Assembly: GCA_050011835.1 (NCBI GenBank)
Contig: JBEKII010000003.1
Coordinates: 39,842 to 103,841, forward strand
From: Minisyncoccia bacterium
GTDB lineage: Bacteria > Patescibacteriota > Minisyncoccia > Phycocordibacterales > Phycocordibacteraceae
DNA length: 64,000 bases
Direction of reading: 5' to 3'
Shown here in pieces: positions 1-64,000 of this stretch; positions within the stretch are counted from its first letter, which is position 1; the number at the start of each line of letters is the position of its first letter. The position numbers and the translations under genes were made by a program. Under the pieces are notes generated by a model. The model had not been told where the DNA came from. It worked only from the letters and a program-made list of their open reading frames with translations, and searched no databases.

Positions 1-1091
1 ATGTCGTGGTGTACAGCGATGCGGTGCCCGAAGATAATCTGGAGCGCGCGCAAGTGCGCGAATTCGGCATCCCACAATTCTCTTATTTTGCGATGCTCGG
101 GAAAGTATCGGAAGGGAAGAAAACAATTGCGGTTGCGGGCACAAAAGGAAAGACGACAACAGTCAGTATGCTTACGAAAATTCTCAAGGATGCGGATGTG
201 TCGCCGACGGCGGTTATCGGTTCTCTGGTGAAGGACTTTGGCTCTAATTATGTACACGGGAACTCGGATTTATTTATCGTTGAAGCATGCGAATATCGCA
301 ATCATCTGCTCGAACTCTCTCCGCATGTGCTCGTAATAACGAATCTTGAATGGGACCATACGGATTGGTTTCCCTCGCTCGTGGCGGTTCAAGAAACATT
401 CAGAAAGGCGGTTATGTGCGTGCCTAAAAACGGCGCCGTCATTACCGACCCGAATAATAAAAATATCGCGCCGCTTCTGTCGGTCGCAAAGGCGCATGTC
501 ATTGACTACACGAAGGAACCCGCCTACACGTTGCGAATGCTGGGCGAATTTAATCAGAGCAATGCGCGTGCGGCTATAGCGGCCGCGCGTGCCGTTCTTC
601 CCTCAATTTCTGATTCTGTAATTTCTAAATCACTCGCAACCTTCCACGGCATCTGGCGTCGATTCGAGTACAAAGGGAAGTCGGGAAACGGCGCTGACGT
701 CTATGACGACTACGCGCATAATCCGATGTCGGTGCGGGCGATACTGAAAGCGCTCCGCGCACAGGTGAAAGGAAAAGTTTTTGTAGCATTCCACCCGCAT
801 CTCTACAGCCGCACGCGTGACCTTCTTGATGAATTCGCGACTGCATTTGTTGATGCCGATAAAGTATTTGTCGCTCCTATCTATGCCGCGCGCGAGAGCG
901 ATGACGGCACGATATCAAGCGAGATGCTCGCCGAGCGCATACGGGCAACCGGTGTTGATGCGACTGCGCTTGATTCATTTGATGCCATTGAGCGTGCGCT
1001 CGGCGCTGTTGAGCGTGGTGATGTCATCATGACCATGGGCGCGGGCGATATTTATAAAGTCGCCGACGCGCTCGTGAGGAGAGGCAAATAA
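1..1091 (+). CDS. murC: UDP-N-acetylmuramate--L-alanine ligase MurC, 5'-truncated at the window edge (frame of the ORF starting at 6)
   Basis: Mur ligase P-loop AVAGTKGKTTT is preceded by a MurC-like segment VYSDAVPEDNLERAQVREFGIP. A DDYAHNP motif is present and the C-terminal Mur ligase domain is complete. The N-terminal Rossmann region lies upstream of the window. Confidence 0.85.
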   Translation, partial: VVVYSDAVPEDNLERAQVREFGIPQFSYFAMLGKVSEGKKTIAVAGTKGKTTTVSMLTKILKDADVSPTAVIGSLVKDFGSNYVHGNSDLFIVEACEYRNHLLELSPHVLVITNLEWDHTDWFPSLVAVQETFRKAVMCVPKNGAVITDPNNKNIAPLLSVAKAHVIDYTKEPAYTLRMLGEFNQSNARAAIAAARAVLPSISDSVISKSLATFHGIWRRFEYKGKSGNGADVYDDYAHNPMSVRAILKALRAQVKGKVFVAFHPHLYSRTRDLLDEFATAFVDADKVFVAPIYAARESDDGTISSEMLAERIRATGVDATALDSFDAIERALGAVERGDVIMTMGAGDIYKVADALVRRGK

Positions 1092-1143
1092 AAACGACCG
1101 GCCCTGCAGAGTGATCCTGCAGAGTCGGCCGTTACCGTAGTGG

Positions 1144-1965
1144 TCAAGAACAACGCTTGATCACGACAAGGTTCTGCTTTTTGTCGCGCATGTCCGCCAT
1201 GGCAGGGTATTTGTCTAGCGGGTATTTTGACCGTACTTTCTCGATGCCGGCTTCATAAGCTTGCTCCTTGAACAAGCTTTCCAAGTCGAGGAACATACTG
1301 CTCTTCCCTCGAGTGATTACCCCGCTTGGCCATTGTTGCTTGATAAATTTATGGAGTGTCTGATTATACATCCCCATTCCCTTCTCATCGAATCGATATT
1401 CGAGTGTCTCAGCCGGTGTTGAGAACATCATACACATCTCGATATCTCTAATGCCTCGTTTTAAGAATTCCTCGATAATTGAATGGATAATGGTCACGTG
1501 TTGCCGACGGGTCTGTCCACTCACAACCATGTTGTAATCAATTAAGCTGTGTAATCCAGCACCGGCGATGACTACACATCCACCGCCAGCCGCGATGATG
1601 ACAGGGTCGGTTCCACTTATTGCGCACGCATCGCCGTTCGGAATAATTATTCCATCCGCCAGAACGGAATTGTCTCGGTAAAGAAAAGCATTCTCACCGA
1701 GCCGAATTCGTTTTTTCAGAGCTTCTGCCTCTGTGATGTTTGTACTGGATGCCGCGACATTTGGTGCGTATGCTTTACGTACTTTCATGCGATGGAGCGC
1801 GGTATACAGGCCTGCAATGAGAGGACCTTGGCCGCAAGCATCTTTTTGTTCCTGAAGCATCCACAAAGACCAGCTCAAAAGTCCGAAACCTCGAGCATCG
1901 TTCGGACACATTACCCCAACGGCAATATTATGTTCCCCAACAGAAACTTTGTCCAATCGGTACAT
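1144..1965 (-). CDS. Hypothetical protein, 273 aa. Weak resemblance to YfiH/PgeF (Cu-oxidase_4, DUF152) family.
   Basis: Long minus-strand ORF with no competing plus-strand ORF. A Gly-rich core GDACAISGTDPVIIAAGGGCVVIAGAG and C-terminal D-L-x-x-L motifs loosely resemble YfiH, but the HAGWRG signature is not conserved. Confidence 0.3.
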   Translation of the reverse strand: MYRLDKVSVGEHNIAVGVMCPNDARGFGLLSWSLWMLQEQKDACGQGPLIAGLYTALHRMKVRKAYAPNVAASSTNITEAEALKKRIRLGENAFLYRDNSVLADGIIIPNGDACAISGTDPVIIAAGGGCVVIAGAGLHSLIDYNMVVSGQTRRQHVTIIHSIIEEFLKRGIRDIEMCMMFSTPAETLEYRFDEKGMGMYNQTLHKFIKQQWPSGVITRGKSSMFLDLESLFKEQAYEAGIEKVRSKYPLDKYPAMADMRDKKQNLVVIKRCS

Positions 1966-2069
1966 TCTTTCTCCTTTCTTGTCTTTGATTTGTACAACTA
2001 GTCCGCTAACGATTCTAGCGTATTAGCAAAACAAGTCAACATGGTGTGAAAAGGTAAGTGCGATAAAGT

Positions 2070-2747
2070 GTGGATATGGGAAAACTTTCAATCGTCGCGA
2101 CGCCGATAGGGAATCTGGAGGATATAACGTTGCGCGCGTTACGCACGCTAAAAGAATGCGGTGTCATCTATGCCGAGGATACACGTGTCATTTCTAAATT
2201 GCTTGCGCGATATGACATAAAGAAATCACTGCAACGGATTGACGCAGTAACAGAATTGAAAAAAGCAGATGAGATAGCCGCTCGGCTTGAAACGGGAGAA
2301 CATGTCGCGTTTGTGAGCGATGCAGGTACGCCTGGTATTTCCGACCCCGGTGCGCGGCTCGTGGCGCGTGTGCGCGAGCGATTGCCCAATGTAAAAATTG
2401 AAGCGATACCCGGGCCTTCTGCACTTGCCGCGGCGCTTTCTATTGCAGGCATAACCGCCGATGCATTTACTTTTGTTGGATTTCTACCGCACAAAAAGGG
2501 AAGACAAACGGCGTTGAAAAGGGTCTTGGAAAGCGAAATCCCCGTCATACTCTACGAATCGCCGCATCGCATAGTGAAATTACTCAAAGAACTTGAAGCG
2601 CTTCAAGTACCGCGTGTTGTTGTTGCGCGCGAGCTCACGAAAATCCATGAAGAAGTGGTTTCGGGAAGCGCGAAAGAAATGCAGGCATATTTCGCCATGC
2701 ATCCCGAGGCGGTGCGCGGCGAATTTGTTGTCATTGTTGCGCCCTGA
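2070..2747 (+). CDS. rsmI: 16S rRNA (cytidine1402-2'-O)-methyltransferase RsmI
   Basis: N-terminal LSIVATPIGNLEDITLRALRTL and overall tetrapyrrole-methylase fold motifs typical of RsmI. Length 225 aa. Confidence 0.85.
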   Translation: MDMGKLSIVATPIGNLEDITLRALRTLKECGVIYAEDTRVISKLLARYDIKKSLQRIDAVTELKKADEIAARLETGEHVAFVSDAGTPGISDPGARLVARVRERLPNVKIEAIPGPSALAAALSIAGITADAFTFVGFLPHKKGRQTALKRVLESEIPVILYESPHRIVKLLKELEALQVPRVVVARELTKIHEEVVSGSAKEMQAYFAMHPEAVRGEFVVIVAP

Positions 2748-2759
2748 TATACTTGACCC

Positions 2760-2915
2760 ATGTCTCGCGCCAGCTCTCTTATTCTTTTAGGCATTTTAGT
2801 CATTCTTGCGCCTTTCTCCGGCCTTCCAATAGCGTTACGCTCATTACTTGCAGTCATTTTTGGCGCATGTGTGCTTGGCCTTGGTCTTTCCATGCGCGCT
2901 CATCATAAAGAGTAA
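2760..2915 (+). CDS. Small predicted membrane protein, 51 aa with two hydrophobic segments. It is below the ORF-track size cutoff.
   Basis: Hand translation gives MSRASSLILLGILVILAPFSGLPIALRSLLAVIFGACVLGLGLSMRAHHKE. There are two hydrophobic helices and it fills the rsmI-to-ATPase gap. Confidence 0.35.
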   Translation: MSRASSLILLGILVILAPFSGLPIALRSLLAVIFGACVLGLGLSMRAHHKE

Positions 2916-2934
2916 GATTTTGTTATACTAAAGC

Positions 2935-4674
2935 GTGATGGAAAATCCCGAGCGCGTGACGTACTTCGCGGCAACTGACAGCCGCGGGAAGTTTGTTCCT
3001 TTCGGCATCAAAGCGAAGGATCGCGACCGCCATATGTACGTTATCGGCAAAACCGGTATGGGCAAGTCAACCTTGCTGGAGAACATGGCGATTCAAGACC
3101 TTCGCAATGGTGAAGGATTCGCCTTCATTGATCCGCACGGAGGAACGGTTGACCGATTACTTGATTATATTCCCGAAAATCGCGTGAAGGATGTCGTCTA
3201 CTTCGCACCGTTTGATATGGAACATCCCATCGCGTTTAACGTGATGGAAGATGTTGGCTATGACAGGCGTCATCTCGTGGTGAGCGGTCTCATGGCGACT
3301 TTCAAGAAGATATGGGAGGACGCATGGAGCGCACGTATGGAATACATCCTCACGAATACGCTTCTCGCGCTCCTGGAATATCCGGATGCGACTTTGCTCG
3401 GTGTGAATCGCATGTATACCGATAAAGAATACCGGCGAAAGGTTGTTGATAATGTGAAAGATCCAGTTGTAAGAGATTTTTGGACAAAAGAATTCGCCAT
3501 TTATACCGACCGCTATACCCAGGAAGCGACTCCCGCCATTCAGAACAAGGTCGGCCAATTTACCGGCAATCCGCTTATCAGGAATATCATCGGTCAATCG
3601 AAATCTTCGTTTGATATTCGCACGATGATGGACGAAAAAAAAATTCTCATCATTAATCTTTCTAAAGGTCTCGTGGGAGAAACCAACATGCGTCTTTTAG
3701 GTTCTATGCTTACCACACGCATTTTCCTTTCTGCGATGAGTCGCGCGAACGTGCCCGCAGAAGGACTCGCGAAGCTTCCTAACTTTTATTTCTATGTTGA
3801 TGAATTCCAGAATTTTGCGAACGAGACGTTCGCAGAAATTCTTTCCGAGGCGCGCAAATACAAATTGAATCTAGTTATTGCGCATCAGTACATAGAGCAA
3901 ATGGAAGAAGAAGTGCGTGATGCTGTTTTCGGCAATGTCGGTACGACCGTTGTCTTCCGCGTTGGACCTTTTGATGCCGAAGTATTGGAAACTATCTTTA
4001 TGCCGAAATTTACAAAGGAGGATTTGGTAACACTTGATCGCCGGCAGGTCTATCTCACGCTCATGATAGACGGAGTCGGGTCAGCGCCATTTTCCGCGAT
4101 TACTATCCCGCCAATAGAAGCGCCGCCGACATCCTATCGCGGGCAAGTTGTCACTTCTTCGCGTGCGCAATTTACCGCGCCGCGTGCGGAAATAGAGAAC
4201 GCCATTATGAAAGAATTCGCGGCAAGTCTCGCGTCCGCTGTTCCTTCGGACGCGCGTGCGAAGCGTCGTCCAATGGCCATCCCGCAAGATAAAAATACGC
4301 AGCCACCGAACGTCTCGCAAAGATCTTCGAACCTACCTGCCTCTAACGGAGCCAGGCCATTCGTTCATCGTTCACCGACTGCGCCTCCAGTTACGTCAGC
4401 TAAAAGTGCAGATGATTTGAAGTCAATCTTGCGCACTGTGGTCACAAAGACTGGAGCAGAAAAAGAAGAGAAACAATTGCAGAACAAGCAGTCGCTCAAA
4501 GAAACTCTCGCGAACGTGTTAGCACGAAGCGGACAACCAATAATAAACAATGAATTGCCAAAGCAGCCGGAGCGCTCTGCAGCAACGACTCCACCGCAGG
4601 AACCACCGCAGAAAAAGCAACCCTTTGAAGTTCCTGAAAATGCGCTCCAGAAGGTACTGAAGGGCGAAACCTAA
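2935..4674 (+). CDS. FtsK/HerA/TraD-VirD4-like P-loop ATPase (type IV secretion coupling-protein-like DNA-binding ATPase domain) with a Pro/Gln-rich disordered C-terminal tail
   Basis: Walker A VIGKTGMGKST. Walker B-like DEFQNF followed by LVIAHQ, as in TraD/TraG/VirD4-like ATPases. The last ~170 aa are low-complexity P/Q/S/A-rich. Confidence 0.6.
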   Translation: MMENPERVTYFAATDSRGKFVPFGIKAKDRDRHMYVIGKTGMGKSTLLENMAIQDLRNGEGFAFIDPHGGTVDRLLDYIPENRVKDVVYFAPFDMEHPIAFNVMEDVGYDRRHLVVSGLMATFKKIWEDAWSARMEYILTNTLLALLEYPDATLLGVNRMYTDKEYRRKVVDNVKDPVVRDFWTKEFAIYTDRYTQEATPAIQNKVGQFTGNPLIRNIIGQSKSSFDIRTMMDEKKILIINLSKGLVGETNMRLLGSMLTTRIFLSAMSRANVPAEGLAKLPNFYFYVDEFQNFANETFAEILSEARKYKLNLVIAHQYIEQMEEEVRDAVFGNVGTTVVFRVGPFDAEVLETIFMPKFTKEDLVTLDRRQVYLTLMIDGVGSAPFSAITIPPIEAPPTSYRGQVVTSSRAQFTAPRAEIENAIMKEFAASLASAVPSDARAKRRPMAIPQDKNTQPPNVSQRSSNLPASNGARPFVHRSPTAPPVTSAKSADDLKSILRTVVTKTGAEKEEKQLQNKQSLKETLANVLARSGQPIINNELPKQPERSAATTPPQEPPQKKQPFEVPENALQKVLKGET

Positions 4675-4695
4675 TATTATTTAACTACACCTTAT

Positions 4696-5052
4696 ATGCA
4701 CATGCGCCAGCGCTTCTGTTTTTGTACGCTCGCGCTGTTGGAAGCGGATACGGAGATCCTCGCCGGTCACACCTTTCCTTTCCCTTCGCAAGTGATTGAA
4801 CTCCCTATCGCGAGTTCTGCGCCTCTTCTTTATTCAGTAGGAGAAATGACCGCAGCATATCAACCTGTCTCCGACGCGAAACTTTCTACGTCTGGTATGA
4901 GTACTAATGCAGTGCAGGTGGTCGAACCGATTATCAACTCAACGACAAATCCGCACACCAATGAAGAAGCAGTAAGCGCCCCCGCAGCGACGATAGGACT
5001 CGCCGCTGCGGGGGCGGCATTGCCTCCTTTGTCGCTTGTTAAATCTCCATGA
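4696..5052 (+). CDS. Hypothetical protein, 118 aa
   Basis: Only an ORF in the gap before the glycosyltransferase operon. The composition is Ala/Ser/Thr-rich and no family was recognised. Confidence 0.25.
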   Translation: MHMRQRFCFCTLALLEADTEILAGHTFPFPSQVIELPIASSAPLLYSVGEMTAAYQPVSDAKLSTSGMSTNAVQVVEPIINSTTNPHTNEEAVSAPAATIGLAAAGAALPPLSLVKSP

Positions 5053-5119
5053 ACTCTCGATTTTCTCGATGTCGTGCTCCTCTCGGGTGGGGCATTCATT
5101 CTTCTCTAATACTGATGGC

Positions 5120-6265
5120 ATGACGAAGCGTATCCTTATATTTTCGCTCGCTTATTATCCGCATGTTGGCGGCGCGGAAGTTGCGCTGAAAGAAATCACT
5201 GACCGTATTCGGGATATTGAGTTCCATATGCTTACGCTGAATTTCGGCGGTGAAGCGATGGAAGAAAAAATTGGAAATGTTTTTGTACATCGAATAGGAA
5301 ACGGCTCGTCCTATGTCCAAAAGATACTCTTCATACCGCGCGCCGCTTTTGAAGCGGCGCGCCTGCACCACACGCGTCCTTTTGATGCGTTCTGGGCAAT
5401 GATGTCGTATATGATGTTCCCCATTGTGCTACTTCGGGCACATGGGATTCGCGTACCTTATCTACTTACATTACAGGAAGGCGATCCATGGGAACATATG
5501 TTTAATCGTTGGTTCATTCTTCCATTTCGTCCGCTCCTTGTCGCGGGATTCAAACACGCCGCGGCAGTGCAGGCGATTTCGCATCATCTTCTTTTATGGA
5601 CAAGACGTATGGGTTTTCAAGGTATGGGAATCGTTATTCCCAACGGCGTTAACACAAAACATTTTGCGAATGCCAATGCAATTATTCTTGGTAAAGGAGA
5701 AGACGAGACATTGCTCATTCACACTGGCCGACTGGTGCATAAAAACGCGCTTGACACCGTTATTCGCGCATTAGCGCTTCTTCCCGAACGTGTGCATTTT
5801 TTCATGATTGGCGAAGGTCCCGACAAAAATGCGCTCGCAGAGCTTTCGCGCATACTTAATGTTTCGAAACGCGTCCATTTTCATTCATTCGTGCCGAACG
5901 AAGATCTGCCGAATTATTTAAAAGCATGTGAAATCTTTATTCGTCCTTCGCGGTCCGAAGGTATGGGCAATTCCTTTATTGAAGCGATGGCGGCAGGGTT
6001 ACCTGTCATCGCGACACAAGAAGGCGGCATCGCGGATTTCCTCTTTGACGCGAAGAGAAATCCTGATAAGGAAACGACGGGCTGGGCGGTTGACAAGGAT
6101 TCACCCAAGCAAATTGCCGAAGCGGTAAACAATATTCTCGCGCATCCTGAACAGGTCGTGCGCGTAACGGCGACGGCAAAAAAGATGGTTGTTGAGAATT
6201 ATGACTGGGACGGCATCGCCGACAAGATGAAAATGCTCTTCGACCGATTGTTCGAGAACCGTTAG
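5120..6265 (+). CDS. Glycosyltransferase family 4 (GT-B fold)
   Basis: Start taken as the internal ATG (MTKRILIF); the track ORF begins at a TTG at 5036. N-terminal YYPHVGGAE and C-terminal EGMGNSFIEAMAAGLPVIAT (GT4 E-x7-E region). Confidence 0.8.
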   Translation: MTKRILIFSLAYYPHVGGAEVALKEITDRIRDIEFHMLTLNFGGEAMEEKIGNVFVHRIGNGSSYVQKILFIPRAAFEAARLHHTRPFDAFWAMMSYMMFPIVLLRAHGIRVPYLLTLQEGDPWEHMFNRWFILPFRPLLVAGFKHAAAVQAISHHLLLWTRRMGFQGMGIVIPNGVNTKHFANANAIILGKGEDETLLIHTGRLVHKNALDTVIRALALLPERVHFFMIGEGPDKNALAELSRILNVSKRVHFHSFVPNEDLPNYLKACEIFIRPSRSEGMGNSFIEAMAAGLPVIATQEGGIADFLFDAKRNPDKETTGWAVDKDSPKQIAEAVNNILAHPEQVVRVTATAKKMVVENYDWDGIADKMKMLFDRLFENR

Positions 6266-6274
6266 AATATACCC

Positions 6275-7393
6275 ATGAGAATCGTTGTCGCGACGCCCTT
6301 GTATCCGCCGGAAATCGGTGGTCCGGCGACGTATGCAAAAATTCTTTTTGAGGGATTGTCGGGGAAGGCCATAGAAGTTGAGTTGGTGAAGTTTGGCGAT
6401 ATTCGGCATCTACCGAAATTCATACGGCATATTGCTTATGCCCGGCGTGTATATCGTGCCTTGCATAACGCTGACCTCGTGCTTGCGCTTGACCCGGTAT
6501 CTGTTGGCTTGCCGGCTTGTTTTGCCGCATGGCTGGCTAAAAAACCATTTGTCGTGAAGATTGTGGGTGACTATGCATGGGAACAGGGGCGCCAGCGATT
6601 CGGCATTACGCAGAATCTTGATGAGTTCGTGAAAATAAAAAATGTGCCATTTTTTGTGCGCGTATTTCGGCACATCCAAACACGCGTGGCACTTCGCGCC
6701 GCGCGCGTTATCGTTCCGAGTAATTATCTGAAAAGTATTGTTGTTACATGGGGCGTCCCTGCCGACAAAATTCAAGTTATCTATAACGCCGTGCCTATTG
6801 AAGAACTCGGGAATGTTCCCGAATCCGTTAAGAAATTATCGCGGCCGCTGATTGTTACGGCGGGGCGGTTGGTGCCGTGGAAAAATATGGAGGGTGTAAT
6901 TGATGCTGTCGCGATGCTTCGCAAAAAAGGAAACGCCGCGACACTCGTGCTCATTGGCGAAGGCCCGCTCTATGGAAAACTTTCTGCGCGTGCATCTGAA
7001 AATCTAAAAGAAGCATGTGTCATGACGGGTATACTCACGCATCCGGACATGCTCGCAACGGTGAAAGTCGGGGATGTATTTGTGCTCAATTCTTCGTACG
7101 AAGGTCTTTCTCATCACTTGATTGAGGCGCTTGCGCTTGGCAAGCCGATTATTGCGACACGTGTTGGCGGAAATCCCGAAGTCATTGCCGACGGTGAAAA
7201 TGGTCTTCTGATACCCGTTGGCGATATGCCCGCGCTTGTGGACGCGCTCGCGCGCCTGCTCGATGGCGGGGAGTTCCGCGCGCGCCTGCAGACGGCGGCA
7301 GGTGAATCTTCCAAGCGCTTTTCAGCTGAAACAATGCTTTTGCGGACATCCGATTTCCTCAAGGCATTGGACATCCGATGTCCTAACCCATGA
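6275..7393 (+). CDS. Glycosyltransferase family 4
   Basis: PLYPPEIGGPATYA N-terminal motif and EGLSHHLIEALALGKPIIATRVGGNPEVI C-terminal motif. Confidence 0.8.
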   Translation: MRIVVATPLYPPEIGGPATYAKILFEGLSGKAIEVELVKFGDIRHLPKFIRHIAYARRVYRALHNADLVLALDPVSVGLPACFAAWLAKKPFVVKIVGDYAWEQGRQRFGITQNLDEFVKIKNVPFFVRVFRHIQTRVALRAARVIVPSNYLKSIVVTWGVPADKIQVIYNAVPIEELGNVPESVKKLSRPLIVTAGRLVPWKNMEGVIDAVAMLRKKGNAATLVLIGEGPLYGKLSARASENLKEACVMTGILTHPDMLATVKVGDVFVLNSSYEGLSHHLIEALALGKPIIATRVGGNPEVIADGENGLLIPVGDMPALVDALARLLDGGEFRARLQTAAGESSKRFSAETMLLRTSDFLKALDIRCPNP

Positions 7394-8508
7394 AAGTCCT
7401 TTTCATATCCAATGACCCGAATATCTTTGACGCGGCGAGCGCCGTACGCATGCGTATGCGCACGTATGCCGCAGCGCTGAGGGAATTGCACATTCTTTCT
7501 CATGCGAATCGGGACGCGCATGAAGAAAAAGAAGAAAACCTCTTTCTGCATCCCGTGCACACGTCAAAATTATTCAGAACGCGCGCGCTCTCCGCGCGTG
7601 CGCATGCACTTGTCCTCGAGAACGCCATAGACATTGTCTCCGCGCAGGACCCTTTTGAGCATGGGCTCGCCGCTTTGCGCGCGATACGCGGCACGCCTGC
7701 GAAACTGCATGTGCAGGTGCATACCGACTTCCTTTCTCCATGGTTCGTGAACTGCGGCGTACGCATGTCTCTTCTGAATCGCTATCGTCGTCGCCTCGCT
7801 GACCGCGTTTTGCCCGCGGCGGCGGGGATTCGTGTCGTCTCGCAGCGGATAAAGGACTCGCTGATTGCGCGATACCATTTGCGCATTCCCAAACCGTCGG
7901 TCATCCCGATAGCCGTGAGCGGGACGCTGCCTTCTCCCGTGCCTTTGCCCGCGCATTCGTTCACGTTCACGCTTATCGCGGTCGGCCGATTGGAACCCGA
8001 GAAACGCGTTGAAGATATTTTTATCGCGCTCAAGCATATCGCCAAACAATATTCGATGGTCGGCCTTTTCGTCGTCGGAGAAGGTCGTTCGGGTGCGCGG
8101 CTCAAGCAAACGGCGCATTCCCTCGGGCTCGCGGATAGAATTATATTTCTCGGCGACCGCTCTGACGCGTGGGGATTGATGCGAAGCGCGCAGGCATTTA
8201 TTCAAGCGAGCGCGTATGAGGGCTACGGCCGCACGCTTGTTGAAGCGGCGCTCGCCCGCGTGCCGATTATCACCACCGATGTCGGTATTGTCGGCGATGT
8301 GTTCAAGAGTTATGAAGATGTCCTCTCCTCGCCCGTTGGCGACCCGATGGCGCTTGCGCGCAACATCACCAAATGCATTGAGGATGCCATGATGCGGTAT
8401 AAACTGCCGATGCATGCCGAGACCGTGGCGCGCGCACATCTCGCATCACAAGGGAATTTTGCAGAGCGCATACGGGACGATCTTATGCGTACATTTCAGA
8501 GCGTATGA
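7390..8508 (+). CDS. Glycosyltransferase family 4-like
   Basis: EGYGRTLVEAALARVPIITTDVGIVGDVF GT4-type motif. 4-nt ATGA overlap with the upstream gene. Confidence 0.7.
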   Translation: MKVLFISNDPNIFDAASAVRMRMRTYAAALRELHILSHANRDAHEEKEENLFLHPVHTSKLFRTRALSARAHALVLENAIDIVSAQDPFEHGLAALRAIRGTPAKLHVQVHTDFLSPWFVNCGVRMSLLNRYRRRLADRVLPAAAGIRVVSQRIKDSLIARYHLRIPKPSVIPIAVSGTLPSPVPLPAHSFTFTLIAVGRLEPEKRVEDIFIALKHIAKQYSMVGLFVVGEGRSGARLKQTAHSLGLADRIIFLGDRSDAWGLMRSAQAFIQASAYEGYGRTLVEAALARVPIITTDVGIVGDVFKSYEDVLSSPVGDPMALARNITKCIEDAMMRYKLPMHAETVARAHLASQGNFAERIRDDLMRTFQSV

Positions 8509-9590
8509 CAAAACAAGTTATCGTTTGCTTTTTTGGATACGACGAACGTGATGAGAGCGGGCGGACGTGGGCGATACGGACTGGATTGGCGGAAAATGAC
8601 GTTACGGTAAAGCCCTGCCGAACGCTCGTCGACGGATTTTTTGCGAAATATCATGACTTGTACCAAAAATGGAAAGGTATCACCGGAAATATTGATGCAC
8701 TCTATGTGATTTTTATGGGCTATTATCTCATGCCGCTTGCGTGGTGTCTCGCGCGCCGGCGGGGAATTCCCGTAATCCTCGACACGCTCATATCGCAATA
8801 CGATACCGAAGTCACTGACCGAAAACGTATATCTCGTTTCAGTCCGCATGCGTGGTTTTTATGGGGAGTCGACTGGGTATCCTGTGCCGTAGCCGATGCG
8901 ATAGTTGTCGACACGCACGAACATAAAAAATTTTTTACTGAAAAATTTTTCGTTAATGCGAAAAAAATACTCGTTGTTCCCGTCGGATGCCGTTCCGATC
9001 TTTTTATACCGCTTCCTCATTTGAGGGAATCGGAAGGTTATTTTATTGTTGAATTTCATGGGTCGTTTATTCCGTTGCATGGCATCGAGTACATCATGGA
9101 AGCGGCAAAAATCCTGCAGGAGAAGCACGAAAAGGTTCATTTCAAGATCGTCGGCATGGGGCAATTGTTCGTTGCAATTACATCAATGGCCCAGAAGCTT
9201 CGACTATTCAATGTTGAATTTCTCGGCAGGGAACCGCTCAAAGAGCTCCCTTATTCCATTGCTCGCGGCGATGTGAGCCTCGGCATATTCGGGGCGACTC
9301 CCAAAGCCCTGCGCGTTATTCCGAATAAAGTCTATGAGTCTCTCAGTTGTGGAAAACCGGTGATTACCGAGCGATCGCCGGCGGCGCTTGAAGTACTGCA
9401 CGATTACGAAGGGGTATGTATGGTGGAGCCGGGTAATGGCGTTGCTCTCGCGGAAAAAATTCTTGAACTGAAATGCGATGTAGTCCTACGCACCCAGCTT
9501 AGTGAACGCGCCCGCGCAATTTCATTGAATCAGTTTTCTCCACGCGCGATCGCGAAGCCTCTGGTAGACTGGCTCAAATCACACGCATGA
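8505..9590 (+). CDS. Glycosyltransferase, GT-B fold (GT4-like)
   Basis: SLSCGKPVITERSPAALEVL C-terminal GT-B motif. ATGA overlap with neighbours on both sides. Confidence 0.55.
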   Translation: MTKQVIVCFFGYDERDESGRTWAIRTGLAENDVTVKPCRTLVDGFFAKYHDLYQKWKGITGNIDALYVIFMGYYLMPLAWCLARRRGIPVILDTLISQYDTEVTDRKRISRFSPHAWFLWGVDWVSCAVADAIVVDTHEHKKFFTEKFFVNAKKILVVPVGCRSDLFIPLPHLRESEGYFIVEFHGSFIPLHGIEYIMEAAKILQEKHEKVHFKIVGMGQLFVAITSMAQKLRLFNVEFLGREPLKELPYSIARGDVSLGIFGATPKALRVIPNKVYESLSCGKPVITERSPAALEVLHDYEGVCMVEPGNGVALAEKILELKCDVVLRTQLSERARAISLNQFSPRAIAKPLVDWLKSHA

Positions 9591-10612
9591 AATTACTAAT
9601 TGTCACGCAGGTAGTTGATCAAACCCATTCTAATATGGCGCTCATACACCGGTGGATAGGGGAATTCGCCAAACACTGCGAGCAGGTCTCGGTCATATGT
9701 CTCTACGAAGGTGAACATTCCTTACCCAAAAACGTACACGTCTATTCACTTGGTAAGGAGCGCGGTCGTCTTCCGCGATTTCGCTACGCATTACGTTTTT
9801 GGAACTATCTTTGGAAACTCAGACATGAATACGATACGGTGTTTGTGCACATGAATCCTGAGTATATTCTACTTGGAGGTTTCATATGGCGAATGTCTGG
9901 CAGAAAAATTGCACTCTGGTACACGCACAAGAGCGTCGATCTAAAATTGCGTATCGGAACTTTCTTGGCGAATGTTATTTTTTCCGCTTCACGCGAGAGT
10001 TTCAGACTCCCCACGAAAAAACTCCGCATTATGGGACACGGGATTGATACCGAACTATTTGCTCCCCAGGCACTTCATATAGAGGATCTCAATATCATAA
10101 CGGTGAGCCGCATCACCAAATCAAAACGTCTTATTGAAATGCTCTTCGCGCTCGATGTGCTATATACCCGAGGTATCCCATTTCAGTTCTCTATCATTGG
10201 CGCGCCGATTTTCGAACATGATAAAGCATATGAAAAGGAGATACAGCGCGAAATTGCTCGCAGACCATATGCAAGCGATGTTCATTTCATTGGCATGGTG
10301 CCGTACCGGGAATTGCCGAATGCTCTTGGTCGCGGGTCTGTTTTCATCAATCTGAGTAAAACAGGCAGTATTGACCGCGCGGTCCTTGAAGCGATGTCCA
10401 TTGGCCTTGCGCCGGTAACCTCGAATGAAGCATTTCGCGAGATGCTCACACCTTTTGGATTGTATGTGAAGGAGGACAGTCCTAAGTGTATTGCCGATAC
10501 GCTGGTGCATGCTAAAAACGTTGATCGCGCGGAACTTTCTCGGTATGTTAGAGAATACCATTCGCTTCAGCGTCTTATTCCCGCGATGTTTGATATCATG
10601 CGAGCACCATGA
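9587..10612 (+). CDS. Glycosyltransferase, GT-B fold (GT4-like)
   Basis: EAMSIGLAPVTSNEAFREML motif. ATGA overlaps. Confidence 0.55.
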   Translation: MKLLIVTQVVDQTHSNMALIHRWIGEFAKHCEQVSVICLYEGEHSLPKNVHVYSLGKERGRLPRFRYALRFWNYLWKLRHEYDTVFVHMNPEYILLGGFIWRMSGRKIALWYTHKSVDLKLRIGTFLANVIFSASRESFRLPTKKLRIMGHGIDTELFAPQALHIEDLNIITVSRITKSKRLIEMLFALDVLYTRGIPFQFSIIGAPIFEHDKAYEKEIQREIARRPYASDVHFIGMVPYRELPNALGRGSVFINLSKTGSIDRAVLEAMSIGLAPVTSNEAFREMLTPFGLYVKEDSPKCIADTLVHAKNVDRAELSRYVREYHSLQRLIPAMFDIMRAP

Positions 10613-11643
10613 GTCGGGTGGTATTTCTTTTCCCCAGTTCTCGAGACGAGATTGTGTCTAGAGTGCAGGCAGGACAGGACGCGGATACTGCACTACGCGG
10701 TTTAAACTATATTCCTGACGCCACATACTCCACCGCTCCCTCAAGATTTTTACAATCTTTGCCGTTTGTATCACGTCTTCTTCAGTATGATTTTATCGTT
10801 GCTCAAGACAACTTACTTCTTGGATATGCGGTGTCCGTTTGCGCCCGTTTATTTCAGTTGAAGACACGATGGATATACGTGGCAATGAATTCATCGGTGC
10901 TCATGCGGCGCCATGCTGTTCATCCGGTTCGTCTACTTCTCCTTAAAAAGTTTTGGGCAAGTTACTCCCGCATCATCTGTCTTTCTTCCGAACAGCGTGA
11001 AGATTTTATACGGCTTGGCATTGCGCGCGAGCGTCTCGCGTTTATACCGTTCGGTGTGGATGCACATTTCTTTCAACCAACTGATGTATCTCATGAAGAA
11101 AATCTCATTGTAAGCGTTGGCCGTGATGCGGGTCGCGATTACCGAACGCTTTTTCAGGCAGCGGAGCGCACCGACCACCCATTTGTTGTCGTCGCTACGC
11201 ACAAAAACATTCCGCCTGGTCTGTCGGTTCCTGCAAATGTCTCGGTACTCTATGACCGAAGTTTTACTGAAATTCGGGATTTATATCAGCGCGCACGGTT
11301 GGTCGTTATCGCGTCAAAAGATGTTTATTTGTTAGAAGGGTCGGATTGCTCGGGTCAGACCGTAATCTTGGACGCTCTCGCGGCACGCAAGGCAGTTATT
11401 GCAACATACCGTTCGTGGATCGCTGATTATTTTATTCCCGGCGAAGACCTTGTGGTTGTTGAACCGGGCGATCCTGAATCTCTCGCACAGGCAATCAATT
11501 CGCTTTGGAATGACGTTGAAAAACGTAAATGCTTAGCGGCGTCTGGTCACGCGAAGGTGGTCGCGCGCTACACAACAAAAAACTTCGCCGAAGCTCTGCT
11601 TAAATTAATGGATTCTGTTGTCGCACAAAATCGAATTTCATAA
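10609..11643 (+). CDS. Glycosyltransferase, GT-B fold (GT4-like)
   Basis: GSDCSGQTVILDALAARKAVIATYRSW motif. Last gene of a six-gene glycosyltransferase run. Confidence 0.5.
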   Translation: MSRVVFLFPSSRDEIVSRVQAGQDADTALRGLNYIPDATYSTAPSRFLQSLPFVSRLLQYDFIVAQDNLLLGYAVSVCARLFQLKTRWIYVAMNSSVLMRRHAVHPVRLLLLKKFWASYSRIICLSSEQREDFIRLGIARERLAFIPFGVDAHFFQPTDVSHEENLIVSVGRDAGRDYRTLFQAAERTDHPFVVVATHKNIPPGLSVPANVSVLYDRSFTEIRDLYQRARLVVIASKDVYLLEGSDCSGQTVILDALAARKAVIATYRSWIADYFIPGEDLVVVEPGDPESLAQAINSLWNDVEKRKCLAASGHAKVVARYTTKNFAEALLKLMDSVVAQNRIS

Positions 11644-11770
11644 GTTACGGGGTTCTCCTCGCAGGTATCCCTAACGAGTTGGCACAAGCGTTAACGATTT
11701 TAATAAGTAACTGCGCGGGTTTCCGAACAATTCTGGCGAGGAAAATCTGAAGCAGAATTCCCTCACATAG

Positions 11771-11960
11771 TGACCTGGACCCCGTATCTTAGACACATGG
11801 TCGAAATTAATAGCACACTAACCACATGAACAACAAAGGACACAAAGTCTCAGCGGACGTGAAGTCGGATATCATCCGCAGAATCAGAGAGGAGGGAGTA
11901 CCTGTGGCACAGGCGGCCAAGGAGCACGGCCTGCACGAGTCCACCATATACCTATGGCTC
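11771..11960 (+). mobile_element. IS3-family (IS2-like) insertion sequence remnant: left inverted repeat plus 5' fragment of orfA
   Basis: TGACCTGGACCCCGTATCTTAGACAC at 11771 resembles the IS2 left IR (..GACTGGCCCCCTGAATCTCCAGACA..). The downstream ORF N-terminus matches IS3-family OrfA HTH. No orfB or right IR follows. Confidence 0.5.
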
Positions 11961-12038
11961 GGTACCGGAGCGCAGGGAGCACCAACCTTCTCAGAGTTCG
12001 CTCGCATCCGCTTTCGGTATTCTCAAGAATTGAAGTGA
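11826..12038 (+). pseudogene. Truncated IS3-family transposase OrfA (HTH domain only, 70 codons)
   Basis: KVSADVKSDIIRRIREEGVPVAQAAKEHGLHESTIYLWL parallels IS2/IS150 OrfA (..[34 protein letters not shown]..). Similarity is lost after ~45 aa. Confidence 0.5.
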
Positions 12039-12051
12039 ATTCGAATGTCAG

Positions 12052-12090
12052 GGCCGTTAGCCGATCAATCGGCTAACGGCCTTGTTTTTT
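12052..12090 (+). terminator. Rho-independent terminator
   Basis: GC-rich hairpin GCCGTTAGCCGA-tcaa-TCGGCTAACGGC followed by CTTGTTTTTT. Confidence 0.7.
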
Positions 12091-12110
12091 CTGTTGCACC
12101 AAATTGGAGA

Positions 12111-12857
12111 TTAACGAGGCATTTTCTTGAAATCTCCGCGACTAAAATATCGCTCAATAAGGCAATATAAAAGTATAAACAAATATCGGCTACCCATTTC
12201 CTTGATTTTGAGTTTTGAGGCCCCGCTCTTGCGATTGCGCCACGAATTGGGAAGCACGGTATACGTATACCCGCGTACGATGGTCTTCAGCGGCAGTTCG
12301 AGCGTGAGGTTGAAGTGGGGTGCGAGAAACGGGCGCAACCCATCAAGCGCCTCTCGTTTATAAAGTTTGAACGCATTTGTGCAATCGTTATAGCGGATTT
12401 GAAAGAGCAGACGTACGAGCGTGTTAGCAAAACGGTTGAGTAGTAATTTGTGTCGGGGATATCCATACGTTGTGCCTCCTGGTATGAAACGGCTACCGAA
12501 CACGCAATCAACTCCGGTCTCCTGTGCTACGCGATAATATCGCACAAGATCCTCCGGGTCGTCTGAAAGGTCGGCCATCATCATAGCGATATACATTCCA
12601 TGTGCCGCGTTGATACCGCTCACAATTGTTCTGCCGTATCCGGGCGGCTGTTCGTTATGTACGATGCGCAATTGCGGTATACATTGCGCGAGTCCCGTTA
12701 GTATCGTCGCCGTAGTATCTGCTGAATGGTCATTTACTACAATGACTTCAAATGAAATATGTTCTCGTACAAGCACGGTCGCTACCGATTCTACGGTCTC
12801 GCGGATGGACCCTTCTTCGTTATGGGCAGGGATGACGACGCTAAGCGCTGTTTGCAT
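12111..12857 (-). CDS. GT2 polyprenol-phosphate glycosyltransferase (GtrB / dolichol-phosphate mannosyltransferase-like)
   Basis: VVIPAHNEEGSI, VVNDHSAD, D-x-D region and a C-terminal TM helix. 248 aa. Confidence 0.8.
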   Translation of the reverse strand: MQTALSVVIPAHNEEGSIRETVESVATVLVREHISFEVIVVNDHSADTTATILTGLAQCIPQLRIVHNEQPPGYGRTIVSGINAAHGMYIAMMMADLSDDPEDLVRYYRVAQETGVDCVFGSRFIPGGTTYGYPRHKLLLNRFANTLVRLLFQIRYNDCTNAFKLYKREALDGLRPFLAPHFNLTLELPLKTIVRGYTYTVLPNSWRNRKSGASKLKIKEMGSRYLFILLYCLIERYFSRGDFKKMPR

Positions 12858-12903
12858 GCTAGGACTCTAGTATAAACCTGTGTTAGCATAATCGCGACAT
12901 GGT

Positions 12904-13956
12904 ATGGCGAAAGTAGTCCTGATTACGGGTTCTGCGGGACTGATCGGCTCGGAATCGGCCCGTTTTTTTGCTGGGAAAAGGTACCAAATAGTTGGCGTGG
13001 ACAATGACATGCGCAAGTATTATTTTGGCGAAGGCGCAAGCACACAGTGGAACCGAAAACAGCTCGCGAAAGAACTTGGAGCACGGTACCGACACTATGC
13101 TGCGGATATACGAGATCGCGAGCGAATTGAAAGGATCGTTAAAAAATATTCGCCCGATATCGTCATCCACACAGCTGCCCAACCGAGTCACGATTGGGCC
13201 GCGAAAGAGCCGCACACGGATTTTACTGTTAATGCTCTCGGTACGCTCGTGTTGCTTGAAAGCGTCCGGCAATTCGCACCGAGAGCAACGTTCATTTTCA
13301 CCTCAACAAATAAAGTGTACGGCGACCAACCGAACCACCTGCCGCTCATCGAAACCGACACAAGGTGGGAGATCGAACCAAGCCATGCTTTTTACCAAGG
13401 CATCGATGAGTCGATGAGCATCGACCAAACGCTTCACAGTGTTTTTGGAGCTTCCAAAGTTGCCGCCGATGTGATGGTGCAGGAATATGGAAAATATTTC
13501 GGACTAAAGACAGGTGTATTTCGAGGCGGATGTCTTACCGGCCCGAACCACAGTGGCGCGCAACTCCACGGTTTTCTTTCTTATCTGGTGAAGTGTATTG
13601 CTACGGGAGCTCCTTATACTATTTTGGGCTATAAGGGGAAACAGGTACGGGATAATATCCACGCGAGCGATCTTGTGAATATGTTTTGGCATTTCCACCA
13701 AAATCCGCGATCGGGCGAGGTGTATAACGCCGGCGGAGGGCGGCAAGCGAACATCTCTATGCTTGAGGCGATCGCAAAGGTAGAAAAACTCACCGGCAAA
13801 AAAGCGGACATCGTGTATAACGATACACCGCGCGTTGGAGATCATATCTGGTATATTTCCGATCTTAGAAAGTTCAAATCGCACTATCCGAAATGGAATA
13901 TTGTCTACGATATAGATGCGACATTGCGGGACCTGTGCGCACACGTGCGTTCCTAG
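12904..13956 (+). CDS. NAD-dependent epimerase/dehydratase (extended SDR; CDP-paratose 2-epimerase-like)
   Basis: [11 protein letters not shown] Rossmann motif and [15 protein letters not shown] (YxxxK). Confidence 0.75.
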
Positions 13957-13967
13957 CCATATTCTCC

Positions 13968-15044
13968 ATGAAATATCAACATATACTTGTAACAGGCGGA
14001 TGCGGATTCGTCGGTTCTTCTCTCGCATTGCGGCTAAAAGAAAAATTTCCCCAAAGTAGTATTACCGTTGTCGATAATCTTGTACGCAAAGGTTCCGAAC
14101 TTAATAAAGTTCGTTTGCTTAGGGCAGGTGTCGAGTGTCGAGATGGTGACGTGCGATATGCCGAAACGTTCAAACCTCTCGGTTCGGTTGATTTGATTAT
14201 CGATTGTGCCGCAGAGCCGTCGGTGTTGGCGGGGAAAGACGGCTCGCCTCTTTATGTACTTGAAACAAACTTGTGGGGAACGATACATATGCTCGAACTT
14301 GCTCGGCGCACCAATGCGGCTGTGATGTTTCTTTCAACGAGCCGGGTGTATCCGATTCGCGAATTGAATGCGATTAACGTGATCGAAACCGATACGCGAT
14401 TTAGAATAGCTCCTGATCAAATAATGTCGGGCATCACAGAGCGTGGCATAAACGAAGCATTTCCGATGGGTACGGAGCGGACGCTGTATGGCGCTACCAA
14501 ACTTGCTTCAGAAATGTTTATCACGGAATACGCGCTTCTCTATGGCATACGCGCCATCATTAACAGATGTGGAGTTATTGCGGGGCCGTGGCAGTTCGGT
14601 AAGGTTGACCAAGGTATCGCGGTACTTTGGATGGCGCGGCATATATTCCCAAACAAAAAGCTCGCATATGTCGGATGGGGGGGAAAGGGGAAACAGGTAC
14701 GGGATTTTCTTCATCCCGACGACCTATTTAATGCGCTTGCCTATCAGTTGGAGCATTTTGGTGTTCTCGCAGGAAGCGTGTTTAATCTCGGCGGCGGAAC
14801 AGAACGAAGCGTATCGCTTCTTGAACTTACGCGGATATGCGAAAAGATAAGTGGCCGGAGCATCGGCATCGGCTCGATGTCGGAGACCCGCTGGGGAGAT
14901 GTAAAACTCTACATTTCCGACAATGTGCGCTTCGAAAAACTTTCAGGTTGGAGGCCGAAGCGCGACATTGAAACCATCATGGGCGATATTCACGAATGGC
15001 TCATCACTAATAAGGACATGCTGGCGCCCATCTTCGCTACATAA
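13968..15044 (+). CDS. NAD-dependent epimerase/dehydratase (paralog of the upstream gene; CDP-paratose 2-epimerase-like)
   Basis: Start taken at the internal ATG (MKYQHILVTGGCGFVGSSLA). YGATKLASEMFITEY (YxxxK). Overall colinear with the preceding gene. Confidence 0.75.
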   Translation: MKYQHILVTGGCGFVGSSLALRLKEKFPQSSITVVDNLVRKGSELNKVRLLRAGVECRDGDVRYAETFKPLGSVDLIIDCAAEPSVLAGKDGSPLYVLETNLWGTIHMLELARRTNAAVMFLSTSRVYPIRELNAINVIETDTRFRIAPDQIMSGITERGINEAFPMGTERTLYGATKLASEMFITEYALLYGIRAIINRCGVIAGPWQFGKVDQGIAVLWMARHIFPNKKLAYVGWGGKGKQVRDFLHPDDLFNALAYQLEHFGVLAGSVFNLGGGTERSVSLLELTRICEKISGRSIGIGSMSETRWGDVKLYISDNVRFEKLSGWRPKRDIETIMGDIHEWLITNKDMLAPIFAT

Positions 15045-15048
15045 TAAT

Positions 15049-16833
15049 ATGAGTATGACTAAAGCAAAAAGATTTTTTCAGCAGCATCGTCCCGCTGTCG
15101 TGCTCATGGTCATTATTCTCGTGCTCACTACGATTCCGGTTATTGATACGTTTCTCGTTCTCGGAAATGCCTGGCAAGGATTTCCCCCGTCCTTCGGTGA
15201 CGAGACCATGTATTTCGCGCACATGCATACCATAGCGGAAGGATATGTGAACGACGGGAATCCCTATTTTTTGGAACACCGCAATGACCCTCCGCTAGTC
15301 ATTTTCGGAGGAGCCTGGTTGAACGCAGTGCCACTTCTTGCCGGCATCCCGTTTGATGCGGCGCTGATGTTCAATTTCATCATCTGGAGTTTGGCGTTCG
15401 CCGCACTTTTCTATTGGCTGTTTCGAGAATGGAGGGTACCGCGGTGGATCGCCGTAGCCAGCACGGTGTTTCTATATCTGCAATCGTATGAGCACGTGTG
15501 GCGGGCAGTGAATCTTCAGACGGTATATCCGTTCTTTTTCTTGTTTCTCATCGCACTTACCCGTTTTCTCCGTGAACGAAGTCGCAAGAACATAGGACTG
15601 CTCGCGGCGGCGACAGCTCTTTCGTTTTACTTTTTCTCATATTTATGGCAGACGGTCGTCATCACACTCGGGATTCTGGCACTTTATGCTCTGGTAAGAA
15701 AAAATTGGAAATTGCTGAAAGCGACGCTCCTTTCGTCAATCATCGGGGGTATTATCGGTCTACCTGTACCGCTCCTCATGCTCTGGCTTTCCCGTTCTTC
15801 GCCGTATTTTTGGGAAAGTATCGGTCGTCTCGGGCTCGTGAATACGCATCTACCCATGGCCGAAGTTGTGTATTCTGGCGGATGGATCGGCGTCGCGCTC
15901 GCTTTTCTCGCACTGCTCTATTGGCGCATGCGAACACTGCGAAAGGATACGGAATTCATGTCGCTATTTCTATTCCTCGGTATAAGCGGTTTAGGCATCT
16001 GGATTATGCAAGGCAGCAACCTCATCACCGGCAAATTGCTCGAGACGGGAGAGCATATGCGGGCATTTATCGCTCCGTGGCTCGTATTCGCCACCGTGCT
16101 TCTGGGAATATATCTCTACAAGCGGCGCGCGCAGCTTACGCGAAAATGGCGATGGTTTTCGGTGATTGTCATTGCGGCGTGTTCAATTGCGAGCATTCTT
16201 TTCTTCAATCTCTACGGTCCTTTTATTAATCCAGAAACAAATAGTGAGTTCTGGTACACCGAGCAGTTATATGTCAAACCTCTCGCATGGCTTGACAAAA
16301 CAGAAAAAAATCCAGTTGTCGTGTGGAGCGACCCGGTCAACGATGAGATTACGGGCGTCCTTCCTGTGTTTACCAAACACTTTACGCTTTTTACGACCGC
16401 CGCGACATGGGAATTGGTGTCTGAAAGCGAAATTCGCGAGCGGTATCTTATTTCGCAATATTTTAACAATCCGACCGTTGACTCTCTTAAAGCCAATATG
16501 TCGGTCTATCTTGGGCGACAGGATGCGTATCATCGCGCCGCGACAATTGACCGTAGCGTAAAGATTTGTCGCACAATGTACTTTTGGGACAAAAATAAGA
16601 ATTGCGGCATACTTCTTACTCCGGCGGAATTGCTCGGCGATAAATTTTTTGCCAATCTTGAGCAAGAATTTCAAACCGATATCAAGCCAAACATAAAAAT
16701 GTATTTGAAAAAATATCACGTCTCCTACATCCTTAAAGACGATATCCTTGATCCGCAGTATCATCCTGAAAAATTGGGCGCCATGCGTGTCTACAACGAC
16801 GGCCGCTTTGAGATTTATCGGGTGCAGTATTAA
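15049..16833 (+). CDS. Polytopic membrane protein with C-terminal soluble domain; putative GT-C-type membrane glycosyltransferase
   Basis: Start at the internal ATG (MSMTKAKRFF). About 10 predicted hydrophobic segments over the first ~430 aa are followed by a ~160 aa hydrophilic tail. Sits among GtrA/GtrB-like genes. Confidence 0.4.
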   Translation: MSMTKAKRFFQQHRPAVVLMVIILVLTTIPVIDTFLVLGNAWQGFPPSFGDETMYFAHMHTIAEGYVNDGNPYFLEHRNDPPLVIFGGAWLNAVPLLAGIPFDAALMFNFIIWSLAFAALFYWLFREWRVPRWIAVASTVFLYLQSYEHVWRAVNLQTVYPFFFLFLIALTRFLRERSRKNIGLLAAATALSFYFFSYLWQTVVITLGILALYALVRKNWKLLKATLLSSIIGGIIGLPVPLLMLWLSRSSPYFWESIGRLGLVNTHLPMAEVVYSGGWIGVALAFLALLYWRMRTLRKDTEFMSLFLFLGISGLGIWIMQGSNLITGKLLETGEHMRAFIAPWLVFATVLLGIYLYKRRAQLTRKWRWFSVIVIAACSIASILFFNLYGPFINPETNSEFWYTEQLYVKPLAWLDKTEKNPVVVWSDPVNDEITGVLPVFTKHFTLFTTAATWELVSESEIRERYLISQYFNNPTVDSLKANMSVYLGRQDAYHRAATIDRSVKICRTMYFWDKNKNCGILLTPAELLGDKFFANLEQEFQTDIKPNIKMYLKKYHVSYILKDDILDPQYHPEKLGAMRVYNDGRFEIYRVQY

Positions 16834-17306
16834 TTTTCGCGCGCGGGTAAAGAAGGGGGGATGTGTCGCCAAACGAAAAGAAGATAGAACGTATAATTCC
16901 ACGCGAATCCAAGGATGATGCCAGCTGCATAGGCAACATGGATGATGAGAACATTGCTTGTCTGATGTTCAGCTATAAATACGAATAGCCATTGCAGGAA
17001 GACGGAACCGCTCACGACGAGGTGGAAACGTATGAGGCGCGAAAGAAGCGAAAGATTATGTCGCCGATCATGGAAGACAAAACGGTTGCTGATATAGAAA
17101 TTAGTTAAGATGGCACACTCCGCGCCAATCACGACCGCAGTGCTGGGGGAAAACACATGCAGATAGATACCGAGGATTTCAAATATCGTGGTCTGCACGA
17201 TAACCGCAATGACTCCTGTCGCGAGAGAGCGCACGAGGCGCGAATTCGCTATTGTCTTACAAAACTGTGCTATCGCTTTTTGCATGAATTGCACATATCT
17301 TATCAT
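16830..17306 (-). CDS. GtrA-family polysaccharide biosynthesis/translocation protein
   Basis: RLVRSLATGVIAVIVQTTIFEILGIYL and YISNRFVFHD match the GtrA family (F-x-x-V-G...NR-x-W-x-F type motifs). Four predicted TM helices, 158 aa. Confidence 0.7.
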   Translation of the reverse strand: MIRYVQFMQKAIAQFCKTIANSRLVRSLATGVIAVIVQTTIFEILGIYLHVFSPSTAVVIGAECAILTNFYISNRFVFHDRRHNLSLLSRLIRFHLVVSGSVFLQWLFVFIAEHQTSNVLIIHVAYAAGIILGFAWNYTFYLLFVWRHIPPSLPAREN

Positions 17307-17323
17307 GACGTAGAATTTAACCC

Positions 17324-18706
17324 ATGTCTTTTATACGGGCGCATAAAATAGAAATCGGGATTTTCATACTGGCTCTTGTACTTCGTTTTTTGTATCTTGA
17401 TGCGAGCATTGCGCACTATGGCGGCGTATTGACTGATGCGATACACGGAGCAGATGGATATTTCGAAGTGAGTCACAACCTCATCATTGGGCACGGGTTT
17501 ACGCAATCTCAAAGTCCACCATACATCCCGTACTCATTTCGTCCGCCTCTCTTTTTCTATTTTATCTATTGGTTCCACACTCTTTTCAATGGTTACTGGG
17601 GCGTCATTATTCTTCAAATGATACTGGGAAGCGCTCTGCCCATTATAGGGATGAAGCTTGCGTCGTATGCACTGAACTCTCGCAAACTCATCATAACCAT
17701 CGGACTGCTCCTTGCTCTTGACCCGCAAGGGATTTTATACTCAACATTTTTTTACAGCGAGATTTTGTTTATATTCCTCTTCTTTCTCTCGCTCCTCTAC
17801 CTGTTTCGGTATAGTAAAAAGAAAAATTTCTATGACCTTATTATTTCCGGAGGCGTGCTCGGGCTTGCATGCCTGACCAGACCGGCAATTGAATATCTGC
17901 CCATCATTATTGCCGCGTGTCTTCTGTGGGATGCCCGGGAATACCTGTCAAAAAAGTTTTTCTTGCACGTTGGCACATACCTTCTGGTGTTTGCCGCGGT
18001 GATTTCGCCGTGGATATATCGAAATTATGTGACATTTGGCGTTGCGGACTTGAGCCCGCAATTAGGAGTGAATTTATATGCGGTGCTTTTACCGTCGGTA
18101 CTTGCTGTTGAGCATGGCACGAGCTGGCAACAAGAATTCGCCATCTTAACGCGCGCAGGAGTACAGGGTCCCAACGTGGCCGATATCACGAAAGGTGGTG
18201 AATATACCAAACTCGCACTACCGCTTCTCTTGGCGCATCCCAAAGCGCTCGCGATTGTAGAGGCCGATACCGCCGTGAGTTTTTTCACGAGCGACGGCGT
18301 ACTTGATACGTTACGGCATATCGGGGCCTCAACGAATCTTCGCTTGGGTGAGCCGGCCCTCTTCATGCTTCTTTCTTCTCCACGCACTCTCTTTTGGTTT
18401 ATCGCGCAGGTAGCGATGACTCCGACGATTTTCGTTCTGTTCGGGCGAATATTCTGGTTCCTCGCGACGGGGATGTTTTTATATGGGGCATGGAGATATT
18501 TGCGGCGGGAACCCCGCAATCTTTCCGCGCTTATCATGATTGCGGTTGTTTTATATTTTGCCTTGACCACGACGCTTGTTTCTGGCTTTGGCATAACGTC
18601 ACGATATCGCCTGCCCGTGAATGTATTCATTCTCGTCTTCGCGGCGTATGCGGTTTCCGTGCTCATCTCCGCTCTGCGCAGGAAGCGACGGGGGGAAAAT
18701 GCGTAA
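17324..18706 (+). CDS. GT-C fold membrane glycosyltransferase (ArnT/PMT-like, GT39/GT83-type)
   Basis: 11-13 predicted TM helices. The N-terminal loop has the Asp-containing motif LYLDASIAHYGGVLTDAIHGADGYFE typical of ArnT/PMT family. Confidence 0.6.
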   Translation: MSFIRAHKIEIGIFILALVLRFLYLDASIAHYGGVLTDAIHGADGYFEVSHNLIIGHGFTQSQSPPYIPYSFRPPLFFYFIYWFHTLFNGYWGVIILQMILGSALPIIGMKLASYALNSRKLIITIGLLLALDPQGILYSTFFYSEILFIFLFFLSLLYLFRYSKKKNFYDLIISGGVLGLACLTRPAIEYLPIIIAACLLWDAREYLSKKFFLHVGTYLLVFAAVISPWIYRNYVTFGVADLSPQLGVNLYAVLLPSVLAVEHGTSWQQEFAILTRAGVQGPNVADITKGGEYTKLALPLLLAHPKALAIVEADTAVSFFTSDGVLDTLRHIGASTNLRLGEPALFMLLSSPRTLFWFIAQVAMTPTIFVLFGRIFWFLATGMFLYGAWRYLRREPRNLSALIMIAVVLYFALTTTLVSGFGITSRYRLPVNVFILVFAAYAVSVLISALRRKRRGENA

Positions 18707-19385
18707 ACTTTCCATCATCATCCCGTGCTATAACGAATCGCGCACAATTGAGGAAATAGTGCGGCGCGTTATTGGTGCGCCCCTGCGGGGCTGGGAACGA
18801 GAAATAATTGTCGTTGATGACGGCTCAACAGATGGCACTCGGAAAATTCTTCAGGTCTTTGGTGCGCCCATAACGTGTATCTTTCAAGAAAAAAATGGTG
18901 GGAAGGGAACTGCGGTACATACCGGTCTCAAGCAGGTGCGCGGGGACTATGTACTCATTCAAGACGCTGACCTCGAATACGATCCAAACGAAATACAGAA
19001 GCTCCTCGCTGTCATCGATAAAGGCGAGGCAGATGTCGTTCATGGTTCGCGTACGCTCATTCGCCAAAAGAAAGAAGGACCGGTAACCTTGCGTCTGGGC
19101 GTATGGTTCCTCACACAAATGGTTAATATACTTTATGGCCTTACGCTGACCGACATATGCACATGCTATAAGCTCTTCCCGCGCGAAGCGGGAGAGGCAT
19201 TTGCCCCCGGAGGATTTGTGTCGGACATACTATTCACCCCCGCTCTGGCTCGCCGCGGGTATCGTTTCGCAGAGGTTCCTATTTCCCATCATCCGCGTTC
19301 GGTCGCGGAAGGGAAAAAGGTTCGTTACCGAGATGGATTTCGTGCGATCGTGGCCGTTGCTACAGACTGGTTCCGCAATCTATGA
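18699..19385 (+). CDS. GT2 polyprenol-phosphate glycosyltransferase (Ppm/DPM1/GtrB-like)
   Basis: Start at the internal ATG (MRKLSIIIPCYNE), overlapping the upstream GT-C gene by 8 nt. IIVVDDGSTDGT and QDADLEYD motifs. Confidence 0.8.
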   Translation: MRKLSIIIPCYNESRTIEEIVRRVIGAPLRGWEREIIVVDDGSTDGTRKILQVFGAPITCIFQEKNGGKGTAVHTGLKQVRGDYVLIQDADLEYDPNEIQKLLAVIDKGEADVVHGSRTLIRQKKEGPVTLRLGVWFLTQMVNILYGLTLTDICTCYKLFPREAGEAFAPGGFVSDILFTPALARRGYRFAEVPISHHPRSVAEGKKVRYRDGFRAIVAVATDWFRNL

Positions 19386-20518
19386 AAATTTATTATATTG
19401 CCAATGCACGAATGCCGACCGAAAAAGCGCATGGCATCCAAATAGCAGAAATGTGTGAGGCCTTCATTGAGGCCGGTGTTGATGTGACACTTATCGTTCC
19501 TCGCCGTACGGCCGATCCTCGTTCGGTGCGTGAGTATTACGGATTGCGTACTGACGTACCGGTACGACGACTTCCCGTGTTGCCGTTTTATAATGGAGAA
19601 CGCGCTGGTTTTTCTATTGCATCACTGTCATTTATGTGTTCGGCGGCAGTGTTTCTGCTCCTACGGCGAGTTAAAAGTAGCAGTGATGTTATCTATACCG
19701 TGGACATGGACACGTTTTCCTTTACGCCCTTGCCATTATTCGGTATGCCCTGTTTTATTGAAATTCATGGGCAGAAACCCTCAACATCCGTGACGCGCTA
19801 CTTCTTCCGCCATGCGCGCGGAGTCATTGTTACCAATACGGAAATAGAACGTGCGATATCGGGCACGTTTAATCTCCCAACACAAAAACTTCTGGTTGAA
19901 CCAAACGGCGCTGACTTGTCGGCATATAAAAATCTGCCGTCAAAAGAAGAAGCGCGCCGGCAATTAGGACTACCATTACATGAACGCACCGCGTTATATA
20001 TTGGTAGATTTTATGAATGGAAAGGCCTTGAGATTCTGCCCGCGGCGGCGCGCCTGCAGCCGGATGTCGCTTGGTACGCAGTCGGCGGCGATGCAAAAGA
20101 ATTTGCCAAAATCTCTGGGGTTTCCGATATTCCCGCGAACATGCATTGTACAGGTTCACGGCCGGCCCAGGAAATTCCTTTGTGGCTCGCGGCAGCGGAT
20201 GTACTGCTTATCCTCGGCACAAAAAATAATATAGATTCGTATCGCTATACTTCACCAATGAAAATATTTGAGTACATGGCGTCATGCCGGCCGGTTGTCG
20301 CGAGCAGGACACCGGCGCTTGCGAGCATCATTCCCGAGAGTGATGTTGTGTGGTATGAACCGGACGACGCGCACGACCTTGCGCGCGTCGTAAACGATGC
20401 GCTCCACGCGCCGAATGACGTTCGTCTCATGCACGCACGGAATATGGCTGAAGCTCACTCATGGGGAAATCGCGCCGCTCGCATTTTGGCTTTTATTGAA
20501 GCGAATTTTTCTCTTTAG
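19382..20518 (+). CDS. Glycosyltransferase family 4-like
   Basis: GT-B fold. C-terminal SPMKIFEYMASCRPVVASRTPALASII motif. ATGA overlap upstream. Confidence 0.6.
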   Translation: MKIYYIANARMPTEKAHGIQIAEMCEAFIEAGVDVTLIVPRRTADPRSVREYYGLRTDVPVRRLPVLPFYNGERAGFSIASLSFMCSAAVFLLLRRVKSSSDVIYTVDMDTFSFTPLPLFGMPCFIEIHGQKPSTSVTRYFFRHARGVIVTNTEIERAISGTFNLPTQKLLVEPNGADLSAYKNLPSKEEARRQLGLPLHERTALYIGRFYEWKGLEILPAAARLQPDVAWYAVGGDAKEFAKISGVSDIPANMHCTGSRPAQEIPLWLAAADVLLILGTKNNIDSYRYTSPMKIFEYMASCRPVVASRTPALASIIPESDVVWYEPDDAHDLARVVNDALHAPNDVRLMHARNMAEAHSWGNRAARILAFIEANFSL

Positions 20519-21065
20519 GTTTTATCGTCACATTCGGGGGAATGCCGTACATAACGCTCTGCGGCGGGACATCTTTGTTGCACAATGAAAGGGCTCCAAT
20601 TTCGGAGTTGTCGCCAATGTGCACCGGCTTAATCACCTTTGCCCCCGTGTAGACGATAACGTTATCGCCGAGCCGCGGTAGACCCCTGCCCTCGATGCCT
20701 ATGAGCGTAACGCCATTATAAATAATCGCGTTTCTGCCTATTTTGACGCTCGCGCCTATCGTCACGTCAACCGGATGCGGCAGATATAATCCTGGGCCGA
20801 TGTCTGCATAGGGCGATATATCATTGGCGAACCGATACTGTCGCCACATTCTGATACGGAATTGTCCGCGCCATTTCTTGCGGATAAACAATTGGTTTAC
20901 GCGCAGCCAAAACACGCACGCGAAGCCCGGTTTGTGCCTCATTGCTCGGCGGACTTGCCAAACGCGGGAGATGAACGATGCGTGGGGATCAACTTTAAAC
21001 CCGACGGCGGCGGCATCTTGAGAAACCGTGTCCCAAAAAGAAGGAAGCCGCGTATCAGTAGCCAT
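20493..21065 (-). CDS. Hexapeptide-repeat acetyltransferase (serine O-acetyltransferase / WcaB-like)
   Basis: Left-handed beta-helix hexapeptide repeats (IGRNAIIYNGVTLIG..GDNVIVYTGAKVI..IGDNSEIGALS). Confidence 0.7.
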   Translation of the reverse strand: MATDTRLPSFWDTVSQDAAAVGFKVDPHASFISRVWQVRRAMRHKPGFACVFWLRVNQLFIRKKWRGQFRIRMWRQYRFANDISPYADIGPGLYLPHPVDVTIGASVKIGRNAIIYNGVTLIGIEGRGLPRLGDNVIVYTGAKVIKPVHIGDNSEIGALSLCNKDVPPQSVMYGIPPNVTIKPKEKNSLQ

Positions 21066-21095
21066 GAGGTGGAATATATCATACGGTAGCGTAAA

Positions 21096-21719
21096 ATGGC
21101 TTTTATGCGACAGAACGACCTCTGGACCCCAGCTCTCTATACGTTTCGAGGGTTTGTGCAGGAAAATATTCTCAATTCCGCACAGGCGCTTGATATCGGA
21201 TGCGGAAACCGCAAACTTCCCGGGGCGGTAGGCATTGATAAGCTCGCGCTTTCGTTAGTGGATGTCGTGCATGATTTGTCTGTATTCCCATGGCCGTTCG
21301 CGGATAATAGCTTTGACCTAGTGTTTGCGAATCATTTTTTAGAGCACGCGGACGATGTCCTTCGCACGATGGAAGAAATCAACCGCGTTCTTGCTCCTGG
21401 TGGGCGCGTGGTAATCCAAGTGCCATATTTTCGCTGTGTCGATGCATACACTGACCCCACGCACAAACATTTTTTCGCTTCACAAACGCTCGATTATTGC
21501 ATTGCCGATACGCGAATATCCGCGTATGCCTATACGCCTGCGCGTTTTATCAAGCGGGGTTTCTGGTTCGGCTGGCCGCACTCTTCCCGCAATCCGCTCA
21601 AACAACTCCTTAAATCGTTTATCACTTCGCACGCGTCCTTCTATGACCAATATCTTTCCCTTCTTTTTCCTGTTAAGTGTCTTACCTGGGAGTTGGAATC
21701 AATAAAAAAGCGTATATGA
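21096..21719 (+). CDS. Class I SAM-dependent methyltransferase
   Basis: Motif I ALDIGCGN and motif post-I/II, Methyltransf_11/23-like. 207 aa. Confidence 0.75.
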   Translation: MAFMRQNDLWTPALYTFRGFVQENILNSAQALDIGCGNRKLPGAVGIDKLALSLVDVVHDLSVFPWPFADNSFDLVFANHFLEHADDVLRTMEEINRVLAPGGRVVIQVPYFRCVDAYTDPTHKHFFASQTLDYCIADTRISAYAYTPARFIKRGFWFGWPHSSRNPLKQLLKSFITSHASFYDQYLSLLFPVKCLTWELESIKKRI

Positions 21720-22762
21720 TCGTACGCAAGGCGCTTACATTTCGCGCTTCTTCCATCGGTGACTGCCTGATGGGGAAGTATCTTCTGGAAAATATTCATG
21801 CGCAATTCCCCGAGGCGCGCCTCGGGCTCGTGGTGGCAAACCGTGCAGGAATGATTCGCGATCTTCTCGCGGCATACCCATGGCTAGAAATTATTGAAGC
21901 GAATCGCCGTAGTCCGAAAGCGCTTCTTTCATTGTGGAAAAATTTTCACGGGAGCGATCTCGTGGTGACGCAATATGCTGGCAAGCAAGGCGGAAGTTTT
22001 GGTTTCGCGAGCAAGCTTGCTGCTCGGATGCTCGCTAAACGCGGAGGCCTCGTCGGATTTACTGATGCATCAAAGTGGAATGGGATACTTTACGATCAGC
22101 TGTTGTCCGCGCGTTCCGATATAGCAGTTGCTGACCATGAACGCGGGGCCTTGCGTGCGGCGGGACTGCCGATGTCTCTCCCATTCCCTGCATTAGAATT
22201 TGTGCGAGATAATACGGCACGTACTAAATTCAATCTGGAAACAGGGAAATTTATTATCGTCCATCTTTTTGCAGGTAATTCGGGTCGCGGACTGCATCCG
22301 GATAAAAAACGCGAACTACTCAATATACTTGCTGAAAAACTTCCCCGCATTCGTCTGGTAATAAGTGGCGGCACGAATGATCAGGAAGAAGCACTGCGTA
22401 TAGCGGAGAGCATTCCCGCGACTGTTATTGCAGGCAAAACAACACTCCAGGAACTCATGAATTTAATTTTTGAAAGCCGCGGGGTTGTCAGTGTTGATAC
22501 CGGAGTAGCGCACATCGCTGCGCAGCTTGGCAAACCACTTATTGTCATGCGTACTTGCCTCGGACGTAGTTGGTGGCTTCCGAAACAATATGGGGAAGAA
22601 GCACCCGTCACGGTTTTTTCTCGCGACGATCTCTGTAACGCCGGCCACATTTATAAAGATTTTCCCGATTGTATCAATGCAATTTCTATTGATGAGCTTG
22701 TTTCGGTTTTGCAACTCCAGCGAATTGCAAGTGGCGTGCATCTGAAAGCAGGCCAAGAGTGA
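21716..22762 (+). CDS. Glycosyltransferase family 9 (ADP-heptose:LPS heptosyltransferase family)
   Basis: Start at the internal ATG (MIVRKALTF) with ATGA overlap. GT9 signature VDTGVAHIAAQLGKPLIVM and N-terminal SSIGDCLM. Confidence 0.7.
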   Translation: MIVRKALTFRASSIGDCLMGKYLLENIHAQFPEARLGLVVANRAGMIRDLLAAYPWLEIIEANRRSPKALLSLWKNFHGSDLVVTQYAGKQGGSFGFASKLAARMLAKRGGLVGFTDASKWNGILYDQLLSARSDIAVADHERGALRAAGLPMSLPFPALEFVRDNTARTKFNLETGKFIIVHLFAGNSGRGLHPDKKRELLNILAEKLPRIRLVISGGTNDQEEALRIAESIPATVIAGKTTLQELMNLIFESRGVVSVDTGVAHIAAQLGKPLIVMRTCLGRSWWLPKQYGEEAPVTVFSRDDLCNAGHIYKDFPDCINAISIDELVSVLQLQRIASGVHLKAGQE

Positions 22763-23333
22763 ATATGTTAAATAAAATGAATTTCAACGAGCGTATCGGA
22801 TTCATACCCCGCAGTGTGATGAGTTCGAAGCCAAGATCGTCGAACATTCTCCGGATACTTTTTTCAGTAAAAAAGCGAAGATGTGTTGCATCAAGAATCC
22901 CCGCATCCCGGTACTGCCAATCTTTCTTTACCAAGAGATTCTTCAGGTTCCCCAGATGGCGGACGTTGGGAAGGGAAAATACCACGACACCGTTATCGCT
23001 CAATTTTTCTTTTAGCGCAAATAATACCGAATAAGGATCGGCGAGATGTTCAAGCACATCATTGCAGATAACGCAGTCAAAATACGCTTCAGGCAATTTC
23101 CCTAAAAGATTAGTTATATCTCCGACAAGAACCACATCTATTTTCCCCTGTGCGCGTGTTGCTACCGTTTCATTTATTTCAATACCCCACACTTCCGCCT
23201 CGCGCTGCTTTTTTACCAATGCACTAAAAACCCCCTCGGCACAGCCGATATCAAGTATTTTTTTTGCATCACGAGGAATAAACTCGAGCATCTCCGCACG
23301 AGTTTTTTTATAGTATCCGTTTTTTCTTTCCAC
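22686..23333 (-). CDS. Class I SAM-dependent methyltransferase
   Basis: ILDIGCAEGVF motif I. Methyltransf_11/23-like. 215 aa. Confidence 0.75.
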   Translation of the reverse strand: MERKNGYYKKTRAEMLEFIPRDAKKILDIGCAEGVFSALVKKQREAEVWGIEINETVATRAQGKIDVVLVGDITNLLGKLPEAYFDCVICNDVLEHLADPYSVLFALKEKLSDNGVVVFSLPNVRHLGNLKNLLVKKDWQYRDAGILDATHLRFFTEKSIRRMFDDLGFELITLRGMNPIRSLKFILFNIFTLGLLSDARHLQFAGVAKPKQAHQ

Positions 23334-23386
23334 AGATGATAGAATATCTTGAAATGAAAATGAAGCAAGGGAATAGTGAATAAGAT

Positions 23387-24445
23387 ATGACCATTCACTT
23401 CTTTACGAAAGGGGATGAACGGCTCGGTGATTCTCGCCAAAGGGCGTTTCGCATCGCGGACGAGCTGAATGCTCGCGGGATTACGTCGGTTGTGCACTGG
23501 CCGCCCGTGATGTTCATGTCAACCACTCCTTGGCCGAAAAAGTTCCTGCTCATTGCGGCGGTTATCCGTTCGCTATTTTCTATAAAAAAAGGCGACATCG
23601 TCTTTCTTCAAAGGACCATCGGAAATAAGTATTTTTTCGTTATTATGATCGCGTATCTTAAATTCTTTCGGAGGAAAATGGTTTTTGATTTTGATGATGC
23701 GATTTATATGCACGATTTCTATAAGACAAAAACATTTACGCATATGGCGAATGCCGTTATCGTGTGCAGTCAGGCGCTCGCCGCGTGGGTGAGACGGTAT
23801 AACAACACGATTCACATCGTTCACACTTCTCTTAAATTTTCTGCATATGCTAAGTTCACTAAGAATTATTCAGTCGAGTCAGAACCTATGGTCATCGGGT
23901 GGGTTGGGAGGGCGACAGATCATTGCAAAAATTTAGAATTCCTCGCGACCATTCTTGAGGAACTTCTTAAAAAAACAACCATTCCATTCACATTTAAACT
24001 TGTCGGTGCGATGCAAGACAAAAAAGTGTACGCTCTTTTTGAGCGGATTTCCGGATTGCAGGTTGAGTTTGTAGATAATCTGGATTGGAATAATCCCGAA
24101 GTCGTTCCGCGTGTCATTCAGACATTTGATATCGGCGTGATGCCCCTCGTCGAGAAAGGCGAATGGAATCTCGCGCGATCATCATTCAAACCATTAGAAT
24201 ATATGGCGTGCGGCGTTGCCGCTGTTTGCAGTGCCGTTGGCGAAATCACACATGTGATACAAGACGGGGTAAACGGATATCTTGCTAACGATAAAGTTGA
24301 ATGGGTGGGGAAGTTAGAAGAACTTCTTTCTGATAGGGAATTACGAGCACGGTTCGGCCGTGTCGGGCAGGCGTATGTGCGAGACAACGATTGCTACGAA
24401 GTGATCATTCCCAAAATGATAAAGATTTTTCAGGCACTAAATTGA
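23387..24445 (+). CDS. Glycosyltransferase family 4-like
   Basis: GT-B fold with FKPLEYMACGVAAVCSAVGEITHVIQDGVNGYL (E-x7-E region). Confidence 0.65.
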   Translation: MTIHFFTKGDERLGDSRQRAFRIADELNARGITSVVHWPPVMFMSTTPWPKKFLLIAAVIRSLFSIKKGDIVFLQRTIGNKYFFVIMIAYLKFFRRKMVFDFDDAIYMHDFYKTKTFTHMANAVIVCSQALAAWVRRYNNTIHIVHTSLKFSAYAKFTKNYSVESEPMVIGWVGRATDHCKNLEFLATILEELLKKTTIPFTFKLVGAMQDKKVYALFERISGLQVEFVDNLDWNNPEVVPRVIQTFDIGVMPLVEKGEWNLARSSFKPLEYMACGVAAVCSAVGEITHVIQDGVNGYLANDKVEWVGKLEELLSDRELRARFGRVGQAYVRDNDCYEVIIPKMIKIFQALN

Positions 24446-25068
24446 GACGAGCAACGTTTCCACGCTTCTGCAACACGTTTCAAGAAAAGCGAAATATCTT
24501 TTTGATAAAAAGCATCATCGAGCGCGGCAATTTCCGTGTCAGGGAGGTCCCACCACCGTGAAGCAAGCATTTGGTCGACATACTTGGGGAATCGTGTGCG
24601 GATAATTTGTTGAGGATTTCCGATAACCACCGAATAAGGCGGAACGGCATCTCTTATGACGGCGCCGGCTCCGATAACGGCACCGGTCCCGATAACGCTG
24701 CCGGACAATATGATCGCGCTCTCGCCGACCCACACGTCATGCCCAATATCAATGGGCCCTTTCGTCGTGGCGTCAAAATTGTAGCCATCATTCACTGGCG
24801 GTTTTATAAGTCGGCGGGTCAGCAAGGAACGGAAAGGAAAACTAGAAGGTAAATCGGTCGGGTGATTCGCATGGCACAGGATACGTACATTCTTCGCGAA
24901 CGAACAGAAATTACCGATGTGCACGGGTGATTTGGCAGTGGGATAAAGAAACGTATTTTTTGTGACGCCATAGGTATGGCGTCCCACCGTTACATATTGC
25001 GGTAGGATAGGTGCTTCGGGGAGAGAAGCCTGACTATATAGATTGGACAAATACGCAAAAGGTCTCAT
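24430..25068 (-). CDS. Hexapeptide-repeat O-acetyltransferase (CatB/Vat xenobiotic acetyltransferase-like)
   Basis: IGHDVWVGESAIILSGSVIGTGAVIGAGAVIRDAVPPYSVVIGNP is a classic LbH acetyltransferase core. Confidence 0.75.
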   Translation of the reverse strand: MRPFAYLSNLYSQASLPEAPILPQYVTVGRHTYGVTKNTFLYPTAKSPVHIGNFCSFAKNVRILCHANHPTDLPSSFPFRSLLTRRLIKPPVNDGYNFDATTKGPIDIGHDVWVGESAIILSGSVIGTGAVIGAGAVIRDAVPPYSVVIGNPQQIIRTRFPKYVDQMLASRWWDLPDTEIAALDDAFYQKDISLFLKRVAEAWKRCSSQFSA

Positions 25069-25147
25069 ATATAATTTTTTACCCGATAGATTTCATGAAG
25101 TATAACCCAGGAAGTGTCGAATTCAAATTTACGATATACTGAGGCAA

Positions 25148-27058
25148 ATGCAGGACAAGAATCCTTATACTATAATCCTCCTCTACGAATTGGGGCACGC
25201 CAAGGAGCTTGAACGTTTTTGGCGCGAGCGACCTGAGGAGGGGAAAGCCGTTTCGCTCGTGGTGGCGCTTACTCCGGATGTGGAAAAGGAGTTGAGAGAA
25301 CGAGGCGTCACTTTTTCTTCGGGGCGCGATTATCGTCCGCTTGATGCGAGCCGTTTTATGTTGGCAGAAAAATGGACGTCCGAGATGTTTGAGAGTTCGG
25401 AGTGGAAATGGTTTCGGTATCGTAATCTGCATCTCTCGCAGATGTTTTCCGTCCCCATTCAATTTTATTTCGTCCAGTTACTCTATTATGGAGCAATTGT
25501 AGAGAATTTGTTTGTAAAACACCAAAGTATACGCCGGTTGGTGGTGTTTCCTTCGCTCCAATCCGTTCCTCGTAGAGGCAGAGCTCTTGAACGCGAACGA
25601 ATCGCCGCGGTAGTCGCCTGTGCAAAGCTCATAGGAGCACGCCATGGAGTTGACGTTATTATACCGCGAACGATTGCATCTGCGAAACGTGTCCGTACGG
25701 GATCATTATTCTTTTCGTTCAAGCGAGCATTTTTGGAGTGTGGAGTAAATATCTGGAACATATGCGTTGGCATGCTTCGTCCACGCGGCGCTCCGCGTAT
25801 TCTCGCGTCCGATTACTGGCGGAATATCGCGCCGATCATGTCACGTCTGCCACGAGGGGAACTTATGTTATTTGACCGCGGGGAAGCGCTTAAAGCCGGT
25901 TTAGAGAATATGTGGCGATTCAGAATACGCCTTTTTAACTTCAGCTCTTTCTCTCTGCATCGCAGGAGGGCGGAGCGCGCAGAGACGCAAAAATTGTTTG
26001 AGGAACGATGGCGCTTTCTTCGTCGTGACGGGCTTCCGGACTATTCCTCAGGCGGATTCTCATTGCGCCCGCTTCTTACTGAAGCGTTAGACGGCATATT
26101 TTTGCGCGAAGTGCCCAAAACACTTCGTGATATTGATGGCGCGTATGAGATGTTGAAAACACTCGCGCCTAACATGGTATTTTTGCGTGCGAGCGTGAGC
26201 GCGCAGACGCACTTTTATATTCTCGCGACGGTTGCTCGTATGTGCGGCATTCCCTCATTGGAACTCCAGCATGGGCTAGAATATCTCGGCTCCGGTTCCG
26301 TAAGCAAACAGCACGGTGCCGAATATATCGCTGTGTACGGGCGGGTAACACAGGATGAATTTGCTGCTCTCGGGTTCCCTCGCGAGAGATTCCCCATCGT
26401 GGGTTCTCCAAGATTTGATGCCTATAAAAGAGAAGCTGTCCTCGCGCATCGAGTTCGCCGCGAGGGCGAAGGAATATCCGTTCTGTGTATCGGATTTGCC
26501 GTAAGCGTGGAATGGTTCTATGACGACTACGACCTGGAGGAATATTACTCTGCGGTCGCTCAAGCTCTTGAGAAGATTCCCAACAGTTCTGCGATTATCA
26601 AGCTGCGTCCCGGTTCGTTCCGCGAGAGCTCGTGCCGTTCTACGATTGATACCATATTCGCTCGAGTATCGCATACTATCGCCCACGACGAGCCATTTTC
26701 AGAACTTTTTGCTTCCGCGGATATCGTTGTTTCTTATTTTTCCACGGTTGTTTTGGAAGCGCTTCAATTTAATAAGCCCACTATTGTCTTCAGCGCTCAA
26801 GCAATGGAAAGAGAGTGCATCCGTTTTCATCTCACACAGTACGCGGACGCGGGCGGACTCATCGTCACCTATACGCAGGAAGAACTCGAGATCGCATGCC
26901 GTTCGCTCGCGAACGACGAAGCTTTACGCAAGCGCCTGGCACGAGGCGCAGAGAAAGTGCTTACGCAACTCTACTCATTTGATGGCAAGGCCTCAGAGCG
27001 TATAGTGGCTCTTATTGAGCGGCTTGCGCAGAAACAAAATGAACATGGAAGCGATTGA
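25148..27058 (+). CDS. Large polysaccharide-biosynthesis protein with C-terminal TagB/TagF-like (CDP-glycerol glycerophosphotransferase family) domain, putative
   Basis: The C-terminal region AIIKLRPGS...ADIVVSYFSTVVLEALQFNKPTIVF parallels Glyphos_transf motifs (K-x-H-P...aDvLITDYSSv.fDf...kPiif). The N-terminal half was not recognised. Confidence 0.4.
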   Translation: MQDKNPYTIILLYELGHAKELERFWRERPEEGKAVSLVVALTPDVEKELRERGVTFSSGRDYRPLDASRFMLAEKWTSEMFESSEWKWFRYRNLHLSQMFSVPIQFYFVQLLYYGAIVENLFVKHQSIRRLVVFPSLQSVPRRGRALERERIAAVVACAKLIGARHGVDVIIPRTIASAKRVRTGSLFFSFKRAFLECGVNIWNICVGMLRPRGAPRILASDYWRNIAPIMSRLPRGELMLFDRGEALKAGLENMWRFRIRLFNFSSFSLHRRRAERAETQKLFEERWRFLRRDGLPDYSSGGFSLRPLLTEALDGIFLREVPKTLRDIDGAYEMLKTLAPNMVFLRASVSAQTHFYILATVARMCGIPSLELQHGLEYLGSGSVSKQHGAEYIAVYGRVTQDEFAALGFPRERFPIVGSPRFDAYKREAVLAHRVRREGEGISVLCIGFAVSVEWFYDDYDLEEYYSAVAQALEKIPNSSAIIKLRPGSFRESSCRSTIDTIFARVSHTIAHDEPFSELFASADIVVSYFSTVVLEALQFNKPTIVFSAQAMERECIRFHLTQYADAGGLIVTYTQEELEIACRSLANDEALRKRLARGAEKVLTQLYSFDGKASERIVALIERLAQKQNEHGSD

Positions 27059-28109
27059 TATAACAAAAGTGACCGAAGCACCTAAACTCTGGCAAGATAT
27101 AGTGGATGCGTCTAACGACGGATGGATTTGGCATACATGGTTAGCGCACGAATTTAATCTCTGCGCAAGAGAGAAATTCAAAGCCGAGGACAACTCTTTT
27201 TTTATTTATGAAAACGAGGAAGCGGTGGGAGTTGTCTCGCTTATCATTCAAGAAGGAAGCATCGGTAACTTTAAAGAATGCGAAGTGCCATAGCCTTGTT
27301 TCCGCGCCGGTCTTAAGCCGGAGCGTGCATCGGCACTTGAGACCTTTGCATTTACAGAACTCGAACAGCGTGCTCGACGTGCAAGGACCGGCCGAGCATC
27401 CGTTTTAATGATTCCACCGATGAACCAAGGTAATGAAAGAGAACGAGTAGCGCGCGTAGCTTCAGAACATAATTATCTTTATTTCCCTTTGAGTTTCCAT
27501 GAGGTTAACGTGAGTCCCAATGCTCTCGAGGCGGCGCGTACACATTATGACTATAAGCATTTCTCATCATTCTTTACAATTACTGTTACGACAGGTTCCG
27601 AAGTGACAGACGTTCTTGAGGAGACATACTTTAAACTTCACACAAAAGATGCCGGGGGCCAGTTCCGTTCACGTCTGAGCTATAAAAAGCAAGCGGATAT
27701 CGCGAGGCAAGGAATGGGTTTTTATGTTGTCGCTCGGCACAATGAAAGTAGCAACGTTGCAGGGATGGCTCTCATAAACTGTTATAAGGGTGCGGCGTAC
27801 TATAATTCAGTAGCCGTTGACCCTGTATTCCAGAAACTGTGTGTGGGATATCAGTTGCAGTGCCGCGCTATTGAGGAATTGTTGCGCCGCGGCATCCTGC
27901 TCTACGACCTCGGATCAAGAGAAGACATTTCAACATGGCATGCGCTCACGTCGGAGAAAAAGCGTGGCATTGCTCGTTTCAAGGATAAATTTTCCCACCA
28001 TCAATCGCGTGACATCTACTATATAGAAAAATTTTTAGATATGGAATTTTTTCATGCATATCTGGAATCACGGGAGGCTTCACTCAAAGAGTATTTTGGG
28101 CTATCCTGA
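27015..28109 (+). pseudogene. FemAB-family (GNAT-fold, peptidyl/aminoacyl transferase-like) gene interrupted by one in-frame TAG (27291-27293)
   Basis: Track ORFs 27015-27293 and 27408-28109 are in the same frame. The intervening 114 nt translate without further stops (PCFRAGLKPERASALETFAFTELEQRARRARTGRASVLMIPP). The 3' part has the FemAB-like GMALINCYKGAAYYNSVAVDP motif. Combined length ~365 aa, typical for the family. Confidence 0.55.
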
Positions 28110-28120
28110 ACATATGCACC

Positions 28121-28996
28121 ATGAATGAACGAAAGGGAAAACAAAAAGCGAAGAAGCTTTACGATCAGGAAGCTGGGGGTTATATCAAGCAGTACCAAGA
28201 AAATTATGAAGAGTATCCTGCCAACCTCATACGAATACAGTTTGTTATTGAAAGGCTAAAAAAGAATAATGTCAAAACAATTTTGGACGTTGGTTGCGGT
28301 ACCTGCGGACCAATGATCAAACTTCTTACAAACGGCTTTGTCGTTAAGGGTTTTGATTTTTCAAAAAAGATGATTGAGCAGGGCAGAGAAGAACTCCAGA
28401 AAGCTGGCTACGACCCTGAATTAATTCAAGTTGGTGATTTAGAGGATAAATCGGCTTTTTCAAATGAAAAATTTGACGCGATAATTGCTTTGGGCGTTTT
28501 CCCTCATATCGTGGATGAGCAGAGGGCACTATCCCATATGCGGAAGTTGTTGAATCCTGGCGGCCTGGTCTTTATTGAGTTCAGGAACGAATTGTTTGCT
28601 GTATATACTTTCAACAAATATTCTCTTGAATTTTTCACACAGAAGCTCATTAATGTACATTCCTTACCTCGAGATATCAGTACTGATGTAATGAATTTTT
28701 ATTCAAAAAAGTTTAAAGCCGGTACTATTGCCAAGAAAAAAGATGGCAAAATAGCTTATGCAGATACGCTGGCTAAGTTCCGCAACCCATTAAGCATAGG
28801 AAACGAATTATTCAATCCATGCGGTTTTTCTATTGCTAATCTGCATTTTTATCATTATCATGCACTCCCGCCCGTTTTTGAAAATAGATATCCAAAAATA
28901 TTCAGGGAATTAAGTCTAAAGTTGGAGAAAACCAATGACTGGAAGGGATATCTGATGGCCTCGGCTTTTGTTGTTGAGGCGAGAAGAACAGATTAG
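28121..28996 (+). CDS. Class I SAM-dependent methyltransferase
   Basis: ILDVGCGTCG motif I. 291 aa. Noticeably lower GC than flanking genes. Confidence 0.75.
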   Translation: MNERKGKQKAKKLYDQEAGGYIKQYQENYEEYPANLIRIQFVIERLKKNNVKTILDVGCGTCGPMIKLLTNGFVVKGFDFSKKMIEQGREELQKAGYDPELIQVGDLEDKSAFSNEKFDAIIALGVFPHIVDEQRALSHMRKLLNPGGLVFIEFRNELFAVYTFNKYSLEFFTQKLINVHSLPRDISTDVMNFYSKKFKAGTIAKKKDGKIAYADTLAKFRNPLSIGNELFNPCGFSIANLHFYHYHALPPVFENRYPKIFRELSLKLEKTNDWKGYLMASAFVVEARRTD

Positions 28997-29011
28997 ATTG
29001 AAATATAAAAT

Positions 29012-30289
29012 ATGGAAAAAGGAATAGGCAAAGGAATGTACGAACTCATAGAACGACTGTTTCCTCTCTGTAGAAGCATCACAGGACCCGGCACAAGGGA
29101 AACATTAAGAATAATTCAAAAGTCCATCCCGATTCAGATATATGAGGTGCCGACAGGGACAAAAGTGTTCGATTGGACCGTTCCTAAAGAATGGAATATA
29201 AGGGATGCATATATAATGGATGCAGAAGGGAAAAAAATTGTTGACTTCAAGAAAAACAATCTTCATATTGTCGGGTATTCTGTCCCGGTCAACAAACGTA
29301 TTTCTCTTTCAGAACTGCAAGAGCACTTATATTCGCTCCCGGACCAGCCAGAGGCCATTCCTTATGTTACTTCGTATTATGAAGAAAGATGGGGCTTTTG
29401 TATTTCGCAGATAGTCAGAGAAAAGCTTAAAGAAGGGGAATATACCGTTTTTATTGACAGCGAATTAAAAGACGGCTCATTGACGTACGGTGAACTTATC
29501 ATTCGCGGGGAATCTAAAAAAGAAATTTTCATCTCAACGTATGTATGCCATCCCTCAATGGCGAATAATGAACTCTCTGGCCCCGCGGTGACGACATTTT
29601 TAGCGAAATGGATTTTGAGCAAACCAAGGCGGTTTACGTATCGCATCATATTTATACCTGAAACCATTGGTTCGATAACCTATTTAAGAAAAAATATAAA
29701 AGTGATGAAAAGGAATACAATCGCCGGTTTTAACGTAACATGTGTCGGCGATAATAGAGCATACAGTTATCTTCCAACGAGAGCCGGCGACACCTATACC
29801 GATAGAGTTGCCTTAAATGTACTGTTATTTAAACAACCAGATTTTATTACATACTCTTTTCTTGATAGAGGAAGTGATGAACGACAATACAATGCGCCGG
29901 GAATTGATCTCCCCGTTTGTTCTGTGATGAGAAGCAAATACGGAACATATCCGGAATACCATACGTCATTGGATAATCTAAATGTGGTGAACCCGGAAGG
30001 ATTGTCAGGAGCGTATGAAATATTGAGAGAATGCCTCACGCTTATTGAAGAAAACCGCACATATAAAATAAACTGTTTGGGAGAACCGCAACTGGGGAAA
30101 AGAGGGTTATATCCCACCATCAGCACAAAATCTTCCGGGAATGAAGTAACAAACATCATGAATTTTATCGCTTATGCTGATGGGGAAAATGATCTACTAG
30201 ATATCAGCAATGAAACGAAAACCCCGGTGTGGGAGTTATATCCAATTATTGGAAAATTAATGAAAGCGGGTTTATTGACAATAGTTTGA
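29012..30289 (+). CDS. DUF4910 / M28 aminopeptidase-like domain protein (polysaccharide-cluster associated), putative
   Basis: 425 aa. Resembles aminopeptidase-like domain proteins common in O-antigen/nonulosonate clusters. Assignment is from memory of family-level features only. Low GC. Confidence 0.35.
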   Translation: MEKGIGKGMYELIERLFPLCRSITGPGTRETLRIIQKSIPIQIYEVPTGTKVFDWTVPKEWNIRDAYIMDAEGKKIVDFKKNNLHIVGYSVPVNKRISLSELQEHLYSLPDQPEAIPYVTSYYEERWGFCISQIVREKLKEGEYTVFIDSELKDGSLTYGELIIRGESKKEIFISTYVCHPSMANNELSGPAVTTFLAKWILSKPRRFTYRIIFIPETIGSITYLRKNIKVMKRNTIAGFNVTCVGDNRAYSYLPTRAGDTYTDRVALNVLLFKQPDFITYSFLDRGSDERQYNAPGIDLPVCSVMRSKYGTYPEYHTSLDNLNVVNPEGLSGAYEILRECLTLIEENRTYKINCLGEPQLGKRGLYPTISTKSSGNEVTNIMNFIAYADGENDLLDISNETKTPVWELYPIIGKLMKAGLLTIV

Positions 30290-30350
30290 TTATTATCAAA
30301 AAATTATCACGTACTTGCTATAACAAAATATTTGTGTAATATTATTCTTT

Positions 30351-31364
30351 ATGAATCTTGAGCAGCTCAAGGGTAAAACGGTGTTGATTACCGGCGGCAC
30401 CGGTTCTTTTGGTAAGAATTTTGCCAAACACATTCTCGCCGGTTCAAAACTGAAAAAACTCATTATATTTTCTCGTGACGAATTGAAACAGTCGCAAATG
30501 GAAGCGGAGATACGCGACGAGCGCATTCGTTTTTTTATCGGCGATGTGCGCGACCTTTCGCGATTGGAACGGGCTTTCCACGGCGTCGATATCGTTATAC
30601 ATGCCGCAGCGCTCAAGCAGGTACCTGCGCTTGAATACAATCCATTTGAAGCGGTGAAAACGAACATTCTCGGCAGTCAGAACGTCATTGAAGCGGCGCT
30701 CGACCAAAATGTGAAGAAAGCCATACTTGTATCAACCGATAAGGCAGTGATGCCAATTAATCTTTACGGGTCTACCAAATTATGTGCCGAGAAGCTTTTC
30801 ATCGCGGGCAATGCATACAGTGCAGGGAAGACGCATTTCAGCGTCGTCCGATACGGAAATGTTGTCGGTAGTCGCGGTAGTGTCATTGAAAAGTTGATGC
30901 TGAATAAAGATGCGCGCACCGTGCAAATAACCGACGAACGCATGACGCGTTTTTGGATAGACCTGAAGCAGGCGTTTCGCATTGTCCTATTCGCTCTGGA
31001 ACATATGGAGGGAGGAGAAATATTTATACCAAAAGCGCTATCAATGAAATTAACGGATCTTTTTGGTGTCCTTGCACCAAAAGCGAAACAGGACGTCATC
31101 GGTATTCGTCCGGGAGAGAAAGTGCACGAGGTATTGCTGACGAAAGAAGAGGCGCGCCACGCAGTGGGGCTTGAGGACTATTTTGTCATTTTGCCGGAAA
31201 ATATCAGCTCACTGAAACAAAAAAAAGGACTTCAGAAATTCCTGAAGCGAGGCAAACTGCTGAAATCCGATTTCCAGTTTTCGAGTAATGAGAGCGCCAA
31301 ACGCCTGTCGCAAAAGACGCTTCTTCGTCTGGTTGAGCAAATGGAAAGAACCTTGAGTCGCTAA
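30351..31364 (+). CDS. pseB: UDP-N-acetylglucosamine 4,6-dehydratase (inverting), PseB-like
   Basis: VLITGGTGSFGKNF...IFSRDELKQ...RFFIGDVRD...VIHAAALKQVP..EYNP.E..KTNI.G.QNV is nearly colinear with Campylobacter/Helicobacter PseB. YGSTKLCAEKLF (YxxxK). Confidence 0.85.
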   Translation: MNLEQLKGKTVLITGGTGSFGKNFAKHILAGSKLKKLIIFSRDELKQSQMEAEIRDERIRFFIGDVRDLSRLERAFHGVDIVIHAAALKQVPALEYNPFEAVKTNILGSQNVIEAALDQNVKKAILVSTDKAVMPINLYGSTKLCAEKLFIAGNAYSAGKTHFSVVRYGNVVGSRGSVIEKLMLNKDARTVQITDERMTRFWIDLKQAFRIVLFALEHMEGGEIFIPKALSMKLTDLFGVLAPKAKQDVIGIRPGEKVHEVLLTKEEARHAVGLEDYFVILPENISSLKQKKGLQKFLKRGKLLKSDFQFSSNESAKRLSQKTLLRLVEQMERTLSR

Positions 31365-32506
31365 TGATTCCTTACTCCACACAAAACATTAATGAGGAGG
31401 ATATCAAAGCGGTCGTGAAAGTACTGCGTTCAGGCTGGCTGACTCAAGGTCCCGCTATTGTGAGATTTGAAAAAGCCATTGCAAAAAAAGTTGGCACAAA
31501 ATTTGCGGTCGCTTTTAACTCCGGAACCGCCGCACTCCACGCAGCATATTTCGCCGCTGGAATAGGGAAGGAAGGTGAAGTCATCGTCCCCGCGCTTACC
31601 TTTGCCGCGACTGCCAATGCCGCGCTCTATCTCGGAGCGAAACCCGTCTTTGCGGATGTTGATCCCGAGACGGGGAACATGAGCGTGAGCGATGCGCGCA
31701 AAAAGATAACAAAAAAGACAAAAGCAATTATATCGGTCGACTATGGCGGCCGGCCGGCAGATTTGCGCGAATTCCGCGCACTTACAAAAAAACACAACCT
31801 TATTTTCATTGAGGATGCCGCACAAGCGTTTGGCGCGGAATATCGGGGTAAACCGGTTGGCACGCAAGCGGACATGACGATGTTCAGCTTTCATCCGGTA
31901 AAGTCCATTACCACGGGCGAGGGAGGCAGTATCGTGACGAACAGTCCAGTGTTTGAGGCGAGGCTTAAACTATTTCGCAGTCATGGTATCAGTAAAGACC
32001 CGAAAACATTTGCGCGGAAGAATTATGACGCATGGTATCAGGAAATGCAGGCGCTTGGATTCAATTATCGCATGCCAGAAATGTCCGCGGCTCTCGGCGA
32101 AAGCCAGTTGAGGCGCCTTGATTCTTTTATTGCAAAACGCCGCACGGTCGCTAAACGATATCAAAAGATATTAGAGAAGATTCCAAATCTCATGCTCCCG
32201 CCAGCCGAACGTGTTTATGAGAAATCAGCTTGGCATCTTTATCCGGTACGGCTTGCACCGAAAATTGCACGAAAGCGCGATGAAGTTTTTGCTAAAATGC
32301 GTAAGGCGGGTATTGGCGTACAAGTACATCATGTACCGGTCTACCGGCATCTTTTTTATGAAAAAATTGGTTACAAGAAAGGTCTTTGCCCCATCACCGA
32401 GACTTTCGTCGCATCCGAAATTTCTATCCCACTTTCCCCGAATATCACGCAGAAGCAACAAAAGTTTATCGCCACGACGCTGAAACATATTTTGGAATCC
32501 CTATGA
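31364..32506 (+). CDS. pseC: UDP-4-amino-4,6-dideoxy-N-acetyl-beta-L-altrosamine transaminase (DegT/DnrJ/EryC1 family), PseC-like
   Basis: DegT-family motifs. PLP-lysine context FSFHPVKSITTGEGG. Overlaps the pseB stop by 1 nt (TAATG). Confidence 0.8.
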   Translation: MIPYSTQNINEEDIKAVVKVLRSGWLTQGPAIVRFEKAIAKKVGTKFAVAFNSGTAALHAAYFAAGIGKEGEVIVPALTFAATANAALYLGAKPVFADVDPETGNMSVSDARKKITKKTKAIISVDYGGRPADLREFRALTKKHNLIFIEDAAQAFGAEYRGKPVGTQADMTMFSFHPVKSITTGEGGSIVTNSPVFEARLKLFRSHGISKDPKTFARKNYDAWYQEMQALGFNYRMPEMSAALGESQLRRLDSFIAKRRTVAKRYQKILEKIPNLMLPPAERVYEKSAWHLYPVRLAPKIARKRDEVFAKMRKAGIGVQVHHVPVYRHLFYEKIGYKKGLCPITETFVASEISIPLSPNITQKQQKFIATTLKHILESL

Positions 32507-33591
32507 AAATTCTCGTCGTCAGCGAAACGCCATCGAGCTTCTATTTAAAATACCTCACCTTATTTGTGAGGGCGCTCGCCAGGCACCATAAAGTTTTTGT
32601 CCTCACTGGCCAACCGTACGCCGCCGCTTTCCCAAAGAGCGTGCGCAAGGTTGAATCTGCGCCGTTTGAGTATTGCGCGCGCAGCTTTGACGAACAGAGC
32701 TTTTTGGAAGTGTTCGCTCTTGCAAAAAAATTGCATGTACGGCACATCCATTTTTGCCGGTTGGTCTATCCACAACGTCTCTACGCGGCGCTCTCTACCG
32801 CGCCGGAACTTCGCGTGAAAATTTCCTTCTCCATATTTGGAATTACCGAGATTTATACTCGTCCGATATTCAAAAAGTATCTCGCGCTTCTCTCGCGACA
32901 CAAAGCGGTTGGCCGTATCCTGGTGCACTCTAATGAACCGCAAGGTACCGCGACGCGCCTCAAAAAAGAAAAAACCTTCCGCGTGAGCGTTCTCTCATGC
33001 GTGTACGATCCCATCTATGAAGACCCGCGCGCCTACCGCATCTCGCAGACGGCGGCTCGTAAGCGCCTCGGATTGCCGCGAAACAAAAAACTCGCGCTCT
33101 ACTTCGGGAATTTCTTTTTTTCTAAAGGAGCGGATATTCTTCTTAAAGCTGCACAGAAATTTCCCAATAAGAATGTCATGTTCGTATTTGCCGGTAACAC
33201 CACAAGCGCTAACTTCGCGCTTAACCGCAAGGATTTTAACCGCAAGAATATTATCCTCGACGACCGCTTTATCCCCGAAGATGAAGCTGTGTTCTATTTG
33301 CGAGCCGCCGACGTGGTAGTGCTTCCATATCGCCGATTTTACAAAGACGGGACGAGCGGGCTTCTCGTGCAGGCAGCACTCGCCGAACGCCCCGCGATGG
33401 TGCCGGACATATTTCCTTTCAATGCCGTGGTGCGCACGTACAAAACAGGAATGGTCTTTACTCTTGAATCGCCTTCTGCGCTCGCTCGCTCGATCGCCCA
33501 AGCGCTCACGAGTGAAGGAAGGGGCGGATACGCACGCTATATTCATGAGATTGAGAGTTGGAAGGAACTTGCAAAAGCGGCTCTGATGTAA
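32503..33591 (+). CDS. Glycosyltransferase-like GT-B fold protein (GT4-like)
   Basis: Start at the internal ATG (MKILVVSE) with ATGA overlap on pseC. C-terminal VVLPYRRFYKDGTSGLLVQAALAERPAMVPDIFPF. Confidence 0.5.
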   Translation: MKILVVSETPSSFYLKYLTLFVRALARHHKVFVLTGQPYAAAFPKSVRKVESAPFEYCARSFDEQSFLEVFALAKKLHVRHIHFCRLVYPQRLYAALSTAPELRVKISFSIFGITEIYTRPIFKKYLALLSRHKAVGRILVHSNEPQGTATRLKKEKTFRVSVLSCVYDPIYEDPRAYRISQTAARKRLGLPRNKKLALYFGNFFFSKGADILLKAAQKFPNKNVMFVFAGNTTSANFALNRKDFNRKNIILDDRFIPEDEAVFYLRAADVVVLPYRRFYKDGTSGLLVQAALAERPAMVPDIFPFNAVVRTYKTGMVFTLESPSALARSIAQALTSEGRGGYARYIHEIESWKELAKAALM

Positions 33592-33611
33592 TAAAGTATT
33601 TGATTATATAT

Positions 33612-34664
33612 ATGTTTGACCCCTACAATTCCGGCTTTTGGAAGGGCAAGAAAGTTCTCGTGACAGGAGGAGCTTCCTTTATTGGAAGCCACCTCTGCGA
33701 GCGCCTCGTTGACGCAGGTTCAATCGTGCGAGTCGCAGATGATTTCTCTTCCGGCAAACGCAAGAATCTTTCTTCAATCGCCAAGAAAATACGGATATAT
33801 AAAGGCGATTTGCGTGAACGCCCATTTGCGGAGAAGGTAATGAAGGGTATAGATATCGTTTTCCATCTTGCGGCGAGTCACGGCGGCCGCGGTTTTATCC
33901 ATACGCACCCGGTTGAATGCTCAACCAATTTAATTCTCGATGGCGTTGTCTTCGCTGCAGCACACAAGGCAAAAGTGGACCGTATTTGTTTCGCTTCTTC
34001 AGCATGCGTCTATCCTTCGCATCTGCAGGACTCGCGCGTGGACGGCACTAAAATATTTTTGCGGGAAGAGGACGCACATCATTTTGAACAGGGTAAGGCG
34101 AATGCTGACTTGGAATATGGCTGGGCAAAATTTATGGGCGAGATGGTGCTCAACGCCTACTACAAACAGTACGGGCAGAAAAGCGTCTCATGCCGGATTT
34201 TCACCGCGTACGGTGAGCGGGAGAACGAGACCCACGCGGTCGTTGCCTTCATCGCCCGCGCATTTATCGGTATGGACCCATACATTATCTGGGGCACGGG
34301 CGAACAAGACCGCAATTTTACCTATGTGGGCGATACGGTGGAAGGGCTCATGCGTGCGTGTGAGCGGATAACCGACGGGAGCCCCATCAACGTCGGCACC
34401 GCCGAGCACATCACCGTCAACGACGCTGTTGCTGAAGTATTTTCAATCATAGGTTTTACGCCGAAAAAAATTAAGCGCGATCTCACGAAACCTGTAGGAG
34501 TGTTTAGCCGCGCGGCGGACACCACCCGAAATCGCGCGCTCCTGAAGTGGGAACCCAAAACAAGTTTTACCGAAGGATTCCGCCGCACTATCAGCTGGTA
34601 TACCGCCACCAAAGATAAGAAATATGTTCGGGCTAACCTAGAGCGGCTTCTCAACGAGCGTTAA
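33612..34664 (+). CDS. NAD-dependent epimerase/dehydratase family protein (extended SDR)
   Basis: Start at the internal ATG (MFDPYNSGFWKGKKVLVTGGASFIGSHL). YGWAKFMGE (YxxxK). Confidence 0.75.
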   Translation: MFDPYNSGFWKGKKVLVTGGASFIGSHLCERLVDAGSIVRVADDFSSGKRKNLSSIAKKIRIYKGDLRERPFAEKVMKGIDIVFHLAASHGGRGFIHTHPVECSTNLILDGVVFAAAHKAKVDRICFASSACVYPSHLQDSRVDGTKIFLREEDAHHFEQGKANADLEYGWAKFMGEMVLNAYYKQYGQKSVSCRIFTAYGERENETHAVVAFIARAFIGMDPYIIWGTGEQDRNFTYVGDTVEGLMRACERITDGSPINVGTAEHITVNDAVAEVFSIIGFTPKKIKRDLTKPVGVFSRAADTTRNRALLKWEPKTSFTEGFRRTISWYTATKDKKYVRANLERLLNER

Positions 34665-34669
34665 CGCGC

Positions 34670-34698
34670 TTGACAAAACATGGCTATCTGCTATGCTG
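34670..34698 (+). promoter_or_regulatory. Sigma70-like promoter (TTGACA-17 bp-TATGCT) upstream of the NUDIX gene
   Basis: TTGACA at 34670-34675 and TATGCT at 34693-34698 with a 17-bp spacer. GAGGAGGA Shine-Dalgarno sits ~8 nt before the ATG at 34748. Confidence 0.5.
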
Positions 34699-34747
34699 AA
34701 TAGCAGAGTTTTCTGGTCATTAAATTAAGCGAAGAGGAGGAAATGTC

Positions 34748-35227
34748 ATGAGAATGACAAATAGTCAGTATGCAGAGGTTTTTGACAGGACCTCGGGATT
34801 GGGAGTTGTCCGAGCCTGTGTTGACCTTGTCGTCACAAGCCAGAAAGGGATCGCGCTCGTTAAGCGCAGCATCCCACCACAGGTCGGTGCCTGGCACTTG
34901 CCTGGTGGCAAGATCGAGAGCGGCGAAAGCTTTGAAGAGTTCGCCGCCAGAACAGCACATCACGACCTCGGCATAGAAGTCGAGATTGTCGGCGCGGTCG
35001 GCGGTATGAATTTTCCCGCCGAGAAGTCGACCATGGAAATCGATGGCGTGGAGTGCGAGATCATCGTCCACTCTATGTCAGTCGTTCTCCACTGCCGCGC
35101 GAAGTCATTGGACATTCGCGGCAGTGCGGAATGGAAGAACGTTGGGTGGTTCACCGCCGCACCAATCCCAGCGCATTCCATTCACATTCCGTGGCTTCTC
35201 GAGCACAGTTTCTTTACACCGGCTTGA
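34748..35227 (+). CDS. NUDIX hydrolase
   Basis: Nudix box GGKIESGESFEEFAARTAHHDLGIEV (G-x5-E-x7-REuxEExGu pattern). Confidence 0.8.
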   Translation: MRMTNSQYAEVFDRTSGLGVVRACVDLVVTSQKGIALVKRSIPPQVGAWHLPGGKIESGESFEEFAARTAHHDLGIEVEIVGAVGGMNFPAEKSTMEIDGVECEIIVHSMSVVLHCRAKSLDIRGSAEWKNVGWFTAAPIPAHSIHIPWLLEHSFFTPA

Positions 35228-35244
35228 TCCGGTGCTCACTGCAA

Positions 35245-35279
35245 CGCTCGCCACATTCCGGTGGCGAGCGTTTTGATTT
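35245..35279 (+). terminator. Rho-independent terminator
   Basis: CGCTCGCCAC-attccg-GTGGCGAGCG followed by TTTTGATTTG. Confidence 0.7.
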
Positions 35280-35311
35280 GCAAAAGAATATAAATCTTGT
35301 ACTATCAGCGT

Positions 35312-36634
35312 ATGAAAAAGTCCCAAGGCACCGGGCAAAAGCTGTGGGAAAAGGCAAAGAAGCTCATTCCCGGCGGGAATCAGTTGCTTTCCAAGCGTGC
35401 GGAAATGTTTTTGCCGGAGCAATGGCCCGCTTATTATTCAAGAGCGAAAGGATGCGAAGTGTGGGATCTTGACGGTAATCGTTATGTAGATATGGGCAGA
35501 ATGGCGGTGGGGAGTTGCCTACTCGGTTATGCCGATCCGGATGTCAATAGGGCAGTGAAAGATGCGGTGGACCGCGGTTCAATGTCAACGCTGAATGCAC
35601 CCGAAGAAGTAGAACTTGCGGAGCTTTTGTGCAAAATACATCCTTGGGCGCATATGGCGCGCTTCGCGCGCGGTGGAGGAGAAGCAATGGCTATCGCGGT
35701 GCGCATCGCGCGCGCCTCTACCGGTCGTGACATCATTGCTTTTTGCGGTTATCACGGTTGGGCCGATTGGTATCTGGCGACAAATCTCGGTACAACCGAT
35801 GGGCTCAAAGAACATCTGCTCGCCGGGCTTGAAGCAAAAGGCGTACCGCAAGGGTTGCGCGGCAGTATTTTCCCTTTTCGCTACAATCATTTTGAAGAGC
35901 TTGAAGCGATCGTTAAGCACGCGGGCTCGCGACTTGCGGCGATTGTCATGGAACCGCTCCATAACGAAGAACCGAGAAATGATTTTCTTAAAAAAATTCG
36001 CACAATCGCCGACAGAGCCGGCGCTGCTCTTATTTTTGATGAAGTATCAATCGGCTGGAAGCTCACTTACGGAGGTGCACATCTTATATACGGTGTCAAT
36101 CCCGATATCGCCGTTTTCAGCAAAGCGATGAGCAACGGCTTCCCGATGGCGGCGGTTATCGGCACGCGCTCCGTGATGCAGGCGGCGCAGAATACTTTTA
36201 TATCAAGTACCTACTGGACTGACCGTACCGGCCCTGTAGCGGCACTTGCAACGCTTAAGAAAATGAAGAGATTGAATGTGCCGAAACGTATCGCCGCCGC
36301 GGCCGCGCAGATGCGCGCGGGCTGGGCAAGCATAGCAGAAAAACATGGACTGAAAATCAAAATCAGTGGACCGGTCGCCTATAATACGTTCTCTTTCCTC
36401 TCTGAAGACACACAGGCGCTGAGAACGCTCTTTACGCAGGAAATGCTTGAACGCGGATTTCTCGCGTCAACCGAATTCAATCCTTCCTGTGCCCATACTT
36501 CCGCGCATATCAAACGCTACATTCGTGCGCTCGACAACGTATTCGCCGAGATTCGTAAAGCAATAGACACTAACTCCGTACATAAACGTCTCAAAGGACC
36601 AATCGCACATTCCAACTTTGAACGTCTGAACTAA
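35312..36634 (+). CDS. Class III (glutamate-1-semialdehyde aminomutase-like) PLP-dependent aminotransferase
   Basis: Start at the ATG (MKKSQGTGQKLWE). AT-III family architecture. FDEVSIGWKLTYGG...FSKAMSNGFP (Lys in the SKA context). Confidence 0.75.
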   Translation: MKKSQGTGQKLWEKAKKLIPGGNQLLSKRAEMFLPEQWPAYYSRAKGCEVWDLDGNRYVDMGRMAVGSCLLGYADPDVNRAVKDAVDRGSMSTLNAPEEVELAELLCKIHPWAHMARFARGGGEAMAIAVRIARASTGRDIIAFCGYHGWADWYLATNLGTTDGLKEHLLAGLEAKGVPQGLRGSIFPFRYNHFEELEAIVKHAGSRLAAIVMEPLHNEEPRNDFLKKIRTIADRAGAALIFDEVSIGWKLTYGGAHLIYGVNPDIAVFSKAMSNGFPMAAVIGTRSVMQAAQNTFISSTYWTDRTGPVAALATLKKMKRLNVPKRIAAAAAQMRAGWASIAEKHGLKIKISGPVAYNTFSFLSEDTQALRTLFTQEMLERGFLASTEFNPSCAHTSAHIKRYIRALDNVFAEIRKAIDTNSVHKRLKGPIAHSNFERLN

Positions 36635-36641
36635 TAAAAAA

Positions 36642-36667
36642 GTGGGCGAAGCTCGCGCTTCGCCCAC
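36642..36667. terminator. Bidirectional rho-independent terminator between convergent genes
   Basis: AAAAAA-GTGGGCGAAGC-tcgc-GCTTCGCCCAC. A T-run follows on the minus strand (TTTTTTATTA) and A/T-rich sequence on the plus strand. Confidence 0.65.
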
Positions 36668-36682
36668 TAAGGCGTTTGTTGA

Positions 36683-37219
36683 CTAATGACGCAGCCGCAG
36701 CATCGCGTCTATCTGCCCATAAGTTTTCACGAGAATGTCCTTTTGTTTACAGAACTTTAGGATTTCCTCGTGCATCTGGAGTTTCGGATCGTAATAGGGG
36801 ACAACATGCGGATGGAAGACGAGGGGGACAAATACCGTTTTCTCCACCTCATTCGCACGACGAAGCGCCTCTTCTAAGAGCTGAATGTAATATCCATTCA
36901 TTTTTGTTCCTCGAACGCTGAAGCTCTCTTCTTCCTCGTCAAAGACTAAAAGCTTTGTTGGTTGTACGAAGTGCACATCATAGGCACCGACCGCGGGAAT
37001 TTCGAGAATGTCCCCGAATCCTTCTTTGCTGTAGAAGAACGATGTCGTATTCTCGCCGGGCACGTTCCACTCTCGCTGTCCTGCCTTAAGCCATGAAGAC
37101 ACGTACCGAAGCCCATTGTTTCGTATCGCCTGAAGTATTTCGCGATTTTCGGAACCGAAGGGCTGAACATTTCCCATAGGCGTGCGCAACCCTATTGGTT
37201 GGACGCCAAGCCAGCGCAC
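36683..37219 (-). CDS. Hypothetical protein, 178 aa
   Basis: ORF only, with a terminator directly after its stop. No family recognised. Confidence 0.4.
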   Translation of the reverse strand: MRWLGVQPIGLRTPMGNVQPFGSENREILQAIRNNGLRYVSSWLKAGQREWNVPGENTTSFFYSKEGFGDILEIPAVGAYDVHFVQPTKLLVFDEEEESFSVRGTKMNGYYIQLLEEALRRANEVEKTVFVPLVFHPHVVPYYDPKLQMHEEILKFCKQKDILVKTYGQIDAMLRLRH

Positions 37220-37294
37220 GATCGTTTCATTCGCTTTCCGTAACTGTTCGTTGGCCTCGGAGCCGACAATCGTTCGCGAAAGTTTCTGTAATAC

Positions 37295-38254
37295 CTAACA
37301 TACCTCTTGAACACTTTTGAGCGGTGATTGTAACACGACCGACGAGACGTGATTTTGAAGTTTTTGCATAAGGTATTCTTTCGGCGTCTTTCCCTTAAGC
37401 GCCATGTGCGGACGTCTCTCATTGTACTCCCGCTCCCATCCTTGCAAGAGGCGTATGCAATGCTGGATTGATACGAAGCGGTTGATCCCATAGAATTCTT
37501 CTCCATCGGTGCGGTGCGACCGCTCCACCTTGCCGTTCTCTTCGGGAGAACGGATCTTAATTTTGCGATGGCTGATACCAAGGTCCTGCAAATGCCAGGA
37601 GAACTGTTCCGAAAACTCGGAGCCGTTGTCGGTCTGAATTTGTTTGATGGCGAACGGAAGTGCTTTTTGCACCTTGTCCACGAAATCAGCCGCATTCTTC
37701 ACGGTGTTGTGATCATAGATGCGGAGGACTCGGTATCTCGTGCAGTCATCGATGGCGGTGAACTGATAGTATCGCTTGCCCGCAAATGCTTCGGAATTAA
37801 GGAATTTAACGTCAACTTGTAGTCGATCACCCGGGAGTGGTTTTTCGTATCGTTGCGGATAGCGTTGCCATTTCTTCCTGTACGTCAGGCGGTTGAGACT
37901 GTGTTCTTTGTAGAGGCGCCAGATAGTGGTTTTGGAGACGAACCAGTTGTACTTCTGCTTCAGATGATACGACATGCGAACCGGACCGTACCCACGCTGA
38001 AGCCGTAGCTCGATAATCTTTTCTCGCACATCCTTTGGGAGCCATCGGTGAATTTTGTACGGTCGACACGACTTCGAGCGCAGCCCTTCTTCTCCGAGGC
38101 TCAGGTACCGGTGGTACCAGAAGTAGAAGGTGCCCCTCGCAATGCCGAAGTACCGGCATGTCGGGGCCACTTTCTTGGTGATGTTTTGATAACACTCGAT
38201 CCAGCGCAGGCGCTGTTGAGCACGAGGATCGTTAAGTACTTTTCTCGTTTCCAT
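37295..38254 (-). CDS. IS481-family DDE transposase (HTH + rve integrase core)
   Basis: N-terminal HTH (CRYFGIARGTFYFWYHRY). Catalytic DDE residues in QVDVKFL / YQFTAIDDCTR, IQTDNGSEF, and NGKVERSHRT. Confidence 0.85.
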   Translation of the reverse strand: METRKVLNDPRAQQRLRWIECYQNITKKVAPTCRYFGIARGTFYFWYHRYLSLGEEGLRSKSCRPYKIHRWLPKDVREKIIELRLQRGYGPVRMSYHLKQKYNWFVSKTTIWRLYKEHSLNRLTYRKKWQRYPQRYEKPLPGDRLQVDVKFLNSEAFAGKRYYQFTAIDDCTRYRVLRIYDHNTVKNAADFVDKVQKALPFAIKQIQTDNGSEFSEQFSWHLQDLGISHRKIKIRSPEENGKVERSHRTDGEEFYGINRFVSIQHCIRLLQGWEREYNERRPHMALKGKTPKEYLMQKLQNHVSSVVLQSPLKSVQEVC

Positions 38255-38310
38255 ACTTTGTGGGTGAAAGTTGATAATTTTCGCTCACACAAAGTGTACA
38301 GGAGGTGGTG
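37295..38310 (-). mobile_element. IS481-family insertion sequence (~1.0 kb) with imperfect terminal inverted repeats
   Basis: Left-end ..CCTCTTGAACACTTTTGAGCGGTGATTGTAACAC.. versus reverse complement of the right end ..CCTCCTGTACACTTTGTGTGAGCGAAAATTATCAAC.. . A single DDE transposase ORF lies inside. Boundaries are uncertain by ~10 bp. Confidence 0.65.
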
Positions 38311-38398
38311 GGACACTATATTCGCAACACCCAGGCATTAAAGTTGCGAAGGTATTGAACCATTACGCTTGGCTGACAGGATGGGAAAAAGATGAAAG

Positions 38399-38439
38399 AA
38401 GAGCCGGACGGTAAAGACCTCCGGCTCTTTGTATTTTTA
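38399..38439 (+). terminator. Hairpin plus T-run (terminator-like) immediately downstream of the IS, followed by a TATAAT box at 38444-38449
   Basis: AGAGCCGGA-cggtaaagacc-TCCGGCTCT then TTGTATTTTTA. TATAAT lies 39 nt before the probable pseF start. Confidence 0.45.
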
Positions 38440-38487
38440 TGTTATAATGTTAATACGATATCGACACATCATTTATTGAGCGATATG

Positions 38488-39264
38488 TATATGCAAAAAA
38501 CTGTAGCTATCATTCAAGCGCGGATGGGCTCGACTCGGTTGCCCGGCAAAATTTTGAAGCCGATTTTAGGATGGCCGATGCTTGCACAAATGCTTGAACG
38601 CGTAAAACAAGCGAAAAAGATTGACGCAATTGTTGTCGCGACAACTGATAAGACAGAAGACGATGCCATTGCACAACTTGCGCAGGAATGCAGTGTCAAT
38701 TGTTTCCGCGGAGACGAAAACGACGTGCTGGATAGATTTTATAAGGCGGCCAAAGAAGCCGGTGCGAGCATTGTGGTACGGCTCACGGGCGATTGTCCGC
38801 TCCATGATCCTGCGGTCATTGATGAAGTCATTGGGCGCTTTTTGAACAATAAGCTTGATTATGCATGCACCCCTGTGAATTATCCCGAGGGATTAGATAC
38901 CGAAGTATTTTTATTTTCAGCGCTTGAACGCGCATGGAAGAGCGCGACATTGCCGTCCGAGCGCGAACATGTGACGCGATATATCCGCAATCACCCGGAA
39001 TTATTTAATGTTGGTGAGTTATGGAAACAAGGCGACTATGATTACTCCGTTATGCATTGGTCGGTGGATACCGAACAGGATTTTGATTTTGTGACAAAAG
39101 TATTTGAGCAACTTTATCCGGTCAATCCACGTTTTAACAAAGACGATGTGTTTGAATTGCTCGCACGGCGGCCGGAACTTCTGGAGATAAATAAAGGAGG
39201 TACTGGATATGAGGGTTTAGCAAAATCTTTGAAAGAGGATATGGTTGTAAAAAGTCATCTATGA
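38488..39264 (+). CDS. pseF: Acylneuraminate/pseudaminic acid cytidylyltransferase (CTP_transf_3, SpsF/PseF-like)
   Basis: AIIQARMGSTRLPGKILKPI N-terminal nucleotide-binding motif and LTGDCPL. The start is uncertain: the track ORF begins at 38392, but that stretch overlaps the hairpin/-10 and reads as non-family sequence. Confidence 0.65.
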   Translation, partial: YMQKTVAIIQARMGSTRLPGKILKPILGWPMLAQMLERVKQAKKIDAIVVATTDKTEDDAIAQLAQECSVNCFRGDENDVLDRFYKAAKEAGASIVVRLTGDCPLHDPAVIDEVIGRFLNNKLDYACTPVNYPEGLDTEVFLFSALERAWKSATLPSEREHVTRYIRNHPELFNVGELWKQGDYDYSVMHWSVDTEQDFDFVTKVFEQLYPVNPRFNKDDVFELLARRPELLEINKGGTGYEGLAKSLKEDMVVKSHL

Positions 39265-40187
39265 CAACACAAAAAAGTAAACTCGTACTCGGCACCGTTC
39301 AGCTCGGCATGAAATACGGGCTCAACAATACTCATGGACAACCGACAAAGAAAGAATCCTTTGCGATATTGGATGCGGCGCTTGCCGTCGGCATTACCAC
39401 ATTTGATACTGCATATGCGTACGGCACCTCCGAAGACATTCTCGGCGCATGGATTCAGGAACGTTCCCTGGCGGGGAAGGTCCATATCATTTCAAAAATG
39501 AAACCGCATGTTCTGAACGATTATCCTGACGGAACGAAAGCCGCTGATATCGTACGAAGGGAATTAGTAAAATCATTACAGCGTCTTCATGTGGAGTCTC
39601 TTGACGGTTATTTATTTCACTCACCGTATTACATCTATCTGCACCATATGGTTGAAGGATTGCAAAAAGCTCGGGATGCCGGCATGGTGAAAAATATCGG
39701 CGTGTCAATCTATGACGAGCCCGAAGCCCTTCAAGCGGTTGAACTCGGCGTTGACTATGTGCAGGTGCCGTACAATGCATTTGACCAGCGGTTGGACGCC
39801 ACTGATTTTTTTGGCATAGCGAAGAAAAATAATGTAACCGTTTTTGCTCGCAGTCCTTTTCTGCAGGGATTAGTGCTAATGCGACCGAACCAGTTGCCGA
39901 AGCATCTTTCTTATATCCAGCCGTATCTAGAGCAGTTTATTGAAATTATCGGACGATATCACCTGTCTCCTGTTCAGGCCGCGCTCCTCTTTGCGAACGA
40001 ACACTGCAGGGCGGATTATATAGTTTTCGGTGTTGAAACTCTCTCTCAACTAAAAGAGAATATTGCCACCGTGAAAGATTCTGCATCTTCTCTTGGCAGT
40101 GGTTGGATCCTTGAAATAGAAAATTGCTTCAGGAATATTAATCATGGAGCCATTAATCTGAGTTTATGGAGCACGATAAAGCGATGA
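39261..40187 (+). CDS. Aldo/keto reductase family oxidoreductase
   Basis: LGTVQLGMKYGLNN, FDTAYAYGTSE (Tyr catalytic context), and AKR fold length 308 aa. ATGA overlap upstream. Confidence 0.8.
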   Translation: MTTQKSKLVLGTVQLGMKYGLNNTHGQPTKKESFAILDAALAVGITTFDTAYAYGTSEDILGAWIQERSLAGKVHIISKMKPHVLNDYPDGTKAADIVRRELVKSLQRLHVESLDGYLFHSPYYIYLHHMVEGLQKARDAGMVKNIGVSIYDEPEALQAVELGVDYVQVPYNAFDQRLDATDFFGIAKKNNVTVFARSPFLQGLVLMRPNQLPKHLSYIQPYLEQFIEIIGRYHLSPVQAALLFANEHCRADYIVFGVETLSQLKENIATVKDSASSLGSGWILEIENCFRNINHGAINLSLWSTIKR

Positions 40188-40194
40188 ATTATCT

Positions 40195-40803
40195 ATGACT
40201 CCAGATGCGATTATCATTTTATCCGCAGGCTCCATTGCGTATGAAGAAGGCGGGAGGACCCATTGGCGCGCTACAACATACGACAATAGCGATGCGTTCG
40301 GGACACTTGGCGGCCGCGATCGCCTAGAAGCCGCCGCTCTGCTTGCCGAAAAATATCCGGATGCGTATTTCGTAACGGTCTCACGCAACTTTACGGGCCT
40401 CCCAACGTTGGCGCAGATATATGCCGATGAATTGCGCGAATTGGGCGTGGCACCTGAACGCATCATACAAGAGGAACATTCGACAAACACTGAGACCGTT
40501 GTACAACAAGCAATACGGCTCGCACAGAAAAAAGGATGGAAGAAAATCCTTTTCCTTTCAAGCGATTACCATCTCCCGCGTATCATCGCGTTTTATCGCC
40601 GCCAGAAAGATGACATCTTAGGAGATTTTGTTTCTTCCGAATCGATACTTGGTGCAGTTGATTCGAAATTTGCCGCGCGATTTGCCGCGGTGCAGAAAAC
40701 TGCCGCGTACCAAACGCGGATTGCATCGGAGGCGCGCGGACTTGCAGCCCTTGAGGAAGGTGCCTATCAGAGCGCTCCCGCAGAAGACAAACACGAGCAC
40801 TAG
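40195..40803 (+). CDS. DUF218 (YdcF/ElyC/SanA-like) domain protein
   Basis: IIILSAG...FLSSDYHLPR is a typical DUF218 core. Confidence 0.6.
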   Translation: MTPDAIIILSAGSIAYEEGGRTHWRATTYDNSDAFGTLGGRDRLEAAALLAEKYPDAYFVTVSRNFTGLPTLAQIYADELRELGVAPERIIQEEHSTNTETVVQQAIRLAQKKGWKKILFLSSDYHLPRIIAFYRRQKDDILGDFVSSESILGAVDSKFAARFAAVQKTAAYQTRIASEARGLAALEEGAYQSAPAEDKHEH

Positions 40804-40823
40804 AGGTATTATCCCGTTACAAT

Positions 40824-41519
40824 ATGAACAAAAAAACCGTCATCATCACCGGCGTATCATCGGGTCTCGGAAAGGCCCTTTTTGATACCCTGCGCGGCAC
40901 GGGTGTGCGTCTCATCTGTATTTCGCGCACATTTCTTAGCTATCAAACTGCACTTTCAGACAAAAATGTGACGTTGCTCGTATGCGACCTCAGCAATGTG
41001 AAAGAAGTATTTTCTATCACCCAGAAATTGAACAAGATTTTGGAAGGTGCAAATGACATTGTTTTTATAAACAACGCCGCAACAATCGCGCCAATAGGGC
41101 TCATCGGCGAGATTGACGACGGGGCGATTGTCGCGGCTGCGAATATAAATTTTGTGAGTCCCATGCTCATCATGAATGTTTTGTGCAAGTTACAAAAAGC
41201 GAAAAAACTTACCTTTATTCATCTCACAACAGGTGCGGCACGCACGCCCATCATTGGCTGGCCGTTGTACTGTTCCACCAAAGCCGCGCTCAAAATGTTC
41301 TTTGCGATAATAAAGAGGCAATATAAGAACAACAAAAGATTTATCGTCCACGAATTTGACCCCGGCGTGATGAACACGCCCATGCAAAAACAGATACGGC
41401 AATCCTCGCGCAAGAATTTTCCGCGCGTTGAAGAGTTTAAAAAACTGCAACGGGCGCGCAAACTGTCAAACCCGTTGTTTGTCGCGCAGAAATTAGTCAA
41501 GCGCTATATACGCGTATGA
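40824..41519 (+). CDS. Short-chain dehydrogenase/reductase (SDR)
   Basis: TGVSSGLGKAL glycine motif, NNAA, and YCSTKAALKMF (YxxxK). Confidence 0.8.
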   Translation: MNKKTVIITGVSSGLGKALFDTLRGTGVRLICISRTFLSYQTALSDKNVTLLVCDLSNVKEVFSITQKLNKILEGANDIVFINNAATIAPIGLIGEIDDGAIVAAANINFVSPMLIMNVLCKLQKAKKLTFIHLTTGAARTPIIGWPLYCSTKAALKMFFAIIKRQYKNNKRFIVHEFDPGVMNTPMQKQIRQSSRKNFPRVEEFKKLQRARKLSNPLFVAQKLVKRYIRV

Positions 41520-42220
41520 AGATAGGCGTCCTCGCAGATATTCACGGCAATAATATTGCGCTTCACGCGGTACTGGAAGAAGCGTTAAAAGAGGGCATTG
41601 ACCGGCTTTTTGTGCTTGGTGATTTCGTTGGTTATTACTACAGTCCGAACGAAGTACTTGCGCAACTGGCGAATTTTAAAACGACGATGATACGCGGCAA
41701 TCACGAAACGATGATGGAGGTGGCGCAACATGATGAAGTGTTAGCAAAAAAGATACGCGCGAAATACGGAAGCGGAGCATCGCTCGCGCTGGAAAACCTT
41801 TCTAAAGAACAGATTAAGCAGTTACGAGAGCTTCCAGAAACCGCCGAAATTGCTCTTGATGGCGTAACGTTCCTATTGTGTCACGGCTCTCCGTGGGACA
41901 CGAATGAATATATATATCCGGATGCGGATGAGACGACGCTCCGTGCGTGCGCATCGCAAGGGGCGGATTTCGTATTGCTTGGACACACCCATTATCCCTT
42001 GATGTATACCTATAAAGGCAAGGTCGTACTTAACCCGGGATCGGTAGGGCAGCCGAGGGATATAGGAAATATGGCGAGTTGGGCTATTATTGATACCGCG
42101 AATCGGAGCGTTATACAAAAACGGACAATGTTCGATACCGCTCCGATTCTGCAAGAAGCGCAACGCAGAGACCCTGCGGTTCCTTATCTCGTGGACGTGC
42201 TCCGAAGAAAAAAGATATGA
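41516..42220 (+). CDS. Metallophosphoesterase (calcineurin-like, YfcE/MJ0936 type)
   Basis: GVLADIHGN, GDFVGY, GNHE, LCHGSP, GHTH metal-binding motif series. Confidence 0.8.
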   Translation: MKIGVLADIHGNNIALHAVLEEALKEGIDRLFVLGDFVGYYYSPNEVLAQLANFKTTMIRGNHETMMEVAQHDEVLAKKIRAKYGSGASLALENLSKEQIKQLRELPETAEIALDGVTFLLCHGSPWDTNEYIYPDADETTLRACASQGADFVLLGHTHYPLMYTYKGKVVLNPGSVGQPRDIGNMASWAIIDTANRSVIQKRTMFDTAPILQEAQRRDPAVPYLVDVLRRKKI

Positions 42221-43170
42221 AAAAATATAAATCAATTTTGGTAACCGGTTGCGGAGGCGACATCGGCACCGGTATCGGCCGCATCCTAAAAGAAACTGGT
42301 CTCGTGCAAACGATTATTGGCGCCGATATACGTCCGGACAATGCAGGAATATGCGTTTTTGACACCTGTGATGTGCTGCCGAGGGCGGATGACTCGCAAT
42401 ATTTTGACGTTCTTGAACAGCTCGTTAAGAAATATTCTGTGGACTTGCTGATTCCTATGTCCGAGGCCGAGATACGTTTGTGGTATCGAAACGATTATTC
42501 CGAAACGTTTGCCGGAGTGCCGGTGGTTATGCCGAATCGTGAAGTGTTCGATGTCGCTATCGACAAGCTTGTTACCGCCGAGTTTTTAAAGTCACACGGC
42601 CTGCCGTATCCCTGGACTATGCTGGTTCGCGACGGGACCCCGCGCGCGTTCCCCTGCATCATTAAAAGTCGCGGTATCGGAAGCAAAGGAGGAGTTGAAA
42701 TTGTTGATAAATTCTCGGTTTCCTATTTTAGTGCCAAGCGCCCCGACAATATCTGGCAAGAATACCTTGAAGGCGAAGAGTACACCGCCGGCGTCTACGG
42801 TTGTCAGAATGGAGAAATACGAACTATCGTTATGAAGCGGAAACTTTCCGGCGGTATGACGGGCTACACTTCGGGAGGGGAAGTTGTTGACGAACCGGAC
42901 ATAACGCGCGTGCTCATGCAACTGGCGAAGGGACTTTCGCTTAAAGGCAGTATCAACGTCCAATTACGGCTCACAAAAAAAGGGCCTGTCATATTTGAAA
43001 TAAATCCGCGTTTCTCCAGCACCGTCGTATTCCGGCATAAACTGGGATTCAAGGACGTGGTGTGGTCCTTGGAAGAAAAGTTGGGATATCCCGCCTCTTC
43101 GTATGTGCCGCCCAAAGCGGGTACGAAATTCTACAAGGGCTATACGGAATACATCACATCCACATCTTGA
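42217..43170 (+). CDS. ATP-grasp domain protein
   Basis: IIKSRGIGSKGG, EEYTAGVY, and EINPRFSS (ATP-grasp Mg/ATP site). 317 aa. Confidence 0.75.
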   Translation: MKKYKSILVTGCGGDIGTGIGRILKETGLVQTIIGADIRPDNAGICVFDTCDVLPRADDSQYFDVLEQLVKKYSVDLLIPMSEAEIRLWYRNDYSETFAGVPVVMPNREVFDVAIDKLVTAEFLKSHGLPYPWTMLVRDGTPRAFPCIIKSRGIGSKGGVEIVDKFSVSYFSAKRPDNIWQEYLEGEEYTAGVYGCQNGEIRTIVMKRKLSGGMTGYTSGGEVVDEPDITRVLMQLAKGLSLKGSINVQLRLTKKGPVIFEINPRFSSTVVFRHKLGFKDVVWSLEEKLGYPASSYVPPKAGTKFYKGYTEYITSTS

Positions 43171-43245
43171 CAACAGCGTTTTAATGAGTATTCTATTTAC
43201 AGGCGCTCATTTTGTTATTAACATTAAAAAAGAAAGGGAGGTATC

Positions 43246-44310
43246 ATGAAAAAAAATACGGTCAAAATAGGAAAGCGCACGATTGGACCAGGACAGCCGG
43301 TCTTTATGATCGCAGAGATGTCCGGTAATCACAATCACAACGTCAGGCGTGCACATGCCATCGTTGATGCCGCCGCGGATGCCGGTGCCGATGCCCTTAA
43401 GCTCCAAACCTATACCGCCGATACCATCACGCTCAATTCCGACCGACCCGAGTTTCTCGTCACGTGGCAGAACAAAAAGCGTACGCTCTATGACCTTTAC
43501 CAAGAAGCGGGAACGCCGTGGGAATGGCATGCGGAGCTTTTCGCTCATGCGCGTGAACGCGGCATGATACCGTTCTCTTCGCCCTTCGATACGACCGCGG
43601 TTGACTTTCTTGAGCGACTCAATGTTCTTCTCTATAAAGTCGCCTCGTTTGAAGTCGTAGACATTCCGCTTCTTGAAGCGATAGGGAAGACGAAGAAACC
43701 GGTCATCATGTCGCGCGGGATGTCGAGTTTTGAAGAGCTCCAGCTCGCTATTGATACCCTGCGCAACGCCGGCACCAAAGATATCGTAATTCTGCATTGT
43801 GTAAGCGCATATCCGGCGAAGCCAGAGGATATGAATCTGAAAACGATTCCGTACATTGCGGAACGCTTTGGCATTCCGGCGGGATTATCAGACCATACGC
43901 TTGGCACTGATGTCGCCGTTGCTGCGGTAGCGCTTGGTGCTCGGGCGATAGAAAAGCACATGACACTCAAGCGTGCCGAGGGCGGTGTTGATTCGGAGTT
44001 CTCGCTTGAACCGGCCGAGTTCGCGGCGCTCGTCCAGTCAGCGCACATTGTAGAAAGTGCGCTTGGGAAACCGACTGATGCGCGCGGCGCGCGCGAAGAA
44101 GGAGAAGCCCGATTTCGCAAGTCGCTATTCGCGGCGGCCGATATCAAAAAGGGCGAGATCTTTACCGAGAAGAATATCCGCTCGGTGCGACCGAGCGCGG
44201 GCTTACCGTCCAAGTATTATCATCAAGTGTTGGGTAAGCGCGCAACGCGCGATATTTCCTTCGCATCGCCGCTTAAATGGAATATGGTCCAAGGCGGGCG
44301 GCGAAAATAG
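43246..44310 (+). CDS. pseI: Pseudaminic acid synthase (NeuB-family sialic acid synthase), PseI-like
   Basis: IAEMSGNHNHNV...AIVDAAADAGADALKLQTYTADTIT is colinear with PseI/NeuB N-terminal TIM-barrel motifs. C-terminal SAF domain. Confidence 0.8.
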   Translation: MKKNTVKIGKRTIGPGQPVFMIAEMSGNHNHNVRRAHAIVDAAADAGADALKLQTYTADTITLNSDRPEFLVTWQNKKRTLYDLYQEAGTPWEWHAELFAHARERGMIPFSSPFDTTAVDFLERLNVLLYKVASFEVVDIPLLEAIGKTKKPVIMSRGMSSFEELQLAIDTLRNAGTKDIVILHCVSAYPAKPEDMNLKTIPYIAERFGIPAGLSDHTLGTDVAVAAVALGARAIEKHMTLKRAEGGVDSEFSLEPAEFAALVQSAHIVESALGKPTDARGAREEGEARFRKSLFAAADIKKGEIFTEKNIRSVRPSAGLPSKYYHQVLGKRATRDISFASPLKWNMVQGGRRK

Positions 44311-44334
44311 CTTAAATGCAGACGTTTTCGTTTT

Positions 44335-44367
44335 CTGGCTCCTCGCCGCGAGGAGCCAGTTTCTTTT
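44335..44367 (+). terminator. Rho-independent terminator after pseI
   Basis: CTGGCTCCTCG-ccgc-GAGGAGCCAG followed by TTTCTTTT. Confidence 0.7.
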
Positions 44368-44401
44368 AGCGGCTCGTACAGGTTATAGTTACCATTACCA
44401 T

Positions 44402-46162
44402 ATGAAGAATACTTTGGCGACGCTCTGGCAGGCGTTTCGCAGATATCGATGGCACATCGCGGTACTCGTGGTGTTTGGGTTCTTGAGCGCCATACTAGAA
44501 GGCATCGGCATCAACGCTGTCATTCCGCTCGTATCTTTTTTCACTGGTGCAAGTAGCGGGCCGACTGATTTCATTACTCACACCATTCAAATACTGTTCG
44601 GCTTCTTCCACATACCATTCAGTTTCCGTTATCTGCTCGGTTTCATTTTTTGTCTATTCATATTGCGAGCATTGTCCGTCGTCGTGTTCGGCTACGTTCG
44701 CGGCTGGATAAGCGCGGACTTCCTCGGCAAAGAAAGCGAGGACGTGTTGCGCCGAACGCTCCTTTCTTCGTGGTCATTTTCGCTGAAGCAGAAAATAGGC
44801 ACCATGCACAATACACTCGTGCGTGACATTCAACAGACCGGAGCGCTTCTCGGCACGGTGGCGCAGATCGTTCAATCGTTCAGCGGTTTCCTTATGTATC
44901 TCTTAGTAACCATCAATATTTCACCGACCATGACGTTGTATACGCTTGGCGGCGGCGCCATCCTCGTGTTCTTTTTGCAGCCGCTTCTTCGGCGTGCCAA
45001 GCGTATCGCGGAGCAAGCGGCAGGAGTTGAGAAGCAGTTCGCGCAATTTCTAAGCGAGCACATCATCGGATTGAAATCCGTCAAAGCCGCCGGTGCGGAG
45101 CGCTCCGCTATTGCGGATGGCAACGAGCACATACAGCTCCTGCGTTCTCTTTCAATACGACAATCACTCGTTCATTCCATTAGCACCAGTTTCTTCCAGC
45201 CGTTCAGCATCGTCCTCGTCATCGTGCTTTTTTTGCTGACGTATCACACACCCTCGTTCAACGTCATTTCATTTGCGGCTTCATTGTATCTGATACAAAA
45301 AATGTTCACGTATCTCGAGTCCGGACAAGCCGCTCTGCAGTCGGTAGGCGAGCTGGTTCCGTATACACAGAATATCGCCGCGTTCAAGCGCAAGCTTGAT
45401 CTGCATCGCGAGCTATCCTCGGGCGATGCACCCTTTGCCTTTGCAAGAGAACTTTCTTTTAAAAATATCTCATTCTCATATGATGAAGACAAACCAATTT
45501 TAAGCGGAGTCAATTTTTCGATACGAGCAGGGGAAACAACGGGACTCATTGGACCTTCGGGCGCAGGGAAAACGTCAATTGCCGACCTCATCTTGCGTCT
45601 TTTCAAACCGGACGAAGGTTCACTATTACTTGATGGAGTGCCGAGCGAATCTATTGCTCTTGAGGCATGGCGCAAACATATCGGCTACGTATCTCAAGAT
45701 GTGTTCCTGCTCAATAGCTCTATTGAAGAAAACATTCGGTTTTATAATCAGACGTTGACCACTGAAGATATCGAGAACGCCGCAAAGCAAGCGAATATCT
45801 ATGACTTCATTAAGGAATTGCCTCAAGGATTCAAGACGGTAACGGGCGACCGAGGCGTCATGCTCTCGGGCGGACAGCGCCAACGTGTCGCGCTTGCCCG
45901 TGCGCTTGCCGGCAAACCAGCGCTTCTTCTATTGGACGAAGCGACGAGCGCTCTTGATTACGAATCAGAAAAACTTATCCATGAATCTATTCGAGCGCTT
46001 CATGGGGGTGTAACGGTACTTATCATTGCGCATCGTCCATCTACTGTCGCCGAGGCCGATACTATTCTCGTATTGAATCATGGTCACATAGAAGAGCGCG
46101 GTTCGCCGCAGGAACTTCTCCGAGACAGTGAGTCGTATTTCTACAAAATGCAGGAGGCGTAA
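44402..46162 (+). CDS. Fused ABC exporter (TMD-NBD; MsbA/PglK-like lipid-linked oligosaccharide flippase family)
   Basis: Start at the internal ATG (MKNTLATLWQ), because the 5' part of the track ORF overlaps pseI. Six TM helices. Walker A GPSGAGKTS, signature LSGGQRQRVALARAL, Walker B LLLDEATSALD. Confidence 0.85.
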   Translation: MKNTLATLWQAFRRYRWHIAVLVVFGFLSAILEGIGINAVIPLVSFFTGASSGPTDFITHTIQILFGFFHIPFSFRYLLGFIFCLFILRALSVVVFGYVRGWISADFLGKESEDVLRRTLLSSWSFSLKQKIGTMHNTLVRDIQQTGALLGTVAQIVQSFSGFLMYLLVTINISPTMTLYTLGGGAILVFFLQPLLRRAKRIAEQAAGVEKQFAQFLSEHIIGLKSVKAAGAERSAIADGNEHIQLLRSLSIRQSLVHSISTSFFQPFSIVLVIVLFLLTYHTPSFNVISFAASLYLIQKMFTYLESGQAALQSVGELVPYTQNIAAFKRKLDLHRELSSGDAPFAFARELSFKNISFSYDEDKPILSGVNFSIRAGETTGLIGPSGAGKTSIADLILRLFKPDEGSLLLDGVPSESIALEAWRKHIGYVSQDVFLLNSSIEENIRFYNQTLTTEDIENAAKQANIYDFIKELPQGFKTVTGDRGVMLSGGQRQRVALARALAGKPALLLLDEATSALDYESEKLIHESIRALHGGVTVLIIAHRPSTVAEADTILVLNHGHIEERGSPQELLRDSESYFYKMQEA

Positions 46163-46187
46163 AAGCTCGCCGTGTCTGTGGTATAGT

Positions 46188-48365
46188 ATGACTATCATGC
46201 GGGATAAGGAGATAGCGAAGCAGATTGCGAGGTGGGTGGCGCTCGGAGCGCTTTTCCTCATACCGCTCGCGCCGCTTATCGTTGCGAATTCGCTCTTTTT
46301 CCCCTTTATCACCGGGAAAGCGTTTTTCTTCAGGATTCTTGTAGAAATCGCTGTGTGTGCGTGGATAGTACTCGCATTTCTTGATAAAGAATATCGTCCG
46401 CGCTTTTCTTGGATTGGAGTTGCGGTGCTCGCTTTCGTCGCGTGGATGTTCATCTCGGATCTTTTCGCAATTAATGTTGCAAAGGCTTTTTGGAGCAATT
46501 TTGAGCGCATGGAGGGTTGGGTACTACTCATTCATCTTCTTGGTTTTTTCTTTGTGGCGAGCGCGGTGCTGCGGGTGGAAAAGAAGTGGCGTGCGTGGTT
46601 TCTCGCGTCTCTCGGTGTTTCTTGTGTCGTTTCCGCATACGCATTTCTGCAACTCGCGGGCACGCTGGCTATCCATCAAGGTTCTTCCCGCATTGACGCC
46701 ACGTTCGGCAATTCTGCGTATCTCGCGATTTATCTTCTTTTTAATACCTTCATCGCGCTTTGGCTCGCGTCAACTGAGAAGCGTCCATGGCTCAAATGGT
46801 CATTGTTCGCGCTCGCTTTCATAGAGGCAGTACTCATCTTTTTTACCGAGACGCGCGGAACAATCTTAGGATTTATTGGCGCGCTCGCGCTCGCCGCGCT
46901 TATCGCCGCGTGTACCGCGGGCAAACATATTCGTCGCATCGCCATCGGCGCGCTCGCGATTATTTTGATCCTTGCGGGCGGTTTTTATTTTGCGCGCAAT
47001 TCTAATTTCATACAGAACAATCACGTACTCCAACGCGTTGCCTCCATTTCGCTCTCTGATGGCCAGACGCGTTTCACCATCTGGCATATGGCATTTGAGG
47101 GGATGCTCGAACGTCCTCTTACGGGCTGGGGACAAGAGGGCTTCAATTATGTTTTCAATAAATATTATGACCCGTCGCTATATCAACAGGAGCCGTGGTT
47201 TGACCGTGCACATAACGCCTTCATTGATTGGCTCGCCGCAGGAGGCATTCCAGCATTTCTTCTCTATCTTTCACTTTTCGGCTCCGCCATTATATTGCTC
47301 TGGAAAAGTTCAACGCTCTCACGCCCGGAGCGTATCGTGCTTACCGCGGCGCTCGTCGGCTATGCCTGCCACAATCTTTTTGTTTTTGACAACCTTTATT
47401 CATATATATATTTCTTCGCGATACTCGCACTCATTGATTCGCAGGTTGCGCGGCCGATTGCCCGTTTTGAACGCGCGCCCGAACTTGCCGCGACAGATGG
47501 GATGACGTATGCTCTTCCGATCGGTGCCGTCGCCGCTTTTGCACTCGTTTGGTATATCAATATCCCCGGAATGCAAGTCGCGGCGAAGCTCATTACGGCG
47601 CTTTCGCCTTCTGCCGCCGGAATTGAAGGGAACATCGCTGCGTTTGAAGACCTTGCCGCACATCCGGCGTTCGCGGCGCAGGAAGTTCGCGAACAAATCA
47701 TTTCCTCCGCGGCAAGTATTGTGCAAAGTCAGTCGGCGACAGATGCTGAAAAACAGCAGGCGGTCTCGCTTGCCATAACCGAAATGCAAAAACAGGTTGC
47801 TGCGTATCCGCAAGACGCGCGCGAGCGGCTCCAACTCTCATATGCGTATCGCGTTGCGGGCGACAACGCCGATGCGCTCAAGCAAGTCCAAGCCGCGATT
47901 CTTCTCTCGCCGAATAAAGAGGAATTCTTTGTTGAAGCGGGCGCGATTGAATGGGATTTGAATGACGTCAAAGCGGCACAAACAGATTTCAATAAGGCGT
48001 ATGCGCTCGGTCCCTCGTTCTCAGATCTCGCCACGTATGCGGCCGCCGGCGATATTGCCGCCGGAGACCAGTCAACGGGCAACAAAATCCTGCTTAGTAC
48101 CTTCGGCACCACGACCCTTGACAGCGATATTCTCGCAGTTGCTTATTATCAAGCGAGAGATTGGCCGCAACTTATCGCCATTTGGAAATCGCGCGCGGAG
48201 AAGCCCGGCGCAAGTGTTGAGATCTGGTTTTCTCTCGCCTCGGCATATTATGTCGCGGGTGATGCTGCAGACGCCATTGCAACGATTCATGCCGCGGTCG
48301 CACTGTATCCGGACGCATCTTCCTCCGGCGCCGCCGCCATCAAACAAATAGAAGCAGGTAAATGA
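46188..48365 (+). CDS. O-antigen ligase-family (Wzy_C) polytopic membrane protein with C-terminal TPR-like domain; candidate O-oligosaccharyltransferase (WaaL/PglL/WsaB family)
   Basis: About 12 TM helices containing the Wzy_C-type segment FIEAVLIFFTETRGTILGFIGALALAAL. ~300 aa C-terminal soluble region with TPR-like helical repeats (..SYAYRVAGDNADALKQVQAAILLSPNKEEFFVEAGAIEWDLNDVKAAQTDFNKAYALGP..). Confidence 0.6.
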   Translation: MTIMRDKEIAKQIARWVALGALFLIPLAPLIVANSLFFPFITGKAFFFRILVEIAVCAWIVLAFLDKEYRPRFSWIGVAVLAFVAWMFISDLFAINVAKAFWSNFERMEGWVLLIHLLGFFFVASAVLRVEKKWRAWFLASLGVSCVVSAYAFLQLAGTLAIHQGSSRIDATFGNSAYLAIYLLFNTFIALWLASTEKRPWLKWSLFALAFIEAVLIFFTETRGTILGFIGALALAALIAACTAGKHIRRIAIGALAIILILAGGFYFARNSNFIQNNHVLQRVASISLSDGQTRFTIWHMAFEGMLERPLTGWGQEGFNYVFNKYYDPSLYQQEPWFDRAHNAFIDWLAAGGIPAFLLYLSLFGSAIILLWKSSTLSRPERIVLTAALVGYACHNLFVFDNLYSYIYFFAILALIDSQVARPIARFERAPELAATDGMTYALPIGAVAAFALVWYINIPGMQVAAKLITALSPSAAGIEGNIAAFEDLAAHPAFAAQEVREQIISSAASIVQSQSATDAEKQQAVSLAITEMQKQVAAYPQDARERLQLSYAYRVAGDNADALKQVQAAILLSPNKEEFFVEAGAIEWDLNDVKAAQTDFNKAYALGPSFSDLATYAAAGDIAAGDQSTGNKILLSTFGTTTLDSDILAVAYYQARDWPQLIAIWKSRAEKPGASVEIWFSLASAYYVAGDAADAIATIHAAVALYPDASSSGAAAIKQIEAGK

Positions 48366-49381
48366 ATCTGCAAGAAAACATCTCTCTCGCGCCGTTCACG
48401 ACATTTCATATCGGGGGACCGGCGCGTTTTTTTATAGAAGCACGAACTGAAAAAGAAATAAAAAACGCAATTGCCCGCGCACGTAAACTTAATCTCCCGA
48501 TATATCTTCTTGGCGCCGGAAGTAATCTGCTTGTACCGGACATCGGTGTTGAAGGCATTGTGCTCAAAATAGCACTGCACGATATTGCGTTTGAAAATGA
48601 AAGTGACGCTGCGCGACTCATTGCCGGTGCCGGCACACTTTGGGAAACGGTTGTGAATGCCGCGAGCAAACGTGGTCTTTTTGGCATTGAAAATCTCGCG
48701 GGTATTCCCGGAACGATGGGCGGTGCCTCGGTGCAAAATATCGGCGCGTATGGCGCGGAACTCGCTGACACGTTTGACTATGCCGATGTCGTTGATAGTA
48801 TAACGGGCGCACAGAGGCGTATCAACCGCACCGAGGCCGCATTCGGATACCGCACCAGTTTTTTCAAAGAGCATCGTACACTTATTATCATACGTACCGC
48901 ATTGCGTTTCTCGAAACAAGCGTTTCCGAACATCACTTATCCGAATCTCATACGCGCGCAAGAGGCGGGCACGCCGCTTCAAACGCCGTCCGAGATCGCA
49001 CGCGCCGTTCGCGTCATTCGCTCCGAGATGTTTTCTCTCACGACGAAGGAGGGCACTGCGGGATCATTTTTTAAGAATCCTATTATTTCAAATGCACGCG
49101 CCGAACAGCTTTCAAAACGTTTTCCGGGACTCCCGCTGTTTCCCGAGAGAGATAACATGGTAAAAATACCGCTCGCATGGCTTCTGGACCACGCGCTTTC
49201 TCTCAAGGGATTTTCAAAGGGCCGCGTGCGGCTTTATGAAAAACAGCCGCTGGTGATTGTTGCGCGCGCCGGAGCAACCGCTGCAGACGTAGACGCGTTC
49301 GCGCGCAAAATCGCGGAGCGCGTTCTCTCTATGACGGATATTGTGATTGAGCGCGAAGTAGAGACATTCGGCACACGATAG
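48362..49381 (+). CDS. murB: UDP-N-acetylenolpyruvoylglucosamine reductase MurB
   Basis: FAD-binding domain with LLGAGSNLLV. Conserved MurB C-terminal domain. ATGA overlap upstream. Confidence 0.85.
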   Translation: MNLQENISLAPFTTFHIGGPARFFIEARTEKEIKNAIARARKLNLPIYLLGAGSNLLVPDIGVEGIVLKIALHDIAFENESDAARLIAGAGTLWETVVNAASKRGLFGIENLAGIPGTMGGASVQNIGAYGAELADTFDYADVVDSITGAQRRINRTEAAFGYRTSFFKEHRTLIIIRTALRFSKQAFPNITYPNLIRAQEAGTPLQTPSEIARAVRVIRSEMFSLTTKEGTAGSFFKNPIISNARAEQLSKRFPGLPLFPERDNMVKIPLAWLLDHALSLKGFSKGRVRLYEKQPLVIVARAGATAADVDAFARKIAERVLSMTDIVIEREVETFGTR

Positions 49382-49532
49382 TTTTTTGCAAAGTTATCCA
49401 CACATATTTTTTTTCGGCACAAAAAGGTTTTTTTATGCGCGATAATGACAAGTAGAAACGTTTGCGCAATAAAAAATTGGTTCGTGCGCAGACGGGTCGA
49501 CATATCAACCTTTATCTTAATTCGCAACCACC

Positions 49533-49586
49533 ATGGCAAAGAGACGTAAGGCCGCGAAGAAAGCGGGAAAAAAGAAGCGCGGATAG
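49533..49586 (+). CDS. Tiny ORF encoding a 17-aa Lys/Arg-rich peptide (MAKRRKAAKKAGKKKRG), speculative
   Basis: Hand translated. It is followed by its own hairpin terminator. No SD sequence seen. Confidence 0.15.
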   Translation: MAKRRKAAKKAGKKKRG

Positions 49587-49595
49587 TTTTGTTTG

Positions 49596-49640
49596 AAGAA
49601 AAATCCTTCCGTTGACTGACGGAGGGATTTTTCTTTTTGG
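49596..49640 (+). terminator. Rho-independent terminator
   Basis: AATCCTTCCGT-tgactg-ACGGAGGGATT followed by TTTCTTTTT. Confidence 0.6.
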
Positions 49641-49666
49641 CTCAAATGCAAGATAAGTGATATAAT
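49637..49666 (+). promoter_or_regulatory. Putative sigma70-like promoter for secA (TTGGCT-18-TATAAT)
   Basis: TATAAT at 49661-49666, 8 nt upstream of the secA ATG. An upstream TTGGCT sits with an 18-bp spacer. Suggests a very short leader or leaderless transcript. Confidence 0.35.
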
Positions 49667-49674
49667 GCGCCATA

Positions 49675-52209
49675 ATGTTTGATTTCTCGCACTTTTTTTC
49701 TAAAAATCAGTCTGAGGCCTTTCTGAAAACCGCGGCGCCAATTGTGGCGGCGACGAATGTCCTGTCCAAGGAACTCTCCGAACTCTCGGATGAAGCGATT
49801 CGAGCGCGCTTTGACGAAGTGCGCGCTCGAGCGAAGGAGGCGGGCGCGGCGGCCGAGCAGGACATCCCGCTTATCTTTGCGCTCGTGCGCGAGGCGGCTC
49901 GTCGCACACTCAGACAATCTCATTTTGATGTGCAACTGGCCGGCGGTCTTGCGCTTCTCCGCGGCAAAATCGCCGAGATGCGGACCGGCGAAGGGAAAAC
50001 GCTCGTTGCCACATTACCGGCGACTTTCCATGCGCTTTCGGGGAAGGGCGTGCAGATTGTCACCGTTAATGATTATCTCGCCCGCCGCGATGGCGTGTGG
50101 ATGGGACAGGTCTACGATTATGTTGGTCTCACGGTCGGTGTTGTGACGAGCGTCGGCGCGTATCGCTACGACCAATCGCATGTGGCGGAAGAAGAAGCGA
50201 AAGAATTAGACAGCGAGCGCGATGCCGCGGGCTCGTTTAAAGTTTTCTACGACTATCTGCGCCCCGCGACTAAAAAAGAGGCATATGCGTGCGATATCAC
50301 CTATGTCACCAACAATGAACTCGGATTTGATTATTTGCGTGACAATACTGCCTATGACGCGTCGCAGATCGTGCAGCGAAGTTATTATTATGCGATTATT
50401 GACGAAGTTGATTCCATTTTAATTGATGAAGCGCGCACGCCGCTCATCATCTCGGGGCCTTCCGGCGATTCGGAATCATTTTATGAGCAGTTCGCACATA
50501 TCGTGCGGGGCATGCGAGAGGGAGAGGATTATACCGTTGATGAAAAACAAAAAGCGATTCAGATTACCGAAGCGGGAATGAAGAAGGCCGAAGACGCGCT
50601 CGGTCTGGAGAATCTCTATACCGAGGGCGGAATGAAATACGCGCATCATCTGGAAACAGCCGTGCGCGCACAAGCGCTTTTCCATAAAGATAAGGAATAT
50701 GTGGTGCGCAACGGCGAAATTATCATCGTTGATGAATTTACGGGGAGAATGCAGCCGGGCCGCCGTTGGTCGGAGGGTTTGCATCAGGCGATAGAGGCGA
50801 AGGAAGGTGTTTTGGTACATGCGGAAACGCGTACGTATGCATCGGTTACCTTCCAAAATCTCTTTCGCATGTATGAGCGGCTCGCCGGCATGACGGGTAC
50901 CGCGCTTTCGTCGGAAGAAGAATTTTATACCGTCTACGCGCTTGATGTCGTCGTGGTGCCGACCAATAAACCATCACAGCGCAAGGATTATGACGACCTT
51001 ATATTCCAAACAGCGGCAGGAAAGTATCGCGCCGTTGCGCGTGCGGTGAAGGAGCGTTATGCAAAGGGCCAACCGGTCTTGGTGGGAACCGTTTCTATTG
51101 AAGATAATGAAATTGTCAGCACGTATCTGACGAACGAAGGCGTGCCGCACGAAGTGCTGAATGCGAAGAATCATGAACGCGAAGGCGAAATCATCGCCGA
51201 AGCGGGGAAGGAAGGACGTGTGACGGTCGCGACCAATCTCGCGGGCCGTGGCGTTGATATCAAGCTCGGTGGCGCGCTCGCCACGAGCGAGATGCGCGCC
51301 TCGGTCATTGAGAAGGGAGGTCTGATGGTTCTCGGTACCGAACGGCACGATGCGCGCCGCATTGACAATCAATTGCGCGGACGTTCCGGCCGTCAAGGCG
51401 ACCCGGGCGAGACGCGTTTTTATGTTTCTTTGGAGGATAAACTGATGCGTGTTTTCGCGTCCGAGACGTTGAAGAAGGTCATGGGTCGTTTCGGCATTCC
51501 CGAGGACGAACCCATTGAAAGCGCGCTGATTACCCGGTCTCTGGAAACCGCACAGGGGCGTATCGAGGGGTTTAATTTTGACTCGCGGAAACAAGTTCTT
51601 GCCTACGATGACGTGATGAACACTCAACGTCTCGCCATATATGCGCGCCGCCGCGCGGCGCTTGTAGGAAGCGATGCAGAGATTGAGGCGCTTTTCCATG
51701 AGCTTCTTTTAAATAATGATGCGGCGCGCGGCGCGTTTGAATCAAAAAAAATAGAATTCGGCGACGCGTTCACCGCCCACTTGCGCCGTCTCCTTTTGCA
51801 GGTCATTGATATATTTTGGCTTGAGCATCTTGAGACCATGGATTACCTGCGGCGTTCAGTATCGCTTCGCGCGTACGGGCAGCGGGACCCTTTAATTGAA
51901 TATCGGCGCGAAGGACTCGCGCGTTTCCGTCAGCTGGAAGCGGATATTAAGGCAGCGGTTGCTGAAGCATTGCCACGTCTTCAATCTGTGGACAATGAGC
52001 GTATTCGCGTGGAAGAAGAAAAGACGCGCGCCGCGCTCATTGCGGCAGGTCAGGAGGAAAATGGCGCACCAGTGCCGATTAAAAAAGCGGCCGGATATGG
52101 GCGCAATGATATTGTCACAATAAAAAAGGACGGCGAGACGCGGACGATTAAGTTTAAAAAAGCTGAACCGCTTTTGGCCAACGGCTGGGAAATAATGGAT
52201 GCACGTTAG
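49675..52209 (+). CDS. secA: Preprotein translocase subunit SecA
   Basis: DEAD-like motor motifs AEMRTGEGKTLVATLPA, DEVDSILIDEARTPLIISG, GTTGTALS..; 844 aa. Confidence 0.95.
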   Translation: MFDFSHFFSKNQSEAFLKTAAPIVAATNVLSKELSELSDEAIRARFDEVRARAKEAGAAAEQDIPLIFALVREAARRTLRQSHFDVQLAGGLALLRGKIAEMRTGEGKTLVATLPATFHALSGKGVQIVTVNDYLARRDGVWMGQVYDYVGLTVGVVTSVGAYRYDQSHVAEEEAKELDSERDAAGSFKVFYDYLRPATKKEAYACDITYVTNNELGFDYLRDNTAYDASQIVQRSYYYAIIDEVDSILIDEARTPLIISGPSGDSESFYEQFAHIVRGMREGEDYTVDEKQKAIQITEAGMKKAEDALGLENLYTEGGMKYAHHLETAVRAQALFHKDKEYVVRNGEIIIVDEFTGRMQPGRRWSEGLHQAIEAKEGVLVHAETRTYASVTFQNLFRMYERLAGMTGTALSSEEEFYTVYALDVVVVPTNKPSQRKDYDDLIFQTAAGKYRAVARAVKERYAKGQPVLVGTVSIEDNEIVSTYLTNEGVPHEVLNAKNHEREGEIIAEAGKEGRVTVATNLAGRGVDIKLGGALATSEMRASVIEKGGLMVLGTERHDARRIDNQLRGRSGRQGDPGETRFYVSLEDKLMRVFASETLKKVMGRFGIPEDEPIESALITRSLETAQGRIEGFNFDSRKQVLAYDDVMNTQRLAIYARRRAALVGSDAEIEALFHELLLNNDAARGAFESKKIEFGDAFTAHLRRLLLQVIDIFWLEHLETMDYLRRSVSLRAYGQRDPLIEYRREGLARFRQLEADIKAAVAEALPRLQSVDNERIRVEEEKTRAALIAAGQEENGAPVPIKKAAGYGRNDIVTIKKDGETRTIKFKKAEPLLANGWEIMDAR

Positions 52210-52210
52210 T

Positions 52211-53182
52211 ATGGCATTCGTTGATGAAGTGAAGATATATGCAGAAGCGGGACGAGGCGGAAATGGCGTCGTTCGCTGGTTGCGTACCAAGACGAATGCG
52301 CGCGGCGGGCCTTCCGGCGGTGACGGCGGCAAGGGCGGCAATGTCGTACTTCTTGGCGTGCGCGATTTGTCGGCGCTTGCGCATTTTCGTTATGAAAAAA
52401 TATTTCATGCGGAGAATGGCGTTGCCGGAAAAGGCGCTTTAAAACATGGAGCGAACGGCGCGGAATGTATTCTTAGAGTGCCGGTCGGGACGCTTTCGCG
52501 CATTGTTGCGACAGGCGAAGAATATGAGATAACGAAAGAGGATGAGCGCATCGTTATTTTTCGTGGCGGCGCGGGAGGGAGGGGCAACGCTCACTTTAAG
52601 AGTTCCACGAATCAAAATCCATTTCAACAGACCGCAGGTAAAGAAGGGGAAAGCGGGAATATTGAACTTACCTTGAAAATTATCGCAGACGCGGGTCTTA
52701 TTGGACTCCCGAATGCTGGGAAATCTTCGCTCCTCAACGCACTTACACGAGCCAAGTCAAAAGTGGGGAACTATCCCTTTACAACACTTGAACCAAATCT
52801 CGGCGATTTCTATGGACGCGTCATCGCCGATATCCCCGGTCTTATAAAGGGCGCCTCGTCCGGACGAGGGCTTGGGGTAAAATTTCTTAAGCATGTTGAA
52901 CGTACAAGAATTTTGCTGCATCTTGTCTCGGCAAACCAAGATGACCCCCTCGCGGCGTATAGGGAAGTGCGCAGGGAAATAGCATTATTCGGGCACGGGC
53001 TTCTTGAAAAGAAAGAAATAGTCGTCCTGTCTAAAACAGACCTTGTCTCAACAGGAGAATGCGAAACAAAAATACAATTACTTGCTCGAGAAACGGATAG
53101 GGAAGTGCTTGTGGTATCAATAAAGAACGCCGTAATCCTCAAGCAGTTCTCCAATCAGCTCGCTAAACTTCTTGCGAAATAG
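52211..53182 (+). CDS. obg: GTPase Obg (short form without C-terminal OCT/TGS extension)
   Basis: Obg N-terminal glycine-rich fold FVDEVKIYAEAGRGGNGVVRWLR..GGPSGGDGGKGGNV. G1 GLIGLPNAGKSSLL, G3 DIPGLI, G4 SKTD. Confidence 0.9.
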   Translation: MAFVDEVKIYAEAGRGGNGVVRWLRTKTNARGGPSGGDGGKGGNVVLLGVRDLSALAHFRYEKIFHAENGVAGKGALKHGANGAECILRVPVGTLSRIVATGEEYEITKEDERIVIFRGGAGGRGNAHFKSSTNQNPFQQTAGKEGESGNIELTLKIIADAGLIGLPNAGKSSLLNALTRAKSKVGNYPFTTLEPNLGDFYGRVIADIPGLIKGASSGRGLGVKFLKHVERTRILLHLVSANQDDPLAAYREVRREIALFGHGLLEKKEIVVLSKTDLVSTGECETKIQLLARETDREVLVVSIKNAVILKQFSNQLAKLLAK

Positions 53183-53206
53183 TTCTATTCAGCTAGTATA
53201 GCGGCA

Positions 53207-54643
53207 ATGGCTTATCGCCCGACTATTGGTCTTGAAGTTCATGCGGAACTCACCACGCGAACCAAAATGTTTTGTGATTCCGCGAATAATCCGGACGAAA
53301 CACAACCCAATGTGAACGTGTGTCCGGTCTGTATGGCAGACCCGGGCACCCTGCCTGTTATAAATCGTGAGGCAGTGCGACATGTTTTGCGTGTCGGTGC
53401 CGCTATTGGAGGTACGCTTGCCGATTTTAGTGAATTTGACCGCAAGAGTTATTTCTATCCCGATATTCCCAAGGGCTATCAAATCAGCCAATATGCGCAT
53501 CCGCTCGTTATGGGCGGTTCGCTCCTGGGCATTGCTATCACGCGAGTACATCTTGAAGAAGACACCGCGCGTTCAATTCACGTGAGCGGTCTGTCTGCTA
53601 ACGAGGCAGGCAAGAGCCTCGTAGATTTTAATCGGGCAGGCATCCCGCTTATGGAGCTTGTCACCGAACCGGTAATCCCTGACGCGAAGACGGCGGCACA
53701 CTTCGCGCGCGAGTTGCAACTTCTTTTGCGTACGCTCGGTGTAGGCGAGGCAAATTTGGAGAAGGGCGAGATGCGCATTGAAGCAAATGTATCTGTTTCA
53801 AATGAAGAGGGAGCGTTTGGTACAAAGGTAGAAGTAAAAAACCTTAATTCGTTTCATTCTGTTGAATGTGCCATCGCATTTGAAATAGAACGTCAAATCG
53901 CTCTTATCAAAAAGGACGGAAAGGTAGTACAAGAAACGCGCGGTTGGGATGAAATAAAGCAAAAGACCTTCCACCAGCGCTTCAAGGAGGAAAGCGCTGA
54001 CTATCGTTATTTCCCGGAACCGGATCTCCCTAAACTTTTTCTTTCAGAGATTCCTGAATTCTCGCAGGAAGCACTTCGTACATCGTTACCGGAACTTCCG
54101 TGGGAGCGGCGAGCACGGTATGCGCACGTCTACACACTTAAAGAAGGCGATGCGGAATATCTTTGCGCAACTCCGGAGCGCGCCGCATTTTTTGATGCCG
54201 TCGCTTCAGCCCTTGCTGCTGATGCGGATTGCATTGTACTCGCGGCAAATTACATTATTTCAGACCTCGCAGGTATTTACGCCAAACAGGGGAATGAGGC
54301 GTATGCGGCGCTTGACCCAGCGGCATTTGCGAAACTCATTCGTCTTGTAGACACCGACAGACTCTCATCGCGTGGCGCAAAAGACACCCTTCTTCTATTA
54401 GTGCAATTTGGAGGCGATCCGGAGGCAATCGCGAAAGAGCATAATCTCATTCAGATTCATGATTCCGTAGCGCTCGGTAAAGTAGTAGACACGATATTGG
54501 TTGCAGAACCGAAAGCGGTCCTTGAGTATCGTTCAGGCAAGCAAGAAGCACTTCAGTATCTTATTGGGAAAGCGATAAAAGAAAGCGGAGGAGCGGGGAA
54601 CCCGGAAATCGTGCGAAAACTCATAATAGAGAAAATTGGTTGA
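53207..54643 (+). CDS. gatB: Aspartyl/glutamyl-tRNA(Asn/Gln) amidotransferase subunit B
   Basis: IGLEVHAEL..K.FC, NVCPVCMADPGTLPV, RKSYFYPDIPKGYQISQ and GatB_Yqey C-terminal domain. Confidence 0.95.
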   Translation: MAYRPTIGLEVHAELTTRTKMFCDSANNPDETQPNVNVCPVCMADPGTLPVINREAVRHVLRVGAAIGGTLADFSEFDRKSYFYPDIPKGYQISQYAHPLVMGGSLLGIAITRVHLEEDTARSIHVSGLSANEAGKSLVDFNRAGIPLMELVTEPVIPDAKTAAHFARELQLLLRTLGVGEANLEKGEMRIEANVSVSNEEGAFGTKVEVKNLNSFHSVECAIAFEIERQIALIKKDGKVVQETRGWDEIKQKTFHQRFKEESADYRYFPEPDLPKLFLSEIPEFSQEALRTSLPELPWERRARYAHVYTLKEGDAEYLCATPERAAFFDAVASALAADADCIVLAANYIISDLAGIYAKQGNEAYAALDPAAFAKLIRLVDTDRLSSRGAKDTLLLLVQFGGDPEAIAKEHNLIQIHDSVALGKVVDTILVAEPKAVLEYRSGKQEALQYLIGKAIKESGGAGNPEIVRKLIIEKIG

Positions 54644-54692
54644 ATTGTGCATAACTCTTTCATACCAGTCGAGATATGGCTATACTGTTGGT

Positions 54693-55496
54693 ATGGATGA
54701 AATTCTTATAGAAGAGAAGAAGTATGTATCGTCAAAACGAGCCGCCAAGATGACCGGTTATGCAAAAGATTATATTGGCCAATTGTGTCGGGAGGGACGA
54801 GTGCCGGCGCGGCTTATTGGCCGAAATTGGTATGTTCTTGAAGCGGCTATCCAAGACCATAAATTCGGCAAGACTGAAATTAAGTCAAAAGAGCCTGTCA
54901 AAGCCATATCGCCTGCGCTAGCGGGAACACCGGTTCTTTCGCCCACATGGGAGTCCCCACGCTATGAAGCGTCTTCGGAAGAACTGCTTCCTTCTATGAA
55001 TCGCCTTAAGGACACAGAGAAAGATATAGTATCTGATGATACATCAGTAAATAACGAAGGAAAACAGAACATTTCAGAGCACATACAAGATTCCTGGAAG
55101 GCGTGGTTTGATCGTTTCAATCATATGGGGGATGCGGTTGAGCCCATTGTCTCTACAATGCCGGAAGTGCCAGAAAAGATAGAAGAAAAACCAGAAATAG
55201 AAGAAAGCGCGAATATAAATGTGCCCATTCATGCTCTATATCGACCGTTCTATCAGTCGCCTCCAGAAGAACTCCTGCCGCGTAACATAGTGGCAAAACC
55301 GCTAAGTAATTTGCGAGAGACACGAACGACACAAAGGGGGAGTAAGAGAGCGACAAGAATAATTCAAGTATTTGGGACATTACTTGCGGTACTGGCAGCT
55401 GCTTTCGCGGTAATTGGAAGTGGATATTTTGATAAATATGTATTATCGAGTAGCCCAACGGAAATAATAGCCGGTGTAGAATTATATAATAAGTAG
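54693..55496 (+). CDS. Excisionase/MerR-type HTH (HTH_17-like) N-terminal domain protein with C-terminal transmembrane helix, 268 aa
   Basis: Start at the internal ATG (MDEILIEEK). VSSKRAAKMTGYAKDYIGQLCREGRVPARLIGRNWYVLEAAI is HTH-like. Acidic/Pro-rich linker. C-terminal hydrophobic segment IIQVFGTLLAVLAAAFAVIGSG. A TATACT box lies 7 nt upstream of the ATG. Confidence 0.55.
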   Translation: MDEILIEEKKYVSSKRAAKMTGYAKDYIGQLCREGRVPARLIGRNWYVLEAAIQDHKFGKTEIKSKEPVKAISPALAGTPVLSPTWESPRYEASSEELLPSMNRLKDTEKDIVSDDTSVNNEGKQNISEHIQDSWKAWFDRFNHMGDAVEPIVSTMPEVPEKIEEKPEIEESANINVPIHALYRPFYQSPPEELLPRNIVAKPLSNLRETRTTQRGSKRATRIIQVFGTLLAVLAAAFAVIGSGYFDKYVLSSSPTEIIAGVELYNK

Positions 55497-56203
55497 CATA
55501 TATACAAGTTTTCTCGTCTCGTTTAGACAATCTTTTATAAAAGACACGAAATTTTATAATAAGATGATTTGATAGAATGTGTATGGTGTGTATGATCAAA
55601 ATCATCAAATTAAAGCCGTTTTGTAAAAAATGACTGTTTAGAGGTAATAAATTGTCATTAAAAAGGTCATTTAAGTGATTATAAATTTAAATAGATAAAT
55701 TATATGTATATAGTGTCGTAAAATGTTTTAATGATTGTGCGACATATCAAAAATAATTGAGTAATTAAATCTAATTATTGATTCAGTTTCGTATACGCGA
55801 CATAATTAATGAATACGCTATATATTAGTGGTATTAATTATATCGCCACCCCCAATTTTTTGTGAAGTAAATTGTACGAGGAATATAAAGCATTTACTTG
55901 AAGGTGATAAAGCGAATTTTTACAGATTAATTTTCAAGATCTCGACTCACTAGTGTTTTTCAAGAGATAAAAAGCCTATTTAACGTCTCTCACAGACCAT
56001 TTCTCTTACTTTCTTTCGTTATTCCGCATGTTTTTCGGCAATGTTAGAAGAACTTATGCGTATAAAATTTCAGCTTCCGTGTAAATTTAAGATATCTTGA
56101 AATCGCTCTTAATGTCAGGCAGAACAAAAATATCTTATCCACATATCTCCTTTAGGAAATGACGAAATGATAAGTTATTATTTAGTTAATTCGGCTATCC
56201 GAC
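55497..56203. other. About 700 bp strongly AT-rich non-coding region
   Basis: Visibly AT-rich (runs such as TTAAATAGATAAATTATATGTATATAG) against a ~55% GC background. No ORF of 60 codons or more except an implausible antisense one. Confidence 0.6.
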
Positions 56204-59200
56204 ATGGATCCAATCTTTGAAAAAAATTTGATAACGACAAAATATGCTGGAGAACTTTCTGGATATACGCCAGATTATTTGGCACGCCTTGCTCGTTCGG
56301 GGAAAATTGCTGGCAAGAGAATTGGACATAGCTGGCTCATTGATAGTGAATCACTCACGCACTTTTTAGATCAGCAGGGAGATCGCAAGGCCGATTATGC
56401 TCGCGCGCTCGCACGTGCGCGCGAAGTTGAATATCGCGAGTACCACTCGCTCCTACGCGGTGTTGGGAAGACATTATCAACTCCATTCACCGTACCTTCC
56501 TTAAATATCGGGGAAAGTTCATTACGCTCACAAATCATTTCCTTGTCAGTGGCATTTCTTGTCGTTATGTTCGGTGCATTTTTGGCACATGCAACGCCGT
56601 TATTGCAATTCGCAACAGAGACGATGACGGTTGCTCGCGAAGCCGCATCCGGATTCAACGCAACATTTGGAGATATTCCATCGCGCATCGCACTTCGGAT
56701 TAATACAGTGTCGACAGAGATGCGCATACATCCATCGTATACCGTGGCGTCTGCCGTGTTCCCATCTGCGCGCAGTGCGTCGCCGTTTCTCGCTGATCTC
56801 AACCTCTCATCATTTCAGCATGTGATAATTTCTAAAAATATATTCATACGTTCTACCGCGTTCGCATTTGTGCCGAATAATAATGTTCCGTTGAATTTGA
56901 ATATAGCTCCTGCACGGATATTGATATTTACTGTCGGGAATATACAAGCGTCCCTGTTTGCCGTATATGCATTTATTGCAACACCATCGCGTGTCGCGAA
57001 TGCATTCGCGAGTACCTATATCGCGGTTGGCAATGAAACATATGCCGCTATCATCGCATCGCTCTCTGACTATCATTTGCTCATTGAACATTCAGGAATA
57101 AAGACGCTCGCATATGCCACTGTAACACGCGATGCGTTCGCAATCGCGCCCCATTTTATTGACCAAGCGAATCTTGCATTTGGCAACCTGATCATCACGA
57201 CGACGCATGCGGCAATACGCGCTGATGTGGCGACCGCATATGGTCTCTCTGCAGCGTTACCAGCGAGTGCGCATGTCGCGCTCGCGCTTGTTGTCGATAC
57301 CGGCGATGTGCTCGCCGGCGCCACCGCGCGTTCTCCCGCACTCGCTATCGAGGCTTATCTGCGCGCAACGGGGATATTTGCGGCATGTGCACCCGCACTT
57401 GCGCAAGCGGTCTTTGCTGCGGAATATACCGGAGCATCGCATTTTGTCGCACTCATTAATGCGGCTTCTCGGCAATATCTAGAAGCACTCATGACCACCG
57501 GTCATCTTGCACTTACCCTGCGCAGCTTTAGCGAAGCAGGGTATGCCAGCACAGTAAATTCCATTACTCGTGCGCCCGCCGCCCTTGAGGACTTTTATCT
57601 TGGCGTGCTTGGCAAAAGTGCATACGCATTCAATTCCCTCTTTCATTTATCAAAAGCTACCAATGCGCTCGCTGCAGCCGCGCCGACACTTTCAGTAGGC
57701 GAGCAAATAGCGCTTATCACATATGAAACAATCCACGGCTTCTTAAATTCAACGAGCAGCATGCTAGCGACACTCTTCGGACCGCCGCCATCCATCGTGA
57801 TGCCCGCAACAGTAGCGGTGAAAGTCAGAACATCAGCTCCGGTCATCGCTTCAACGACACTGAACACCTCGCGTATCACAGTCACAAATTATCCGACCTA
57901 CACAACCGTCGTAAACGGTGCATCCGAGGACTTTGTGAATCAATCTCTCGCTTCTCTTCGCAATAATGTTCTCGCAACAGTCGCCGGCATGATTCAGCCA
58001 GTTACCGTGCAGACGGCGACTAACGAAAATGCCATTCAGCAAGTGAATATGATTCAGGATCTTTCCAATCTTATCGTGCGCAACGGCGATTTCCGCGGCG
58101 GAACACTCTCCGGTGCTGCTTCAGTGTCTGCGACAAGTGGTTCTTTTAACAATCTGACCGCGGGCGGCCTTTCTCTCGGTTCTCTCGACGGTCCACTTCA
58201 GGCGAACAGTGGAGTCGTCTCTGCCACCACTTCTATCGGCGTCCTTTATGGTGGCACCGGTCTTTCTATTGCACCTGCCTATGGCCAGCTTCTTGTCGGT
58301 GATACAAACGGCGAATATGTGCTCACTGCAACTAGCTCGCTTGGCATCAATAGCGGAATCTGGGGAAAGATCACTGGCTCACTCTCGGACCAGACAGATC
58401 TGCAGAGCGCGCTTAACGCAAAACTTTCTCTCACTGATTGGTTTGCGACAACGTCCGCGCCGCAGCTCACGACACTCGCGAATCTCATAAATGCAACGAC
58501 TACGAATCTCAATATCGGAAGTACCATCACCGGTGCCGGACTCGCCTCTTGTTCCGGTGCCACGAGCAAACTTTTATGGAATTCTTCGACCGGGCGGTTC
58601 ACCTGCGGTGTTGACGCCGGATCGAGTGGCAGTGGCATCACCGGACTTGGGGCGGAATATTCTCCATATCAAACTGATGCAACGCAGACATTCGCCACAT
58701 CAAGCGACATGAACATTGGTTTGATTATCACCTCGAATTCAGACATTCATACCTTCACGCCGATTTGGATAGGGACTCTCGCAGACAATCGCATCGCAAG
58801 TGCGTCCAATTGGAACTCGGCGTATAACAACGAGATTACCTCGGCTTCATATCCGCTCTCCATTTCCTCCAATGCCATTTCGTCAGCATTTGGCACAACA
58901 ACGACAATAGGCGTGGGGACGAACAAGCTTCTCGCCGTAGACTCCAATGGCATCATCATCGCTTCTTCAACTATCGGAAATGGTCAACTTCAGAATAATT
59001 CAATTACGGTAACCACTGCATCTCCTTTGGGTGGGGCGGGGACTATTCCCCTCGGCGGAACACTGGCTCTTACTTGCGCAGGATGTCTCACCTCACTCGC
59101 AGGTGCGGCTTCTTCTACTCTGCTTTCTGACGCAAATACTTTTTCAGGTATAAACAATTTCACCAACTCTTCAAGCAATTTTTCAGGAACATGGCAAACT

Positions 59201-62200
59201 TTCGCGCCAAGTCATTTCTCAACTTTCGCTTATCCGTTCCCGAACAGCGCGACTTCTTCCATCGTCACTTTTTCATCCGCGCCCGTTCTCGCTTCACTCT
59301 CCGGCCTCATCGCAGGAAATACAGGGACTCTGTATCAAGTTGCCACCTCTACAATCTCATTTGGCTATGCCTCTACGACACAAATCGGAAGCACGGGCTC
59401 CGCATATTTTGCAACGTCTGGCGGCAACGTCGGCGTCGGGACGACGTCTCCGTATGCTCTTCTTTCTATCGGGGGAAATGTCGTCATTGGAGCTTCCACC
59501 GCTGGCGGCACATTAGGGAATCTTACTCTTCCGGCACTCGGCACTCCTGCCGGAGCATTTCTTGCGGTGAATTCAAACGGCCAAGTCATCGCTACAACGA
59601 CTTCTTATTCAATGCTCCCGCAGATAAATGCGGGATACATTCTCGGCAACAACACAGGAAATACGGCGAACGTAACTTCGTTCGCCACTAGCACGTTATT
59701 CGGTGCAAGTTCGTACGGGAACGTGCTGATGTACGGCAGCTCTGTGCCGGCGTGGGCCGCTACCTCCACTCTCTTCTCTGGCACGACAGGGCAGTTTCCA
59801 TATTTCAGTGCCTCGGGCACGCTCTCCCCGACATCTTCCATCTTCCTCTCTGGTTCCAATATCGGCATCGGGACGACATCTCCATATGCTCAACTATCCA
59901 TCTCAAACTCTGTAACAAGTCCCGTGAACCAGACGCTTTTCTCCATCGCTTCCACGACAGCGGGCACATCAACCTCAACCTTGATGACCGTGCTGGCGAA
60001 TGGAAATGTCGGCATTGGGACGGCAACTCCAAATAACACCATTCAAGTGACAAATTTAATCAATTTCGACAATATCAATTACAATACCGCTTTAGGTTAT
60101 CAAGCGGGATTAAATGTTGTATCAGGGCCTAATCAAGGCACTTTTGTTGGGTATCAGGCCGGAATGGGCAGTTCAACTGCGAGCGATTCTGGTACCAATA
60201 ATGCAGCCGTTGGGTATCAATCTCTTTATTCCAACACTTCCGGTTCCTATAACTCCGCCGAAGGATATGGAGCCCTTTATTTCAACACTACTGGTTCCTT
60301 CAACTCTGCTCATGGAGAAGCCGCCCTCTATAATAATACCTCTGGTTCCTATAACTCCGCCGAAGGATATGAAGCTCTTTTCTACAATTCCACTGGCAAC
60401 TCCAATTCTGCTCAGGGATATAATGCTCTTTCCTTCAACACTACTGGCCTCTATAGCTCCGCACTTGGAGCCAATGCCGGCACCTACATTTCCGGTGGCT
60501 CAACTGCCAATCTTGTTTCCAACAGTTCTCTTTTTCTCGGCTACAATTCGATGGCTTTAGCGAGTGGCGATACCAATGAAATAGTTATCGGAGCCAGTGC
60601 GACAGGAATCGGATCAAATACCGTTACTTTGGGTAATAGCTCAATTCTAACCACGGCGTTGAAAGGCAAGGTCGGTATCGGAACGACGACGCCCGACCAG
60701 AAGTTATCAATCTATTCAGCGGCAACTCCTTCGCTTGAATTCTCTCTCGGTGCAGGGGCGGGAAATCAGTGGACGGAAGGAATTGACACCACGAACGGAA
60801 ACTCTTTTGAGGTCGCCTCATCTTCTGCGCTCGGAACTAATCCGAGATTTGTTGTCAATGGAAGCGGCAACATCGGCATCGGAACAACGAGTCCGTATGC
60901 TCTTCTTTCTATCGGAGGAAATGTTGTCATTGGAGCTTCTACCGCCGGCGGCACACTTGGAACTCTGACACTACCCGCACTTGGAACGGTAACGGGGACA
61001 TTCCTCGCAGTGAACGGAACGGGAACTGTTATCGCCACAACAACCCCTCTCCTCTCAAATGCCGGCAACTGGGCAGGAACGTGGCAGAGTTATTCTCCGT
61101 CTAATTTTTCAACTTTCGCTTATCCGTTCCCAAGCAACGCAACTTCAACTTTTCTAACGTTCAGTGGTGGTCTATCAACAACTTATGCCTCAACAACAGC
61201 AGTTTCAGGAACTTCACTCTGCATCGGAACAGATTGCCGTACTGTATGGCCGACAGGCGGCGGTTCGGTTGGTTCAGGTACAACAGGTCAATTTCCTTAC
61301 TACGCGGGTGCAGGTTCGACACTCACTGCGACTTCCTCTATCTTCCTCGCATCAAATGGATTTATAGGAATTGGCACAACAAGCCCACAAGGCCTCCTCG
61401 ATGTGGTCGGTAATTCAAACTCGGTCTCGACTGCATTCACGGGAGCGCGGGCCATGTCCATCATCAACACTGACACGACCAATGGAAATATGGCGGGATT
61501 TGATTTCAGGACGGATGACTTGGCCGGGACACTCACGACAGGAACAAAAATTTTGGCTATTTTTAACAGCCACACGGCAAGCCATGTGAGCGCCGACATG
61601 ACATTCCGAACGAACAATGCGGGGACGATAGGCGAGGTGATGCGATTGACGAGTACGGGGAATGTGGGTATCGGAACAACATCCCCCTCTTCGCTCTTGT
61701 CTATTTCTAACTCCGCCACTACCGCTGCCAACACACCGCTCTTCACCATCGCCTCCACGACCGGCGGCACCGCCACGACAACGTTGTTTTCAATAAGTAG
61801 TCAAGGACAGTTACAAGCGCCTTACTATGCCGTTGCCGCAGGAACTTTTCTCGCAGCAGATGCTTCAGGGCGCATCATTGCCACGACAACTCCGACGGGA
61901 GGCAGTGGCTCCGGCACTGTCGGTTCGGGCACGACAGGGCAGTTCCCGTACTACGCTGCAGGCGGTACGACGCTTACTGCGACCTCATCACTATTCCTAG
62001 CGGCGAATGGCTATGTTGGGATCGGCACGGGAAGCCCGGGTACTTTACTTGACGTGGAGGGCGGGAATATCAATATTGGCACAGGAAATGCGTATCAAAT
62101 TGGCGCCAAGAACGCAATCATAGCGTCTTCGGCAGCCAATAACTGGTTCTTCGGCAATTCCGGCAACTTAAGTACCTCAGGAACCGGCAATACGGGAGAA

Positions 62201-64000
62201 GGCGAAACCGCACTTCTCTCACTCTCATCAGGCGCCAGCAATACCGCCAATGGATATGGTGCCCTTTATAGCAATACGTCAGGAAGCAATAACACCGCCA
62301 ATGGGTTTAACGCTCTTTATAACGATGCGTTAGGAAGCAATAGTACCGCCATTGGGTATCAGGCCGGAAATGGAGCTGGCGGTACCTCAATCACGAGTAG
62401 CACATTACTTGGATACGGTTCAGGATATTCACTAGGGAATAGCACAGGGAACATTTTGCTCGGTTATCAGGCGGGTTATGACCTCGCGACCGGTTCAAAT
62501 AACATTGTTATTGGCTATAACACCGACCTGCCTTCGACGACGCAAACTTCTACTCTGGACATTGCAAATCTCATTTATGCAACTGGTTTGACTAATTTCT
62601 TATCTCCGTCATCAGCAGCAGGAAGCGGCTACGTTGGCATCGGCACTACGTCTCCTTATTCTCTGTTATCCATTTCCAACTCCGCGACCACCGCGGTCAA
62701 CACGCCTCTCTTCACCATCGCCTCTACGACCGGCGGTACGGCCACCTCCACGCTCTTCAGCGTCGGCAGTAGCGGTCTCACTACCATAGGAGATAGTTCG
62801 GGAACAGGCGACGCAAATTTCCAATTCGCCTCCGATGCCAACGCGTGGGATATTGGATACAACTCTACCGATAAATCCTTCGACATCGCATCCTCAACGA
62901 GCTTGTCGAACACGGTGGCCTTTACCATCGCTAAAGGAACTACCACTAATAATGTCGGTATCGGAACGACGAGTCCCAATACTGCGCTCGAAGTCCATGG
63001 AGAAATCAGGCAAACGCAATGTACGGCGGCAGGTGCACTTAACGCCGATGCGTCAGGAGATATCATCTGCTCGGTTTCTTCCGAGCGATTCAAGCATAAT
63101 ATCCAATCTCTCACCTCTGCAGACGGACTTGCGGAAGTAGACGCGCTCACTCCAGTCAGTTTCGTGTTTAATCCGGATATGAATATGGGAAGTTCTACGC
63201 AAGTGGGCTTCATCGCCGAGCAAGCAGATCTCGTGGACCCGCGCCTCGTTTCGGTGGATGGGACGGGACAAATTGAGGGATTCCGTTATGACAATTATAC
63301 GGCGATATTGACGGAGGCCGTGCAGGAATTAGATGCGCGGACAAATTGGATGGAGGAGGCAACGAGTACGGCGGGGATGCCCCCGGACGTTCTGACGGTC
63401 GACGGGAAGAGTGTTGACCTCTACAAACTCGCGACGTATAACCTTGCGAGCGTGCAGACGCTTGCGGCGGCAATTGATGCGCAAAATATACGCCTGACTT
63501 CGCTCGAGGCGCGCGTTACCGCGCTCGAAAACGGTGTGGTAAGTACAACGAGCGGCTCGCCGATAACACTTTCTACCTCTACGCTTGCAAGTGCCCTGAA
63601 CGGATTCGGTGCACTGATCCAAAAGGGCATCGCGCAGTTTGGTATTCTCGTTGCTGACCAATTTGTCGCAGCGACCAATTCAGCCGGTACATCCTCGGCA
63701 GGCACCGTTACTATTCTTGCAGGAAATACCGTTGCGCAAGTTAATAATGCCTATGTTCTGCCATCATCAAAAATATTTGTGACACTTACTGCGTCAACCA
63801 CGGGCTCGTGGTACATCAGCGATAAACAAAATGGTTCTTTCAGGTTCGTACTCTCCACGCCGCAACCGAACGATGTCTCGTTTGATTACTTCCTTGTCCA
63901 GACCGAAGGCCAAATCGCGACGTCAACTCCGAACGGCTCATCCGGAAGTGAAACTTCGGCGTCTTCCGATACGACTCCGCCCACCATCACACTTCTTGGT
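56204..64000 (+). CDS. Giant surface/fibre-like protein (more than 2598 codons, open at the 3' window edge). N-terminal HTH-like + TM module, Gly/Thr/Ser/Asn-rich repeat modules, peptidase S74-like intramolecular chaperone motif region.
   Basis: Hand translation from the ATG at 56204 finds no stop through 64000, which explains its absence from the ORF track. The frame is closed by a TAG at 56183-56185 just upstream. The N-terminus MDPIFEKNLITTKYAGELSGYTPDYLARLARSGKIAGKRIGHSWLIDSESL is paralogous to the 54693 gene. The motif ..SSERFKHNIQSL...VGFIAEQADLVDPRLV...GFRYDNYTAILTEAVQELDART.. lies near residue ~2300. Confidence 0.7.
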   Translation, partial: MDPIFEKNLITTKYAGELSGYTPDYLARLARSGKIAGKRIGHSWLIDSESLTHFLDQQGDRKADYARALARAREVEYREYHSLLRGVGKTLSTPFTVPSLNIGESSLRSQIISLSVAFLVVMFGAFLAHATPLLQFATETMTVAREAASGFNATFGDIPSRIALRINTVSTEMRIHPSYTVASAVFPSARSASPFLADLNLSSFQHVIISKNIFIRSTAFAFVPNNNVPLNLNIAPARILIFTVGNIQASLFAVYAFIATPSRVANAFASTYIAVGNETYAAIIASLSDYHLLIEHSGIKTLAYATVTRDAFAIAPHFIDQANLAFGNLIITTTHAAIRADVATAYGLSAALPASAHVALALVVDTGDVLAGATARSPALAIEAYLRATGIFAACAPALAQAVFAAEYTGASHFVALINAASRQYLEALMTTGHLALTLRSFSEAGYASTVNSITRAPAALEDFYLGVLGKSAYAFNSLFHLSKATNALAAAAPTLSVGEQIALITYETIHGFLNSTSSMLATLFGPPPSIVMPATVAVKVRTSAPVIASTTLNTSRITVTNYPTYTTVVNGASEDFVNQSLASLRNNVLATVAGMIQPVTVQTATNENAIQQVNMIQDLSNLIVRNGDFRGGTLSGAASVSATSGSFNNLTAGGLSLGSLDGPLQANSGVVSATTSIGVLYGGTGLSIAPAYGQLLVGDTNGEYVLTATSSLGINSGIWGKITGSLSDQTDLQSALNAKLSLTDWFATTSAPQLTTLANLINATTTNLNIGSTITGAGLASCSGATSKLLWNSSTGRFTCGVDAGSSGSGITGLGAEYSPYQTDATQTFATSSDMNIGLIITSNSDIHTFTPIWIGTLADNRIASASNWNSAYNNEITSASYPLSISSNAISSAFGTTTTIGVGTNKLLAVDSNGIIIASSTIGNGQLQNNSITVTTASPLGGAGTIPLGGTLALTCAGCLTSLAGAASSTLLSDANTFSGINNFTNSSSNFSGTWQTFAPSHFSTFAYPFPNSATSSIVTFSSAPVLASLSGLIAGNTGTLYQVATSTISFGYASTTQIGSTGSAYFATSGGNVGVGTTSPYALLSIGGNVVIGASTAGGTLGNLTLPALGTPAGAFLAVNSNGQVIATTTSYSMLPQINAGYILGNNTGNTANVTSFATSTLFGASSYGNVLMYGSSVPAWAATSTLFSGTTGQFPYFSASGTLSPTSSIFLSGSNIGIGTTSPYAQLSISNSVTSPVNQTLFSIASTTAGTSTSTLMTVLANGNVGIGTATPNNTIQVTNLINFDNINYNTALGYQAGLNVVSGPNQGTFVGYQAGMGSSTASDSGTNNAAVGYQSLYSNTSGSYNSAEGYGALYFNTTGSFNSAHGEAALYNNTSGSYNSAEGYEALFYNSTGNSNSAQGYNALSFNTTGLYSSALGANAGTYISGGSTANLVSNSSLFLGYNSMALASGDTNEIVIGASATGIGSNTVTLGNSSILTTALKGKVGIGTTTPDQKLSIYSAATPSLEFSLGAGAGNQWTEGIDTTNGNSFEVASSSALGTNPRFVVNGSGNIGIGTTSPYALLSIGGNVVIGASTAGGTLGTLTLPALGTVTGTFLAVNGTGTVIATTTPLLSNAGNWAGTWQSYSPSNFSTFAYPFPSNATSTFLTFSGGLSTTYASTTAVSGTSLCIGTDCRTVWPTGGGSVGSGTTGQFPYYAGAGSTLTATSSIFLASNGFIGIGTTSPQGLLDVVGNSNSVSTAFTGARAMSIINTDTTNGNMAGFDFRTDDLAGTLTTGTKILAIFNSHTASHVSADMTFRTNNAGTIGEVMRLTSTGNVGIGTTSPSSLLSISNSATTAANTPLFTIASTTGGTATTTLFSISSQGQLQAPYYAVAAGTFLAADASGRIIATTTPTGGSGSGTVGSGTTGQFPYYAAGGTTLTATSSLFLAANGYVGIGTGSPGTLLDVEGGNINIGTGNAYQIGAKNAIIASSAANNWFFGNSGNLSTSGTGNTGEGETALLSLSSGASNTANGYGALYSNTSGSNNTANGFNALYNDALGSNSTAIGYQAGNGAGGTSITSSTLLGYGSGYSLGNSTGNILLGYQAGYDLATGSNNIVIGYNTDLPSTTQTSTLDIANLIYATGLTNFLSPSSAAGSGYVGIGTTSPYSLLSISNSATTAVNTPLFTIASTTGGTATSTLFSVGSSGLTTIGDSSGTGDANFQFASDANAWDIGYNSTDKSFDIASSTSLSNTVAFTIAKGTTTNNVGIGTTSPNTALEVHGEIRQTQCTAAGALNADASGDIICSVSSERFKHNIQSLTSADGLAEVDALTPVSFVFNPDMNMGSSTQVGFIAEQADLVDPRLVSVDGTGQIEGFRYDNYTAILTEAVQELDARTNWMEEATSTAGMPPDVLTVDGKSVDLYKLATYNLASVQTLAAAIDAQNIRLTSLEARVTALENGVVSTTSGSPITLSTSTLASALNGFGALIQKGIAQFGILVADQFVAATNSAGTSSAGTVTILAGNTVAQVNNAYVLPSSKIFVTLTASTTGSWYISDKQNGSFRFVLSTPQPNDVSFDYFLVQTEGQIATSTPNGSSGSETSASSDTTPPTITLLG
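59440..61030 (+). repeat. Intragenic duplicated modules within the giant ORF (about 100-140 bp units at ~85% identity)
   Basis: ACGTCTCCGTATGCTCTTCTTTCTATCGGGGGAAATGTCGTCATTGGAGCTTCCACCGC.. at 59440 matches ACGAGTCCGTATGCTCTTCTTTCTATCGGAGGAAATGTTGTCATTGGAGCTTCTACCGC.. at 60880. TTCAACTTTCGCTTATCCGTTCCC occurs at ~59221 and ~61112. GGCACGACAGGGCAGTT(T/C)CC occurs at ~59790 and ~61930. A further SISNSATTA.NTPLFTIASTTGGTAT module occurs at ~61690 and ~62670. Confidence 0.6.

Follow-up and report, generated by a model that had tools for sequence, protein, structure and literature searches.

Several described glycan ligases share the Pfam Wzy_C domain, which by itself cannot tell O-oligosaccharyltransferases (O-OTases) from lipid-directed ligases (PMC12645811). 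WaaL (Cupriavidus metallidurans, PDB 7TPG/7TPJ; E. coli K-12) ligates O-antigen onto lipid A-core in an LPS-bearing outer membrane. PglL, the general O-OTase of the Gram-negative Neisseria meningitidis, whose relatives are PglS, TfpO/PilO and TfpM, carries a reported C-terminal TPR motif (PMC2943079). In Gram-positive bacteria, WsfB (Paenibacillus alvei) and WsaB (Geobacillus stearothermophilus), compared here by their published description, are predicted Wzy_C O-OTases that move lipid-linked glycans to S-layer proteins. An ABC transporter exports the glycan in both systems; WsfB has a C-terminal TPR motif, while a separate TPR protein, WsaA, is encoded alongside WsaB (PMC2943079). TacL (RafX), the LTA ligase of Streptococcus pneumoniae, belongs to the Wzy_C family in a host without LPS, taking an Und-PP-linked teichoic acid from a dedicated flippase and ligating it to a glycolipid outside the membrane (PMC5727136).

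We analysed a 64-kb stretch of DNA (hereafter the window) in which the gene for a 586-aa ABC exporter, ending in TAA, is followed after 25 nt by that for a 725-aa Wzy_C protein with a C-terminal TPR domain (Table 1). Open reading frames and Pfam matches agree on this arrangement, as the first-pass annotation had described it. The precedent claimed there for a Wzy_C protein with an extra domain among O-OTases is borne out by PglL and WsfB; WsaB, which had been named as an example, lacks TPR (PMC2943079). The 725-aa protein is very probably a glycan ligase, whichever acceptor it uses. The fuller reading, in which a lineage-wide ligase of the Wzy_C (WaaL/PglL/TacL) superfamily combines relaxed glycan specificity with a protein acceptor in an O-OTase-like manner, we judge to be evenly balanced. 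Direct support comes from domains, fold, catalytic-residue conservation, synteny and flippase-type alternation; we infer the topology, which way transfer runs, the carrier lipid and, most of all, that the acceptor is a protein.

Table 1. Features of the window, in window coordinates.
Feature	Position	Strand	Basis or remark
Variable glycan-biosynthesis island	5036..44310	+	Pfam scans; content varies between related genomes
TagF-like gene, weak Glyphos_transf match	25148-27058		In the island
Nonulosonate genes: PseB-like, DegT, CMP-transferase, NeuB	30351, 31364, 38392, 43246	+	Pfam; upstream of the ligase gene
IS (rve) element	37295-38254	minus	Inside the island
Terminator-like hairpin between neuB and ABC gene	44335..44359	+	11-bp stem, 8 G-C pairs, T-rich tail
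ABC exporter, TMD-NBD fusion, half-size type IV (ABCB/MsbA-like), 586 aa	44402..46162	+	Pfam ABC_membrane and ABC_tran
Wzy_C-TPR glycan ligase gene, 725 aa	46188..48365	+	Alternative start 46197
Wzy_C (PF04932) core, residues 209-361, with R223, R295 and H342	46812..47270	+	Pfam
Codons of R223; R295; H342	46854-46856; 47070-47072; 47211-47213	+	Codons checked
Large extracytoplasmic loop TM9-TM10 (predicted), residues 271-343	46998..47216	+	Topology, AF2 secondary structure, conservation
Additional 13th transmembrane helix (predicted), residues ~435-465	47490..47582	+	
Extracytoplasmic TPR domain (predicted), residues 466-725, ~7 helical hairpins	47583..48362	+	
Conserved core block: murB, secA, obg, gatB, 286-aa HTH_17/TM protein	48362..55496	+	Synteny
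Giant Ser/Thr-rich surface-protein ORF, >2,600 aa, to window end	56204..64000	+	Candidate glycan acceptor

Fold, active site and predicted topology of the Wzy_C-TPR protein

The Wzy_C match scores 75.5 bits (cutoff 31.7) and contains the FTETRG motif highlighted in the first-pass annotation; the TPR tail proposed there is matched by TPR_2 at 36.1 bits (cutoff 27) and by several further TPR models over residues ~520-715. The first ATG of the gene lies at 46188. In alignments most homologues begin at the position of a second ATG (M4, 46197), which may therefore be the true start. At the other end, the TGA stop overlaps the murB ATG by 4 nt (ATGA, 48362-48365). In a profile search the protein matched WaaL 7TPG (E=2.9e-5), and WaaL was also its top structural match; its AF2 model has a pLDDT of 84 and a pTM of 0.77. 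With HMM and fold matches this strong and homologues in the thousands, the assignments of the exporter and the Wzy_C-TPR protein are not due to chance.

The Arg/Arg/His set of the WaaL/PglL type is present in the Wzy_C core. R223, R295 and H342 align with R191, R265 and H313 of C. metallidurans WaaL and correspond to R224, R298 and H349 of PglL (PMC3643930). Against E. coli WaaL, R223 and R295 align with R215 and R288, and the AHN motif corresponds to LHN in the HLHNE motif around H338, so that the proteins have TRG, R-x-x-I-W and (A/L)HN in common. The equivalent WaaL residues are reported as essential, and PglL conserves them (PMC3643930, PMC9829042). Along with other residues of predicted outside loops, all three are 100% invariant among 259 homologues. 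The large TM9-TM10 loop, predicted to face outward and also found in WaaL, is the best conserved segment of the protein (59%, against 28% in the TPR domain), and the expected donor is, as for WaaL, a polyprenyl-PP-linked glycan.

Overall identity to WaaL is only 12%, and the architecture departs from it. Thirteen transmembrane helices are predicted, against 12 in WaaL, with the positive-inside rule obeyed at every loop. The 13th is predicted to return the chain to the cell exterior. Together with the AF2 model, this topology places the ~260-aa TPR domain on the extracytoplasmic side, in line with the earlier expectation. Family variants gain transmembrane helices in pairs, which keeps parity.

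PglL_A (PF15864), which the first-pass annotation had put forward as a check, and Wzy_C_2 (PF11846), both marks of PglL/PglS, are absent from the Wzy_C-TPR protein even at E<=10, and none of 240 homologue clusters lists either of them. No NCBIfam equivalog cutoff is attained.

Homologues are annotated as 'O-antigen ligase family protein' in the source records. A classical WaaL, moving O-antigen onto lipid A-core, would accord with that name, with the WaaL fold and catalytic residues and with the GT9 heptosyltransferase-family genes of the island. However, CPR/Parcubacteria are reported without lipid A/LPS biosynthesis and with a Gram-positive-like envelope (PMC5220378, PMC10221324). Classical LPS ligation is therefore unlikely, as the first-pass annotation had held, and the acceptor should differ from that of WaaL. 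Within the 64 kb of the window Pfam scans detected neither waa nor lpx nor kds genes, the gene is locked to murB-secA instead of lying in an LPS-core locus, and the 13th helix, the outside TPR domain and the unreached equivalog cutoffs all speak against WaaL, making this reading extremely improbable.

Variable glycan island and alternating flippases

Upstream of the two genes lies an island with many GT4, GT2 and GT9 genes, more than ten glycosyltransferases in all, together with epimerases, methyltransferases, cytidylyltransferase genes and a GtrA/GT2/PMT_2 trio. The nonulosonate pathway and the glycosyltransferases reported earlier were thus recovered. An initiating phosphoglycosyltransferase was not found within the window by Pfam scans; this result and the GT9 (heptosyltransferase-family) genes were counted against the protein-acceptor ligase. 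One related locus (L080) has counterparts of both left-flank genes, 2935-4674 and 5036-6265, no more than 10 kb away from the ligase gene, and the homologue of 5036-6265 ends only ~4.5 kb from it.

The strong terminator-like hairpin lies between neuB and the ABC gene. It suggests that transcription of ABC, Wzy_C-TPR and murB runs as a unit of its own, apart from the nonulosonate operon. Pfam scores for the exporter are 41.5 bits (ABC_membrane) and 119.5 bits (ABC_tran). As a TMD-NBD half-transporter it belongs to the same type IV exporter class as PglK, MsbA and HepA, and it adjoins a glycan ligase gene, like PglK in pgl loci. Among solved structures, ABCB1 and other exporters of the ABCB type are nearest to it in sequence. 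The earlier 'PglK-type' label did not hold up: among NCBIfam models, HepA_fam (348 bits, cutoff 725) and MsbA (302, cutoff 602) score higher than PglK (239, cutoff 1000). The exporter lies far under each equivalog cutoff; we regard it as a candidate flippase or exporter of lipid-linked glycan.

The pairing of this exporter with the ligase, central to the first-pass annotation, stood in part. A flippase is usually nearby, but an ABC exporter homologue lies upstream of the ligase gene in only 25 of 64 related loci. Where 6 kb or more of upstream sequence was available (55 loci), 19 loci carry an ABC exporter only, 24 a Wzx only and none both; no flippase was detected within 10 kb in the remaining 12, at least two of which are undercounts. 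As the nearest upstream ORF, scored in 67 loci, an ABC exporter occurs 16 times and a Wzx-type protein 14 times, the others being PMT_2, GT2, dehydratases and similar. The ABC exporter is thus an optional partner that alternates with Wzx at a hypervariable upstream locus, and because Wzx takes its place in many genomes, it is dispensable for the system overall.

A core gene in a conserved block

Downstream, murB directly follows the Wzy_C-TPR gene in 66-67 of 70 related loci, and secA-obg-gatB comes next. The order ligase-murB-secA-obg-gatB also holds in relatives only 35-40% identical. Across related genomes the Wzy_C-TPR protein is 53-79% identical, and its identity to the window's copy rises and falls with that of secA (r=0.83); the gene evolves at a housekeeping rate. 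More than 2,600 homologue representatives were collected (50% clustering, E<=1e-30), and those with a source name are all Kaiser-, Campbell- or Pace(i)bacteria, Parcubacteria, or carry unresolved 'Patescibacteria' or 'bacterium' labels. The host itself was placed in Kaiserbacteria/Paceibacteria (CPR). In Paceibacteria/Parcubacteria (CPR) the gene is part of the vertically inherited core and not island cargo. The exporter and ligase had been described as a two-gene module at the island end; their adjacency stands, but the ligase belongs to the neighbouring core block.

The tight association with murB could also point to a cell-wall enzyme, with peptidoglycan or lipid II as the acceptor of its glycans or with another role in peptidoglycan assembly. 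This would account for the fixed position and the murB overlap. The block, however, also has the functionally unrelated secA, obg and gatB, which makes the ligase-murB adjacency look like frozen gene order. Furthermore, murB identity does not track that of the ligase (r=0.18), murB is apart or missing in five loci (L082, L083, L084, L020 and L071), and known monoderms attach polymers to peptidoglycan by LCP enzymes, not by Wzy_C proteins (PMC5727136). We consider such a role quite improbable.

The same conservation bears on a Wzy-type polymerase, which would build a long surface polysaccharide from flipped repeat units instead of ligating a finished glycan. Many O-antigen polymerases fall in Pfam Wzy_C, the protein weakly matches an NCBIfam oligosaccharide repeat-unit polymerase model (E=0.013), Wzx flippases are typical of Wzx/Wzy pathways, and a second Wzy_C protein was not seen in the 64-kb window. 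Yet such polymerases normally change together with the repeat unit, whereas the Wzy_C-TPR protein persists while the locus changes completely, and its gene is kept equally in ABC exporter loci, where a Wzy is unneeded. With a ligase-type His in the AHN motif, common to WaaL, and WaaL as its top structural match, the protein is unlikely to be a polymerase.

Since the enzyme is near-constant while the glycan genes change, a ligase at this position must tolerate many glycans, like PglL and WaaL. Relaxed glycan specificity of the PglL type would account for a constant enzyme next to glycan genes that vary between genomes.

Candidate acceptors

In the proposed mechanism, the hypervariable locus would assemble, on the inner side of the membrane, a glycan linked to polyprenyl diphosphate as carrier; in this genome the glycan would contain a nonulosonate. 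A flippase, here the MsbA/PglK-like ABC exporter and elsewhere Wzx, would carry it outward. The ligase would then bind the lipid-PP-glycan via its invariant outside-loop R223, R295 and H342 and, on the membrane's outer side, transfer this glycan en bloc to an acceptor, which the TPR domain, set outside by the 13th helix, would recruit. The acceptor is probably a protein, and the likeliest candidates sit at the cell surface, for example giant Ser/Thr-rich fibres, pilins or S-layer proteins. If so, the enzyme would be a general O-oligosaccharyltransferase analogue, a ligase with an outward TPR tail in an ultra-small CPR bacterium expected to lack LPS.

A lipid acceptor is the main alternative. 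A TacL-like ligase would transfer the flipped glycan, or a teichoic-acid-like polymer, from its polyprenyl-PP carrier to a membrane glycolipid anchor, yielding a lipoglycan or LTA-like product. TacL shows that a monoderm Wzy_C protein can ligate in this way (PMC5727136), the Wzy_C/WaaL chemistry and R/R/H residues are in common, the island holds the TagF-like gene and cytidylyltransferase genes, and a conserved lipid acceptor would suit housekeeping-level conservation. TacL, however, is a TPR-free protein of 397 aa (PMC5727136), in contrast to the 725-aa protein here with its 13th helix and outside TPR domain. TPR is a protein-binding fold, and genes for anchor-glycolipid synthesis were not recognised beside the Wzy_C-TPR gene. 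We therefore regard a TacL-like role as possible but doubtful.

The protein-acceptor reading also has points against it, among them the absent PglL_A and Wzy_C_2 domains and the 12 loci in which no flippase was detected. TPR domains also serve as scaffolds in polysaccharide export. No pilin gene adjoins the Wzy_C-TPR gene, unlike those of TfpO, TfpM and PglS; in lacking a close link to any single acceptor gene it resembles PglL (PMC12645811). WsfB and WsaB are encoded inside an S-layer glycosylation cluster by the S-layer gene, whereas the Wzy_C-TPR gene belongs to the core genome and lies outside the variable cluster, and an S-layer gene was not identified in the window. Transfer to protein is proposed here for a monoderm-like CPR host, in contrast to the Gram-negative host of PglL.

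The candidate acceptor in the window is the giant downstream ORF, which is rich in Ser and Thr (26% together), as noted in the first-pass annotation. Its place in the same conserved block was counted for a protein acceptor. It lies ~8 kb from the ligase gene, a distance counted against that reading, and owes its linkage solely to conservation of the block as a whole. Most related loci retain its N-terminal 450 aa downstream of the core block.

Architecture and family of the ligase and its ABC exporter

The ORFs and Pfam matches confirm the arrangement described in the first-pass annotation: a fused ABC exporter, a 25-nt spacer between its TAA and the next ATG, and a 725-aa protein (hereafter referred to as the ligase) with an FTETRG-bearing Wzy_C core and a TPR tail. 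The exporter consists of a TMD (ABC_membrane PF00664, 41.5 bits) fused to an NBD (ABC_tran PF00005, 119.5 bits). Residues 209–361 of the ligase match Wzy_C (PF04932; 75.5 bits against a gathering cutoff of 31.7), with the FTETRG motif inside, and several TPR models match residues ~520–715 (TPR_2, 36.1 bits against a cutoff of 27). In most homologues the N-terminal Met aligns with an alternative ATG at 46197, which may be the true start. The hairpin that follows neuB is the strongest terminator-like site within the 7 kb scanned, and the ligase stop overlaps the murB start (ATGA). From these two features, the exporter, ligase and murB are probably cotranscribed.

Coordinates of features in and around the glycan island
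Feature	Position	Strand	Description
TraG/VirD4/TrwB-like type IV coupling ATPase	2935–4674	+	left island edge
~594-aa protein	15049–16833 (ORF from 14923)	+	~10 predicted TM helices, ~200-aa C-terminal soluble domain
GtrA-family flippase	16830–17306	-	adjoins PMT_2
PMT_2 (GT-C, ArnT/PMT-like)	17324–18706	+	adjoins GtrA and GT2
GT2	18621–19385	+	adjoins PMT_2
GNAT/FemAB-like protein	27408–28109	+	
DUF4910/DUF2172 (aminopeptidase-like) protein	29012–30289	+	C-terminal winged helix HTH_47
IS element	37295–38254	-	rve integrase-type transposase with HTH; between aminotransferase genes and CMP-transferase operon
Terminator-like hairpin	44335–44359	+	between neuB and ABC gene; 11-bp, G+C-rich, T-rich tail
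ABC exporter gene	44402 (ATG)–46162 (TAA)	+	586 aa
Wzy_C–TPR ligase gene	46188 (ATG)–48365	+	725 aa
murB	48362–49381		
286-aa protein	54636–55496	+	N-terminal HTH_17-like motif, then TM segment(s)
Giant ORF	56204–64000	+	N-terminal HTH_17-like motif, then TM segment(s)

Hydropathy and the positive-inside rule predict 13 transmembrane (TM) helices, with the N-terminus inside and a large outside loop at residues 271–343. The chain emerges again past TM13, which places the TPR domain (residues 466–725) on the extracytoplasmic side, the location that the earlier reading had called for. An AlphaFold2 model built from 43 homologues (pLDDT 84, pTM 0.77) agrees with the hydropathy prediction in its helices and carries helix 435–472 without a break from the membrane into a TPR solenoid of ~14 helices. 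The C-terminal domain thereby combines HMM scores above gathering level with an α-solenoid fold, and the membrane domain has the polytopic fold of WaaL, with TM10 preceded by a large outward loop. WaaL has 12 TM helices, both termini in the cytoplasm and no extra domain, whereas the ligase has 13 predicted TM helices and an outside TPR domain of 260 aa. About 25 family members (P0147, P0152, P0199 and others in the alignment) carry an insertion of ~30–60 aa after query residue ~197 (or ~129); the insertion after ~197 adds hydrophobic helices that are apparently paired, giving 15-TM variants with unchanged topology parity.

Using pairwise HMMER, we aligned the ligase with WaaL of Cupriavidus metallidurans (CmWaaL, PDB 7TPG). 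TETRG aligned with NGTRG, QTRFTIW with VRLKIW and DRAHNAF with EHAHNDI, equating R223, R295 and H342 of the ligase with R191, R265 and H313. A weak hhalign match of the family profile to E. coli K-12 WaaL (E = 0.022, probability 2%), used for residue register only, agrees with this alignment and pairs R223 with R215 and R295 with R288; the VHLHNE motif of E. coli WaaL corresponds to the AHN motif of the ligase. R215, R288 and H338 are reported to be essential in E. coli WaaL, with their counterparts R224, R298 and H349 conserved in PglL (PMC3643930). The His is required in all Wzy_C ligases and oligosaccharyltransferases (OTases) tested (PMC9829042). Across 259 aligned sequences, R223, R283, R295, H342, D339, E335, P310, G313 and G315 are 100% invariant, as are E106, R107, R168, N175 and D401, and every one of these residues falls in a predicted outside loop. 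Conservation in the same alignment is highest in the large outside loop (59%) and lowest in the TPR domain (28%).

By HMM match, fold and catalytic residues, the ligase belongs to the Wzy_C superfamily. In the PDB, WaaL (7TPG) was found both by the full-length ligase profile and by the single sequence of residues 195–385; a profile of the membrane domain only gave zero PDB sequence matches at E ≤ 10, which we treat as a filter artefact. PglL_A (PF15864) and Wzy_C_2 (PF11846), which flank Wzy_C in PglL and PglS (PMC3643930, PMC12645811), have no match in the ligase even at E ≤ 10 and are listed for 0 of 240 homologue clusters. Owing to their absence the ligase is not a PglL or PglS, and the PglL assignment made at first had to be dropped. 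The best NCBIfam equivalog, the exosortase-associated 'putative O-glycosylation ligase' TIGR03097, scores 51 bits against a cutoff of 188, and the family carries the database label 'O-antigen ligase/TPR repeat protein'. An identity as TfpO/PilO, TfpM or PglS, which are recognised by an adjacent pilin or ComP gene, was rejected. Pfam scans revealed no pilin family; the ligase is flanked by the ABC exporter and murB in the window, and in ~85 related loci by murB/secA together with flippase or glycan genes.

The exporter stays below the equivalog cutoffs for PglK (NF050066, 239.5 versus 1000) and MsbA (TIGR02203, 302 versus 602) and below the HepA family cutoff (348.5 versus 725). As the HepA and MsbA models outscore that of PglK, its initial assignment to the PglK family is not supported. 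The solved structures closest in sequence are ABCB1 and related ABCB-type exporters. Judged by these matches, the protein is a generic type IV (ABCB-like) half-exporter, and 'PglK-like' is a guess from context.

A constant ligase gene beside a variable glycan locus

All close homologues with a source name derive from Candidatus Kaiserbacteria, Paceibacterota, Parcubacteria or 'Patescibacteria' MAGs, which identifies the host as a CPR bacterium; an identical protein was matched in JGI metagenome 3300037993. To examine synteny, the window proteins were compared by tblastn with 80 related genome loci. In 66 of the 70 loci with enough downstream sequence (67 with L031, in which the genes overlap), murB lies directly downstream of the ligase on the same strand, at ≤300 nt. 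Next come secA, obg, gatB and a ~280-aa HTH_17/TM protein, after which the conserved N-terminus of the Ser/Thr-rich giant ORF usually appears. Identity to the query is 53–79% for the ligase (mean 69%), 72% for obg and 71% for gatB. Across loci, ligase identity follows secA identity (r = 0.83), which indicates vertical inheritance of the ligase at a housekeeping rate. By gene order and divergence, the ligase is a core gene and not island cargo.

The family comprises 2,617 representatives (50% clustering, E ≤ 1e-30). Among the best 150 of these, 135 are 650–850 aa long, the other 15 being shorter fragments or longer. The distant members that carry a name belong to Campbellbacteria, Pacebacteria and Parcubacteria. 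Four distant members, 34–39% identical to one another and to the Kaiserbacteria clade, have the same gene order: glycan genes with a flippase, Wzy_C–TPR, (murB), secA, (obg) and gatB. The adjacency to murB would suggest a peptidoglycan-related role, which we disfavour: the block is functionally heterogeneous, murB is separable from the ligase or missing in some loci, and its identity does not track that of the ligase (r = 0.18).

The genes upstream of the ligase vary. The nearest upstream ORF, determined in 67 loci, encodes an ABC exporter (16 loci), a Polysacc_synt (Wzx/MOP) flippase (14), PMT_2 (4) or, in the remainder, GDP-mannose dehydratase, GT2, MBOAT and others. Where at least 6 kb of sequence was available upstream (55 loci), an HMM/BLAST census assigned 19 loci an ABC exporter but no Wzx and 24 a Wzx but no ABC exporter; none had both, and 12 had neither, a class in which two or more loci are undercounts. 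Since the two types never occur together, the ABC gene is one of two interchangeable flippase options. Pairing of the ligase with one flippase of either type looks obligatory, although neither was found in those 12 of 55 loci. The glycan locus behaves like an exchangeable cassette anchored beside a constant enzyme. The original interpretation kept its general direction, and its framing of the two genes as a module closing the island gave way to a core ligase at murB–secA with an optional exporter that alternates with Wzx.

These comparisons also bear on whether the ligase is a Wzy polymerase of O-antigen or CPS. Such an enzyme would co-vary with its repeat-unit cluster and occur only in Wzx-dependent pathways; the ligase, by contrast, stays similar and tracks secA while the upstream content changes, and accompanies ABC-type as well as Wzx-type loci. 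It also has the ligase-type His motif, and the polymerase reading is disfavoured.

In the window, the cassette covers ~40 kb (5.0–44.3 kb). Pfam scans identified many GT4, GT2 and GT9 genes, epimerases, methyltransferases and a nonulosonate set (PseB-like, DegT, NeuB and CMP-transferase), and the downstream giant ORF encodes >2,600 aa with 26% Ser+Thr, all in keeping with the context first described. The IS element and a fall in GC to 0.39 at 28–30 kb (28000–30000), against ~0.50 elsewhere, point to a mosaic or horizontally acquired island. In L080, one of the compared loci, homologues of left-flank genes lie ≤10 kb from the ligase, with ~4.5 kb between the end of the nearer one and the ligase. 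The window has no tRNA or Rfam element that could mark an integration site, and no scanned ORF of the window matched an initiating phosphoglycosyltransferase (PF00953, PF02397).

Proposed mechanism and acceptor

In the mechanism we propose, the ligase would have relaxed specificity for the glycan; it would take the flipped polyprenyl-PP-linked chain and pass it en bloc to an acceptor on the extracytoplasmic side. The outward WaaL-type active site, the constancy of the enzyme beside a changing locus and the pairing with a flippase fit such an activity. Despite this active site, a classical WaaL joining O-antigen to LPS is very unlikely, as CPR/Parcubacteria reportedly possess peptidoglycan genes but lack lipid A genes and an LPS pathway (PMC5220378, PMC10221324); no lpx, kds or waa gene was found within the 64-kb window. 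In these genomes, the label 'O-antigen ligase family protein' should almost certainly not be read as a sign of LPS ligation.

Eukaryotic OGT and the TMTC O-mannosyltransferases select their protein substrates via TPR arrays. For the ligase, we favour a protein acceptor on four grounds. LPS is not expected in this lineage, the extra TM helix would solely place the protein-binding TPR solenoid outside, and giant Ser/Thr-rich proteins occur on the surface of CPR cells, the conserved block encoding one of them. Moreover, two O-OTases, PglL and WsfB, reportedly combine Wzy_C with a C-terminal TPR motif, and a TPR protein is encoded next to WsaB (PMC2943079).

The serious rival is TacL-like ligation of the glycan to a glycolipid. 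TacL, from the monoderm S. pneumoniae, is a Wzy_C ligase of 397 aa (PMC5727136), and Wzy_C alone is insufficient to separate O-OTases from lipid-directed ligases (review, PMC12645811). TacL-type LTA ligases (~400 aa, glycolipid anchor) have the Wzy_C core in common with the ligase, which differs in size and in its TPR domain; this domain is the only argument against a glycolipid acceptor. With protein as the favoured acceptor, the ligase is a candidate general glycan ligase of CPR bacteria whose acceptor is probably protein, a role that is unproven but testable.

A broader reading is put forward tentatively, and we hold it to be somewhat doubtful. Paceibacteria/Parcubacteria, which make up much of the CPR, would possess a housekeeping-grade, general protein O-glycosylation system, in which a single, slowly evolving, fixed-site 13-TM Wzy_C–TPR OTase acts with a horizontally shuffled, cassette-like glycan locus that brings its own flippase, ABC or Wzx. 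Its targets, the proteins of the coat, would be giant Ser/Thr-rich surface fibres, pilins or S-layer proteins. If so, these episymbionts would gain an O-antigen-like, serotype-variable protein coat without LPS, and the ligase would represent a monoderm/CPR class of O-OTase, separate from PglL, PglS, TfpO and TfpM and the fifth overall.

Most CPR bacteria are uncultured, and they rely on surface contact with hosts; the construction and structure of their cell envelope have been described as unclear. For an envelope so described (PMC5220378), a single, easily recognised, near-universal gene offers a concrete handle on glycan display. The ligase gene also marks a fixed hotspot of glycan cassette exchange, which suggests strain-level surface variation comparable to O-antigen serotypes and relevant to host attachment and phage pressure. 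Its putative relaxed glycan specificity and its distinct TPR module for acceptor recognition could make the ligase of interest to glycoengineering. Literature searches on O-antigen ligases and oligosaccharyltransferases of CPR, Patescibacteria or Saccharibacteria gave no paper on the family. We regard three points as new: the ligase is a lineage-wide core gene that evolves at a housekeeping rate and keeps a fixed site; it borders a cassette-like glycan locus whose flippase type alternates; and it is predicted to combine 13 TM helices, an outside TPR domain and a WaaL active site in bacteria without LPS.

Other genes and genome records

Several further genes of the island may contribute to glycan assembly. 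The adjoining GtrA, PMT_2 and GT2 genes look like a Gtr-type three-component system, which adds a single sugar outside the membrane; if so, they would form a second, independent extracytoplasmic glycosylation route within the island. The ~594-aa protein has no significant Pfam family (best LrgB, E = 5e-4, below cutoff) and could be a GT-C enzyme or polymerase that has escaped recognition. The DUF4910/DUF2172 and GNAT/FemAB-like genes lie immediately upstream of the PseB/PseC-like genes, and their products may modify the nonulosonate or add an amino-acid substituent. The coupling ATPase at the left island edge is conserved in L080 (69% identity), beside a GT4 gene.

Among the compared genomes (L002–L081), identity to the window murB is bimodal, at about 32–37% or about 49–70%, in genomes that are otherwise syntenic and similar, and shows no correlation with ligase identity. 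The pattern points to two murB types at one position, or to replacement in place. Many MAGs titled 'uncultured Candidatus Saccharibacteria bacterium' (L003, L009, L019, L021, L028 and others) have ligase genes at 66–75% identity and full synteny in common with Kaiserbacteria/Paceibacteria genomes, and these titles are probably taxonomic mislabels. The MAG bins CAZJZB01 and CAYGEV01 each contain the whole syntenic block twice, which suggests mixed-strain bins rather than paralogues.

In the giant ORF, residues 2292–2349 form a Peptidase_S74 intramolecular-chaperone domain. Most related loci conserve the first 450 aa of the ORF, whereas its middle part matches in only 18 (17 besides L001, the query's own contig), a pattern that suggests a conserved anchor joined to a variable exposed region.

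Follow-up and report, generated by a model that had tools for sequence, protein, structure and literature searches.

What does the open frame encode that begins near the end of a 64,000-nucleotide stretch of DNA (the window) and is still open when that stretch runs out? The frame starts at the ATG at position 56204 of the forward strand and reaches the window end at 64000 as 2,599 codons of frame +2 without a stop. The original prediction had described a giant ORF over these positions, and retranslation, which shows no in-frame stop, establishes that it is real. It is missing from the ORF track for the reason then proposed, because the ORF listing omits frames that run off the source. At approximately 50% GC, a run of 2,599 codons would be free of stops by chance with a probability of ~(61/64)^2599, or ~1e-54, and the longest ORF in the other frames of this region is only 185 aa. 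The start is backed in two ways: a TAG lies in frame 18 nt 5' of the ATG at 56204, which is the first start codon after it, and the N-terminus, MDPIFEK..., is kept in more than 30 homologues.

The full-length product is present in a public collection, where it comprises 2,791 aa at 100% identity on a 118.8-kb JGI contig, and where its NCBI annotation reads 'immunoglobulin-like domain-containing protein [Minisyncoccia bacterium]'. Therefore, the true stop, which had been left to be sought in the full contig, lies 576 nt or 192 codons past the window end, and the full gene has 8,376 nt. The peptide strings read from the sequence beforehand are all found: GIGTTSPYALLSIGGNVVIGASTAGGTLG (twice), NSAEGYGALYFNTTGSFNSA, TGQFPYY and SSERFKHNI at residue 2292, with VGFIAEQ and LTEAVQEL after it. 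An assembly chimera of collapsed repeats was considered and rejected. Here, a chimera is unlikely because the DNA repeats within the gene do not exceed 181 nt and are merely 63–78% identical; in addition, both ends of the protein are colinear with orthologues from independent assemblies. The giant open frame is a genuine, 2,791-residue gene of an ultrasmall bacterium of the Patescibacteria.

The product is probably a membrane-anchored surface fibre, similar to a phage tail fibre and equipped with a self-cleaving assembly domain. An architecture of this kind, phage-fibre-like and membrane-anchored, makes it a candidate host-attachment organelle. We favour, at a probability of roughly 60%, the reading that the gene is the Minisyncoccia/Paceibacteria (Kaiserbacteria-like) orthologue of a lineage-specific, giant cell-surface fibre that is self-cleaved and serves in host attachment or recognition. 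Orthologues range in length from 1.5 to 7.2 kaa: both ends are conserved and the middle 1,000–6,000 residues differ greatly in length and sequence. AF2 monomer models, which covered the N-terminal 662 and the C-terminal 556 aa, are confident only for an N-terminal helix-turn-helix (HTH) and two C-terminal Ig domains. As confidence is low for the stalk, the shaft-proximal S74 unit, the coiled coil and the beta domain, fold searches with these parts were uninformative, and the trimeric state and fold of the protein are taken from analogy with related families. An NCBIfam search of the protein gave no match.

The N-terminal module is divided into an HTH, a membrane helix, a stalk and a junction. 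The first is an excisionase/MerR-type winged HTH spanning aa 10–58 (56231–56377, + strand), which is predicted to be cytoplasmic. In the giant protein itself, the Pfam family HTH_17 (PF12728) scores 20.4–20.5 bits, below the cut-off of 27; in the orthologues P0014 and P0016 it reaches 28.5 and 27.1 bits. The AF2 model (residues 1–80) has a pLDDT of 84–88 over aa 10–60 and superposes on Xis-type excisionases. Consistent with this, Foldseek matches Pukovnik Xis, Tn916 Xis, TraN, RacA and GlnR with a probability of 0.97–1.0 and an rmsd of 1.8–2.6 Å over 48–58 residues, as well as BldC; the E-values are just 0.1–0.3, owing to the length of the query. No other small part of the family is as invariant as the HTH, which has many invariant residues across 36 homologues and is tandemly duplicated in the homologues P0029 and P0035.

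The HTH is followed by a single transmembrane helix at aa 108–130 (56525–56593, +), where the Kyte–Doolittle profile peaks at 2.29, the sole strong peak in 2,791 aa. Three Lys and Arg residues flank the helix on the N-side and one on the C-side, and together with hydropathy and family conservation this points to a signal-anchor. Thus, the excisionase-type HTH and hydrophobic helix of the original prediction are both borne out. The predicted extracellular part begins with an Ala-rich stalk of ~430 aa that is predicted to be all-helical (aa 131–560; 56594–57883, +), with 16–22% Ala and 38–56% identity among orthologues. AF2 gives long helices of low confidence here, and the stalk has no match in Pfam or the PDB; a PDB sequence search with the profile of the whole N-terminal module also returned nothing useful. 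The stalk leads into a highly conserved junction with the shaft, aa 563–660 (57890–58183, +), which is recognised in the family consensus by its invariant columns and reads YPTYTTVV...VNMIQDLSNLIVRNGDFRGG.

The shaft, aa 661–2291 (58184–63076, +), is rich in Ser, Thr, Gly and Asn and is variable between orthologues; Ser and Thr make up 26.6% of the ectodomain. It contains three TGQFPY modules and a block of 17-residue (51-nt) tandem repeats of the NSAEGYGALYFNTTGSF type at 60173–60478 (+), with a second block at 62243–62359. It also contains 10 loop motifs of the form (V/I)G(I/V)GTxxPxxxL, compared to 0 in 500 shuffles, and 11 by the looser pattern [VI]G[IV]GT. By sequence, the recurring GIGTTSP motif resembles the beta-helix 'capping loop' known upstream of S74 domains in the MAT fibres of Bdellovibrio bacteriovorus and in MyRF; a strict MAT capping-loop regex has 0 matches in the giant protein. 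A weak match to the tail-spike family phrog_4636 is located at aa 1362–1473, and a PDB sequence search with aa 560–1570 gave nothing useful.

The short repeats had suggested a resemblance to YadA heads, which does not hold up: neither Hep_Hag nor YadA_head is matched in Pfam even at E<=1, and the C-terminus lacks a beta-barrel anchor. The 17-residue NSAxGYxAL repeats would fit a YadA-like trimeric autotransporter adhesin, and one distant homologue (P0033) has a sub-threshold match to YadA_stalk, with 27.2 bits against a cut-off of 28.4. The C-terminus is instead Ig-like and the anchor is the N-terminal transmembrane helix. In addition, Patescibacteria are regarded as monoderm and so have no outer membrane. 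This makes a YadA-like autotransporter extremely improbable. What the giant protein does share with the YadA family is a long, repetitive and probably trimeric surface fibre with short repeats rich in Asn, Ser, Ala and Gly; the differences lie in the head repeats, the beta-barrel translocator and the end at which the fibre is anchored.

The shaft ends at a Peptidase_S74 intramolecular-chaperone domain, aa 2292–2385 (63077–63358, +), as identified by Pfam and by the family profile. The S74-like domain of the original prediction is genuine: PF13884 matches aa 2292–2349 with 33.6 bits (cut-off 22), and the putative nucleophile Ser2292 (codon 63077–63079) and Lys2297 (codon 63092–63094) align with the SDxRxK dyad. 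In solved S74 domains, SDERLK, SDRRIK and SGIEYK are the motifs that align with the hexapeptide S2292-S-E-R-F-K2297, in which Ser takes the place of the canonical Asp next to the nucleophile (SSERFK versus SDxRLK). The Ser2292/Lys2297 dyad thus appears intact, and cleavage is predicted N-terminal to Ser2292. The family profile matches the tail fibres 8jov and 6f45, MyRF 7dc3, T5 pb1 8hqz and GA-1 3gud, with Ser and Lys aligned; for MyRF (7DC3, E=5e-10), the alignment spans both the stalk and the ICA domain. A motif of the capping-loop type, VGIGTTSPNTAL, is positioned 41 residues upstream of S74, in a part where the AF2 monomer is of low confidence. Orthologues that lack S74 carry Peptidase_G2 at the same position, with 32.1 and 25.7 bits (cut-off 25). 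Since one autoproteolytic domain replaces the other at this site, a putative self-cleaving chaperone is a conserved feature of the family.

The position of the domain, internal rather than C-terminal, had been considered unusual and is confirmed, as 500 residues come after it. These begin with an invariant coiled-coil segment, PPDVLTVDGKSVDLYKLATY...LEARVTALENG (aa 2393–2444; 63380–63535, +), which was found in the family alignment. In its heptads it resembles the second, C-terminal half of an IMC domain, and it weakly matches DUF7310 as well as designed trimeric coiled coils. Next is a conserved, beta-rich domain, aa 2450–2570 (63551–63913, +), defined by the family alignment with AF2 strands of low confidence and without a match in Pfam or the PDB. 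The protein ends in two DUF5011/Bact_surface_Ig-like domains, aa 2591–2791, the first of which begins at 63974–64000 (+), so that the pair lies mostly past the window. Both copies are matched by PF16403 (DUF5011; 127.5 bits) and are modelled at a pLDDT of 85–94. Their Foldseek matches are the Ig folds of Big_3, a chitinase, SraP and Rib, which include folds of the adhesin type. The C-terminal module is the best-conserved part of the protein, with up to 62% identity among orthologues.

Is the gene a bacterial or a viral one? In 5/5 syntenic loci, from five genomes, the gene order is shared: MurB, SecA, Obg, GatB, a small HTH-TM gene and the giant gene, which in other genomes is followed by GAPDH, RpiB, Rpe and transketolase. 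The N-terminal module is present in ~55 species-level MAGs of Kaiserbacteria/Paceibacteria, and 255 clusters (50% identity) reach E<=1e-30. Genes for NeuB, an ATP-grasp protein, an ABC exporter and a Wzy_C-TPR protein are located 8–14 kb upstream, with housekeeping genes in between. This is the glycosylation machinery that the original prediction called adjacent, and the Ser/Thr-rich giant protein is at most a candidate substrate for it. The S74 and G2 IMC domains, the weak tail-spike PHROG match and homologues named by NCBI, for example, 'tail fiber domain-containing protein' could indicate the tail-fibre or tail-spike gene of a prophage, or phage contamination in the bin. This is highly improbable, as the neighbours on both sides are housekeeping genes and not phage genes, and an HTH-TM anchor at the N-terminus is incompatible with a virion fibre. 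In addition, neither the N-terminal module nor the coiled-coil/beta module occurs on any viral contig in IMG/VR. Prophage origin was therefore rejected, given the housekeeping synteny in 5/5 loci and the negative viral-contig scans: the giant gene is chromosomal and not phage.

The small gene directly upstream (54693–55496, +) encodes a partner of 267 aa that combines a paralogous HTH with an acidic linker and, at its C-terminus, a transmembrane helix. It is matched by the family N-terminal HMM at E ~1e-14, is found at the same position in 5/5 syntenic loci, and its HTH is nearly invariant. Between this gene and the giant gene lies a conserved DNA element (56135–56206, +), which consists of a TTATCCACA box at 56135–56143 and a gap-free, 62-nt block ending at the ATG. 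Comparison of 49 genomes shows the element to be conserved: 17 columns are invariant, and the box lies at -70 or -80. Neither Rfam nor tRNA scans gave a match in the leader or elsewhere in the window, and RNAalifold of the conserved leader gives a weak fold. A GCCGAA/TTCGGC leader hairpin was rejected because pairing of 84.0%, versus 83.9% in shuffles, shows no covariation. The AT-rich, 700-bp spacer, its perfect DnaA-box and a turn of the cumulative GC skew at ~56 kb had also raised the idea of an oriC, which was likewise rejected. Here, the spacer has a single DnaA box and the flanking genes are all co-oriented; the skew change coincides with the codon composition of the giant gene itself, and a maximum of the skew is expected at a terminus and not at an origin.

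The HTH and the upstream element raise the question of whether the protein is a contact sensor, that is, a membrane-tethered transcription factor. Here, the fibre would sense host contact or tension, whereupon the HTH would bind DNA, such as its own upstream element, either through a signal or following regulated proteolytic release, loosely as in MyRF, ToxR/CadC or RsgI; such a function could coexist with that of an adhesin. Several observations fit: the highly invariant HTH has a DNA-binding, excisionase/MerR fold and occurs in tandem in two homologues, a second HTH-TM protein is always encoded directly upstream, and conservation of the 62-nt element and TTATCCACA box without RNA covariation is expected of a protein-binding DNA site. 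Furthermore, release of the transcription factor in MyRF is brought about by the same domain, S74. However, S74 and the HTH are on opposite sides of the membrane, in contrast to MyRF, where both are on the same side, so that S74 cleavage cannot free the HTH. In addition, no site-2 protease or other release mechanism was identified, and in a bitopic protein a cytoplasmic HTH can have another protein rather than DNA as its partner, as in RodZ. A sensor is quite unlikely. More speculative still is a single polypeptide that links the outside to the chromosome, in which the fibre would report host contact to its own HTH and to the small HTH-TM partner, with the HTH binding the 62-nt element and TTATCCACA box. 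If true, episymbiotic Patescibacteria would possess a membrane-tethered, contact-dependent regulator of a new kind, whose distal part would be armed or shed by a self-cleaving module, interchangeably S74 or G2.

The favoured reading, a self-cleaved fibre for host attachment, would work as follows. The transmembrane helix would act as a signal-anchor; because of this, the HTH would be kept in the cytoplasm and ~2,660 residues would be exported. Three chains would then assemble, with S74 nucleating and proof-reading the trimerisation of the preceding, beta-helical shaft, as in phage fibres, MyRF and MAT. Thereafter, S74 would cut the chain in front of Ser2292 to leave a membrane-anchored fibre of ~2,290 residues with its variable, distal end exposed. 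The conserved, C-terminal 500 residues would be a pro-region that is either removable or retained non-covalently. The fibre may then attach to or recognise the host cell on which the episymbionts are thought to depend. Maturation by autoproteolysis of a cell-surface fibre was also the overall reading of the original prediction, and the evidence supports it as probable. Two features are accommodated less well. The role of the cytoplasmic HTH falls outside the fibre model and is not explained by it; an adhesin needs no strongly conserved, DNA-binding-type HTH. Cleavage by S74 would also cut the best-conserved, C-terminal module off the fibre, for which the model offers no real explanation.

The synteny of a core gene at a single locus would also fit a structural role in the envelope: a housekeeping fibre or stalk for the S-layer or cell wall, or for surface spacing, rather than a host-specific adhesin. 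Such a role is suggested by the one conserved locus amid housekeeping genes in every genome examined, by the strong conservation of the N- and C-terminal modules and by the Ig-like domains, which match the S-layer proteins SbsB, EA1 and Sap as well. It is unlikely, as the middle is highly variable, a pattern typical of exposed, diversifying recognition structures, and one locus (L005) carries a second tandem paralogue of the giant gene. In addition, phage-type IMC domains have hitherto been tied to receptor-binding fibres and spikes (PMC10769870).

Which known systems, then, does the attachment fibre resemble? The closest analogues are phage tail fibres and the MAT (mosaic adhesive trimer) fibres of B. 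bacteriovorus (Caulton et al. 2024, PMC10769870). The latter are cellular, non-viral and phage tail fibre-like, and are carried at the cell surface by a bacterium living on other bacteria; they have a conserved N-terminal module with variable fibres and tips, and some members have an autoproteolytic S74 chaperone (SDxxxK) while others do not (PMC10769870). The giant family has the same cellular, non-viral nature, the same split by presence or absence of S74 and, likewise, a conserved N-terminal module of its own joined to a variable fibre. Its VGIGTxxPxxxL is close to the capping-loop motif, V-G-G/N-pi-x-x-P-x-x-x-L, found on the beta-helix of MAT fibres and MyRF (PMC10769870). The two families differ in that MATs have a signal peptide and a beta-rich N-domain of ~130 aa in place of the HTH, membrane helix and ~430-aa helical stalk. 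In MATs S74 is C-terminal, whereas 500 conserved residues follow it in the giant protein, and S74-less members of the giant family carry a Peptidase_G2 IMC domain. Further, MATs measure ~1 kaa versus 1.5–7.2 kaa, and Bdellovibrio has 21 paralogues compared to one syntenic locus per genome.

Comparison with phage fibres and tailspikes (K1F endosialidase 3GW6, T5 pb1 4UW8/8HQZ, S16 gp37 6F45, GA-1 3GUD and phi29-type Peptidase_G2) shows a common Ser-Lys dyad in S74, G2 as the alternative chaperone in orthologues, a repetitive, Ser/Thr/Gly-rich shaft, and a conserved chaperone combined with a variable receptor-binding region. In contrast to these, the giant gene has a housekeeping, chromosomal context and is not found on viral contigs, and its product has an internal chaperone, a predicted membrane anchor and no virion-attachment domain. 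MyRF (7DC3) is similar in having an internal S74/ICA domain, preceded in MyRF by a beta-helical stalk with capping loops along which the family profile also aligns, and in combining a DNA-binding-type domain, a transmembrane helix and an ICA domain in one protein. The order is different: in MyRF it is DBD, ICA and TM, with DBD and ICA on the same side so that cleavage frees the DBD, whereas in the giant protein the HTH (10–58) and TM (108–130) precede S74 (2292–2385), which places HTH and S74 on opposite sides. The DNA-binding folds are also unrelated, being Ndt80 in one and an excisionase wHTH in the other.

Full-text literature searches turned up neither a description of the giant-gene family nor a paper connecting MAT fibres to Patescibacteria, and a preprint on giant genes is also without the family. 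Three features are new: the predicted cytoplasmic HTH, a chaperone in an internal position and the 62-nt element in 49 genomes. Together with a cytoplasmic domain of the DNA-binding type, an internal chaperone that is either S74 or G2, a post-chaperone module and a cis-element are all unreported for MATs. Among the devices by which Paceibacteria, Kaiserbacteria and most non-Saccharibacteria Patescibacteria may recognise and hold their hosts, only type IV pili have been studied. The locus provides a concrete, conserved and easily recognised candidate for attachment that is built from the parts of phage receptor-binding proteins, and it would extend the idea of a cellular, phage-fibre-like adhesin, known from the MATs of Bdellovibrio, to a very different, ultrasmall lineage.

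The giant gene starts at the ATG at position 56204 and, on translation of the window, its frame (56204–64000, + strand) contains 2,599 sense codons and zero stops. A TAG in the same frame occurs 18 nt before this ATG, which is the first start codon thereafter, and the longest ORF in the other frames of the region is at most 185 aa. As had been supposed, the frame is absent from the ORF track because the ORF lister drops ORFs running off their source. Among 5.8 billion proteins searched, a full-length product of 2,791 aa (P0001) is 100% identical; it is encoded on a 118.8-kb contig from a JGI metagenome and is named 'immunoglobulin-like domain-containing protein [Minisyncoccia bacterium]' at NCBI. 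The true stop, sought beyond the window, therefore lies 192 codons outside it. Translation and the identical full-length protein thus confirm the giant open frame of the original prediction, and the peptide strings quoted there are all found in the product, with SSERFKHNI starting at residue 2292. Both an assembly chimera and a hand-reading error are excluded. DNA repeats inside the gene are short and diverged (at most 181 nt, 63–78% identity), and independently assembled orthologues are colinear with the protein at both its N- and C-terminal ends.

The protein begins with an HTH (residues 10–58) that scores 20.5 bits against HTH_17, under the cut-off of 27, which is attained in orthologues P0014 and P0016. 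The AF2 model of this domain (pLDDT 84–88) has a beta-alpha-alpha-hairpin-alpha topology and superposes on Xis excisionases, TraN, RacA, GlnR and BldC at approximately 2 Å over about 50 residues. The HTH is highly conserved across homologues and is present as a tandem duplicate in P0029 and P0035. This is followed by the sole strong hydrophobic helix, a TM helix at residues 108–130 (Kyte–Doolittle 2.29), whose flanking charges weakly favour an N-in orientation. The conserved, Ala-rich region at residues 131–560, modelled by AF2 with low confidence as very long helices, matches neither Pfam nor PDB entries; we infer that it forms an oligomeric helical stalk. A sharply conserved junction (residues 563–660) leads into the shaft (residues 661–2291), which is Ser/Thr/Gly/Asn-rich, almost uncharged and variable in length and sequence between orthologues. 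Here, ten (V/I)G(I/V)GTxxPxxxL motifs are found, against zero in 500 shuffles, together with three TGQFPY modules and two 17-residue repeat blocks. An earlier likening of the shaft to YadA heads is unsupported by Pfam searches of the giant protein, which rule out a YadA-type adhesin.

The shaft ends at an S74 (Peptidase_S74) unit spanning residues 2292–2385, whose 33.6 bits exceed the cut-off of 22. The family S74 profile matches the tail fibre 8jov (7e-12), S16 gp37 (2e-10), the MyRF ICA (5e-8), T5 pb1 (1e-5) and the GA-1 appendage, and Ser2292 and Lys2297 align with the catalytic SDxRxK positions of these matches. Behind it is an invariant heptad segment, the coiled coil (residues 2393–2444). 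Because this segment directly follows a short S74 N-half in P0005, P0013, P0018 and P0002 in the family C-terminal alignment, it resembles the C-terminal, helical half of an intramolecular chaperone (IMC) domain. A conserved beta domain (residues 2450–2570), which has no Pfam or PDB match, and two DUF5011 Ig-like domains (residues 2591–2791; 127.5 bits, pLDDT 85–94, with adhesin-type Ig matches) complete the protein.

Nine sequences in the C-terminal alignment carry an S74-type N-half, counting canonical SDxRLK and degenerate STRxAK forms; all of them keep the Ser, and eight keep the Lys, which is Glu in P0002. Orthologues without S74 (P0004, P0006, P0014, P0016 and others) have GADYAEYF...GIVS...GQV at the equivalent position. 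This segment scores as Peptidase_G2 (G2), the 'IMC autoproteolytic cleavage domain', reaching 32.1 and 25.7 bits where the cut-off is 25. By sequence, then, two unrelated, predicted self-cleaving chaperones of phage type alternate at one position, and the same module of coiled coil, beta domain and Ig domains comes after either one in every case. This alternation in front of one constant module argues that the selected property may be self-cleaving, chaperone-assisted assembly at this site, and that the C-terminal 500 residues would be a conserved pro-region or a detachable cap.

The nearest functional analogue is the MAT family of Bdellovibrio. These cellular proteins look like phage fibres and fall into subfamilies with and without S74; they share an N-terminal module, vary at their tips and have a capping-loop motif that MyRF has too (PMC10769870). 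The giant family departs from MATs in its N-terminal module, in having the chaperone inside the chain instead of at its end, and in using G2 as the alternative chaperone; it is also much larger, and each genome has a single syntenic locus. The strict MAT capping-loop motif has no match in the giant protein. Its topology also differs from that of MyRF, since the TM helix separates the HTH from S74.

Upstream of the giant gene are genes for ATP-grasp, NeuB (nonulosonic-acid synthase), an ABC exporter and Wzy_C+TPR (42217–48365), then MurB, SecA, Obg, GatB and a 267-aa protein whose N-terminus is HTH_17-like. The identical order of MurB, SecA, Obg, GatB, small HTH protein, a 400–800-bp gap and the giant gene recurs on the long contigs of four homologues (L002–L005), and in three of the four GAPDH, RpiB, Rpe and transketolase come after the giant gene. 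The giant gene thus belongs to the chromosomal core and is syntenic. In the source contig (L001), it is followed just beyond the window end by four large secreted-type proteins (L001 18373–28376). The first, of 460 aa, has a signal peptide and beta-helix-like repeats, and its start overlaps the giant gene's stop; the others are a NosD/Beta_helix protein (920 aa), an fn3 protein (949 aa) and an fn3+GHL15+PG_binding protein (981 aa). This surface-protein island looks inserted, because GAPDH directly follows the giant gene in L002–L004. In L005, a second giant paralogue of 3,115 aa with S74 and DUF5011 lies in tandem right after the first (16456–24199). The Wzy_C+TPR gene adjoins MurB in L002 and L004 too. 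As protein O-oligosaccharyltransferases occur among Wzy_C proteins, glycosylation of the Ser/Thr-rich surface proteins by this putative machinery is conceivable.

Run against 1.84 billion representatives, a profile of the N-terminal 660 aa matches 255 clusters at 50% identity (E≤1e-30), which reach 7,214 aa in length. It also matches about 55 genomes at species level, which bear the labels Kaiserbacteria, Paceibacterota, Patescibacteria or Minisyncoccia. Some orthologues (P0017, P0018 and P0027) contain inserted inteins (Intein/Hint domains). In IMG/VR, neither the N-terminal nor the coiled-coil/beta module was found on any viral contig, and viral contigs share only generic DUF5011 Ig domains with the giant protein. 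These negatives and the synteny of the homologue loci rule out a virion protein. The protein is already in databases under generic names; no description of the family was found in the full-text literature searched, nor does the giant-genes preprint treat it.

The gene for the 267-aa protein (54693–55496, +) is always just upstream of the giant gene. In its product the paralogous HTH is nearly invariant, the linker is acidic and includes the conserved motifs STWESPRYE and QDSWKAWFDRF, and a TM helix lies at the C-terminus. Homologues in other genomes have their own upstream motif, ..GTGCACA..AGCCGAGATATGnnTATACT, 7–9 nt before the ATG, which suggests a leaderless-type promoter. An invariant TTTCTCGTCTCG immediately follows the stop in five of five syntenic loci (55510–55521 and equivalents in L002–L005), and in some it opens a terminator-like inverted repeat. 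The spacer beyond is mostly unalignable between genomes, the exception being a conserved element (56135–56206) that consists of a box and a gap-free 62-nt block ending at the giant gene's ATG (...TAGGnAATGCCGAAATAnTAAGTTATTATTTAGTTAATTCGGCTATCCGAC|ATG). In 49 genomes (also in L002–L064, within the approximately 80 nt that precede each giant gene), the block has 17 invariant columns. The box, TTATCC(A/C)CA, precedes it at −70 or −80, positions about one helical turn apart. Perfect TTATCCACA, identical to the E. coli DnaA-box consensus, has only two copies in the 64-kb window, the other being at 49394–49402 in the MurB–SecA spacer, before SecA. A small minus-strand ORF of 33–44 aa is called in this spacer in L001, L002 and L005. 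No purine-rich SD directly precedes the giant gene's ATG. With no covariation in its candidate hairpin and no Rfam match, the element behaves like a putative DNA-level promoter or operator.

The core interpretation of the original prediction, a probable surface fibre with an HTH, a TM helix and an internal S74 domain, is right. The domains present, the intactness of the catalytic dyad, the presence of just one TM helix, the synteny and the contrast of conserved ends with a variable middle are observed directly; the steps of the mechanism are modelled on what is known of the S74 and G2 IMC domains of phage fibres, of MyRF and of MAT proteins. In a type II orientation, the HTH would be cytoplasmic and about 2,660 residues outside. 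The C-terminal chaperone would nucleate trimerisation, a cut just before Ser2292 would expose the variable distal shaft, and the fibre may recognise or attach to a host cell. This mechanism explains neither the retention of a DNA-binding-type HTH on the cytoplasmic side nor the fate of the severed, highly conserved C-terminal module. With a function assigned entirely by inference, the giant protein offers Paceibacteria research a candidate attachment organelle that is well defined and testable.
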